Shown: positions 1-58,574, numbered from the stretch's first letter. The stretch: 58,574 bases of DNA from Atractiella rhizophila (GCA_021432655.1 MU271358.1:1-58574), one strand, 5' to 3'. Numbers and translations: made by a program. The notes: generated by a model not told the origin, from the letters alone.

Positions 1-25
1 AAGACTTTCCAACTAAGATGCTTGC

Positions 26-1114
26 TTAATGCACGACTCCAAGTCTTCTCTTATCCGTGACCTTCTTGTGGCTCTTCTTGCTCCCGTGCGTCTTCTTGCT
101 TGACTTAGCAGTAGTCGACTTAGTCGTCGTGTTCACTGCAGCAGACCTAGCAGTCGAGCACGGAGCGACCTTCTTCCATGGCAGAGAGACACCTTCGACG
201 GGCGACTCTCCTTGAGTCCACCATTGGGCAACCCAGAGGTATCCTGTTCCCAGATAAATTACATCAGGGAGCGGGAACGGAGCCAGAGCGAGGAATGACC
301 TTGGAATGTAGCCTGATCGCCACCCCAGTAGATGCTGCACATGAGGTATCGTTAGGAGGAATAAGGTTAGAAAGAGGAAAACGGACGCGTTTACGTCCCA
401 GGCTGCCACATTAGCGCAGTTTCCACTTGCAGGAGGAGGAGTGGTGGTCCCGTCCGTGAACTGCCACTGAAGAAATCAAGTTGGTGAGTTGAAAAGTGGA
501 GCGCTAGGGCGAGACAGACATTTATGGGAAAACGGCCAGTGTCAGCACCTGTTAAACACAACCGTCATGACGAGCTTTATTGAGACTAGTGAGACCAACC
601 GTTGTACAGAACAGCAAAGGGACCCCTTGCAAAGTCAAGATCGTTGTCCGTGCATCCAACACACCTTCATGACGACAGAACTGTCTGTCAGGGCACGAAA
701 TTGACATGAGGAAGGTAACAATGTGCGGACCTGTCGACAACTGTGACAGTGACAGAAACACCATTGGCAGGATTCGTCGCCAGGATGGAGCGACCACAGA
801 TGGTGGCGAGATTCGGGTTGGAGGACCCAGCTGGGATTGTGGAGTCGTACAACGCGTGTCCAACCGCTACAACGTTGTCGCTAGCCACCTATATCGAATG
901 CGATGGTTTACGTGGGGTGATACAACACTCGAAGGAAGATTTAAGGACGCACATTGTTGATTCCACAAGCCCCAAGGCCAACATCATATCTGGGGTTCAC
1001 TTAGCCAAAGAAAGCGGAAAACTGGTCAGAGACTCACACAGTCCCGTCACCCGTTGTAGCGAAGACTGTAGATATGAAAGCAGCGAGGGTTGCAAAAGAG
1101 ATAGCGGTTTTCAT
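26..1114 (-). CDS. Secreted RlpA-like double-psi beta-barrel (loosenin/expansin-like) protein with C-terminal CBM5/12 chitin-binding module and basic tail
   Basis: Manual splicing gives signal peptide MKTAISFATLAAFISTVFA, then TGDGT.YDVGLGACG..SDNVVAV..NPN..ICGRSI..SVTVTVVDRCVGCTDNDLDF (DPBB), linker TTTPPPASG, then CANVAAWDVNAIYWGGDQATFQGYLWVAQWWTQGESP..PWKKVAPC (CBM5/12 pattern) and a K/S/H-rich tail. Confidence 0.85.
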
Positions 1115-2468
1115 TTTCAGTTTTCAAAGAAGGACAGAAAGAAAGTGATAGTGATGATACGACAATATGCTGGCTTTTCAGCACAACAACAGCTTCGACA
1201 AGTCCAGAACAAGGTAAAGCAACACTTGTCAATCAAACAAGCTGAGCCAACTTATATACGCACATATTTCGGGCAACCCAGTGGTAACCAGCGCGGAAAA
1301 GATGGAACACTTGTCCACGCCTCACTGCCCAAACCGAATCCTCTTTAAACGCGCTCATTCAGTGCAGTGTCGTTCCCTTGTGCAACGGGTGTGTAACCGT
1401 CCTCAGGAAACCGCTGGCCGCTTCAAACCATGTGGCAGAGCATTTGTACAAAGCGTTGTTCCCGAGGGGTGTAAAAGAGACAACGAACGGGAAAGTTCCT
1501 GATGAAGTAGTACGCGAACTTGGATACATATGGATATCATCTGCGAATCAGCAAGCAGCAAGCAGTTGCTTGAGAGTCATGCAGCCATGCTAGACACTTG
1601 AAATTAATATTGAAGGCAAAACACACCCTTATTCCACCCCTTTGCGAACAACACTTTCTCTAGTATCACCAGCCTTTCATAAGGCTTCATTCACCTTTGC
1701 GTTTCAATGTGTTCCGTCCGCCGGCTCCGTCTGACGCAATTATGTAATGGATGGAAGCAAAAAAGCAAAGGCAAGAACGAATCGGTGTTTGTGCTCCAGA
1801 CCACAGGCGTCCCAGGAAATAAGGAGAGACATGGAAAGCTCTCTGTGGTTACATAAACGGAAAAACTCTGAGAGAGCAGGATTTCGAGGGCAGAAAGGTG
1901 AGCAGCTGTTCGCATTGCAGTTGTGGTAGGTGAGAAGGATTCGTGCGTTCATTTGCCGGCGTACCGGCTGTTCAGAGAGTAGAACTGTACAGATTTGGCT
2001 AGGTACATCATCATATCGTAGCTAGTCAAGCCAATACTGAATCGGGGTGACTTGAAGCACAGATCCAATTTATTTTAGAAACCAAAAAAAAATGAAAATA
2101 CAATTCGTATCATTCGCGTCGTCAATACTCATGAGATGAAACGGACGTATGTGACATATCTCAAAACTCGTTCTAAAGAAGATCAAGGAAGCGGCAGCGT
2201 GAATACAGTCAAAGTCAGCACTACTAGATGTGTGATGCAGTGGGGTGCAGTGGATCGTAGTCACGCTCTAACTTGGAGACTGGATGCGAAAACAGAAAGA
2301 GGTAAAAAATGAGAAGCAGAAAACGGATGGAAGCTACGTTGACGAAAATGATGTTTCACGTTTCTGGGAGAGAAAAGTTCAAGTGAAATTCGATGTGCTG
2401 GCATCTCTGGCTGCCCCTTGCCACTTTTCCTTTGCAGCTGGTGCGTACCCCGTGATGGATGGATATGC

Positions 2469-3255
2469 TTACTGAGTTCGAGAGGCTTGCATCGTTCGAG
2501 TGGCCTGCTGAGGTTGCATTTGAAGCTGAGGGTTATAATCGAGAAGTCCCAATCTGTGCATGACTAACTCGATCCTTTCCATTGGACTCCATCCGCGTGA
2601 AACACTCTGCCTCTCCGTTTAGCATTGTTGCTTTGGCCAAAAGGAAACTCACATCGAGGTATACCGCCCCAATGATAGCCTTGACCAAATCTACGCAGAA
2701 TGCTTCCCCAAAAGTTTGCAAATTATGATATGCGAAATCTTGAAGCCCATACTTCTTGCATGCATTTTCGAGGGGAGGTCCCGACAGGCAACGCTGAGTG
2801 GTTTGGCAGGTTAATTCTGAATATTGATCTCATTACAAACGATCAACGGTATAGAGGTGCATACTTCCGTCGTCTCCCAGACCGAGACGGTGGATGACCT
2901 GCAAGAAAATGAGTGTTTACCGACTGGGAGGTCGAGGCGTACCACTATTTGAGCTGTTTTCATGGCCGCATCACCTAAACTGTGGGCGATTTGAGTTCGC
3001 AAATTGTTCCATGAGATATCCGGACACCTACCGTGCAAGCCCTCCATTTGCACCTTGAGGGCCGCCAGAATAACTCGAATGTGTGATTGCCTTGAACCAC
3101 AGGTCATGGTTTCGGTCCGTAGGGTAGCCGGTGAGGGCGCCCAATCGGTGGAAACGCCGCAAGCGTTCTTCCTCTGAGACCTGTTACTTTTGCCTCGCTG
3201 CAGAAGAAGTGCAAGCATACTCACCAAACTGACGGCGCGATTCGCTGGGATCCAT
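2469..3255 (-). CDS. Stand-alone RNase III-domain protein, copy 1 (catalytically degenerate, ~180 aa, 6 exons)
   Basis: Spliced: MDPSESRRQF/EEERLRRFHRLGALTGYPTDRNHDLWFKAITHSSYSGGPQGANGGLAR/LGDAAMKTAQIV/VIHRLGLGDDG/KLTCQTTQRCLSGPPLENACKKYGLQDFAYHNLQTFGEAFCVDLVKAIIGAVYLD/SVSRGWSPMERIELVMHRLGLLDYNPQ... This is colinear with the RNase III motifs LGY, ALTHRS, NERLEFLGD, EG.LS and ADxxEAxIGAxxLD. Confidence 0.8.
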
Positions 3256-6200
3256 GAGAGCGGAATACGGATTTGATAACTCAGTGCAGCGTTGCAGTCG
3301 GTTTCGTTGCTGATCAACAGGCTACGATTGACCCTTTTTATACCTTCCGTGGCCAAATTGTACGCTGGCGAGAGGCAAGGCGCAAACTGTGCAGTCATGC
3401 AAAAGTGTGGGTCCCAAGTGACCTGACAAGTTTGCTTCCATTAATCTGTGTGTACTATGGATCAGAAGTCTCATGACCATCGAAGCAGCTCGGCTGAATA
3501 GTGCTCCAGCTTTTTTTTCAACGGGAGCGTGTGTGCTCAGATTAATGACGAAGCTCTGTTGCCTTTTGGACTGAATGTTTGTCTCCGATCCATAAATGAA
3601 CACTTGTTCGCCCTTTTGACTTTTTTCGCTTGATATTGCGATTTTTCGTCACCAAGTAGAAAATCCGGATAGGGAATTCCTTGCTCTTCCCTTGCCTGCT
3701 GAGTGCAGCCTGTTGGTTTCCCGTATAGAACAGTATGCCAGTCGAATGCCATGGTTCATGACTGATTTGCGTCGATCCGAGTCCTCGCGATTCAATCAAG
3801 TTGGAGCTGTTGTCCAGATTTATAGGCCTACGTGCTCTAGTTAGCGGTGACATGCTGACATGTTGTCAAATGTCAGACTGTCAGACTCTCGCGACCGGGC
3901 TGCATTCAAAACTTCGGCGGTCCTAATCCGTGACTTCAGAGAAAGCGTCAATATGTGGATGTCATGACTTTTATGGAGTTTCAGGGTAATATAAATCGCA
4001 AGCACAGATTTCCGTTGACGTTCCGAACAGAGAATGACATGTTCTTCTCAGAGAGCGTTCGCTCATCGCAAGCAATAACAAACAGGCAACAACGAGTGCT
4101 CGTCGCTACCACGGCTAGCTGCAGCAGTCCTTCGTCTTCATTTCATTTTTTGTCAGTTTTGGAAAGACTCGGCGATTTGGTCCAGATGTCCACGATTTTG
4201 CCTCATTCACAGCGTGTCAGAATTTAACTCGAGCATTAGAGGGACGAGTGGAATGCTTGGTCCTCCGAAACTAGTGGCTGCTGCCCTAGCCGAAGCGAAA
4301 TAATTGGGCGAGGGCATGGGCATGGATAGGTCACACCAGGTGTGTGTGTGGATGTGGATAATGAATTCAAGCAAACAAACAACGACGTTAATAAGATCTA
4401 TATTATTTCAGTCAAGTCATTTCTCCTATGGACCTCGGGTGAGAAAGGTTCACAAAATTGCATTTTTACGTGATCAGTGGCGAACCGTTTGAACGAGAGA
4501 ATGCGCCAGCTTCGTTCACGTCTCCTACTCTTCCTTCGTTGTCTAGCCTGTGGATGGCGGCTCGGGCTGTCCAACCGTCTTCTCCAGTATCGGAACAATA
4601 ATTTTATCTATCAAATTAACCTGTTTCATTGTCAACCATTCCAGGTATTTGAAATGATACCTCTTTTCTTCGATTTATGCGCAGCCATAATTCTATCGGA
4701 CTTGTCCAGAGTCGTGGGGTCTCCTCAGAGTTTGATTGTTTCCGGAGGGATAGTAGCTTCAACATTATCATAAAAACGGGCAGTGCGCACGAAATAAATG
4801 TCTGCCGTAGCTTTCGTGGAAATTTTACGAAATCAGTAAAACGCAGGATAGAAAAATAAATCAGTAAAACGCGGGATCAGAAAAATATTGACTGTCTTCC
4901 TCCTCATTCATGGAGCAAAGATGCTGCCTGAGGCCTGAGGCCTGCCTGAGAAACGAAACAAAGAACGCCTTGTGCATAAACTGACTGGAGGATAGATGAG
5001 GCGATATGCTTGCCTTGTTCTTAAGAGCAGGCATCCTCGTCAATCCACAACTGAGAGCAAGCGTTCTTCCTCTGAGACCTGTTACTTTTGCCTCGCTGCA
5101 GAAGAAGTGCAAGCATACTCACCAAACTGACGGCGCGATTCGCTGGGATCCATGAGAGCGGAATACGGATTTGATAACTCAGTGCAGCGTTGCAGTCGTT
5201 TTCGTTTCTGATCAACAGGCTACAATTGACCCTTTTTATACCTTCCGTGGCCAAATTGTACACTGGCGAGAGGCAAGGCGCAAACTGTGCAGTCATGCAA
5301 AAGTGTGGGTCCCAAGTGACCTGACAAGTTTGCTTCCATTAATCAGAGTGTACTATGGATCAGAAGTCTCATGACCATCGAAGCAGCTCGGCTGAATAGT
5401 GCTCCAGCTTTTTTTCAACGGGAGCGTGTGTGCTCAGATTAATGACGAAGCTCTGTTGCCTTTTGGACTGAATGTTTGTCTCCGATCCATAAATGAACGC
5501 TTGTTCGCCCTTTTGACTTTTTTCGCTTGATATTGCGATTTTTCGTCACCAAGTAGAAAATCCGGATAGGGAATTCCTTGCTCTTCCCTTGCCTGCTGAG
5601 TGCAGCCTGTTGGTTTCCCGTATAGAACAGTATGCCAGTCGAATGCCATGGTTCATGACTGATTTGCGTCGATCTGAGTCCTCGCGATTCAATCAAGTTG
5701 GAGCTGTTGTCCAGATTTATAGGCCTACGTGCTCTAGTTAGCGGTGACATGCTGACATGTTGTCAAATGTCAGACTGTCAGACTCTCGCGACCGGGCTGC
5801 ATTCAAAACTTCGGCGGTCCTAATCCGTGACTTCAGAGAAAGCGTCAATATGTGGATGTCATGACTTTTATGGAGTTTCAGGGTAATATAAATCGCAAGC
5901 ACAGATTTCCGTTGACGTTCCGAACAGAGAATGACATGTTCTTCTCAGAGAGCGTTCGCTCATCGCAAGCAATAACAAACAGGCAACAACGAGTGCTCGT
6001 CGCTACCACGGCTAGCTGCAGCAGTCCTTCGTCTTCATTTCATTTTTTGTCAGTTTTGGAAAGACTCGGCGATTTGGTCCAGATGTCCACGATTTTGCCT
6101 CATTCACAGCGTGTCAGAATTTAACTCGAGCATTAGAGGGACGAGTGGGATGCTTGGTCCTCCGAAACTAGTGGCTGCTGCCCTAGCCGAAGCGAAATAA

Positions 6201-6953
6201 TTGGGCGAGGGCATGGGCATGGATAGGTCACACCAGGTGTGTGTGTGGATGTGGATAATGAATTCAAGCAAACAAACAACGACGTTAATAAGATCTATAT
6301 TATTTCAGTCAAGTCATTTCTCCTATGGACCTCGGGTGAGAAAGGTTCACAAAATTGCATTTTTACGTGATCAGTGGCGAACCGTTTGAACGAGAGAATG
6401 CGCCAGCTTCGTTCACGTCTCCTACTCTTCCTTCGTTGTCTAGCCTGTGGATGGCGGCTCGGGCTGTCCAACCGTCTTCTCCAGTATCGGAACAATAATT
6501 TTATCTATCAAATTAACCTGTTTCATTGTCAACCATTCCAGGTATTTGAAATGATACCTCTTTTCTTCGATTTATGCGCAGCCATAATTCTATCGGACTT
6601 GTCCAGAGTCGTGGGGTCTCCTCAGAGTTTGATTGTTTCCGGAGGGATAGTAGCTTCAACATTATCATAAAAACGGGCAGTGCGCACGAAATAAATGTCT
6701 GCCGTAGCTTTCGTGGAAATTTTACGAAATCAGTAAAACGCAGGATAGAAAAATAAATCAGTAAAACGCGGGATCAGAAAAATATTGACTGTCTTCCTCC
6801 TCATTCATGGAGCAAAGATGCTGCCTGAGGCCTGAGGCCTGCCTGAGAAACGAAACAAAGAACGCCTTGTGCATAAACTGACTGGAGGATAGATGAGGCG
6901 ATATGCTTGCCTTGTTCTTAAGAGCAGGCATCCTCGTCAATCCACAACTGAGA
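3159..6953. repeat. Near-identical 1.9-kb direct tandem duplication (3159-5056 / 5057-6953)
   Basis: Sequence starting gcaagcgttcttcctctgag recurs at offset 1897-1898 with only a handful of differences. The ORF track repeats identically (3955/5852, 4304/6201, 4477/6374). Confidence 0.95.
5057..5153 (-). pseudogene. 5' fragment (exon 1, intron 1, start of exon 2) of RNase III-like copy 1 created by the 1.9-kb duplication
   Basis: ATGGATCCCAGCGAATCG...GAGGAAGAACGCTTGC stops abruptly at the duplication junction. Confidence 0.7.
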
Positions 6954-7270
6954 CAGGCAGAACACATTTCCATTGAATTAATCACTCCTTCGCCATAGCT
7001 CGAATATGTATCCTATCGTCGACCACCCTCCTAAGAACCTGAGCAAACAGGTAGCAGCGATAACAACAGAAGACCTCCACGCTTCGCCGCTTTCCAGCTA
7101 AGGTGCAACTCCTTAGGTCGTCCTCGCCGGAGAGGTGCATAATTAGATGTCGGGCTCGGCGTTGGGACTTGTCCTGGTCGGCTCCGGAAGGAATGCGGTC
7201 GACGATACTCGAACTTGACTGCAGAGGAAATAACGAACGAACCTTGTTTGATACTTCGGCCATAGGCATC
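5300..7270 (-). pseudogene. Degenerate F-box-like gene relic
   Basis: 5' end reads SIVDRIP...LIMHLSGEDDLRSCTLAGKR (F-box-like pattern). Downstream DNA is homologous to 9060-10760 and 12500-14157 with patchy conserved peptides (VACDER..EK.MSF, INLDN, WI.DKQ) but has stops and frameshifts. Confidence 0.4.
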
Positions 7271-7901
7271 ACAGGGAGTAGGGAGAGAGGGAGAGAGGGA
7301 GAGAGGGAGAGGTTTATATGGGCGGGACAGGATGCGACGGTAAAGAAAAGGTGCGGAGCTCATCGCATTGAAGAGTCGGAGATGAGAGGGTTTATTTACC
7401 AGAGTAACTGTTTAGAGAGGTAGAGAGTTGCGATTTTACAGATCTGGCTAGGTATCATCATCATATCGTACCTAATCAAGCCAATGTTTGAAACGGCGAA
7501 ATTGTAAAGCGGACAGATCAAGTGCATCGAAAAATACAGAAAACTGTTATCATTGCGGTCGTCCATAATCCCGAGATGAAAGATGAGACGTATCTTAAAA
7601 CTAGTTCTCAGGAAGGGCAAGAAGAAGGGGGCAGTGTATGTGGTAAAACGTAGTGCTGCTGAACGCAGACTATAGACGCGAAACCAAGGAAAGTCCTGGA
7701 ACTACGGGTATCGTGCATGAGATCATCGTAGAGGTCATTAGCTAACTGGGAGAAACTGATGAAAGAAAAAAGGCGTGGCCCAAAAAATGAGAAGCAGAAA
7801 ATGAATATGAGGCAGTCAATTGATGGAACCTGTGTCGGAAGTGATGTGTTTTTCCATGTTTCTGTCAGACAAATTCAACCGAAAATCTACATGGATGGGG
7901 G

Positions 7902-8853
7902 TTATATCTGTCTGGCCCTTGTCGTGTCGTCGTTCTCAGCTGGCGCACCCACCATGTTGGATGGAGAGGCTTGCTGAGGTTGAAAGAATTGCTGCGCTCG
8001 AGAGGCTCGCTGAGTTCGACAGGCTTGCTGAATTCGGGGGGCTTGCTGAGTTTGAGAGTCTTGCTGAGTTCGGGAGGTTTGCTGATTTTGAGAGTCTAGC
8101 TGACGTTGAGGGTCATAATCGAGAATCTCCAATCTCTGCATGACTCCCTCGATTTGGTTCATGGGATTCCATGTACGATAAACACTCTGTCCCTCCACTT
8201 AGCATTGCTGCTCTGTCCAGGAAGAAACTCACATCGATGTACACAGCCCCAATGATAGCTTTGACCAGATCTGCGCAGAATCCTTCTGCAGGTTGGCCAA
8301 GGTTATGATATGCGAGATCTTGAAGTCCATACTTCTTGCATATCTTCTCGAGAGGCTGGCACGACAGGCAACGCTGAAGGGTCTGGGAAGTTAATTCTGA
8401 ATATTGGCCCATTACAACAAAAAAATCGACGGGATAGAAGCACACACGTCCGTCGTCTCCCAGACCGGCACGGTGGATGACCTGCGAAAAAAATGAGAGT
8501 CTAGCGGTTGGGAAATCGAGACTTACCACCGTCTGGACTGTTTTCATCGCCACATCACCCAAACTGTGGACAATTTGAGTTCGCAGATGGCCTCTACGTG
8601 CGGACACTATACCGTGCAAGCCCTCCATTTGCGCCTTGACGGCCGCCAGAATAGCTTGAGTGTGTGATTGCCGTACGCCACAGATCGTCATACTGTCGGT
8701 CCAAGGGGTAGCCGATCAGTCTGTGCAATCGCTCGAAGCGCTCTTCCACTGTGCCTCCAGCAGCACCATATCGTGGGGGACCTGTCACTTTTGCTGGCTG
8801 CAGAAGTAAGCCTACTCACCAGACTGAGGGCGCCGTTCGTTGGAGTAGTCCAT
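7902..8853 (-). CDS. Stand-alone RNase III-domain protein, copy 2 (catalytically degenerate, Q-rich repeat tail)
   Basis: Same five intron positions as copy 1. Reads MDYSNERRPQS/GPPRYG..ERFERLHRLIGYPLDRQYDDLWRTAITHSSYSGGRQGANGGLAR/LGDVAMKTVQTV/VIHRAGLGDDG/..CKKYGLQDLAYHN..FCADLVKAIIGAVYID/SVYRTWNPMNQIEGVMQRLEILDYDPQ plus tail. Confidence 0.82.
7968..8111. repeat. Coding minisatellite, 8 x 18 bp (consensus about GGCTTGCTGAGTTCGAGA), encoding (S/P)RTQQ(A/D)-like hexapeptides on the minus strand
   Basis: Units are directly visible (ggcttgctgaggttgaaa, ggctcgctgagttcgaca, ggcttgctgagtttgaga ...). Confidence 0.85.
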
Positions 8854-9059
8854 AAGGTCGGATACGGACGAGAACCTCGGTGCAGTATGGCAGTCCCCTT
8901 TCTCGAGGCAGTCTAACCTGATAGACAGCAGCTAATCATGCCTTTTTATAGCTTTCGGCGACTCTATAGACAGATTGTACACTAAGCAGAGGGTGCTGGG
9001 CGCAAAAAGAGTTGCTCCAATATCACTTGCCCATGTTTGCTTGTCCCTGGCTTGTTGTC

Positions 9060-10760
9060 CATTGATCAGTTGTGAACCAGGGATCGACAGTTCATGACCG
9101 TCGAAGAAGGAGGTCGGTTGAATGATTCGGTCACCGCAAGAGTGTTTTGCTCAAATTCATGACAGCGTTTGGACAGTTGTTTTTCTGCGATCCAAAGCTA
9201 CAATAATATTTACTCACGATTTATCCTTCTGACGTGGAAACTTTTATCACGAGGTAGAAACCGCAGATCAGTAATGCTGCTCTGCACAAGGGTGTTCAGT
9301 GCAGCTCGATGGCTGCCACTTAGAACGGTATTAGAGCAAAGGAATTGCATAATCCATGCATATTCCTGAATGATTGATGATTTGTGTCAATCCGAATCTT
9401 TCGGATCAGTACTATTCAGTGTTATCCAGATTTATAAGCACACGTGCTCTTGTCAAATCGTCAAAACCGAGCAATCGGGCTACGTTTACAACCCCAGGCA
9501 TGCTCGGTTTGTGGCTCCCGAGAATGCTGTCATGATTTTCATAGAGTTTCATGGTAATAGAAAGCGGGAACCTGACCGAAATGCAGATTTCGTTAAAGTG
9601 CAGAACAGCGAATGACATGCTCTTCTCACGCTCACCGCAAAATACAACCATTAGGTAAACAAAGACCTGCCGTTGTTTTTGAGACCTACAACGTTGGTCC
9701 TTCGTCATTTTTCTGGTTTTGGAAAGTTTTTGGCGATTTGGTCCCGACACTTAACTCGAGCATTGGAGACATGAGTGAAAATTTCTGTTCTCCGAAACTT
9801 TTCGGCGGTGTCCCTCATGCCATCGCCCAAGCGAAATAGTTTGGCAAGGGCACAGAGGAGTGATTAATTCAAATGTGTGATGCGTGTCTCATTATGGATT
9901 GACTGGGGTTCCCGAACACAAGACAACCTTATCGCGCCTTCTATTCCTTTGTTCAGATGCACATGGCTTTTTTTGTATCCTCAGCTTCGCTGCATGGATG
10001 AAGACGCCTAGGAACTTTGAACCCGCGAAATTTCACCTCTTTGTAGCACTACCAGTCTTTGATGGTTAAGTTGGCGACCTTATCCATTTGCGTACGAGGG
10101 AACCAGAATAGAACCATACAAGTTCGATAGAATTGTGACGGCGCACAAATAGAAGAAAAGGGTTCATTGTCATTCACTGCGGCTTGGAGGAGGTGCACTG
10201 ACAATGAAAACAGATAACTCCTATACTTTCAGGGCAAAACCACTGCATCAATGCCGCAAAAGACGGCTGAACAGCCCTAGGCGCCTTCTTCGTGGTGGGG
10301 AAAGGGGACGGTGGTCAAGCTGGCAACAGAAGAGTTGAGACTTGAAGGAAGCTTGCCCTAGCCTTTCTCTCAGTGAAACATACCGCTGTTCACCCGGGTT
10401 CCATGATAGAGAAATCATTTGATCCGAAATAAGGTAGATTGCGTTAACGTCGCTGTTTTTTTGCTTCAATTCAGTGCCATGACACAGACCTGGTGGGACT
10501 GCCGCCATGGTTGGATGTATATTGGATCATCGATGTATCATCGAGAAACCTGAGCAAAGGGGTAGCAGAGATAAATCGAGAAGAGCTCCCGGCTCCGCTG
10601 CTTTCGTAACTAAGGTGCAACCCATCAGCTTGTCCTCACCAGAGAGGTGAGTGAATAAGGGAAGGTGAGTTGTGTTCCGACCGTCGGCTCCGGGTAAACA
10701 TGACCGGGTAAACATGATCTGGATCGACGTTGCTCGGGCAGCCAGCTCGCTAAGAAACGT
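9060..10760 (-). pseudogene. Degenerate F-box-like gene relic (second paralog)
   Basis: LFTHLSGEDKLMGCTLVTK matches HLSGEDDLRSCTLAGK near 7100. 9060-9860 is homologous to 3440-4320 and 12550-13460. No continuous reading frame could be built. Confidence 0.35.
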
Positions 10761-11365
10761 TGAGAAGTTAGTAGCGAGTATTAAAGGGAGCGCGGAGATG
10801 AGAAGAAGCTGTTTGTGGTTTAAAAACGGGAAAAGGTAGATATTGCTTTCAGGTGAGCAGATGTTTGCATTGCAAGAGTTGAAGGCGGGGCGGCGAGAGG
10901 GATTCGAGGTTTCATGCTCTGGCGGCAGTTTAGAGGAAATAGCGCGGTCGTACTCATCATCATATCGTACCTAATCAAACTGCTATCTGAAACGGAGAGA
11001 CTGAAAAAGCTCCATCAAACCAAAAATTGATTGTAATTGGGGAGGGAAACATGGGGCAGAGAAACTGGTATCAGAAGAATTGGTATCAAGCAAGTCGTCA
11101 CGCGTCAAAAGTCGTGAGGTATATCTCAGAGCTGGTTCCAACAAATTGAGGCGACAAGAGGATGTCGGTTGTGAATGGCTAGAACTCTGTATGTTGTAAG
11201 ACATCATGAGGCATATACGGTATCTGGGTCAAACGGGACGAAATGGAAAAACATGAAACAGAGATGAGAAGAGGGGTAGAAAACGACGGCGATGGGACTG
11301 ATTATGGATGACATGCGCCGTAGTGTACGATTTCTCCAACTTTCTTTACTGAGCGAAAATCTGCC

Positions 11366-12366
11366 TCAATAATATTCGTAGTTGGTTTGCTGGTACTGTT
11401 CTTGACTGCTACCCCGCGGGTTGTATCCTTGGTTGTTATGTCGCTGATGGAATACCGGGTTGCCACTCGGCTGGTGGTACATTTGGTTGGCGATTGGCTG
11501 GTAGTATCCTTGGCCGCCACTCGGTTGGTTGTATCCTAAAGTGCCACTGGGAGGGTGGCTGTCCATTGTCGTTAATTCGCTAGCACCGTCTTGCTTTTGC
11601 TCGTGCTCTTGCTCCGGCGCCTGTTGTTTCTCAGGGTCATAAAGAAGGCCCAGATTATCCATGACTTTCTCGATATTTTCCATGGGGTTGTAGTCACGAG
11701 AAACACACTGTCACCCTCATTAGCATTGTTAGTTGACCAGGAGAGGACTCACGTCGATGTACACGGCTCCAATGATTGCCTTGACCAAATCCGCACAGCA
11801 GCCTCCAGGAAAGTCTGGCATTTGATGATATGCAAGATTTTCGAGGTTTATCCCCCTGCATGCTGCTTCGAGTGGACGTTGGGACAGGCCGCCTTGGATA
11901 ACTCGGGTGTGTAAACCTGAATTGCAAGGTCATTCCAAATATCAAAGGCAGAGGCACAGACCTGGGTTATCTCCCTTGCCAGCACGGTAGAGAACCTGCA
12001 GAGAATAAGAGTGAAACGATTGTCGTCTGAGGACATACCGCCGTCTGAACCGTTTTCATCGCCACGTCACCCAAGCTGTAGAAGGACCTGAGTCCGCAGA
12101 TGCTTGCTCATTCAGCAGCCACGTACCGCGCGAGCCCTCCATTGGCGCCCTTGACGGCGGTAGAATGGCTCCGGTGTGTGATTGCTTCGAGCCACAGGGC
12201 GTACTTCTCTTTGACAATAGTATATCCAGTGATTCTGGATAATTGCTCGAAGCGCTCCACTGCTGTGGGTACAACTATTCCATACCCTGGAGAATTCTGT
12301 CAGTTTCTTACTTTGAGACAAAAGAATTGAAGCGGCCTCACTAGCCTGAGCGTTGCTGTTGGACAT
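11366..12366 (-). CDS. Stand-alone RNase III-domain protein, copy 3 (catalytically degenerate, Q/N/Y/G prion-like tail)
   Basis: Same exon structure. Reads MSNSNAQA/RYGIVVPTAVERFEQLSRITGYTIVKEKYALWLEAITHRSHSTAVKGANGGLAR/LGDVAMKTVQTA/VLYRAGKGDNP/GLHTRVIQGGLSQRPLEAACRGINLENLAYHQMPDFPGGCCADLVKAIIGAVYID/CVSRDYNPMENIEKVMDNLGLLYDPEKQQ...YQQTNYEYY. Confidence 0.82.
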
Positions 12367-12499
12367 GGTGCGAACTACGGAAGTAAAAACCTTGATGAAT
12401 ATTGGCGTATGTTCTCGGGGATTGCAATCTGAGACCAACCGAAGCTACATCGTGCAATGGTGCTTTTATAGCTTCCGCGACCTTATGAGCAGATCACTC

Positions 12500-14157
12500 T
12501 CTGCTGTAGCAGAGCGTGAAGCGTTCAAAACTGTGGGCCTAAACAACATGCCAATGTTTTTGCATCCATTGTAAACCAAGGTTGACGCGGTATCTTGTGA
12601 CTTTTTCGAAGGTCGTCGGTTGAATGAGACTGACTCCAGGATCTGCTCATCAGGAGGGTTTCCTCAGATTTAATGCCCGTAATCTGATATCCCCTTCCAT
12701 CCAGTTGTTTGTCTCTGAGCCAGGAGATCACGCAATCGTCGCCCATTGGAATTTTAATAGTTCGATCTTAAGAGTTTTGTAACCGAGTAGATAAGTCAGA
12801 GAGTCAATAAAGCTCATGCCTGTCACCAACTCGATTAGCGTCAGTCGAGAACAGCACTCCGGAGGTGTGGCACATTCATAAATGATAGGTTTCGATCCGA
12901 GCCCCTCGATATTCAATAAGTTGGAGTCGGTGTCAAAGGCTTCGTGTTCTAGTTTCAGAGGAAGGTTGCTCCAGCGGTGACACGGTGGCAGGATTTGTGA
13001 GCGATTGTGCTGTATTCACAACTTCGGCACCTTCGTGGCTCGAAAAGAAGCGACGATAGGTTAGGCAGTGAACGGATGTCATGGGTTTCACGGTAATATA
13101 AAGTGCAGGCTTGATCGAAACACGATTCAAAGGAAATTCCATGCGAAGTGCCAAACAGCGAAAGAGTGGCTCTTCCAAGAGGATTCGTTCATCACAGGCA
13201 ACCGTCGACACGCCAAAAAGGGACCGTATTATCAAGGCAGGGCAGGTTAGTCTTCCGTCAGCTTTCTGAGTTTTGGAAAGATTCGACGATTTGGCGCCAA
13301 TGATATCAGCTTGTTTATTGCTTCCTTGCTCAATTCACGGCGCGACAAGAACCGACGTTTAACTCCCGCATTGGAAACACGGTGGAATGTTTGTGTGCTC
13401 CAAACCTCGTCGCTCAAGGCGTCGCCGAAGCGAAACAGTTTAGCTAGGGCACAAGAGGCAGTCCCTCAGGTTTGTGCCTGGGTACTGACTTCACGCAAAC
13501 AAACAACGACGTTAATGCGATCTACATTCTTTCAGATCAAATGATTTCTCTACCATAGACCTCGGGTAAGAAAAATACGTACCATTCAATTTTGCCCAGA
13601 TCAGTCGTGTTATCCTTCATTGAGAGAACGGCCCTGCTTCGTTCAAGTCTCCTACTCTTCCTTGGCCATTCTATGCCAAACAGTCCTAGTTGACGATTGA
13701 TCCCCCGTTCTCCCGCTTATGGGAGGTGTCCTTGAGCTGTCCAACTCGAATGATCCGTTTCTGTATCCGAGCTCCTCCTCGCAGGTGAGTGACATGGATA
13801 ACGATTTTCTTCGAGTTATGCGCAGTCATGATTGCACTTGTATAGTGACGTGGGTTTGAACGTGTACTGAGGGATTGATCATTAAAGATCGCAGTGCACC
13901 AGAAATAAATGTCTTGCAGTGTTTTCCCCAGAACTTTACGAAATCAGTAAAAGCCGGATTCAGAACATTTTTTTGGGTGTCCTCTTCATGCAGCAATCTG
14001 GGGTGCCGAACAAAGAAAGCTTTGTGCATGAACTGAGCAGAGGAATAGAAGGCGCCATAAGCTTGCCTTGTTCTCATTGTCCTTAAGAGCAGGCATCCTC
14101 GTCTCAATCCACAACTGAGACGGGCATCACACATTTCCACTAAATAAATCACTCCTC
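12500..14157 (-). pseudogene. Degenerate relic homologous to 5300-6990, lacking its F-box-like 5' end
   Basis: Clear nucleotide homology (e.g. gcaggcatcctcgtc..aatccacaactgaga; ggacctcgggt; caaacaaacaacgacgttaat). Homology ends at about 14157. Confidence 0.4.
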
Positions 14158-14173
14158 CAACGTGGTTGGAAAT

Positions 14174-14672
14174 ATGTACCTGTTCGCACTTCTTTTCTTC
14201 CTACAAAGTCAAACCTTCTTTGCTTATGCCATGCCGCAACAATGTGAGTATCCTCTTCCTTTCAAGTTTCTTAAGAACAACATTCTGATGCTTTCCAGCT
14301 CTACCCCTAACAACAGGGGGACTGCACCCTATAGGATTCAGCTTGGGCCCTCTGGTGACTGATGTAATCCAACCACCATCCTTGAACGAGCTGAGTGCGT
14401 TGGGATGGAGCACCATCATGTCCAGCACTAGCTTAGAAGTCACGACTGCGACTGTCACAGTTCTGGTATCACCAACTGAAACGGTTCCTGTGGTTTCCTC
14501 CACCCCCGCATATCCCAACAGCGCCGGAGAAGATGATGAATCGAAAACTCGTTTGTTAACGTTGACGCTGGTCGTCGTGGGCATAATATCTGGACTAGTT
14601 CTTGGTGTGAGTGACATCACGGCATCCCTTGTGAAAGTGAATGAGAATCTAAAAGATCGGGACAGGCGTTGA
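14174..14672 (+). CDS. Small secreted or single-pass membrane S/T-rich protein (2 exons)
   Basis: MYLFALLFFLQSQTFFAYAMPQQ signal-like exon, GTGAGT..CTGAT..CAG intron spliced in frame to ORF 14343-14672, which has an S/T-rich stalk and hydrophobic LLTLTLVVVGIISGLVLGV. Confidence 0.6.
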
Positions 14673-15064
14673 GCGCTGTTCTCTTGGTGCGTCGAAAGGA
14701 GAGAAAGGATTTCATAAAGCGCACCGAGATGTTACAACATGCTGTTTATGGAGACGACTTCGCTAAGTAATTCAATGAACCCTTTGCAACGGTACGCAAC
14801 TTGTTATTGTTATCATGAATGGCGACAATGGTGGCTTTTCGGCTAGTTTCCATATGATTGGACGCCATTTTAAGCTCGCCTCATCTTGTTTGGTCTGGTT
14901 GAATCCTCCAGCTCCAGAGAAGATGAGTTCAATGCCATAAACTCAACGGTGCCAAGAAGCGGGACAAGCGTCAGAACGTTAAGGACGCAAAACATATGTT
15001 TCGAAGTTGCACATCAGACAACGATAAAAAGAGCTTGGATAAATTCAGTGGTCCTTCCACACGA

Positions 15065-16788
15065 TCAAATGAGGATGATCTTCTTTTTCTTCTTCTTCTT
15101 TGCCGGTGGGCGGAGCCCTGCATCATCCGTCCTTTCATGGAGCTCTTTATCGTTTGGGTCTGGAAGACCTGCTCCGACATCCCCTGGATGTACCTCAATC
15201 TTGTCCGACTCCAACTCTTCTTTTTCCGGCTGAGTTGTCTTTGCCTCTGAAGGTAATAGTACCGCTGTCTCCGGCATGAGGTCGCTTTCGGCGGGTCGTT
15301 TCAGAGGTGGCACGGAATGCGGCTGGTCTGTGTCTGAAACCGGCGTGCGGATGACAGGTGGAGTCCGAGGGCGGCGTGGAGGTATGGTATTGGTATCGAT
15401 GAAAGGCGTCGGACGCTTTGGGAGTGGATGGATCATTCGCTGTCCTGGTTGTGGCACCACAGCCGAAAGGACTGGTTCCCCGTTTGATTTTGAGTTCGGC
15501 GTAGGTGCGGGTGCTGGCACCAGTGTTGATGTGGATGTTGAGGCGGAGGTGGAGGGCGGATGTCGCTCCTTCATCGACTCCAGTTTACGTTCCAAGGCGT
15601 GTATCTTGCCTGCTGTCCTACACCCAACGACGCACAAAGAGAAGAAAAGCAGTCGTCAGACGGTACAAGGAAGCGGAAACTGAAAATTTTCTGGATCTTC
15701 CGGTTACAAGTCTCATAAGGAAACTGGAAGGAATATGGCGAGCATGCTTCTTCGGCTTTGCCTCCTCTGTCTCTTGCAATATCGTGCAACCTGTAGCTGA
15801 TGAAAAGTACCTCTGCCTCCATAACCTCTTCACCCACGATAAACGTAAATAATAAACAATCTTATCCAGCCATCGTGAAGATGGTACGGAAAAGAGCTGA
15901 TTTCAAGACCGAAGTTCAAAGAACAGAACAGAAAGGAACTGAAAAAGGAGACGGGAAGCGAGAGTGCTGCTGAAATCCCGGCCTCTCCAACACTCCGCAA
16001 GAACTGAAAGCAGGAAGCGGCGCACATCGTCCTGATGTCCTGGTTGAACCGGCTGTGAGCTTGAAAACTCATGGTTTCATCGACGATGGCCCAAGCGGTG
16101 CCAACGCTCGTGCTGGTTGTGACAGATTTCAGGATCTTGCGTTCTCAGTGATCGCAAACAAAGCAGAAGAGAAAACGACACGAATAGAATGTACTGGAAC
16201 TGAGTGAGAAAATCATGTGCTGTCTTGCACCATACGAGCGACATAGTCGCTGGGAGCATCATCTAGGAGCTAGGAGACTTATCGTGGAGACTTATCGTAG
16301 AAGCGAGGAAGAAGATGGTGAGGCAGATTTGACAGTCCACTCTCTTGGGAAGAAAGACTACAGCTTCGCCTTCTTCCCTGACGTGAATCTCAACACGAAG
16401 CAAGTGCAAAGATAGCAAAGATGGTACCAATAGCCTAGTGAAGACAAAGGAAAGAAACTTACGTCCTCGGACCAACGGTTCTCAGGATCCCACCTTTCCC
16501 CTCCTTATCCCTATCCTTCGACTTATCCCCTTCTTTCCTCTCCTTCGCCCACCTCGCCGCCATCCTCTTTCCACCCACCACCCTCCCATTCAATCCCACA
16601 ATCGCCGCCTCTGCGCTCTCCCTCGTCGAGAACGAAGCGAAAGCATACCCTCTCGGCTCGCCTGATGGTGTGAAGAGGAAGTCGAGGGCGGTGAGTCTGC
16701 CGTATGGCTGGAGGAGACGGAGGAGAGCGTATTCGGTGAGAGTGGGAGGGAGCGAGGAGAGGTGGATGCGGGTGTTGTCAGCATCCAT
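15065..16788 (-). CDS. RBM18: RBM18-like single-RRM RNA-binding protein (2 exons, 845-nt intron)
   Basis: RIHLSSLPPTLTEYALLRLLQPYG..LDFLF..GEPRGYAF RRM. Splicing 16462 to 15618 joins in frame to TTAGKIHALERKLESM (RBM18-type KIxAxExKL motif) and a C-terminal basic NLS-like run. Confidence 0.72.
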
Positions 16789-17065
16789 CCCTTTTGGCTC
16801 GCGCGTCGGTGCCCCAGAAATGTCGCGCAATGAGAAAGACAATAATGCGCCAGGATCGCGATGACGATCGAGGGTGGCAAATTTAAGAGTTAGTTGGCAC
16901 TGTTCGAACCGTGTTCTAGAACACCGGTCAACCTTGCCTCTCTTCTTTTGGCATTTCAAACAGATGGACATCCGCATTTTTTCAATGCTTTGCCTTTCCA
17001 CCAACTTTTATTGTTGCTCTATCTTGTCTCTGAGCTTGGGCTCATAATAACATAATACACACACG

Positions 17066-20249
<3,184 letters not shown>

Positions 20250-20726
20250 ACAATGGTATAGCCAGACCTCATTTAGACGGTTCAACCAGTGCTTGATTTT
20301 ACTATCTAGTTGGTAAATACAGTGTGTATCTCTGCTGTTGGAATAGTTAAACCACAATGTTGTCCTTGCCATAAGCGCCCACCAGTGACGCAGAACAAAA
20401 TCCTTGTTTTCAAGTACTGATAATATTGAAGGGAGACGACCGAGACGAGCATTAATGTTACATAGAACCACCGGATGTAAGCAATGAGACAACACGAGTG
20501 AGTCCATATGTTGGTAAGGATGTAGATGTTCTTTCTGGATTGAGTTGGATGAAATGAATCGATGCACAAGTCGCTGCAATGATGGAAGCGAGAGAGTGAA
20601 GGGAGAAGAACGAGGAACGAAGCACCCTTGTGTAATCAAGCCAAGGTCTCGAAATCCAAAAAGCTCCTGAAAGAAGAGGAGGAAAAGGAAAAGGAAATAA
20701 GGCATGATGTCCATAGGGAACTGAGG

Positions 20727-22457
20727 TTAGGAATGATGGAACGACGACGACATTTTGGATTCTTCGCCTCTATGGTCTCCTGAGACCCTGTGGTGAGGTG
20801 TTTGAAGATTTTGGTGCCCGGAAGCTCCGGTGCTAAGTGTAGGAGTAAGTGACGTGTATAGTGTAGAATTTGGGCTGCTGAAGGATGAACCGAAATATCC
20901 TTGAGGGACCATGGCAATACCGTCTGCAGAAGTCGTTGTAGAATCACGCACACCGGCTGTCAGGGTACTGGCGTCGGAATACTGACTGGACGTTAGGCTT
21001 GACGCGTATTGAAGCTGAGACGGCACCCCATCAGAACGAGCACGCAGAACGTATTGAGGATTTACGAGTCCCGACATGGCTGATGCTTGAGACGGTAAAT
21101 AATAATTCATCGAAGGAAGTTGCGAAGCAGGATCATTTCCAATGATTTGGCGAAGAGGAGGAAGCGTCGTGGTGCCAGCGTGAGATTGAGACTGTGGATC
21201 AGCATAGCTTCCTTTGCGAACCGCCATGGAGCCTTGCCCGTAAGGCAAGTAAGCGGATTGCTGGCCTGCTGCAGTCGACGATGCGGCATCTGGCGCGAAG
21301 GAGTTTGCCAATGAAGCGGAGGCGTTTGCGTGGAAAATCGCTTGAGAAGACGGCGTGCTCCACTCAGGAGACGAACGAGTCGAAGAACCACCCCAATTTG
21401 AGCCAGTCGGCCAGTTCGAAGACGATGCGTTCGTTGGTACACCGATAAGACCACTAGGAATAGCTCGCGTGGGATCGTAAGCCAAATGATTGGTGGAAAG
21501 AACAGTTCCCGCGGGGAGGTAGGGGTTGGAACCGGCGACGAGCGAGTAGTTCTCAGTGGTCGTGTACTGAACAGGTGGGTCGACACGCTCCCGAAGCTTT
21601 TTCTGACCTTGACGGCGCTGCAAGCAACTCAGCACGGTTCTTTCGATGCAGGTGGAGCAAGCTTACATTTTGAAACCAAATCTAGTGGTGAAAGCAAAAC
21701 AGCAATCAATGCCATGCACATTCGATGATGGATTTGTGCACTAACTGGAATAAACTTACTTGTACTCGACGTGGGCTCATGCCAATCTGCTTTCCGACTA
21801 TAGAATCCATCAGTACGGTCTCAAAGAAAGCGAACACAACTCGGTACCTTGCTCTCTTACTTCCGTCGAAGGAAAACGCGTCTGATTTAGAGTGAGCATT
21901 CACGCTGGCACTGAGTAATGTAAACGTACCTCAGCAAGCAATGCATTCAACACACTTGCTTGATAGGCCGTGGTCAAAGTTCTTGTACGCTTCTTCTTCT
22001 CTACTGTCGGTGGTTAGATTAACAAGGAGAGTTGAAAACGATGCGGAGTGGACGAACCCGGCTTGGAAGTCTTCATTTTGTCGTCTTTCTCCTCCTCCTG
22101 CGATCCCTCCTTTTCCTCTTCTTGCTCCGACGAGCTCGAAGTATTTTGAGGATTGTCGGGCGATTTGGATGGTTGAAGGTATGTCAAAGACGGAACTTGA
22201 GGGACTTGAGGGACCGTCGAGGAAGATTGAGGAGAAACGGAGGAACCCGTCGAAGGCCTCGAGTATGAACGAGCCTGAGAGATGTGCGGAAGGTGAGGCG
22301 ATGACTGATCGGATTCGGGTTGAGATGTTGAAGAACCAGACGCGTCCCGTCTGAGAACCGAGCTCCCCACGTCGTACGCGAATGCAGGTTCTTCCCCTTC
22401 GAGCGAGTATGAATGATTCCCAAGATCCAAGGTGCGGTGGTAAGAGGCGTAATCCAT
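20727..22457 (-). CDS. Homeodomain transcription factor
   Basis: Splicing short exons gives KKKRTRTLTTAYQASVLNALLAE/TRFPSTEVREQ/VGKQIGMSPRRVQ/IWFQN/RRQGQKKLR, flanked by S/P/Q-rich regions. Start codon uncertain. Confidence 0.85.
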
Positions 22458-25400
22458 CCCTTCAGAGCTGTTCGGGGCAGGATTTGCTGGTGTAGGAGTT
22501 TTCAAGTCCAAATTCCAAACCTGGTAAGGATCTAAAACGGGGATAGGAACAGGGTTTGCACAAACTGAGGTCACTATTTGAGGATTGATTTGAGGACCCT
22601 GAGATGAATTCTGCAGACACCAGGTGGGATGGCAAAGTTTATATGTTGTGTTGAGGCAAGAGTGCCCGTCGGGGAGGATATAATAATCAGAACGATGATA
22701 GATAGAATAAGTTCGACGGGTTCACATGAAGTTTCGTGAAATTGATGTTAGCGGCAGCGAACGGGAAAGTAAGGAAAATGAAAGCGGATGAAGCAAGGAG
22801 GTCAATACAAGCTGCTTTTCAGAAGGAAAGCGGGAGAAAGGCTCACCGGGAGAGGATCTTTGGAGGTGTCGTTATCCATGATGCTGGTTGCGAAGCTGGA
22901 GGATCTGTGTTGGTTGACTTTTGAGCAAAATTGGCTGAATAGCACCAGAAGTGATCGTGATCGTCCGTTTGCGGGTGTAGCGAATCAGATCGAACAAAAA
23001 GGTTGGGAGAATAAAACAATTAAGTTGGAGAGTAAAATGAATCTATTACGAGTGACGATAGCAAAGATCGCAAATTTGAAAAGACAAGGCGCTCGTGAGG
23101 GGATGTCAGAAGGAGGGAGTAAATGAGACGAGTTCCTCCGTCGCTTTTTCAAGCAGGAAGTCAAGGATACCAAAGGGACAGCCACTTTGCTGAACACTGC
23201 GTCATCCAGACGCCGGGACGATGACCTGAAGCATTCCGAAGCAACTTGTCCTCAAGGATGGACGGGACGCAGCCAAAACTTCCCGCTTTTCTGGATGCAT
23301 CGACCGGTCAATACAGTTTTACTTAAATCGCAAAAGCCTCGGGAGCCCTTTTGGTCAGCAATCTGTTGTTGTGAAGAAGCGAAACAAGGCAACGCGCCAC
23401 TGCAAACAACTGCACCTGTCAGGCAGGCTGAACTGCAGCCCAACATGATTGGCTCACAGCTCCAAAACTCCAATCTAACGCGCTAAATAACGACACGAAC
23501 TCCTCAGGGCGAGCAAACGGTCTGCGAAGAAGAAAAGCTGCAAGCAACAGATTCGACCCAAGAGTTCGGAGAACTTAAAAGTCGCGTCCTTCCCTTGTTT
23601 GCATCGCAAATTGCACGTGGCAGTTTAGATCAACCTCAGAAACTTCCGACGCCTGTATCAACGGAATGAAAAGGACCCCAAAGTTATCGACGGCGCCAGC
23701 TCCCGTTCTTCCACACCAAGAATGAGAGATAGACGAGAGCGGAGTTGAGAAAAGCACGAATTAATTGAAAGGGTCGTGCTGATGCTCGGAAGTGCAACTT
23801 CGGCGACCATGTTTGGCCGATGATTTCGATCACTATGTTCATCGTCGACATGGAGAGTTTTTGGACTGGAACTTGGAGAGGGTCAGGTGTCTACCGACAA
23901 ATCTGCGAGGTGAAGAAGCAGAACAAGGTGCAGGCCATGTTATGATTTTTTTGCGATCACTTGCAAGCTCCCAGCTAGCGCGATCATTGATGAGGGAAAA
24001 CCTCTATCAGAAGAATATCTTATTCCATTCTTGACTCAATTTTGCCTCTTGAGCAAGCATCGATGTGGCCTGCTGGATGGCGGATTAAGATTGATCCACA
24101 TCGATGCGACTTTGAAGCAAAGTTTGGGCGGATTTCTGGAATTGAATTAGGAGAACCCCTCAAACTTCGAGATGACGAGAGAGAGGAGCTTCTAAGATGG
24201 TATATTTGACCCCTTGCATCAATCACGAATATGCGCTCATCAGCAGGGCACGAAATTGGATATCTGGCCGGGAGCAACGGGGAGTAGACTTTTTCGGTTG
24301 CGCAACAACTTCTCTTCTGTCCCTTCATCGGTGGGCTTCTGTACCTCCGTCTAGTGAGCATTGGCAGATTATTCACTGTCAACAACCGACCAGCTCACGG
24401 TGCTGTGAAGCTCTAGCGCGGCCGAAGCGGTGATGAATGAATGATGATTTGGTCACGTGAACAAACAACAAAACTTATGTTGTCTTTGTCTTCCACTTTA
24501 TCTCTGTGAAAAGGAATAGAGGGGGCGATCTGGAAGAAGCAGGAGAAACTTTGGAGCAGAAGAAAGTTGGGATCACTCCTACGTTTGTCCCGCCAACTAA
24601 ACGTCCTTCGTTTGATGGATAAACGCGACGAGTCGGGCACTCTCGTTTGCTATCGACAAACTTGGAACAAATGTTGAATACAAGAAGATCTTTTCCGAGA
24701 GCCGAGGAAAATATTTGAGGCTGGATGGTAAGGAAATACGGGTAACCCTGCTTGCTCGCGCTGCTGCCACGGTGCTACGCGAGGCGGCGTAGAGCTGCGT
24801 CGCCACTTCCGCTCCTGGGGAGTGCAACTCAACAAATCCATGTTCCAACCAACGCCAACATCTCGAACCGCTTACTAAGAACGAAACATCGGCCTCCTCG
24901 CATGAGCGAGGGAGAGGAAGCAAAGGCTACCTCAGGTCGGGTGATGTCGTGATCAGAAAACCTAACTTGGTCATGAAAGTGGACGTCCGAGCTGCAAACT
25001 TGACCTCAAGCGAAGAGAACAAGACCAACCATGAGGAATGGTGAAGCAGTTATTTTCGCTGCGATCGACGCGGGGCAAATTGCATACGCAAACGGGATGG
25101 TACCGTCTGGACGGGAGTAACCCAAGTCTCTCATCACTGCGCAGAAGAGAATCTGTGTAGATGTGGAAGGGAACAAGCTATCGCGAGGAATGGTCTAGTT
25201 TAGCATGAAGCCGAAGGAGCCAGGCCGAGCTCCAGCTCGTCGAGGTTGGGACAGGAGGTGCTACCTCCTCCTTCATTTCCCCCCAGAAAACTGGCAAATC
25301 AACTCCTGGGTTTCATACACACTGTCCACTTCTTGTGACGACTTCAGGCTGCTTAGACGGCTTGGACGGACACATCCCCATGTCAAGCCTCAGATATTCA

Positions 25401-27269
25401 GACCAGACCATGCGACGTGACAATTCAGCCCCAGGACACTTCCTGACCTCTGCAAGAAATACGAAAGCAGACACAAAGATCACGTCAGCAGGGGAAGACA
25501 TAATTTCTCAAATTACAATCAGTATAACGGTGCACATCAATCACTCTGTGCCGATTGGTAATAATGCCTTAAAACGTTCCCTTAGCTAAGAACTGGTAAA
25601 GAAATTAAGCGAAGGAAAGAGTGGGTCAACAACCATGGATCAATGAGATTGTCATGTTTCCCTTTGCGCAAACACGTGACGACATCGAGAAAGGACAAAA
25701 TAGGTGTTGGAAGTGAGGGAGACTGGATAGCAGCGGTGATTTGATGAATCTCGATTTTTGCGCTTCCTTCATAGAAAATCGTGAAGGAAAAAAAGCGACA
25801 GGAATATAAAAGCAGCTGGGAAACATATCCCTCGCGAAGGGTGATCGCACTGTAGCAGCCACAAAAGATAGATCCTATCGAGAACACCCAATCCGTTGCG
25901 TGGGTGTCATAATGTCGTAGCTTCATTTTGGGCCTTTTAGCCCATCCCGGCGGACACGTAAGTAACAGGGCTGACGCTTCCCTTCCATGCAATCTTTCAG
26001 AGAGCGACGAGAATCGATGGCTCTTGTCACCTATGTGAGTGATACTTGCTCTCCGAAATATCTCAAGAAGTAATGTGTAGGCAAGGAAGTGCCAATTGGA
26101 CGAGAACTCGAAACGAGCTTACTTGAACATAAGTCTACTCCTTCCGTCCCGATCCACAAAGACAGTTATTGTCTCCTCCCGTGTCAGTCCATGACTCCTC
26201 AGCCGTTCTCTAGGAAATAAAAGTAACGTGAAATAGAGTGAGAGAAGGAAAGTCCAGGTAAACTTGCATCGTTGCCTCCCTCCTTATCTTGGGACACAAG
26301 CCGCAGGATAACGCGAAACACCATGGAATTTAAGGTAATAGTCTCCAAGGAAAAAAGATGGGCTTAGCAAGAACGGGCACTTCTTTGAATCCTTACTTTA
26401 TTACAATGCAATAGGCTCATTTCCTTTTGCTGCACATTTTTGGATCAATCCCCACAGACGCGTAAAACAGCTGACAAAATTCCGTCAATACTTCGCGAGA
26501 GCGGGAACATCGCCAGTTGTATCAGTTATGTTAAAGCCACGATCTCTTGCTCTCAAGAGAGATTTCGGAATAGAAAGGAGTATGTTTTGAACTTCCAGCT
26601 GCAAGGCGTGAACGCACCCGATTATCACTTCACATCCATCAGCTATTCCAAACCACACAAAGCTGATTACCCTATCACATCCTCCTCAAGCTTTCTCTCG
26701 ATAGTCATTGTTCAAGGGTAGAAAGAGGGATCAAATTTGAGCATCGAATAACTTGAGCGAACGAGAACAGGGTAAACTGCATCGTGAAGGGCAGACTCCT
26801 TAAGAAGGGTGAAGTTACAGGATAACTCGAAACGCGATGAGATTTCAATGCAATTGCGCACAAAACGCGGTCTTTTCGCTTCTTCTTCGTTTCTGTTTCA
26901 CCATCTCCCCAATTCTGATCCACTTCCATACCCTCATCATGGGTAAGGGGAGAAAAGAGCATGAGCGATTTCATTCGCTGTTTCTGCTCCCCGAATAATC
27001 TAACTTGTTGGATAGGGGCTAAAGGCCATGGACGGTCATGTGAGCGGGAAAGAGGATGGGATTCTGAGAAGATCATGGAAGACGAACATTCTAGCCGTGT
27101 TTATGCGTGCACGTGTGCCCGCCGCCCTGCGAGTCATCGGCCGTACCCGCTGTACATCCCCTTCCTTCTTCCCGCCACTTCCCGCCCTCCACCTTGACAA
27201 CGACGATATCTTCCACCGGCTCTCCTGTGGCCCCGTGGTTGCTGTTAGATTACTAGACTCTGAACGAAG

Positions 27270-28605
27270 ATGGCTTCCAAGAAGTTTTTTGTGGATGCTC
27301 CAAAGTGTTACAAGTGCGAAAAGACCGTTTATGCTGCTGAGCAGGTATGCATTCCTTTCTCACTTACGAGCTGCTATGTTGACAGAGACTGGTCATGGAA
27401 TAGGTCATTGGGCCTGCTAACAAGGTATTTAGTCTATCCTCTTGATTCACTGCACCTTCTAATCCATTTTTGGGGTCATTGCAAGAAATATCACAAATCC
27501 TGTCTCGGTCTGTCCTTCCTCTTGTAATCCTTAACAATCTCAATTGCGAATGACAGTCTGTGTCGTCTGCTCGAAGCGTCTTGACTCTCTTGCCCTTCTC
27601 GAACATAACGGACAACCCTACTGCAAGCTCCACCACGCCGCCGCCACACTCTCCCATGGTCCGCTGTACCCAACGCGGGATCCCAACCCCCTCTCCCGGT
27701 CCGTCCCCGCTTCAGCTTCTCGCCCATCTGGCGTCGGCGCACCGCCGACGAGGAGCTTCAGTAAACCGATCTCGAACGAGGAGGTGAGGAGGACGGATTG
27801 GGCGAAGAATAATCCAGCGACCTCGAGCCAGGAAAACCTCAGTCTGGGAGGAGGATGGGAGGAGGGAACCAGCGTCGGGAACGCTAGTATCCCTTCCATC
27901 ATCGGGACGGAGGACCCAGAGCATATGGAGGAGATCGAACAAGTCGTGCCTCCCGATAAAGAAGGCGAGGGAGAGTTTGATCTCCCGTTTGCCCTGAACG
28001 TTCGCGGAAGGGGTGCGTCCTTCCAGCCTTAAACCCATCCATGTCATCTTCTCCCTAACGTCATCAACAGGTGACTCCCTTGGTGGACTTACCCCTGGAA
28101 CTGGAATTGTCCGAGCTTCCTCTCCCGCCGCCTCCGTCACCAGTAACGGCGCAAGGTCAGTCACGTCGGTGACGAGCAGTGGGAAAGTGGGAGGCGGTGA
28201 TTTGTGTAGGAGGTGCGGGAAGGTGGTCTACTTTGCTGAGGAGAAGAGGGCTGTTGGGCAGAAGTGGCACAAGAGGTTTGCCATCTTGCTTACCCTAACA
28301 GCCTCTCTGATTATCAACACAGTTGCCTGCGATGCGCAAGCTGCGATAAATCCTTGAGCTCTCATTTAGTGGAGAAGGACTCCTTGCCATATTGCAATCA
28401 GTGTTACAGCAAGAACTTTGGAAACCAGTACGTCCCTTCTTGTCTCCCCTTCCCCTCCCCCCCCCAACAAACGGCCTCAAAACCCAAAGGGTCCCCCCCC
28501 CGGCCTAAGCCCAAGGTAACAATTTGGCCGGTAAGGTCCCCCAACGTCCCTCAAAACCCTCCGGAACCCAACTTGGAATGCAAGTTGCCGGACATTGCTC
28601 TTTGA
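27270..28605 (+). CDS. Two-LIM-domain cysteine-rich (CRP/CSRP-like) protein
   Basis: CYKCEKTVYAAEQV..YHKSCL.CVVCSKRL..YCKLH and CRRCGKVVYFAEE..WHK.CLRCASCDKSL..PYCNQCYSKNFG. 3' end uncertain. Confidence 0.85.
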
Positions 28606-28711
28606 GTGCATATCAATTATGTCCTTGCTTGCTTGTTGATTCGATCGTGTAGTTGAATAATGTGAACACTTTGTACAGGGTAGCTTGAAATTGATTATCG
28701 TCATTACGTGA

Positions 28712-29781
28712 TTAGGGTCGCATCCACACCTTCCACCATCCCAGCCATCGACTCAACCATATGGCACTTGCAGCAACGATTCCTACAGCCAAAACGCTCC
28801 CAATCCATCCCATGGTCCACGACCATCCCACGACGAAGAGGAAAGTAATGACGCCCATCCATATCTTCGCACCGAGCCACATTGACAATTTCAGTCCTCT
28901 CACAAATCCTTCTTGCTCGTTCAATCTCGGGAAAGGCTGATCTGGGATGGGAACTCCAAGGAAATGGCACAATGGTTTCCATCCTTCTTCGATGTTATAG
29001 ACCAAGAGGTTTTCGGGTTTAATGGGGAGGGAGAGGATTTTGTCTTTGTATTCCCGGATGGAAGAGGAGCGAGTGTACATGTGTTTCCCGATTTGAGAAT
29101 GTGCCCTGGCTCCTTCAGCAAATGCTCGCAGTTGGTACACTAGGCTGTTCCATCATCTATCTCAACGCTGCGACGACCAGAAGAACGGAGTAGAGAGGAT
29201 GGAGCACGAACGTAGGAAACCACCAGGTCAGTAACACCCAAAGCCCCACATGTTTAAGCAACCACCCAATGGTCGATTGAAAGCTCTCCCACCACTTCTC
29301 CTCCTCCCTCGTCGTCAAGATCACCTTCACATCCTCCATCCCCTTCCCTTTCAGAAGGTAAGGCACCAGTGTCCCAGTCGGCTCGTCCACCGCAGCCTGA
29401 TATCCCTGGTACGCCGCAAGGAGAGGCTCAACAAAGTCACCGTCGCTTATCCTCAGCACCCTTATCCCATTCACGATATCCTGTCCCCGTCGAGCATCTC
29501 GCAGTAGAACGGCCATGTGGTGCACTGTCACATAATTGAGCGCTCGATTACGCAGGACGGGATTGCTTAAGCACGAAAGGTGGAAACAGACCTGGTCCAA
29601 ATCCCAAAATCTCTAAAGCCGCTTTTAGGCTCAGAGTCCCTGTCCGTGGAGGTGTGGCACCTAGAACGCGCAGGGTAGGAGGCGCCCAGTTAGGATGGGA
29701 CGAGGTGACTTGATTTTCGTACGAAGGGAATGGCTCAGGATCAGCAAAGGGATCTGTGAGCCAGCGCGGTTCCCTTCATGC
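28712..29781 (-). CDS. P-loop sulfotransferase-like family protein with C-terminal hydrophobic segments
   Basis: PRTGTLSLKAALEILGFGP.HHM, GYQAAVDEP, KVILTTRE.EKWWESF, ENLLVYNIEEGWKPLCHFLGVPIPDQPFPRLN. Start approximate. Confidence 0.8.
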
Positions 29782-30446
29782 ATTTGCATTAGCTCGCTTG
29801 GACATTTAGAGTTAGAGAGGGATGCAAGGACGTACCTTCTACTTTTGGCCATTTTGACGAGAAGCAAAGGAGAAGGCAGAGGTGGAGAACTCCCCTTTTA
29901 TGCGATTGATCAAGTTGTCCGTAGCATTTAGTCCTTCCAAGTCTGTTGACTTCTGTCCACATTGTGCGGGGACTTCGTGAAGGGTGGGTGGGCAAGGTAA
30001 TGACGGTGAGTATTGGCTTGAGATGGAGATATGCCTGGAGACATGCATGGATACCAATAGGATTGATATCATCATTGGGAAGCATGCGTCTAGATGCGTC
30101 ACTGTCAAATCAGCTACTAATAGCCCACAAGGCAAGACCCGCACCTGGCTCAGCTTTTCGGCACCACTTGAACATACTGTATCTTGTGTCTCTTTCAGTC
30201 CTCGTTACCTGCTCAGCAGTGTAAAGGAAATGCAACAAAATAATGTGACAAATAATATTGTGCCACGAGGACATTAGGATATCATACGATCTTGGACAGG
30301 CAAACGGATTAAAAGCGAATGGACTGAAACACGAAGGTTGAGAGTAGATCATACAACCGATCATGGAATGAGGAGTCTGTCCTTGAATTTGTGGTTGGAC
30401 AGAATGAAGAGAAGCGGAATCTCGAATCTCGAATCGAAGGGTCGTT

Positions 30447-32071
30447 TCAGCCATACCACTGTCCACCAGTTCCGCCCTACAAATGTCAAACGGTCAATTT
30501 GCTTCATCTCTATGAAAGAGGAAGACGAAGAAAAGGACGCACCGTCGGTCCTGCCTCTGCTCTTCTTGACGGGATAATAGGTGCCTTTCCCCTTAATCCA
30601 AAATTGTCGATCCCCTCCTGTTGACATCACCATATTGCATCAGCAACTGTTAGGAGAAAGAGGAGTTGGAGGATGAGACGAACCTCCCACAGCTCTTCTG
30701 TCAATTCTAACACTAACTGAAGCTTCTGCATCCCCTGATTCTTCTCATCTTCATCCGCAGGGTCCGTGCAATCTATGATCCAGACCATCAGCTTCATCTT
30801 TCGGGGACATGAAATTAAGGAGAGCGACGCACAAACGATGTATCCACCTTCGTCCGTCTCCTCCAAACACGCCTTGCCTTCCCTAATCAGAAAGCTAAAA
30901 TAGAATAAATTCTCGACCGTCTGACTAAATGATTCTGGGTTGAAAATGAAGGATACGAAGTCGGTTCCATTGGGACCGAGACCGTCGAGGATGTCGTGGA
31001 TTTGCTTCACTATTTTATCTGTGCTGTTCTCGCTCTGTACAATGTCGTCCTTTGTAAGTTCTTGTGGTCTGACCCGTTGTGTTTCGTCCACCCTTGCACG
31101 CTGTGTACGGACGATGACCCGTTTTTCTTTTACGATGGAGAGCGGACCATTCCTATATCCAGCACCACAACAGGTGGTGAGAATGGTCGGAGGAAAATAG
31201 TGGAGGAGATGAGAGGTAGAGAAAGAATGACAAACATGAAGTCTGCTCCCGTGATAGCTCTGCAATGCCGCATAGCAATCTGCCCAACCTTCTTCCAGTC
31301 CAACACCGTCCGTCTTCCCTCTTCTTCTTCTTCCTCATCCTCTCCGTCCGCATCCTGAGAAGCGCCAGCACCTAACCTCCTCCCGCCCATGAAAGCTCTG
31401 AGTTTGACAATGTAGTCTGCCATGTCAAATTCGCTGCTGTCCACTTTCAATGCCCGGATCTTCGAAGATCCAAGGTCAGCTGCGAGGACGAGGAGGCGGG
31501 AATCGAGCGTCGCTTCTTGTGGTGCTTTTACTGCATAGGACGAATATCATCTAGATGAGATAACGGTGCAGTATGAGTAGGGATGACGAACCTTTAGAAA
31601 ATAATTTATCTGCCCCTTTCACCAGCGAGGTAAGTTCATCTACCCCGGTTTCTGCTAGCGCTCCTCGAATTTCTACCGAACGAAGCAACATATCCATCAT
31701 CTTCCCCTTTTACATGCGAAAAAGGAGCGAAAGGGCTAACCATCGATTGCTTCTAGCTTTTCCCTATACTTTCTCCTAATCTTCCGCTTCTCTTCCTTAT
31801 CCTGATTCGGGTCATAATCCTCCTCGCTTTCCTCCTCTGCACCTTCCGCCTCCTCATTAGAATCCACGTCCATATCCTCCTCCTCCCTCGCTTTCCCTTT
31901 CGGTCCCTTCCCATTAGGCTTCGGCTTAGCAATCTTCCTCTTCCCTCCTGCTCCTCGCTCGTCCCCAGAAGACATAGACGCGTCCTCCTCCTCTGACATT
32001 TCTTTTTCCGCAACTACTTGACGACGACGCGTACGGTTCTCTTTTTCGGACAATGATGAGTTTGAGGGCAT
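30447..32071 (-). CDS. NSE4: Smc5/6 complex kleisin subunit Nse4
   Basis: YDPNQDKEEKRKIRRKYR, VKAPQEATLDSRLLV, FMNGPLS, ENST, FIFNPESFSQTVENLFYFSFLIREG, C-terminal ..GQWYG*. Confidence 0.9.
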
Positions 32072-32245
32072 GCTCCTAAGTTCAAAAGGTAAGTAGTCGC
32101 GTGGGTGCGAGAATTTGAGCGCGTCGTTATTTTGAGGCCCCGAGAGTAGACAGGCTGAGGGGCGAGGAGCAGTCCGCGACCTGCGCGAGCATCCCGAGTC
32201 TATACTCATCTCCTTCTTCGAGCCCTTTAACGCACGACAGAGGAT

Positions 32246-33728
32246 ATGTCGTCAGACGAAGCAGACTACACGCCTGCCCTGCCTCCCGACCTGCTCCCCG
32301 CCAAAGCGTCCACCTCCAGCCCTCCCAAACCACCAACCATAGGTCCCTCTCGTCCCACCTTCGCCGACCTCTCCGTCCCTATCTCACGTCCGCTCCCCGC
32401 TCCTGACGATTCAGATGATGACTATGGGCCAATGCCACTCCCAGCTGGGGTGTCTGCACCGGAATCCGATGTGAGGAGCGAGTGGATGGCGAGGGAAGAG
32501 GAGAGAGAACGTGGAGAGAAGGAGAGGGAGGAGAAGCGGTTGGAGAGGCCGGAATGGATGATTAAGCCTCCAGAGAATTTGGGGTTTAGTGGTACGTCTT
32601 CGTCCATTTAATTGTGGTGGGAGGTCGATATTGATACTTTTTTTGTGCTTGGGGTGTAGTCCCTGATCCTACTAAGCTTAAAGCTAGAGGGTTTATGCAG
32701 ACCAACCGCCCGCATAAGGCGGTGACGTCTTCTTCGAAGGACAACTCTCTGTGGACTGAAACCAAAGCGTCCACCTCCAGCCCTCCCAAACCACCAACCA
32801 TAGGTCCCTCTCGTCCCACCTTCGCCGACCTCTCCGTCCCCATTTCACGTCCTCTTCCCGCTCCTGACGATTCAGATGATGACTATGGGCCAATGCCACT
32901 CCCAGCTGGGGTGTCTGCACCGGAATCCGATGTGAGGACCGAGTGGATGGCGAGGGAAGAGGAGAGAGAACGTGGAGAGAAGGAGAGGGAGGAGAAACGG
33001 TTGGAGAGACCGGAATGGATGATTAAGCCTCCAGAGAATTTGGGGTTTAGTGGTACGCCCTCTTCTATTTAATTGCGGCGGGAGGTCAGCATTGATACTT
33101 TGTTTGTGCTTGGGGTGTAGTGCCTGATCCTACCAAGCTTAAAGCTAGAGGGTTTATGCAGACCAACCGCCCGCATAAGGCGGTGACGTCTTCTTCGAAG
33201 GACAACTCTCTGTGGACTGAAACGCCTCAGGAACGCGCTCAAAGGTTGGAGGATGAGGTGCTTGGGAAGAGGAAGAGGGCAACGGTGGAAGGAGGTGATG
33301 AGGAGGAAGATGAAGGAGAGCGGAGGAAGAAGAAGAGGGATGAGGAGATGAGGGAGAAGGTACGAGAGTTGGAGGGTGAGGGGTATCGGAATGAGAGTTT
33401 GGTAGAGAAGCATAGGAAGAAGATGGAGGAGGATACGAGTTCGAAATCTCGGAAGAAGGAGAAGAAGGAGAGAGAGAAGAAGGAAAAGAAAGATAGGAAA
33501 GAAAAGAAGGACAAGGATAAAGAGCGGAGTCGGAAGGAGAAGAAGAAGAAGCGTCGGAAGGAGGAGGATGATGATAGTGAAGAGGAGGATGAGAAGCCTC
33601 CTGCTATCTGGGATCATGACCGTGATATGGGTTTGAAGGGGAGGTTGATGGACGAGAAGAGTCGTAATAAGTACATTGCAGGAGCAAAGGATTTAGGCTC
33701 CAAGTTTGGCGGTGGCTCGTATCTTTGA
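32246..33728 (+). CDS. GPALPP1: DUF3752 / GPALPP motif-containing protein, with internal in-frame duplication in this assembly
   Basis: PALPP, IGPSRP, YGPMP, RPEWMIKPP, DPTKLKARGF, SLWTETPQERAQRLEDEVLG, SLVEKH, WDHDRDM, LGSKFGGGSYL. Confidence 0.8.
32301..33222. repeat. 461-bp direct tandem duplication (32301-32761 / 32762-33222)
   Basis: ccaaagcgtccacctccagc...gtggactgaaa occurs twice. Differences are concentrated in the 68-nt intron. Confidence 0.95.
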
Positions 33729-34079
33729 TTTCTTCCCTTGCCATGTTTTATAGGCTTCTGTCAATGTCATTCGAGGTTGCACTTGGATATCTTAAATTCT
33801 GCCCTTTCGACAACTCTGAAGGAACGACTTGAGCTTGAAATTGTCCTCAAGCTACTGAGTAGATTAAATGCAAGTTTTAACGAAAAAAAAAACGGATGGT
33901 TCATCAACTCAACTCACTCTCAAAAATGAAAAGGGGAGAAATAAGGGAAGAAGGAAAGGAGAAGCTAGTTACATATGTGCTAGAAAGATCGAACGAGCGA
34001 ATTCGCTCAAAGTCCTTTCTCCGTAATCAATCGTCCACTACACTTTATTGTAGCATCAAATGTCCAGGATCGATTGGAA

Positions 34080-36251
34080 TTAAGCGAAGACACTCCATAG
34101 TCCTGCACTCATGCCAATAGCCAAAAAGGTCGACAACACGATAGCGATCGTTGGGATCTGGACGCGAGGAGAGGAGTTATTGAAAGGCTGGTAGACGGTT
34201 GGACTAGGTGAAGCTGTCGTGGTATCACTGCCTGTGCCACCTTGGGTGTACTAAAATCATCGAAATAACCGATGGGTCAGTACACACTCTGACTCCATTC
34301 ATCATGGAGAGAGGGACGGAAAGTAGACGCACGTTTCCGATCGGCCTCGTTTGGTCCTCAAATTTGCACGAAGCGTCTTGACAGAGACAACGGTTCTTGA
34401 TCGGGTCAAAGAAAGCAGTTGAACAGTTCGCTGGCAGTCTGTAGCGCACGCCGGAAGCGCTGCTTTGAGGAGGTACGGGGTTGGCTGGAGTGGGAGGCTC
34501 GATGGGGCAGCCGTAGCAAGTCGTCCTATAATTCAATTAATAGGGTGGCGATGAGAAGGGAAGGATTGTATACCAAGGGAAATCAACGAATGGGCAGTTT
34601 TCTAGGAGGCCGACTTCGTTGGGGTACATTCCGTTACAGATGTTTTCAGTCACTGAAGGGACAGAGCATCCCAGTTCAGTAACGCTGGCAATGTTGGCAT
34701 TCGTCACTGGGTTCTTGAGCCAAGCGAGCATCTGAGCGTTGCTCACGATCCACACGTTCGGGTGTTGTTGCACCCAATCCAGGAATGCGTTCACCATGTT
34801 GATCTCATCCACGGGGTCCGGGACACCTGGATACCCAGTGGCGAGATGGATGGGGTGGAAGTAAAGACCGAACGGTGCGCGATTGCCTTCGTAGTGGTTT
34901 CTATGAGCCGTTAAATCAATCAGCATCGCCGGAGGAAGACGGAGAAAGGTTGGGAGGCAAACGTGAAAGCGTTCTGGAGCCAGCTTTGGACGTCGGCTTG
35001 GTTGTCGGAATCGAGGTAGGGATCCATCAACTGTCCATCCATGCATCTATCAGCGTCTTTATCCTGAGAGGATTGAAAGTAGCGCACATGTACTCCCGCT
35101 TGCTGCCTCTCATCATAAACACCGTACATAGGGATCTCCCACAAACCGGGCAGCTTCAGTTGACCTTGACAGATTCCCTCCACATTCAGACAGTCATTCG
35201 CCATGCCATAATCGAGGGTGTACGGCCAGAAACAATCAGTATCCGTATTGTTGCATGGCGTCGCGGAAGTTGATGATGAATCGTACTGTCACCACCACGA
35301 ATCAACCATCATCACCCCGAAAAGGGAGAAGCGACGACGAACTGTAAACTGAGCTTGATGCAACTGGGTTAAGGTATCAGCCGAATATGACAGATACGGG
35401 GCACGGAAGCCGATGATGTCGGAGAGGGGGATGCCGGAGAAGGAGTTAAGTGCTTTCAGGTTCCCCTGAATCTCGGCGGAAGGAGGGATGCCAACATGCG
35501 TCATCTATTCATTGGTTTGTGATGAGGAATGAAAAGGAAGAAGGAAGACAAACGGTGTGGTCCGCGATCTCGTTGCCGGCCACGAACCAATCCGTCACCT
35601 GTGTGTCCCAAAAGCATCGTCAGGAGTTGCTCGATATGCCCCTGGCGCTGTTTGGGGAGTGGGCCAATAGAGGGGTGATGACGATGAGGAGAAGCAGGGC
35701 GAACCATGGAATAATTGGTGTAATTCAACGAAGTAAAATAAGTCATTTTTGGAGCACAACCATTTGGATTCCTCCGGTGAGCGAGGAAGCCGTTGATGGT
35801 ATCTATCGTATATTTTTGGACCGCATCGTCTGCTGTGAGAGTGACGAATTGGGGGACATCCGTTGGTGCCAACCCTTCACGACACACGTCGATTATCAGT
35901 TCGGAAGGAAGAAGATTGGTAGGAGGAGACTCACCGCCGGGAGGGACAACCTGGGCACATTGGCAGTTTGGAAGCTTGCATTGTGAAGCGTCACATGTAT
36001 ATCCAGCAGCCTGCGGGCTCGATGTTGGTCCGCTACATTAAACCGATTCCGCCAGCAACAAGAAAAGATTGTGAAGTCAGTTTTCACGACCTCGGTTAGA
36101 TGCTTGGCTAGGGCACAAAGGGGTCATTTCGGAGGGAAACGCACTCAAGAGCGCCTCCTTCGCCAGATGGGCCATTGGTGTTCCCTTGGGAGAGGACAAG
36201 CGAAGGGAAGAGGAAGGCGAGCGCAAGAAGGGGAGGGAGCGTGGAGCGCAT
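34080..36251 (-). CDS. Secreted, probably GPI-anchored CE4 polysaccharide (chitin) deacetylase-like protein
   Basis: Signal MRSTLPPLLALAFLFPSLVLS; PQFVTLTADDA, RNPNGC..TYF, DHTMTHVG, GFRAPYL, GLWEIPMY, HYEGNRAPFGLYFH; C-terminal S/T stretch followed by a hydrophobic tail. Confidence 0.88.
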
Positions 36252-37030
36252 GGCGAGCTGTTGTTGGCTTCGTCGTCAAACTGACGGGGAAGCTTTTTTA
36301 GAAGGTTTAGTTGTAGGACTAAGCAACACGTGACTGACAACATATCTTCAGTTGATTCAGGAATATCAGCAGAATCTCGAGGTATGACGGTATAATGTGA
36401 ACCCTATGAAACGGTCAGAGTGGAGTCTGATGCCTGGCGTTATATAACATATCAGTGAGCTACCAAATTATTGACACTCCGACACCATCGTCTTTCATTC
36501 TCTTTCTCGCTTTGGACTTTAGAAGGAGAATATGAGACTGTATCGCCCTTCTGCCTTTAATAAAGGCTTTTAGTGAGATTAAGAGACATGAGATGCCTAC
36601 TGTATCCCTTTTGCCAGCTGTGATAAAATGGCAGTGACTTCGGGACTTTGAATGTGACTATCTAGGGGTTTTCATCTCAATAAACCTGTGAGCTCTGCAG
36701 CACGAAGGCTTCACATATATCTTTGTCGAACTATTTGCGCGCTGCAGGTCGGCAGCTGTATTTTCTACTTTCGGCCATCCAAATTGTTTTGTCTGACTCT
36801 TTCCTATTATTCGCCTCACGCTTTCCTCATTGTATTTATAATTTCCCCTCCAGTGCATGGAGAGGGTAGAGAACAAAAGGGGCCTGAACTATGGTGTTGC
36901 ACTGGCTTTGGTCGGACCATGATCCATGACGTGGCGTTGGATACTTATTGGATGAATACTCCCTGCTTATGGCTTTACATAAGAGATTTGTTGTTTCTTT
37001 ATGCACATTTTACCTTATAAATACATGTTT

Positions 37031-37485
37031 TCAATCTGCGCCAAGTTATCACCAAATTTCTTGATGCGCAACGATGAGAGGAGAACTCACGGCGCACTTC
37101 AAACTTGCTGAACTTCTGCTCCATCACCTCCTGGGCTTCTACACCAGTGGGTTTTCCGGGGCCAGAAGACAACGCTGATTTGCTGTCGTGAAACCAGCAG
37201 TATCAATCGCTTTAGTCGAACTTGATTGAATGGGGTTGGAATGCGCACAACTTCTCCAACGCAGACTCTTCCGCCTCTGCCACGCCTTCTACACTCTTTC
37301 CATCCTGTCCTCATAAACGCAGTCAACGTTTTCTGCTCTGTTATTGGGAGCAGAGTAGACGAAAAACGAACATCCGTATTCCTGCACCATCCTTTCACTC
37401 CTAACCTCCTCGCTTGGTCTCGAGTAAACATACGGAATCCAACACCTTGAACCGAGCCGTCTACCCGAAATTTGATAGCTGGCAT
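37031..37485 (-). CDS. Acylphosphatase
   Basis: FRVDGSVQGVGFRMFT..A..LGVKGWCRNT/DGKSVEG..SGP..FEVR; 4 exons. Confidence 0.9.
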
Positions 37486-39432
37486 ATTTTCCCCCTTTTC
37501 TTTCCTATGAGTTCTTTTTGGAAACGGAAACGTTTGTGTGAGAGAATAGATGAATGACGCCCATCCCTTTGGCGGCTGGAAATGCGGTCATTGTGAATTG
37601 GATTTGAAATGGAATTGTTCACTGGCCGCTGGCTTGCTGCTGAGGTCAGATCGAAAGGCGCTCTTTTGGTATTCTTTGCAGCGAGTATTGGCTGATTTCT
37701 CGAACAGGTTTGCCCCCAACCCGTTCGCAGCACGAATTTGCTAACGCTGCAAGTCAGAGTTCGTATACTTGGAAACATCCGACTTCTCGGTACGAGAGCA
37801 GCTACGGCACAACGTTCGCTCATCCCCTCCGCCTGATGACCAGCTCCATTAAATGGTGTCTCGGTTGGCAGTGATGTCTTGAGACTTGAGATATGTCTCA
37901 AAATGCAACATTCTTTTCCTTCACGCCGTTGACTCGTCGACCTGTCATAATCTTTGCCTACTCCATCTCCATAGCGTACGGGTGGTAACCATGCAGATGA
38001 AAGGGTGGATGCAGGGAGGTTACACTCTTTCGTGACTTAATCTTATCGTAACGTAGTCATATCAACGTTTCTATAATAAATCCACCAGAAATCCTCCGTT
38101 CGACATTCGGGCTTCTCTTCTCCCAGATCAAACGAGAAATACTACTAGCATTAATACCTAAAATTACGGCTCTCTGTCCTTCCTAGCAATTGCTTACTTC
38201 GTCGCTTTCCTACCGCATCCTGGGATTTTCTCACGATTCCTCCGTCAACCTCAAACCTAGCGAATGATCCGCCCTCCCATCCCTCCAGCTCAACCACTCG
38301 CCTAGATGGAAGGCGCCTCTGCTGCTTCTGGCACTCCTTATCCGAGGTTCAACCAGCTAATCCGTCGCATTGACAGCCCTTCGCTACGAGACGAGAATTT
38401 GCCAACTCGATCTGGTTCGCCATCTCCCTCACACTTCAGATAAAGATCGTGTAATTCGGCTCCCCTAAAGTGCTTGTTGTTAAAGAAGGGAGAAGTCTTC
38501 AGGGAAATGTGGGAGAATGGGAAACAAACGCGACATTGGCCGTCCTAGTTTCTTAACGAAGGAGTAAGTTTTGGTGTCACTTCGTGAATGGCAATAGAAG
38601 TGCCAAACAGAGTCTTGTTCACGACTTCATGTCATGATGGCATGTCTTTTATGAGCGCAAGCATAACTCCTGTGTAAACACAAACAGCAGTAAACGCTGC
38701 TAGACACAATGCATTTTTGGCCTACAAACTACATATTGTATGTCAAGCATGTCAACTGCAAGTCCTCTAACCTCCGACATCGATATCTCCCATAGTTTGA
38801 GGTGAAAAGAGAAACACGGGTATGAAAAAGGTGAATATTGTAAGAGCTGTTCTGCATGGAACACTGGAAATCCCACTCCCCATGCCGGATGCTTTTGGGG
38901 CCTCATAGGCGGAACATCTGAAAGTGAGAGATGTTACGCTGCCTCCATCAGGCTCTGCTTTAAGCTCACCTGGAGCAGGCAGCTTTTGCGTTACGAAACG
39001 TTATAACGCGTCCTCCTTGTGGCCACACAAATGAGGCTTGATCTACTCATGCGCCATCTAGTCGCGTAGCGCATTTCTCGCCACACTTTCGCTTTTCAGC
39101 TTTGTTTGATATGACAGGGAAATGGAGAGCTCACCCTTCAGTTAGGCGGCCGGAAACGTGGACGGAAACGCAGTGGAGCAGTTACATACATATATCTTGA
39201 AGCTTAGACGGAATCCTTGGCTAGGGCCTCTTCTTTAGAGTCAGTGGGCATCAGAGGAGGTGTTTTTAGCTCTTGGTGTGCATAGTTTTTCACTGTAAAT
39301 GTTGGCTGATTCGCCACGCAAGTTTTCGCTCTCCCGATCAATCTCGCGAAGCTTTATCGCAAATCAAATCCCTTTTTCTTCTCTTCTTCAGAGCAGTCCT
39401 CTTGCGAACTTTTCAGTGATACGAAAGCAGCT

Positions 39433-41462
39433 ATGGCACTACGCCCTGTGTTACGAAGAAACAGTCTTTTTGCATTGAGGCGACCATTTCTTCCATCTCG
39501 GCATGCCTTGCCTCACAATCGACGCTGCATCTCCCATGCCGTCGCTTCCACGCGTCTTCTCGCCTTCCGGCGTCCATATCTTTCCATATTCTTGCTCTGC
39601 GGCTCAGGTTACACCCTTTATGGCATTCTAACAGGTTATCCTTCGACTAGACCGACGGAATACGACGCACTCCTTCCCCATCTTTCAAACTCATCTCTCG
39701 CCTCAAATGCTCATTTGCGCACACTACCATTGGGAGAACTTTGTCGCTCTTGGTTCGTTTATTTGGTATCAGGGAATGGACTGCTTGTTAGTATGGGGCC
39801 CTCCATCATTGGACTGCTGGATTGGGGAAAACAAAATATACCTGTTGTTGGCGCTTGGCCGTGGGATGGATTTATGTGGGTACGTTTCCTGATTCATGCA
39901 TATCTAGATATCAGAGAAGTACCAATACACTTACGACACGAACAGATCATGAAACGAACCTTCTTCCCGCATTTCGTTGCTGGTGAAAGCGCTCAACAAA
40001 GCTATCCTTACGTCGCCAAACTCGCTTCCCAAGGAGTCGGGGCATCTCTCAACTACTCAGCCGAACCTCTTCCATTCGCACCAAGGGATGGTGTTCAAAC
40101 AAATGCCTTGCTGAAAGGAGTGCTAAAGGCTGACCTTGACGCAGCTAATGATGCTATCCTCCTCGCTTCTACGTTTCCGGATCCTGCTGCCGCTGAGGAT
40201 GGTGATATCCTGAAAGCCACAACCCTTGCAATAAAGCTTACATCCTTCCTGCGCGACCCTTCAGTGCTCAGGAGAGCAACGCAGGTTTTGGTCAACATGC
40301 GATCTGAAGAGACCAGGTGGGAGAAGGATTGGCCTGAGTCTCCAGTTTGGCTCGACGGAGATACGGAGGCATTGACGAATCTTTATGACGAAATGAGGAA
40401 GTTGCTTCTGAACGCGAAGAGGAGAGGTGTTAGAGTATTGATTGATGCAGAGGAGTCCTGGTATCAGCCTGCGTGCGTCTTTTTAATCCTGTCGAGAATG
40501 GAAAAGACTCAAACTCCAAACAGTATTGACAAATTTTTCCACCTTCTGGCGGAGGAAGTAAACAGCAATAGGCCGTCATCAACTCAATCTTCCAAATCCT
40601 GGTTCTCTCTCCTTTCTTCGTCGTCGTCTCCGGTGTCGAAACGTGAACCAGCTCCTCTTCCGACGGTGTATAACACCTATCAAGCCTACTTGAAATCCAC
40701 ACCTCACAACTTACAAGTTTCCCTCTCACGAGCAAAGGCGTTAAACTATTCTCTTGGCATTAAACTAGTACGAGGAGCGTATATGTTCAACGACCGAAAA
40801 GTTGTGTGGGATACCAAGGAGGAGACCGATAACTGTTGGAACGAGTCCGCGAAAATGCTGGTACATAGGATGAAAGAAGATCATTCATTAGCTCTTGTTC
40901 TAGCTACTCATAATACAACAAGCGCCAGAATTGGCATTAAAGTATACTTTCCTTCCCAAGCTAAAACTTTTGACCGTGCTGACATGTCTTGATCAACAGG
41001 CTCTGATTGATGAAAGTCTTGTCGAACCAGTGGGACAAGGTCAATACCGTGCTACTTCGGCTCTGGAGGGACGACTTGCTTTCGGTCAACTGATGGGCAA
41101 GTTAACTTTTGTCACCCGTAGCCAACACTGACTCTTTGGGGTTATACGATGTAGGGATGTCAAACTCCCTTACCCATGCAATAGCCAATACCCTGCTCCC
41201 TCGTCCAAACGGACATGCTGTACCTTATGTCGCAAAAGCCAGCCCATACGCATCAGTCGCGAGCTGCATTCCTTACCTAATGAGGCGGTAGGCATCTTCC
41301 TCTTTCCATGCATCCATGAGGCGCGTTGATTTGTTTCACAATAGGGCAAATGAGAACCGTAGTATATTGGAGAGCGGGGAAGAGCGGATGGGCGCACGAG
41401 AAGAAAGAAAGTTAGTGGCGAGAGAGATCAGACGGAGGCTCGGGTGGACATGGGAGACATAG
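39433..41462 (+). CDS. PUT1: Mitochondrial proline dehydrogenase
   Basis: Arg-rich presequence; HFVAGE, AIKLT, VLIDAEESWYQP, VYNTYQAYLK, GIKLVRGAY, LATHN, FGQLMGM, PYLMRRANEN. Confidence 0.93.
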
Positions 41463-43443
41463 GAGACAGCTCGATAATTTTGCCAGTTGGCTTTCTGAAG
41501 ATGGGTTAAATCACGATAGCAGTTAGAAGATTTGTATTTCACTTGGTGGCTGGATTGAGAGGACTGATACGACTAATGCGAATTTAAACATTGCATCTCG
41601 CCAACCTGTCTGTTTCATCTTAACCGCAATAAGGCAAGACCATAAAAATAGAGTCATTCTGCCCACAAGGCAACAAGAGGTCTTGCTAGCGTCTTAGCGG
41701 CACCTTTGAAAAAAGGCACGTCGCGCCGAATACGTTCCCATACCGCGATATCTCCACCTCAAACTTGCAAAACAATGCGGCTGGTTTTTCACAAATTTTT
41801 GACCTAACATCTTATTACGAGGAAGTCCACGAAAGTTCGAACTCGCTAAAGTGCTTTTCATGTCGTGATGCATCTCCACGGTAGACAAAAGAGGCAAAGA
41901 AGCCTGGAACATCATCCTGAGCACAATCCGGAGTCCAAGAAACAGAAGAATACACTGCTGAAGGAGAGAAAGAGCACAGGTGACTTGGTGAAAGATGACA
42001 ACACCATGCCTAAGCTAGGGAGGCAAAGGAAACCTCAAATATGCGTAAATTTCAAAGACTATTGATGAGTTTCACTGTTCATCATCGTTCTTTCCCAATT
42101 CAACAAATGCTCATGACACTACAATATACCCTTAATACCGTTTTGAGGTTTCACTTTAGAACGTAGTCCACAATAAATTTGATTGATCTGATCCATGATT
42201 CACTCAGTCGAAAATGAGACTGAGGGAGAAACGAACGATTGAGAGTTAATGACTAATACTAAACAGAGAACTGTTCAGCTCTTGCATCCATGACTTCACA
42301 TGTTGTTTTCCTTCCCAAATATCTCCACAGAAGGACTCCTTCAATGTTGAAGGTGTCGTCATTGCGGATGCCTGGATCAGTCACACGGATTTGCGATCTC
42401 TCGACACAGTTTTTCGTCAATCTTTGAGGCTAAGAGAGATCAGACGGAGGCTCGGGTGGACATGGGAGACATAGGAGACAGCTCGATAATTTTGCCAGTT
42501 GACTTTCTGAAGATGGGTTAAATCACGATAGCAGTTAGAAGATTTGTATTTCACTTGGTGGCTGGATTGAGAGGACTGATACAACTAATGCCAATTTAAA
42601 CATTGCATCTCGCCAGCCTGTCTGTTTCATCTTAACCGCAATAAGGCAAGACCATAAAAGTAGAGTCATTCTGCGCACAAGGCAACAAGAGGTCTTGCTA
42701 GCGTCTCAGCGGCACCTTTGAAAAAAGGCACGTCGCGCCGAATACGTTCCCATACCGCGATAACTCCACCTCAAACTTGCAAAACAATGCGGCTGGTTTT
42801 TCACAAATTTTTGACCTAACATCTTATTACGAGGAAGTTCACGAAAGTTAGAACTCGCCAAAGTGCTTTTCATGTCGTGATGCATCTCCACGGTTGACAA
42901 AAGAGGCAAAGAAGCCTGGAATATCATCCTGAGCACAATCCAGAGCCAAGAAACAGAAGAATACACTGATGAAGGAGAGAAAGAGCACAGGTGACTTGGT
43001 GAAAGATGACAACAACATGCCTAAGCTAGGGAGGCAAAGGAAACCTTAAATATGCATAAATTTCAATGACTATTGATGAGTTTCACTGTTCATCATCGTT
43101 CTTTCCCAATTCAACAAATACTCATGACACTACAATGCACCCTTAATACCGTTTTGAGGTTTCACTTTAGAACGTAGTCCACAATAAATTCGATTGATCT
43201 GATCCATGATTCACTCAGTCGAAAATGAGACTGATGGAGAAACGAACGATTGAGAGTTAATGACTAATACTGAACAGAGAACTGTCCAGCTGTTGCATCC
43301 ATGGCTTCACATGTTGTTCTCCTTCCCAAATATCTCCACAGAAGGACTCCTTCAATGTTGAAGGTGTCGTCATTGCGGAGGCCTGGATCAGTCACACGGA
43401 TTTGCGATCTCTCGACACAGTTTTTGGTCAATCTTTGAGGCTA
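41421..43443. repeat. 1.0-kb direct tandem duplication (41421-42432 / 42433-43443) with a few percent divergence
   Basis: agagagatcagacggaggctcggg...atctttgaggcta repeated at offset 1012. Confidence 0.95.
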
Positions 43444-44351
43444 GGCTTGTGATGTGATGCTAGAAGCTCGAATATCATATGATCTGATTGCAAAGGGGAG
43501 AGAGAGATATGGAAGGTGAATCAGGAATGGGATGTAGATACAGCTTAGGGTAAAGGCAAGCAAACTTAGTCACCCGAGGTGAAAGGTTTAGCGAAACAGA
43601 CCATTAATCGATTAACAATGTTTGTAAGTAGCAACGTGAGCCATTAGTAGAAAGACTACGATGACTTAAGGTTGAGTAAAAAGGGCACGAGAATGGGATG
43701 AGAAAACGGCAAGACTTCCCCATGCAACAAAATTTGAAACAGTTTTGATGACGCCTCAGGAAAGCTGTTGAATTCTCGCTCTCGTAGATTGAACTGTCCA
43801 CCGGGAACAAGAAAGACTGTTACAATATTCAGGGAAACATGACACTTTGTCGTCCGGGCCAGGTCTACAAAGCTTGAATACCAGTGCGAGCGTTGCATGG
43901 ATCGCGACGTCATGTCGACCATATGTCTCCCGTAACTATAAAGCATTGCACTCATAGTACCTTGCAAGCCTCACGCTTGCGCGATCTTCAAGAAAGTTCG
44001 ATGAAAACATGAATTGCACCACTCGCTCATACGAAACAAGCCCCTCCTCCACTCCACAAGGCTAGAGACTTGCCTGATGAGTCTGATCTTTGCTTCCACA
44101 TCACTAAATCGATCCGCCCGATGACTCAGCGAAATTTCCTTTTCCGTCGTCCAGATTGCCCCATCCCTCTCGTTTATCAGACGCGCCACCAGCGTCACTT
44201 CCAAGCCTGGTGATGGGAAATGGAAGACGGCAACGCCATATAAGCGGTATGATTGCGGACATGATGTGACCGGGAGGGAGTGGAGTCTGAAGAGAATGGA
44301 CCGACTGTTGGTCCGCAGCACATCAGGGCCGTCCAGCAATGTCGACTGCAA
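42706..44351 (-). CDS. Multi-exon hypothetical protein (start not resolved; 3' half duplicated at 41694-42432)
   Basis: Open exons with plausible splice sites. Several differences between the two duplicate copies are synonymous in the terminal frame (TTA/TTG, TCG/TCT, TCT/TCA, stop TAA/TGA). Confidence 0.5.
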
Positions 44352-44510
44352 AAAAAGGGTTGAAGCCAGATCTATCCCAGTGTAGCTAATACAAAATCAT
44401 ACTGCCGTATCCAACTGATAATTCCAAGGTCAAAATAAGGAGTTTAAGTGAAAAATGGTCGAGAAAAGAGGAAAAACGACATTTGTCGTCGTTCAATTGA
44501 GCAACATGCG

Positions 44511-44528
44511 TTAGGGTTAGGGCCCTAA
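44511..44528. promoter_or_regulatory. Telomere-like motif TTAGGGTTAGGGCCCTAA in a divergent promoter
   Basis: Two TTAGGG plus an inverted CCCTAA, about 130 bp upstream of the BDF1 ATG. Confidence 0.35.
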
Positions 44529-44659
44529 GTAACTCACTATATTAACCCAGGGTCTCTTCAGATGGCGAAAAAGGCCCCCCGACTCGGAAAATCGCCTCAA
44601 AAAATATTTTCGTATCCGAACGACGCGTTCAACACCAACTTCGATCACCACCCTTAATC

Positions 44660-47639
44660 ATGGATATCCTCAACCATGAGCAGCCTGCCTCGGTGATCAC
44701 CACGAGCACTATCAAGCATGGAGCAGAATCGGATGGGCTTTCAAAGAACGAAAATTCCGAGGATCCATTCGAAAACCCCATTCCGACACCTCCCAACACA
44801 AATGGCAACGATGAATACGGGGAGTCGCCACCAGAGCAGATGCAGATGGAGCCTGACAACGATGGTGAACCCGGAGACGATATGGATACGGCGTCATCGC
44901 CACCAGTGGCGGATGAGGTCGGAATGGATTTGGCAGAAGGAGGGGAACTGCAAGCTGCGACTCCTGGAGCCAATGAGGCTCTACCTGCAACAACCATAAA
45001 TCCATCACAGCTCATATCTCCTTCTTTCTCTAACCGCCCGAATGGTTCTATCGCGTCAATTGGCTCGAATGGGACGCTCAAGCGGTCCTTCGAGGATGAG
45101 CAGGGAGAAGAAGATACGTCGAAGCGACAGAAAGTTGATCACCCCTCCTCCGCCTCTCCCTCACTCCCGCCGGAAGACCCTTCAAACTCCGTTCCCTCTG
45201 AAGATCCGTTACCGTTGTCCTCTCAACAACCTCCAAGCTCGGACGCAGCACCACATCTTACCACCTATGTCGCCCCAGTTGGCCTAATCGAACCCCCCGC
45301 CCCTCGTCCCCCAACCCAAACCACCCTTTGCTCCTCCAATCAGCTCAAATATATGGCTTCTGCCCTCAAACAGATCAAACGTCTTAAAGCGTCCGCCCCT
45401 TTTCTTCAACCCGTCGACCCCGTCGCGCTGAACATCCCCAACTACCCGAATGTCATCAAGTTCCCAATGGATTTGGGTACGATCGAACTGAAGGTTCTCG
45501 CAGCCCAAGGGAAGAGGGAGGCGGGGTGGAGACCACAGATGGGCGTGATGGAGTCACCAGAGATGTTCAGGGATGATTTGCGGAGAATTTGGTGGAACTG
45601 TAAAATATATAATGGGACAACATCCATTTTCACAACCTGGGCTATTGAGGTCGAAAAGGCTGCAGAGAAGATGCTGGACAAGATGCCAAAGGTACGCCTC
45701 TCTCTAGGCTGCCTTCTTTGTTATATTCGAAGCACGCATTGTCGCAAAAGACAGAACTTGTTGACTGTTGACCAACATGACACGCTTCAACAGCAAATGC
45801 AATTTACTCATTTTTGTTTAACCATACTTTAAAGTCTGTTTGTTGACTTGATCTGTGCTTGAAATAGCCTCCCCCACCACCACCACCAAAACCTACACCG
45901 CTCGCCATCGCTTCTTCTTCCACCTACTCCCCTCCAGCGATGGAGATATCAAAACCCTCCAAGTCGAAAAAGGCGCGTCTTCCACATTCTCAGAGCCACA
46001 TTCTGCTAACGCAGAATCAAAATCAGGCTCAACCTGGCGCGCCGACGATCCGTCGAAGCTCCTCTATCTCGATGGATGGTCGTCCGAAACGCGAAATCCA
46101 TCCACCCGCTCCGAAGGAACTTCCTTACTTCGCTGATTTGGATGTGAAGAAACCAAAGCTTGGGAATCGGAAAGTAGATAAGGAGATTAGATGGGGATTA
46201 AGCGTGTTGAAGGAGCTGGGATTGAAGAGGAACAAGGATTTTGTGTGGCCGTTCGAGTCGCCCGTTGGTGGGTATTTTTCTGCATGCTTCGTCAGGATTT
46301 AATACTGACATTTACTGGATGGCAATAGATCCAGTTGCTCTGTCCATCCCTGACTACTTCAAAGTCATCAAGCGTCCGATGGACTTGTCAACTATCAAGC
46401 GGAAACTCGAATCAGGGGTTTATCGCGACAATCCATCGACCGAAAGTGTCGAAGGCGATTTTCGGCTCATGCTCGACAACTGCTTCACCTACAACCCTCC
46501 TGGCACCAGCGTTCACATTTTCGGTCGTAAAGTCGAAGCAGTCTTTGATAGGATGTGGGAAGACTTCCAAAAGATTGATCTAGATGAAGGGTTTGATGAA
46601 GAAGGTATTCAGAACAGCATCAAGGCTGAAGGTCAGTTCTTTCACTGTTTCTTCATTCCCAAAGCTGTACTGATGAGCGGTTCCACAAATATAGACAACC
46701 GAATACAACGCATTCGCTCCCAGATTCAACGTCTGGATGAGGAGCTCAAAGATGCAGAGGCGAAAAAGGCTAAGCATGTTGAGCACCTTCAGAAAGAACG
46801 GGAGAGGGTCAAAGCGCAGAAGAAGGCGAAGAAAGAGAGACAGGCAGCTCAGCAGGCTGCGTACGAACAAGCATATGCTTACGACTACGACTCTCCTGTG
46901 GCTTCGACGTCGAAGAAGGCGGATGCAGCTCAGAAGAAGAAGAAACCTAAGACGAAGACCAAGAAGAAGGAGGAGCTCCCGATCACCGACAAGATGTCCA
47001 TGCCATATCAATATTCCGAGACACTGAGTCGGAAGATCGAGACCGACGGAGATAATCCCATCGTTGCGGATGCTGTTGCATATCTTTCGACTCAGCTCCA
47101 AATGGTCCAATTTTCTTGTTTAAATGTTCCAAACTAACTTGTCTCTCCAGACCGCCGACTCCGAAGATGGAACAGTCGAGCTCGAGATCGATAATGTTCA
47201 ACCGGAAATTCTGTGGAAGGTCTATGAAATGATTTTTGGTCCAGTCGACGAGTCGATCAAGTGGTCCTCTACGAACGGCAATAACCCCGCCGCCGCCGCT
47301 GCTATACAACGTGGCAAAAGTAGGCTAGCTAACGGGGGAGGTGTCACTGCTTCTGGCGGAAGGGCGAAGAAGGGAGGTCGAGCTGGTACAGGAGGCGTTA
47401 ACAGGAAGAATCTGGACGAAGAGGCAGAGAGTGCGAAGATTCGTGCGCTCGAAGATCGGCTGAAGGCATTCGACGAGCACGAGAGAGGAGGTGGTTCAGC
47501 TTCTTCTTTCGGCGCTGGTGGAGTCCCTGGATATGGCGGAGGTGCTGCCGCACTCATGGAAGGCATGGGACAGAATGACGACGATGTCTCTAGCGAGAGC
47601 AGCGAGGAGGACATGAGCTCTGAGGATGAGAGCGACTAA
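44660..47639 (+). CDS. BDF1: BET-family double-bromodomain plus ET protein
   Basis: [82 protein letters not shown]; ET-like VELEID; acidic SEED tail. Confidence 0.95.
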
Positions 47640-48302
47640 CGAGATTGGATTAGAAAGATCGGAGACCTTTTCCAGGTCGGTTCTATTCGTCTTTTCAGTG
47701 GAATGGGTTCTTTCTCTCACCTCTTCGTCCTCTTCCGTCACTTCGATATTTCGTCGACCCATTCGTGTTCCTTTGCAATCTTCCTTTCTTCTCCGATAAC
47801 AAGTCAAAGTAAACATCGACCGTTCTTCGTTCCCCTCTTCGTCGACGTTGACGAACATCACTTTTACTTTCCCACAACTTGAGTTACCTCAGTTTGTTAC
47901 TTGGGCAACAATGAAAATGTGCAAATACATAAATGCCTCTCCACACTGACAGATGCCAGGAGATTACACTGAAAGTGACCTGAGCCGAAATAAGGAACAG
48001 GCTGGGAACGTGACGCGTCCACGTTCCGCATTCGACAGGTGGCGAATTTCTTGCAACAAAAACAACCATCGCACGTTCCAGCATAAACATCCTATTTATT
48101 ATTCCCTCATTCAGACCATAGAGATATCATCAAACTGGCCCAAATTCGATTAATTTCTCAGTCATCCCCCCTTTTCCGTCGTTATCCACATCGAGATCGG
48201 CTTCGAATTCCTTCCACTTTTCTGCAACCACTCCACATACTTCTCCGAGCCCAGAGACCCTTCTCCTCCCACCTTCAAATAGCTAGCAGCAACACTTTCA
48301 TC

Positions 48303-49964
48303 ATGTCGAAAAACCAAGTCCCTGCGTTGGAATCTATGCCTGTCTGCTGGGGCCATAGAGGGGTACTTGTCCTTCCATCCGAAAGAGGACGAGAGTAATG
48401 CGCGTAACAGGCGTCAGCCGCTTTTCCAGAGAATACGTTGAAGAGCTTTGAAATGGCCATTAAAGATGGAGCAGAGGGGATTGAAAGTGGTGCGTTTTCA
48501 CTCGTCGTCGGGTTGCAATGAGGCAAAGGGCACACTATTTTCTCGCTTTCTATTTCGCCCGAAATATTTGGGCTACATCGATTAATTCTGGTATCTGTTG
48601 TGTCGCATTTGCATTACGTCCTTGGGGCTTAATTTTCTGCCTTGTCTTCAGCTCTCCTTGGAATGGGGTGCTTTTTGCCATTTTAGGGCAGTGCTGTTTC
48701 TGGCCCCGAGCCCCTTTCTCATTACGCCATGTGAAGAGCTGTCAGCATCATTGCGAGTCTTCCAACGCAATTTTCAACAACAATGTGCGTTGACTGCCTG
48801 CTGCAATGATTGAATTGGAGCAGCAATTTGGTGGGTCTGCAGTTTGTGCGTTTCGATTTTGACGAGGTGTCTGGAGAGATTGCAATTTTAGTTCCTTCTT
48901 TGCCTCATGTGCCCTCGGTGTCGGTGACCCAGTTCATTCACCGACGGTCAGGAGACCTAGCTCTTGATGCAACCCATGAGCTTATTTTAATTTTAATCGA
49001 AAGATTCTTCCTATTGAATGAGTTACAGCGACTGACTGACTTCGGGTAGACGTTCACATTACGAGTGATGGAATTATCGTTATGCACCATGGTTCGTCCT
49101 TAGTCAGCCCTCAGTTTGTCTTAGATTGTAACTGCCACGCAGACACTCACCTAGATCGAACGACGAATGGACATGGCCTTATTTTCACTCAACCATACCA
49201 CGGAACGAATGGTGTCTCCACTTTGTCCACTCGAAAGGAACCGAAACAGAGCATTCCTACTTTTGCGGAAACCCTGGAGCTTCTTCTCGCTCCGGGAAAT
49301 GAGAAGATCGAGCTGAATATAGACGTTAAAGTCGATAACGACCCGGAAAAGCTCTTCTCCCTCATGCACGACATCATTTCTGCACATCCCTCCTTCCAAT
49401 CCACTTTAGCCCCTCGCCTCATCCTTGGACTTTGGCATCCTAAATACCTAGAACCTGCTAAACGCTTGGTGCCGTACTTGAGGAGGATACATATCGGTGT
49501 TTCTCCTGCGCTGGCTAGGAAATACTTTTGGAAAGACTGCGAAGGATTTTCCATCAACTTCGCCGCTTTAGTCGCAGGTGACGGCGAGAAATTCAGGAAG
49601 GAGTGCAGGGAGAATGGGAAAGATGTCTATGTTTGGACAGTGAACAAGAGGAACGAGATGATTGAGGCAACAAAATGGGGCGTGAAGGCTATTTTGACAG
49701 ATAGGACGGCGGATTTATTGAAGTTAAGGAAGGAAATGACAAGTGTGTCTTATTCCTCCATTTTATCGTTGTCTCGATTTAACTGTTTCTGTGCGTGTGA
49801 CAGGTGAATGGCACGCCGTGAGCAAGGAGAATGGACCGCTTTTTTCTTGGTCATCGATTTGGTACAATTCCCTCGTCAACGGAATCGTAGCAGCATGGGA
49901 AGAATATTTGCTGACGAAGAGCGCCGGAGGTTTTGGGCCCATTATCCAAACAACAAAATCGTGA
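48303..49964 (+). CDS. Glycerophosphodiester phosphodiesterase-domain protein (Pgc1-like)
   Basis: CWGHRG/ASAAFPENTL.SF..AI.DGAEGIES/DVH.T.DG..V..H/D..LDRTTNG, IDVK, ILGLWH, VYVWTVN, GVKAILTD. Confidence 0.9.
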
Positions 49965-50333
49965 AGCAGGAACGTCGTTGGTTTTCGCATTTCATTTCAT
50001 TTCCTGATACAGAAAGTTTCTTTATCGTCCTCGACTGACAGTTGCATTCCTCATTGTCCTCCATCCGAGCATCCGAGCATGAGTTTTCTCCTCCCTGCCT
50101 AATCCAACAACCCTCAATCTTATTCATAGCTTTCTTTTTGGTCAAGGGTTCTTTGGTTGTCTAGGATAACAAAGATCATGATGTAGAGTATTTGGGGCAT
50201 AGAAATCGCGAGTGATCTAATTGCTAGTTTCATGGATCTACAACCTGTACTGTGTGCCAGAAAACAAACGAACGCGAGGTCGAAGCCTCACTTTACAACA
50301 GATGAACCATGAACGTTTTAAGACAACAGGCTA

Positions 50334-53300
50334 TTAATCATCGTCCATCTTCGTGATTGAAGAGCTCGCCTCGCGACTAGGGTCAACACTAGAAGGCCCT
50401 GTTCCAGGAAGCCCAGATCCTTGAGTGAGCTCATTGAATTTATCCATGAAAACTTTTTCCAGCAAGCCAGCGTCGTGGTATACTATAGAACTCTCATCGT
50501 TGAAGGTTCTGGCCTCCATGTATCAAGACCATTGCCAATAGACCAGATGAACAACGAACCTGGCATTCGTGAACATGAGCATCCAGTCGTTTTTGAAATC
50601 TTCCATCGTTTTATAATGAGCCCCCTGAGCCTGCGAAGTCGTCGACATTTGCAGAGGAAAGATATGAAGACACAAAGCTCACCCGCTTTTTGATTTGGTT
50701 CATACTGATGGGCTGCTTGATGATGGTGTAATAATGAGGGCTACCAAATAACTAGTCGGTTTCGAATTAGGACGATGTAAAGGAGAGAGCGTACTACTCA
50801 TTTTTCTTAGGCAATGTTAAAAACAGCCCAGCAGCCTGATGACCAAATTCAGGATTGTCCACTGCGTCGACTGCTTCCCAGCACTCCATCATGATCTCTT
50901 TCATCCTCTTCCTCGTATCTGCTCCTTCTGCAGCGCTGCTCTTTCCGCCACCAATCTTGCGACGTTTCTGTAAAAGCGATTAGTACTAACAGCCGTAAAG
51001 GGAAGTGGATGGACAAACGGTTGATCGTGGTTCGTCGTCGTCGCCATCAATAGAGGGAGTCACAGAGAATCCTTTCCCTCCAGCCCTCTTCCTTTTCTTC
51101 CCCGCAGGTTCTGGCGTGTCCTCATCGATGCTCACCACATCATCCTGCCTCTTCACCTTGGTGTTCGACTTTCGCTCCCTCCTCCTTCTCTTCGCATCTA
51201 CGAATTCGGCGACATCAATGGAATCGTCTTCAAGGGCCTGAATAGATTGTCAGCTAGCGGGAACAGAAAGAATGTTACAAACGTTAATAAATTGTTCCTC
51301 TGTCAACCCATCGTCATAATGAACCGCCTTGCGCTTCCTAGGTCCTCCTTCGTCCTTTTCTTCCTCTTTAGGCGGTACATAATCCGCTCTCCAGACTCTC
51401 GGAAGTTCTGATTCTTCGATCAAACGAGGCTGTTGTTTCTTTCCTGATCGCTCTCGATCCTTCTTCTCGCTGGCAAACCGCTTCCTATCCAGTTCATTGA
51501 AAAGTCGTAGCTCCTCATCCCCTCGAGCAAGGATATCGTTCAGCTCCGCATCAGTAAGTTCCGAGTCAGGGTCTTCCTCCTCTTCGATTTGGGCCATGAT
51601 TTGACGAAGATATTCCTCTCTTTCCGCGACAGAAGTCTTATTATCGCTGAACGAAGAAGATTGATAAGTAGACCAATCAGAGACAGGAGGGGACTCACAA
51701 TTTTCCTCCTTGAATAACTTTCTTGTCAAGGTCTTGCTTCCTCCGCGCACTAGCCAGGACTTGTTCTTCTCTATTCCCCTCAAAATATCACACCGAGTCG
51801 ATATAACGAAAAGAACAACATACACGCTCTTCTCCGTCACGAGTCTGAAGATTCGGACCTCCTTCTTTTGTCCAATCCTATGCGCTCGGTCCTGAGCCTG
51901 GAGATCCTGATGCGGATTCCCTGCTGTTGTTCAGCTGCGAAGGCCAAAGATTGAGAGACTCACAATCCGAATCGTAAATAATGACAGTGTCAGCAGTTTG
52001 TAGATTCAAACCAAGACCGCCAGCTCGAGTTGAAAGAAGGAAAATGGGGATATCTGAATCAGGAGCGTTGAACTGGCTCAGAAGTCCAGCTCTTTCATCG
52101 GGTTTTGTGGAGCCATCGAGTCGTAGGAATTTGATCTTTCGGTAGTTGAGGTAATCTTCCATGATATCCATCACTTGAGTCATTTGGAAGAACATTAAAA
52201 CCTAAGCACATTTACGTTAGCGAAGTGTCAGGAAACGCGTGCATAACGAATACTGGGAAGAAACGTACTCTGTGACCGTTCATGAAAAGCTTCGGCAAGA
52301 TTCTGTCTAATAGCTCAAACTTGCCCGCAACCCTCCAAATATTTGGATCCTCGAATGGATTCCCCGACCAATTTGTCGCGCGCAAAGCGTTTTCCACCTC
52401 GGGGAACACGTAGGGGTGGTTACAGATTTTTCTCAGCTGCATCAAAATATTCTGCAGCCCTTTAATCCCCTTGCTTCCCTTGGGCCCGGAACCATCATCT
52501 ACAGCCTCCCCCGACTCTGTATAGATCATCCCGTAATCTTTGATCTGCTTCGTAAGCCGATACTGAAGAGAGGACATCTTGCAACGGATTATTTTCTCGA
52601 CTTTGTCGGGTAGTTCGGACTCGACGTCTTTCTTGAGACGACGGAGGAGAAAAGGACGAAGGACCTTGTGGAGACGCTTGATAACCAGAAGCGCTTCTTC
52701 TTCGTTTAGTTCAATCTTGTCCTGTCCACCTGTGTTGGCGAAAGGGGTATTGAACCACTCGTCAAAGGACTTGACAGAGTTAAACACCTCGGGTAGGACG
52801 AAATTAAGGAGAGCCCAGAGCTCAGGGAGATTGTTCTATATTTTTCGCGCTATCAGCAGACGAATTATGACGGAGTAGAGGGAAAGGCGGACCTGAAGGG
52901 GAGTACCAGTAAGAATGAGCCGATGCTTGCTTTTATAGTACTGATTGAGTGTTAAGCTGAGCTTGGACTGCGTATTCTTCATCCTATGGCCTTCATCGAT
53001 GATTAGATGGACCCATTGGAACTTGCAAAGTACAGGTCGATCCTTGACGATGAACTCGTACGTCGTGAGGCAAACCTGAAATGAGCCGTACCGCAAATCT
53101 TGAGCGAGCTTCTTTCGCATGTTCGGAGAGCCCTTATAAGTGACAACAGAGACGGAGGGTGCCCACTTTTCGAATTCGGATTGCCAGTTAGGGATGGTGG
53201 AGAGAGGGGCAATGACGAGGAAGGGACCGGATATCCTTTTGTGCTCAATGATGTAGGTGATGAGGGAGATGGTCTGGATCGTCTTCCCCAGTCCCTGTAC

Positions 53301-55325
53301 ATCAACCACGCAACATCAATACACGATTACCAGTCATAGCAGATTGAAGAATGACTTACCATCTCATCAGCCAAAATTCCGTTCAAGTTATTGTTGAACA
53401 AACTGATCATCCATTGTAAACCCTTCACTTGATATTCCTTCAGCTCCCCTCCTACCAGCAAGCGACTCTGCTTGGTGACGACCTCCTTAATGCGATGGGC
53501 GACATTATAATAATCGAGCTTCCCCCTTTCTTCCTCCTCAAACACCGCGCGCGCGCCAAAGGCACTTTCGTCGACGGCATCTCCTTCCGCCGCCAAAGGA
53601 CCAGTTACGATCTGACCGGCTGCAGCCTGTTTCTTCATGACGCTTTGAGCCAACCCTTCAAGGTATTGATCGGTCTGTTTGACAAGGTGAGTGAGACGTG
53701 TATCCTTCGCACTGTCAATAAGCCTCAGATAAGCCTCCTCGTCGTCATTCTTCAACGCCTTCAGTCGCTCCTTGCTCAATCTCTCCAACCTCTTCTGCTC
53801 CTCTCTCTCCGCCTCAACATGAAACTTCAACACGGCTCGTCCCAATTTCCCAGCCCGTGTACGGCGCATGGAGTGCGCGGAGAGGAGGGAAAGGCGATGA
53901 GCGGTTACCTGGGACAGTTGAGAGGAGTGGGCCGCCTTCGAACGCGCCGTTCGCTCCTGCTTTTGCTTCTTCTCCACCTCCAGCAAGGCTTTGGAGTCGC
54001 GCAAAGTCGGCTTCTTGTACCTCCTGAACGCCGTCCGATCCTCCACCAAACTCAGACCAGCCGCTGGCGTGTAAGATTGCATGACTCGTTGACGAAGAGT
54101 GCGTTGGAGTGTGAGGAGTGAGATCGCCTTGGATTCGATGAGGAGTTTCGTTTTTAGCTCCTCGTAGTAAGGCGCGTCGGGCAGATTGGCTGATATCTCG
54201 CTGAGCTCACGAAGGCGGATTGCGGTTTTGAGAGACGCAAGATGTTCCGAGGCTTGGATGAGAGAGTACGGGTCGAGACCGGAGGGAAGGAGGGAAGGTA
54301 TGACTTTGCGTTCGGTGAGAGCGAGTATGGAGAAGTCGAGGTCGACCTCGTCCGTCGACGCGAACGGGTTTGCGATGTCAGTGTACGGGTACGTGGGGGT
54401 GTCGATGAACTCGATTTCCGCCTCGTCCGGCTCCTTTCGCTCCTGCTTTGGTAGCTGGGGCTGACTCTGTGCAGGGGCAGTTGGCAGAGACGGAGCCTGT
54501 CCGAGAGGCTGCGAGGCTGGCGGCGCTTGAGAAGGCACTTTCCCCACGATCCCAACACTCATCCGTCCGTGTCCCTCCTCCAGCTGCCTCTTTAGCTCGC
54601 CCCATTCCTTACTGCTTGGTCCATCTCCTGCACCCGCCACCCCAGTGGCACCAACACCAACTCCTCCAGCGGTCATAGGAGAGAGATTAGTGCCTTGAAT
54701 TGCCTGTTGCAACTCCGGAGAGATGGGTTGGCCTGACGCGAGCGCCTGATACGCGGTCACCTGTGCTTTGAGGCGGGCTACCGATTGTGCGGGAAGCAAA
54801 GGAGGGGAAGGGGATGGATTGACAGTCCCATTGGTCGCGTTTGCGGAGGCTGGTGCAGGTGGTTGAGCGGAAGGAGTCGCCTGATGCTGAGGCGCGGACT
54901 GCTGAGACAGTTGATCGGCTGCCATGCGTGGTGAGATAGTATTTGGAGGGAAGAGAACACACGCACTCTTTGCCCTAGTGAAATAGCCCAATATCGTTCT
55001 CCATACGGTCGCTTCGGTTGTATGGAGTTGATTGTTCTGTTTGAGATGCTGGACTTTCTAATGTCGTCCACACAACGGCATGTAAGAAGCTCGTCCAAAC
55101 CCAAACGCTAACCGCTCAAACCCAGACAATGAAGGAACGACGTACACTCAAGACGTGCGCAACAGGCAGCGTCCTCGTCTCCTTCGAGGCGAAGACGGTG
55201 ACCGTCCCCCTGACCACATCAACGCTGAAGGGCGGTATGTGGTTCCCGAGGTTAATCACGTTCGGCTGCCCCTGCGCTGGCCCTTGCAATCCGCCTGCCC
55301 CTGGAAGTGAAGACACCGCTTGCAT
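50334..55325 (-). CDS. SNF2: Snf2/Sth1 (Brahma-type) chromatin-remodelling ATPase
   Basis: QLQ-like ([11 protein letters not shown]), [80 protein letters not shown]-terminal bromodomain. Confidence 0.95.
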
Positions 55326-56065
55326 CCTCGATTCTGGGATTTGAATTTGAGTTCTGGCTACCAAGAACGAATTCAAGTTGATAGTTTCGAACTAGACTTT
55401 TGTTAGGTCGACTCACGTGTTGATGAATTTATATATTCATTCGCTGTGACTAAACCTGAGGCAACACTAGTGATGGATGAGACATAATATCGTAGACTCT
55501 CCATTATAAAAGAACAGGAAGACTTGGGAATCAACTGGTTATTATGACAAGAGGCCAAAAAGTTAACTGTGGCATGACGGATCCAAAGTTCGAAAAGTGG
55601 CGAGCAAGTTGGCGATGTCTCCATGAAGGAACCATGTGGTTTAAGGATGAGGATGAGATTATCAACGGATACGATGAAACCGTCCAGCAAATGATTCCAA
55701 ACTCTTACTTCTTAAGCTCCTATTTTGCGAGCCGCCTCGAATCGGCCATAGTTGACCCAGGGAACGAGAACGAACAGCTCTGTCCACTTGGAGAGCGACG
55801 AGCGATAGGAAGTCTGCACAGACGTCCCAGCTGAGCAGCTGATTTCCCAAAACAATCGAGTGTTCCCTCGCTATCCGAAAAATTGAGTATCAGCTCGAGA
55901 TCGGCTCTTGTTCTTGAGCTGGCACGATGCAAACTCACGCTACATCACAATATTTATGGAATAATTTATGGCTGCGCTGCTCACAGGGAGTGTGCCATAC
56001 GCCTCTAGGGATGTCATTGGAATTGATGTCTCCAGTGAGTCCAACAAGTGGATCAAAAACAAAAC

Positions 56066-56157
56066 CGTCGAGAGCAGGGTTTGAACCTGCGCGTTTTACA
56101 ACACTTGATCTCAAAATTATTCAAGTCAAGCTCCTTAGACCACTCGGACATCTCGAC
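56066..56157 (-). tRNA. tRNA-Ser(UGA) with ~10-nt intron
   Basis: GTCGAGA/TCTCGAC acceptor stem with discriminator G; D-arm TGTCCGAGTGGTCTAAGGAG; CTTGA-CTTGAA-[TAATTTTGAG]-A-TCAAG; long variable arm; GCAGGTTCAAACCCTGC; T-run terminator. Confidence 0.92.
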
Positions 56158-56366
56158 AGGACTATTGCTTTAATCTAGCCATAAACATAAAAAGTCTTTT
56201 AGGAGTTTTCTATGGTTCCAAGTGAGAACGCCTTCGTGCTCCATACTCAAAGTTTTAAGTAAAGTAAGCCTGCACTCCCTGCTTTACACTACCTTCACAG
56301 CTCTGCCAACGTCAAGTCGTGATACAACTATTATAGGACATTAACACATCGTCGTTCTCTTCATCA

Positions 56367-58488
56367 ATGCGTTCCGGCATGTCGCGACGCAAGTACCTGC
56401 TCTTCGGAGCCCTTGCTCTCTTTTCAGGCCTTTCCTCATCATTTTACCTTCTCGACATACGGACGACACCTTCATTACCCTCTGTCAGCTCAGCCCAATA
56501 GTACATCGCTGAAAAATGGCAGCATTTCGCAACTTTTCCTTATTCTGCCATGCAGCGGCCGTTCCAGCTTTCCAACTATCTCTCAAACGCAACAGATGGA
56601 CCAAGCGAGCTTTCCTTCCGTTGTGAGTTATCACCTCTATTCCACGATCTAATTGATTCTATACTGAAACATTCTTGCAGCAAAACTCCTACCGGATCTG
56701 CGGTACGCGACCACTTTCTATGTGGCAGGATTCAACAACCAATTCATCTCCCTGTTCAACTTCCTCGACCTCCTCTTCCTCCTCCGCTCTTCTCCATACC
56801 CTACGAACTACGTTCCAATTCTCCCTCCCTTCCACCCAGCACACATCGACACTTCAGAGTCTCTAGAATTCCTCCCTGTCTCTACAGTCTTCGACATAAA
56901 GCGATATGAGAGGGAAACAGGAATGCCTCTCCTCGAGTGGGGGGACGTCAAGACCCTACGTGGAAGATCGAAGGGAAGGGAATATGAGCCGTTAGGTTGT
57001 TGGAGCAGTTGGGCTGCGAGCTTTGCACATCGAGAACCGGGAGATCGCATCTCGGAAGGTACAACTTCCTGAGGACGGCGACGATGGAGCATCTGTCCCT
57101 CGATTTGCAGTACACTCAGCTCCCCGACACGGTCGTCAGCCCCATCTCGAAATGGCCACGCCCGACGCACCTCGCATTTCTTGCGGACTGGCTTTCACCG
57201 GCCATCGATGAGGGGAATAACGTCGTGTCCGACTACCTCCACAATCCCAGAGACCTGCAAGCTGCGAAGGTTGCCAGTGCGTATAATCAGACCNNNNNNN
57301 NNNNNNNNNNNNNNNNNNNNNNNNNNNNNNNNNNNNNNNNNNNNNNNNNNNNNNNNNNNNNNNNNNNNNNNNNNNNNNNNNNNNNNNNNNNNNNNNNNNN
57401 NNNNNNNNNNNNNNNNNNNNNNNNNNNNNNNNNNNNNNNNNNNNNNNNNNNNNNNNNNNNNNNNNNNNNNNNNNNNNNNNNNNNNNNNNNNNNNNNNNNN
57501 NNNNNNNNNNNNNNNNNNNNNNNNNNNNNNNNNNNNNNNNNNNNNNNNNNNNNNNNNNNNNNNNNNNNNNNNNNNNNNNNNNNNNNNNNNNNNNNNNNNN
57601 NNNNNNNNNNNNNNNNNNNNNNNNNNNNNNNNNNNNNNNNNNNNNNNNNNNNNNNNNNNNNNNNNNNNNNNNNNNNNNNNNNNNNNNNNNNNNNNNNNNN
57701 NNNNNNNNNNNNNNNNNNCAGGCGCCTTCCTCGGTGCAGGACGCTTCCTTTACTGGTCCGAACCTGTGTTGACACGTACAGCAACCGCCCTCCTAGCGAT
57801 CCTCGACCTTCCTTCTGGCTCAGGTACCCTCCCACCCGTAAGTGTCTGATCCTTTGCACCATCGTTGGCGCTCATACAGTAACGTGGGACTAGTACATTG
57901 CAATGCACATCCGCCGCACCGATTTTCTCCCTCGTTGCCACGGCAAACCATGCTTTACAGTCGAATCTTTTGCGCGACATCTAAACGGTCTGATTGAGGC
58001 TGAGCCTACACTCGAAGGGCTGCCTGTTGTCGTCACGACGGATGAATCCGACGAGGAGTATGTTGTTCTCTTGGTGATAAGCTTGGCCTACTAACATGGT
58101 AACAGATATCATAAAGAAATTGCATTGCAGGGATGGAAGCTCCTCAACCACCAAACGCTCCAGACGGAAGAGGTTTACGGCCCGTGGTACGTGTACTTAC
58201 GCTGAACAGGAGCTACCCTGCATTCTGACGACCGTGAAAGGTGGCCAACGCTTATCGATTCTTGTCTCCTATCTTCCGGCAAGGCCCTGGTAGGAACAGC
58301 AGGCAGCACGAGTTGGTGTTCCTTCTTCCCCGCTTCCGTTGACGACTTATCTGCTCCCCAGTGACAGGCATGGCGGGCTTGAGGTTGAAAGTGTGGAATG
58401 GAGGAAAGACCGTCGCTGTCGGGTACGTCTCTCTTCACTGTCCTTCAAAAGGCATGCTTTCTGACCTTTGTTTAGGCCGTTCGACTAG
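56367..58488 (+). CDS. O-fucosyltransferase-like glycosyltransferase (interrupted by assembly gap)
   Basis: AGFNNQFISLFN, LPVSTVFD...GMPLLEWGDVK, YIAMHIRRTDF..C..CF, VVVTTDESD, GW..LNH, LVGTAGST motifs. Start approximate. Confidence 0.7.
57294..57718. other. Assembly gap (N run)
   Basis: 425 Ns. Confidence 1.
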
Positions 58489-58574
58489 ACCTTTGTGAAC
58501 AATGCACATCTGATCAAGGCAGTTCTTTCTTTTGGGTTTTTGGTGTTTGATGTGCTTTGCATCCTGTGCTTTGT

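Follow-up and report, generated by a model that had tools for sequence, protein, structure and literature searches.

The locus described here raises the question of what an RNase III domain may do once its catalytic site has decayed. In a 58,574-nucleotide stretch of DNA from the root fungus Atractiella rhizophila (GCA_021432655.1 MU271358.1:1-58574; hereafter, the window), three RNase III-like genes (c1, c2 and c3) stand in tandem. The answer favoured below, with a probability of about 0.5, is that this degenerate family would provide a dimeric, non-cleaving module that holds RNA or serves as a scaffold. The gene models were built by hand from the minus strand and then translated:

2469..3255, minus strand: c1 (copy 1), RNase III-like gene, 181 aa
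3255-3225, 3173-3032, 2979-2943, 2898-2865, 2816-2653, 2606-2469, minus strand: c1 exons
7902..8853, minus strand: c2 (copy 2), RNase III-like gene, 229 aa
8853-8820, 8748-8613, 8563-8527, 8481-8448, 8396-8233, 8186-7902, minus strand: c2 exons
11366..12366, minus strand: c3 (copy 3), RNase III-like gene, 255 aa (263 aa in the NCBI model)
12366-12312, 12262-12127, 12075-12039, 11995-11962, 11916-11753, 11707-11366, minus strand: c3 exons

Each gene contains five introns of 43–71 nt, all 15 of the GT..AG type, and the intron phases (1, 2, 0, 1, 0) are the same in the three copies. The c1 protein is identical throughout to A. rhizophila KAH8922264.1 (P0006). The c2 protein equals P0002 in 224 of 229 residues, the mismatch coming from the intron 4 acceptor, and the c3 protein equals P0003 in 254 of 255, the mismatch coming from the intron 1 model. 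The acceptor of c3 intron 1 is uncertain; an X2 RNA contig piece ending at 12285 and the paralog P0005 favour a start of exon 2 near 12286. For c2 intron 1, acceptors at 8782 and 8749 are both possible, and the RYG..V.ERF motif is also legible inside this 'intron'. The preliminary description of spliced paralogs with a common intron layout and open frames is borne out by the models, the intron phases and the database proteins, and an ORF check agrees that none of the three is one ORF. The database holds seven genes of this group (AtrA), three of them in this window, and all are from A. rhizophila.

Transcripts of the array were found in three runs (X1, X2 and X3). An X1 contig joins 2606 to 2653 with c1 intron 5 spliced out, an X2 contig connects 11707 with 11753 across c3 intron 5, and joints 11915>11963 at c3 intron 4 occur in both X2 and X3; RNA thus supports the proposed introns at these places. 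For c2, X1 contigs with 100% identity cover 7557-7707 and 7788-7938. Transcription extends past the stop codons:

2120..2468, minus strand: region transcribed downstream of the c1 stop (RNA-derived contigs X1 2151-2310 and 2282-2483; X3 2120-2606)
at least 7557-7901 (c2) and 10959-11365 (c3; X2 contig 10959-11371): comparable downstream transcribed regions

These regions are likely 3′ UTRs, the contigs showing the presence of RNA rather than transcript ends. Further features lie upstream of the genes and between them:

3335..3342, minus strand: TATAAAAA motif, 87 nt upstream of the c1 ATG, read from the sequence
8943-8950 (c2) and 12464-12470 (c3): TATAAAAA-equivalent motifs, read from the sequence
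3159..6953: recent tandem duplication, units 3159-5056 and 5057-6953, 99.5% identical
5118..5153, minus strand: orphan copy of c1 exon 1, 11/12 residues by tblastn, 1898 nt from the c1 ATG

The TATAAAAA-type motifs are putative promoter elements. The tandem duplication takes in the beginning of c1, from the promoter through exon 1 and intron 1 to nt 14 of exon 2, and the orphan exon 1 is a gene fragment resulting from it. Apart from this 12-residue fragment (5153-5118), tblastn revealed no other copies of c1–c3 in the window. The adjoining genes are housekeeping genes.

The products of c1–c3 have the RNase III fold in one domain. PF14622 matched all five AtrA proteins in one Pfam scan, four of them above the cut-off of 35 bits (c1/P0006 40.1, c2 42.1; c3, at 34.6, is just below), with a range of 34.6–44.7 bits over the AtrA and AtrB proteins scanned. 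In the same proteins, Pfam detected RNase III families only and no dsRBD (dsrm), PAZ or helicase. The best match of a PDB profile search was E. coli RNase III 7r97 (E 2e-4), followed by Aquifex RNase III, including E110K mutants. The AF2 model (pLDDT 91.0, pTM 0.85) gave 21 PDB matches at E ≤ 0.001 in Foldseek, with TMt values of up to 0.77 for bacterial RNase III endonuclease domains and 0.82 for the single-domain plant RTL4 (9h4a). All three approaches agree with the earlier view of a single RNase III domain unaccompanied by dsRBD, PAZ or helicase. Beyond the domain extend fast-evolving, disordered tails rich in Q, N and Y. The domain itself has a near-neutral pI of 6.1–7.7 and is not strongly basic. 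No signal peptide was evident by eye in the c1–c3 proteins. Consisting of one RNase III-fold domain and a Q/N/Y-rich tail, these small proteins would reside in the cytosol or the nucleus.

Two established classes were considered and rejected. The class 1 bacterial-type model (TIGR02191) scored 20.5–24.3 bits against a cut-off of 166.25, in its N-terminal part only, and no dsrm was present; for the Dicer/Drosha type (classes 2–4), the proteins have one domain and no further Pfam family.

The motifs ANGGLARLGD and C[AV]DLVKAIIGAVY[LI]D are present in c1, c2 and c3. An HMM alignment to 7r97 maps E. coli E38 to Gly, E41 to Ala and E117 to Lys, with D45 and D114 retained. At the four metal-binding carboxylates (E41, D45, D114 and E117), all three copies hence read Ala, Asp, Asp and Lys, precisely as first described:

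3051-3032 plus 2979-2970, minus strand: c1 signature ANGGLARLGD
3034..3036, minus strand: c1 Ala codon GCA, E. coli E41 position
2680..2682, minus strand: c1 Lys codon AAG, E. coli E117 / Aquifex E110 position, inside CVDLVKAIIGAVYLD
8615..8617, minus strand: c2 Ala codon GCA, E41 position
8260..8262, minus strand: c2 Lys codon AAA, E117 position
12129..12131, minus strand: c3 Ala codon GCG, E41 position
11780..11782, minus strand: c3 Lys codon AAG, E117 position

The degenerate site is common to all AtrA and AtrB paralogs examined. With such a site, the AtrA proteins are presumably incapable of canonical two-metal dsRNA cleavage, and non-cleaving RNA binding or dimerisation by the c1–c3 products is a plausible inference from their sequences. 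Structured or double-stranded RNA might be held in a less acidic valley, or the dimer might be a scaffold, with the low-complexity tails supplying additional interactions. Two features speak against RNA holding: the near-neutral pI of the domain and the missing dsRBD, which in class 1 RNase III enzymes provides much of the affinity. The decoy, antiviral and effector roles first suggested find no support either in proteins with neither a dsRBD nor an evident signal peptide and in a neighbourhood of housekeeping genes.

The dimeric part of this reading was approached by structure prediction. Two copies of residues 1-162 scored 0.79 in all three runs, the best of three controls scoring 0.02; at least 96% of contacts are shared between runs, and the partner pLDDT is at least 91. 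Of microbial proteins, 21 of 30 solved as same-chain pairs and none of 23 solved as single chains attained this mark; of eukaryotic proteins, 17 of 29 and none of 30 did so. The predicted interface comprises residues 50-84 and 134-145, corresponding to signature helix and second motif, and is of the canonical RNase III type. The prediction ran without the family alignment and, since RNase III dimers have already been solved, its score may reflect memorised structures. AtrA proteins may thus pair via the signature helix as RNase III-type homodimers, perhaps also as heterodimers of paralogs. The partner could also be an active RNase III protein (Rnt1, Dicer or a short paralog) whose cleavage the degenerate domain would tune or block, by analogy with trypanosome editosomes, for which the available part of PMC6800513 offers a precedent in interactions of RNase III domains. 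Such a regulatory role would suit both the canonical interface predicted and the dimer-interface helix, which is better conserved than any other part of the protein. However, the degenerate site recurs in every AtrA and AtrB paralog examined and no active RNase III gene lies within the window, and we regard this explanation as unlikely.

The dN/dS between paralogs, earlier proposed as a check, is about 0.4 and not 1: the domain values among c1–c3 are 0.39–0.43 at dS of 0.47–0.90, the bootstrap 95% intervals lie inside 0.23–0.69, and 1, 0 and 0 of 1000 replicates reached 1. Purifying selection falls mainly on the helices of the signature and of the second motif (motif blocks, pN 0.08–0.16 versus pS 0.23–0.70). 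Elsewhere in the domain, evolution between c3 and the other copies is almost neutral (pN 0.38–0.40 versus pS 0.44–0.51). The introns of c1–c3 (identity 0.66–0.74) are about as similar as the exons (0.65–0.79); therefore, the overall constraint is modest. The spliced RNA contigs, the dN/dS and the constraint on the motif helices argue against pseudogene status.

A milder form of decay would be a recent amplification of a gene losing its function, leaving relaxed, drifting duplicates that are expressed with little consequence, in which case the array itself would matter little. The near-neutral sequence outside the motif blocks and the similarity of introns to exons fit this picture, as do the rapid turnover of the tails, the fresh partial duplication that left the orphan exon 1, the truncated or fused appearance of P0007 and the restriction of AtrA to one species (7/7 matches at E ≤ 1e-8). 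Drift is nevertheless improbable: over the dS given above, all three copies have kept six-exon frames open and each of the 15 splice sites intact; the dN/dS intervals do not include 1; constraint on the motif helices is strong; and transcripts occur in three runs. At the opposite extreme, and quite doubtful, the fast surfaces and the amplification would reflect an arms race and not relaxed constraint: rnc70-like dimers would be metal-free dsRNA clamps, prion-like Q/N/Y tails would sequester dsRNA in condensates, and competition with Dicer or Rnt1 would modulate RNAi or mycovirus dsRNA.

Retention of D45 and D114, invariant in all six AtrA rows, makes a reduced or altered activity possible. The proteins might still be enzymes with altered chemistry or substrate, e.g., one-metal catalysis by D45 and D114 in which Lys would serve as general base or replace a charge, or cutting of ssRNA as in Mucor R3B2. 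The Lys has been retained across a synonymous codon change (AAG in c1 and c3, AAA in c2); R3B2, in the available part of PMC8136814, demonstrates that fungal RNase III domains can shift specificity; and Mini-III is active without a dsRBD, as stated in the accessible text of PMC3867540. On the other hand, the same text has E117/E110 coordinating, and so bridging, both Mg ions and terms it functionally essential; E110K and E110Q of Aquifex are, by PDB entry titles, the standard non-cleaving forms crystallised with dsRNA; and E38 is lost too. Of 138 aligned rows, 124 have E at E117, 6 have Q, 5 K, 1 A, 1 C and 1 a gap. All five K rows are AtrA, and they make up five of the eight Atractiella rows; the other three (P0004, P0012 and P0148) have Gln, as does P0007, outside the alignment. 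The Lys is thus not needed family-wide, nor is it the family hallmark it was first taken for, and the suggestion that it substitutes for a metal ion is weakened; it probably replaced a Gln after the site had already died. Continued catalysis is, on balance, hard to credit.

For the non-cleaving module, a stepwise loss of the site is probable: Ala at E41 would have been inherited with a wider fungal clade, and E117 would have changed first to Gln, kept in other paralogs, and then to Lys in the c1–c3 lineage. A tree was computed by a fast search in which SH-aLRT was the sole support measure, several of its rows being long-branched. AtrA forms one group (SH-aLRT 99), sister to AtrB-like proteins (86), and both fall inside a 21-row clade (95) with single-domain proteins of Aspergillus, Aureobasidium, Extremus and a lichen fungus; Ala at E41 occurs in 19 rows of the alignment, and all but one of these (18) belong to this clade. 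By tree grouping, a single domain and Ala at E41, c1–c3 belong to these short fungal single-domain RNase III-like proteins, for which the Atlas contains clusters of 190 and 117 members (a lead only). The array therefore appears to be a tandem, lineage-specific expansion in A. rhizophila, a local branch of a wider fungal family rather than an isolated system, which tempers the preliminary description of an undescribed one. Orthology to ordinary mitoribosomal mL44/mL57 can practically be discarded: mitoribosomal RNase III-like proteins are likewise degenerate and 3j6b_9 and 4v1a_h rank 30 and 40 among the fold matches, but PF22935 (mL44 endonuclease domain) matched 0 of 7 AtrA/AtrB proteins at E ≤ 0.01, the Neurospora mitoribosome RNase III-domain chain 6ywe_9 reached E 1.9 only, over 31 residues, in the PDB profile search, seven lineage-specific copies exist, and the acidic-rich N-termini seem unlike a presequence.

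In editosomes and mitoribosomes, degenerate RNase III domains are already known to act as partners or scaffolds; literature searches found no description of a free-standing amplified family with a natural E117K/E110K equivalent. Trypanosome editosome KREPB proteins and mL44/mL57 resemble c1–c3 in having the RNase III fold with lost catalytic residues, and function via dimer-type contacts (PMC6800513, in the part available; mitoribosome fold matches). Unlike them, c1–c3 show no mitochondrial sign, and no sequence kinship exists past the superfamily. Mucor R3B2 is likewise an atypical fungal RNase III, and it dimerises, as is predicted for c1–c3; unlike these, it has two dsRBDs and cuts ssRNA (PMC8136814, in the part available).

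The closest natural relatives by tree are the short fungal proteins of about 150–270 aa with Ala at E41, e.g., Aspergillus sclerotiicarbonarius PYI03111.1 ('ribonuclease III', 154 aa) and those of Aureobasidium and Extremus. Most of them, unlike c1–c3, retain Glu at E117, and they are without Q/N/Y tails. Literature searches found no functional study of such proteins, and the array brings to light a larger uncharacterised clade lacking E41. Mini-III and plant RTL4 share with c1–c3 one RNase III domain and the absence of a dsRBD. In Mini-III, a bacterial and plastid enzyme of 23S rRNA maturation, Ala occupies the E41 position; no Mini-III chains are among the listed PDB profile or fold matches.

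E. coli rnc70 (E117K) behaves dominant-negatively. Together with Aquifex E110K and E110Q, it resembles c1–c3 in the fold and in Lys (Gln in paralogs) at the Mg-bridging Glu, and in the profile alignment ADLVKAIIGAVYID falls opposite GDVFKALWAAVYID from 1rc7, an E110K chain. Those proteins were made in the laboratory by changing one residue of a complete, dsRBD-bearing enzyme and retain the other three acidic residues, whereas c1–c3 carry a natural change, have lost E41 and E38 as well and possess no dsRBD. Should the c1–c3 proteins bind but not cut dsRNA, they would offer a natural tool and represent a new type of fungal RNAi or dsRNA modulator.

Three RNase III-like genes were modelled by hand from the sequence and translated:

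3255-2469, minus strand, c1, 181 aa
8853-7902, minus strand, c2, 229 aa
12366-11366, minus strand, c3, 255 aa

The window is eukaryotic DNA with short GT..AG introns, and each of the three genes consists of six exons, the five introns measuring 43-71 nt. GT..AG ends mark all 15, and the phases (1,2,0,1,0) are identical across the copies. A read-through piece of c2, used as a query, returned five Atractiella rhizophila 'hypothetical proteins'. The database protein of c1 (P0006, KAH8922264.1) is identical to the model; the counterpart of c2 (P0002) agrees in 224 of 229 residues and that of c3 (P0003) in 254 of 255, the mismatches meaning that only splice choices differ. The database counterparts share one NCBI contig of 83,635 bases, and the genes are already annotated there, without function. 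At the intron 4 acceptor of c2 the NCBI model picks another site, and the paralog P0001 sides with the hand-built model. Intron 1 of c2 and c3 is uncertain: in c3 an RNA contig piece ends at 12285, and comparison with the paralogs P0005 and P0004 suggests that the segment 'RYG..V..ERF' is coding. The three intact spliced genes with a common five-intron layout, as proposed in the preliminary description, are thus borne out by the intron ends, equal phases and database matches. A tblastn search across the window revealed no extra copies, save an orphan exon 1 at 5153-5118. The orphan exon is due to a 1.9-kb tandem duplication, which copied the promoter and exon 1 of c1:

3159-5056 and 5057-6953, two units, 99.5% identical

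In run X1, a soil metatranscriptome, contigs overlie the 3' portions of c1, c2 and c3, and 7/7 pieces are at least 99% alike. Among the matches listed, an X1 contig joins 2606 to 2653, removing intron 5 of c1, a contig from run X2 joins 11707 to 11753 (intron 5 of c3), and the intron 4 joint is visible in X2 and in a third run, X3. Spliced transcripts are therefore present, as had been anticipated. Downstream of the three stop codons, the stretches 1894-2187, 7036-7621 and 10547-11007 are 66-81% identical, have no consistent reading frame and are overlain by RNA-derived contigs; long conserved 3' UTRs are one possible identity, separate non-coding transcripts another.

The dN/dS values of the domain in c1-c3 pairs (Nei-Gojobori) were 0.39-0.43 at dS of 0.47-0.90. 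The bootstrap 95% intervals (0.23-0.65, 0.25-0.69 and 0.27-0.67) all lie below 1, a value reached by 1, 0 and 0 of 1000 replicates, so the ratios are indeed away from neutrality. Constraint on the domain is very uneven. The signature helix and second-motif blocks show pN of 0.08-0.16 vs. pS of 0.23-0.70, and the remaining domain is near neutral for c3 vs. the other copies (pN 0.38-0.40, pS 0.44-0.51). Intron identity (0.66-0.74) is about equal to exon identity (0.65-0.79), a comparison that is uninformative at such divergence with short introns. The C-terminal tails (19-88 residues) contain 26-37% Gln plus Asn, are Tyr-rich in c3 and are barely alignable.

Single exons gave just sub-threshold RNase III matches in Pfam (12-15 bits). 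The full proteins scored 40.1 bits (c1) and 42.1 bits (c2) against PF14622 (cut-off 35), with c3 slightly below it at 34.6 bits and the paralogs at 38.4-44.7 bits. The Pfam scan of full family proteins gave the RNase III family alone; hence, no dsRBD, PAZ or helicase is present. NCBIfam did not help in naming the subfamily, as TIGR02191 matches were far sub-threshold. A five-member family profile run against the PDB yielded 11 distinct sequences at E ≤ 1, including E. coli RNase III (7r97, E 2e-4) and Aquifex RNase III. The AlphaFold2 model of c1, built from a 138-row alignment, reached pLDDT 91.0 and pTM 0.85. Foldseek returned 21 matches of this model at E ≤ 0.001, the best being RTL4, a plant protein with a single domain (TMt 0.82), and the endonuclease domains of bacterial RNase III (TMt 0.77). 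These searches concur in the single RNase III domain that had been recognised from the sequence.

Two other origins were considered and rejected. In the viral fold library, RNase III proteins of giant viruses and iridoviruses matched generically at 12-21% identity, and nothing pointed to a viral origin. The preliminary description had named orthology to the mitoribosomal proteins mL44/mL57 as a reading that would undo its own; c1-c3 are not ordinary orthologs of these. The Neurospora mitoribosome RNase III-domain chain was reached just at E 1.9 over 31 residues in the PDB profile search, the mL44 endonuclease model was matched by 0/7 scanned proteins of the AtrA family (c1-c3 and paralogs) and its more distant sister subfamily AtrB at E ≤ 0.01, and mitoribosome chains ranked 30th or lower in the Foldseek search with the c1 model. 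Seven paralogs are present, and the acidic N-termini are probably unlike a presequence.

The sites were mapped via an HMM alignment to the E. coli chain, numbered from residue 7; the E100 region is a loop in which the alignment is not trusted.

Residues of c1-c3 at RNase III sites (E. coli numbering)
E38, Gly in c1-c3
E41, Ala in c1-c3
D45, Asp kept in c1-c3
E65, Asp in c1 and c2, Asn in c3
D114, Asp kept in c1-c3
E117, Lys in c1-c3

According to the available part of the Nicholson review (PMC3867540), Aquifex E40, D44, D107 and E110 hold two Mg ions, and E110 (E117 in E. coli) binds both ions and is functionally essential. The PDB matches include E110K and E110Q mutants crystallised, by their entry titles, with uncleaved dsRNA. 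Taken together, the HMM alignment, these metal ligands and the mutant entries indicate that the first residue mapping, with D45 and D114 kept and E41 and E117 replaced by Ala and Lys in all three copies, was right, and make canonical two-metal cleavage by c1-c3 unlikely.

Lys occupies the E117 column in 5 of 138 rows (c1, c2, c3, P0001 and P0005). Gln is found there in P0004 and in the more distant A. rhizophila pair P0012/P0148, as well as in P0007, which is outside this alignment. As judged from these residues, Lys is not a family hallmark. Since AtrA and AtrB alike include members with Gln, the simplest path would run from Glu to Gln to Lys, the last change falling inside an already inactive site. 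The suggestion that Lys stands in for a metal ion is weakened by this apparent order.

When 1.84 billion representatives were searched exhaustively with a profile, 144 proteins matched at E ≤ 0.001, and just 4, every one from A. rhizophila, reached E ≤ 1e-10; a second search found 7 proteins at E ≤ 1e-8, all from this species and spread over four contigs. Below these ranked bacterial-type RNase III proteins carrying a dsRBD, along with a group of short proteins from eukaryotes. A profile from the clade alignment (word-indexed search) was dominated by bacterial RNase III, with Aspergillus section Nigri homologs as the sole additions. A quick maximum-likelihood domain tree (138 rows, 154 columns, support SH-aLRT only) unites the six AtrA rows (99) and gives them five AtrB-like rows as sister group (86), namely P0012/P0148 and three transcript-sized contigs. 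Both are nested in a 21-row clade (95), apart from 117 mostly bacterial-type rows. This clade includes single-domain proteins of Aspergillus, Aureobasidium, Extremus and a lichen fungus, and of the 19 rows in the alignment that have Ala at E41 it accounts for 18; most of its non-Atractiella members retain Glu at E117. Look-alike clusters in the ESM Atlas (190 members, mostly Basidiomycota, and 117, Ascomycota) serve as a lead only. By this tree, the Atractiella genes are not an isolated invention; they form a derived branch, amplified locally, within a larger fungal family that is uncharacterised, and the earlier idea of an undescribed system loses ground.

Several relatives stand out in other respects. 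P0012/P0148, encoded on other A. rhizophila contigs, make up a further RNase III-like subfamily of greater divergence; a Ser-rich region lies at the N-terminus, and the D45, D114 and E117 positions hold Glu, Gln and Gln. In the 387-aa model P0007, likewise from another contig, a shortened AtrA domain comes after an unrelated N-terminal part; it may be a fusion or a mis-annotation. P0070, a short single-domain protein with Ala at E41, is labelled archaeal (Methanoregulaceae MAG) and sits in the fungal clade. Proteins of the same kind are also present in an Atlas cluster labelled Thermoplasmatota; gene transfer, contamination or an old kinship may account for the archaeal labels.

Pfam was run on 157 of the 196 stop-to-stop ORFs of at least 90 aa in the window, omitting overlaps with c1-c3 and some overlapping frames. 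Among these ORFs, those lying between the copies or next to them, as far as about 16.4 kb, gave no recognisable protein family, partner gene or transposon. The flanks encode an RRM protein, a LIM protein, a sulfotransferase, Nse4, DUF3752, an acylphosphatase, a proline dehydrogenase, a bromodomain protein, GDPD and a Snf2-type ATPase. The neighbours are ordinary genes, and nothing points to a dedicated system at the array. Other features of the window are as follows:

4149-5056, 6046-6989 and 13263-14156, inverted at 9856-10503, old intergenic repeat, 65-85% identical
13583-14589, minus strand, spliced transcript contig joining 13997 to 14067
16462-17007, in 15612-17007, minus strand, RRM-domain exon (PF00076, E 1.3e-12)
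41421-43245, tandem duplication, units of about 1012 nt (97-98%)
32301-33061, tandem duplication, units of about 461 nt (97%)

The old repeat, without an ORF or Pfam match found, sits upstream of c1 and c3, its inverted copy lying between c2 and c3. The contig at 13583-14589 overlaps a 176-codon open frame (14201-14731) without a Pfam match. At the RRM gene, contigs leave out some 850 nt between 15612 and 16463, the gap having CT..AC ends, and contig depth is the highest in the stretch covered; these signs point to a well-covered gene with a large intron. The duplication with units of about 461 nt falls in or near the DUF3752 gene.

The homodimer predicted for c1 residues 1-162 scored 0.79 in 3/3 runs (best of three controls 0.02), with contact agreement of at least 96% and partner pLDDT of at least 91. 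The score mark was reached by 21/30 solved one-chain pairs and 0/23 single chains of microbial proteins, and by 17/29 and 0/30 for eukaryotes. Since RNase III dimers are already solved, the score may echo known structures and indicates likeness, not binding. The predicted contacts are residues 50-84 and 134-145, the two constrained helices, which make up the canonical interface of RNase III dimers and border the catalytic valley. The favoured interpretation is a dimeric RNase III scaffold maintained by selection, with a valley that would have lost three carboxylates and gained a Lys. The scaffold would putatively hold RNA uncut or be a module for pairing, and its surface and tails would diversify. 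The missing dsRBD is a real weakness of the RNA-holding reading.

A rival explanation is that the proteins pair with an active RNase III as regulatory heterodimers, which would be compatible with the constrained interface; the prediction itself was made for a homodimer. Residual or altered catalysis may draw on the retained D45 and D114 and has the replaced E117 and E38 against it. Relaxed drift following amplification would suit the near-neutral remainder of c3, but not the dN/dS intervals below 1.

No paper on the AtrA family or on Atractiella RNase III-like genes was found in the literature, supplements not being covered. Degenerate RNase III domains occur in mitoribosomal mL44/mL57 and in maize RNC1. 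A recent fungal Dicer survey, in its available part, requires two RNase III domains (PMC12663654), so single-domain proteins are excluded by its design. Other degenerate RNase III domains are known, e.g., the editosome partners described in the available text of PMC6800513.
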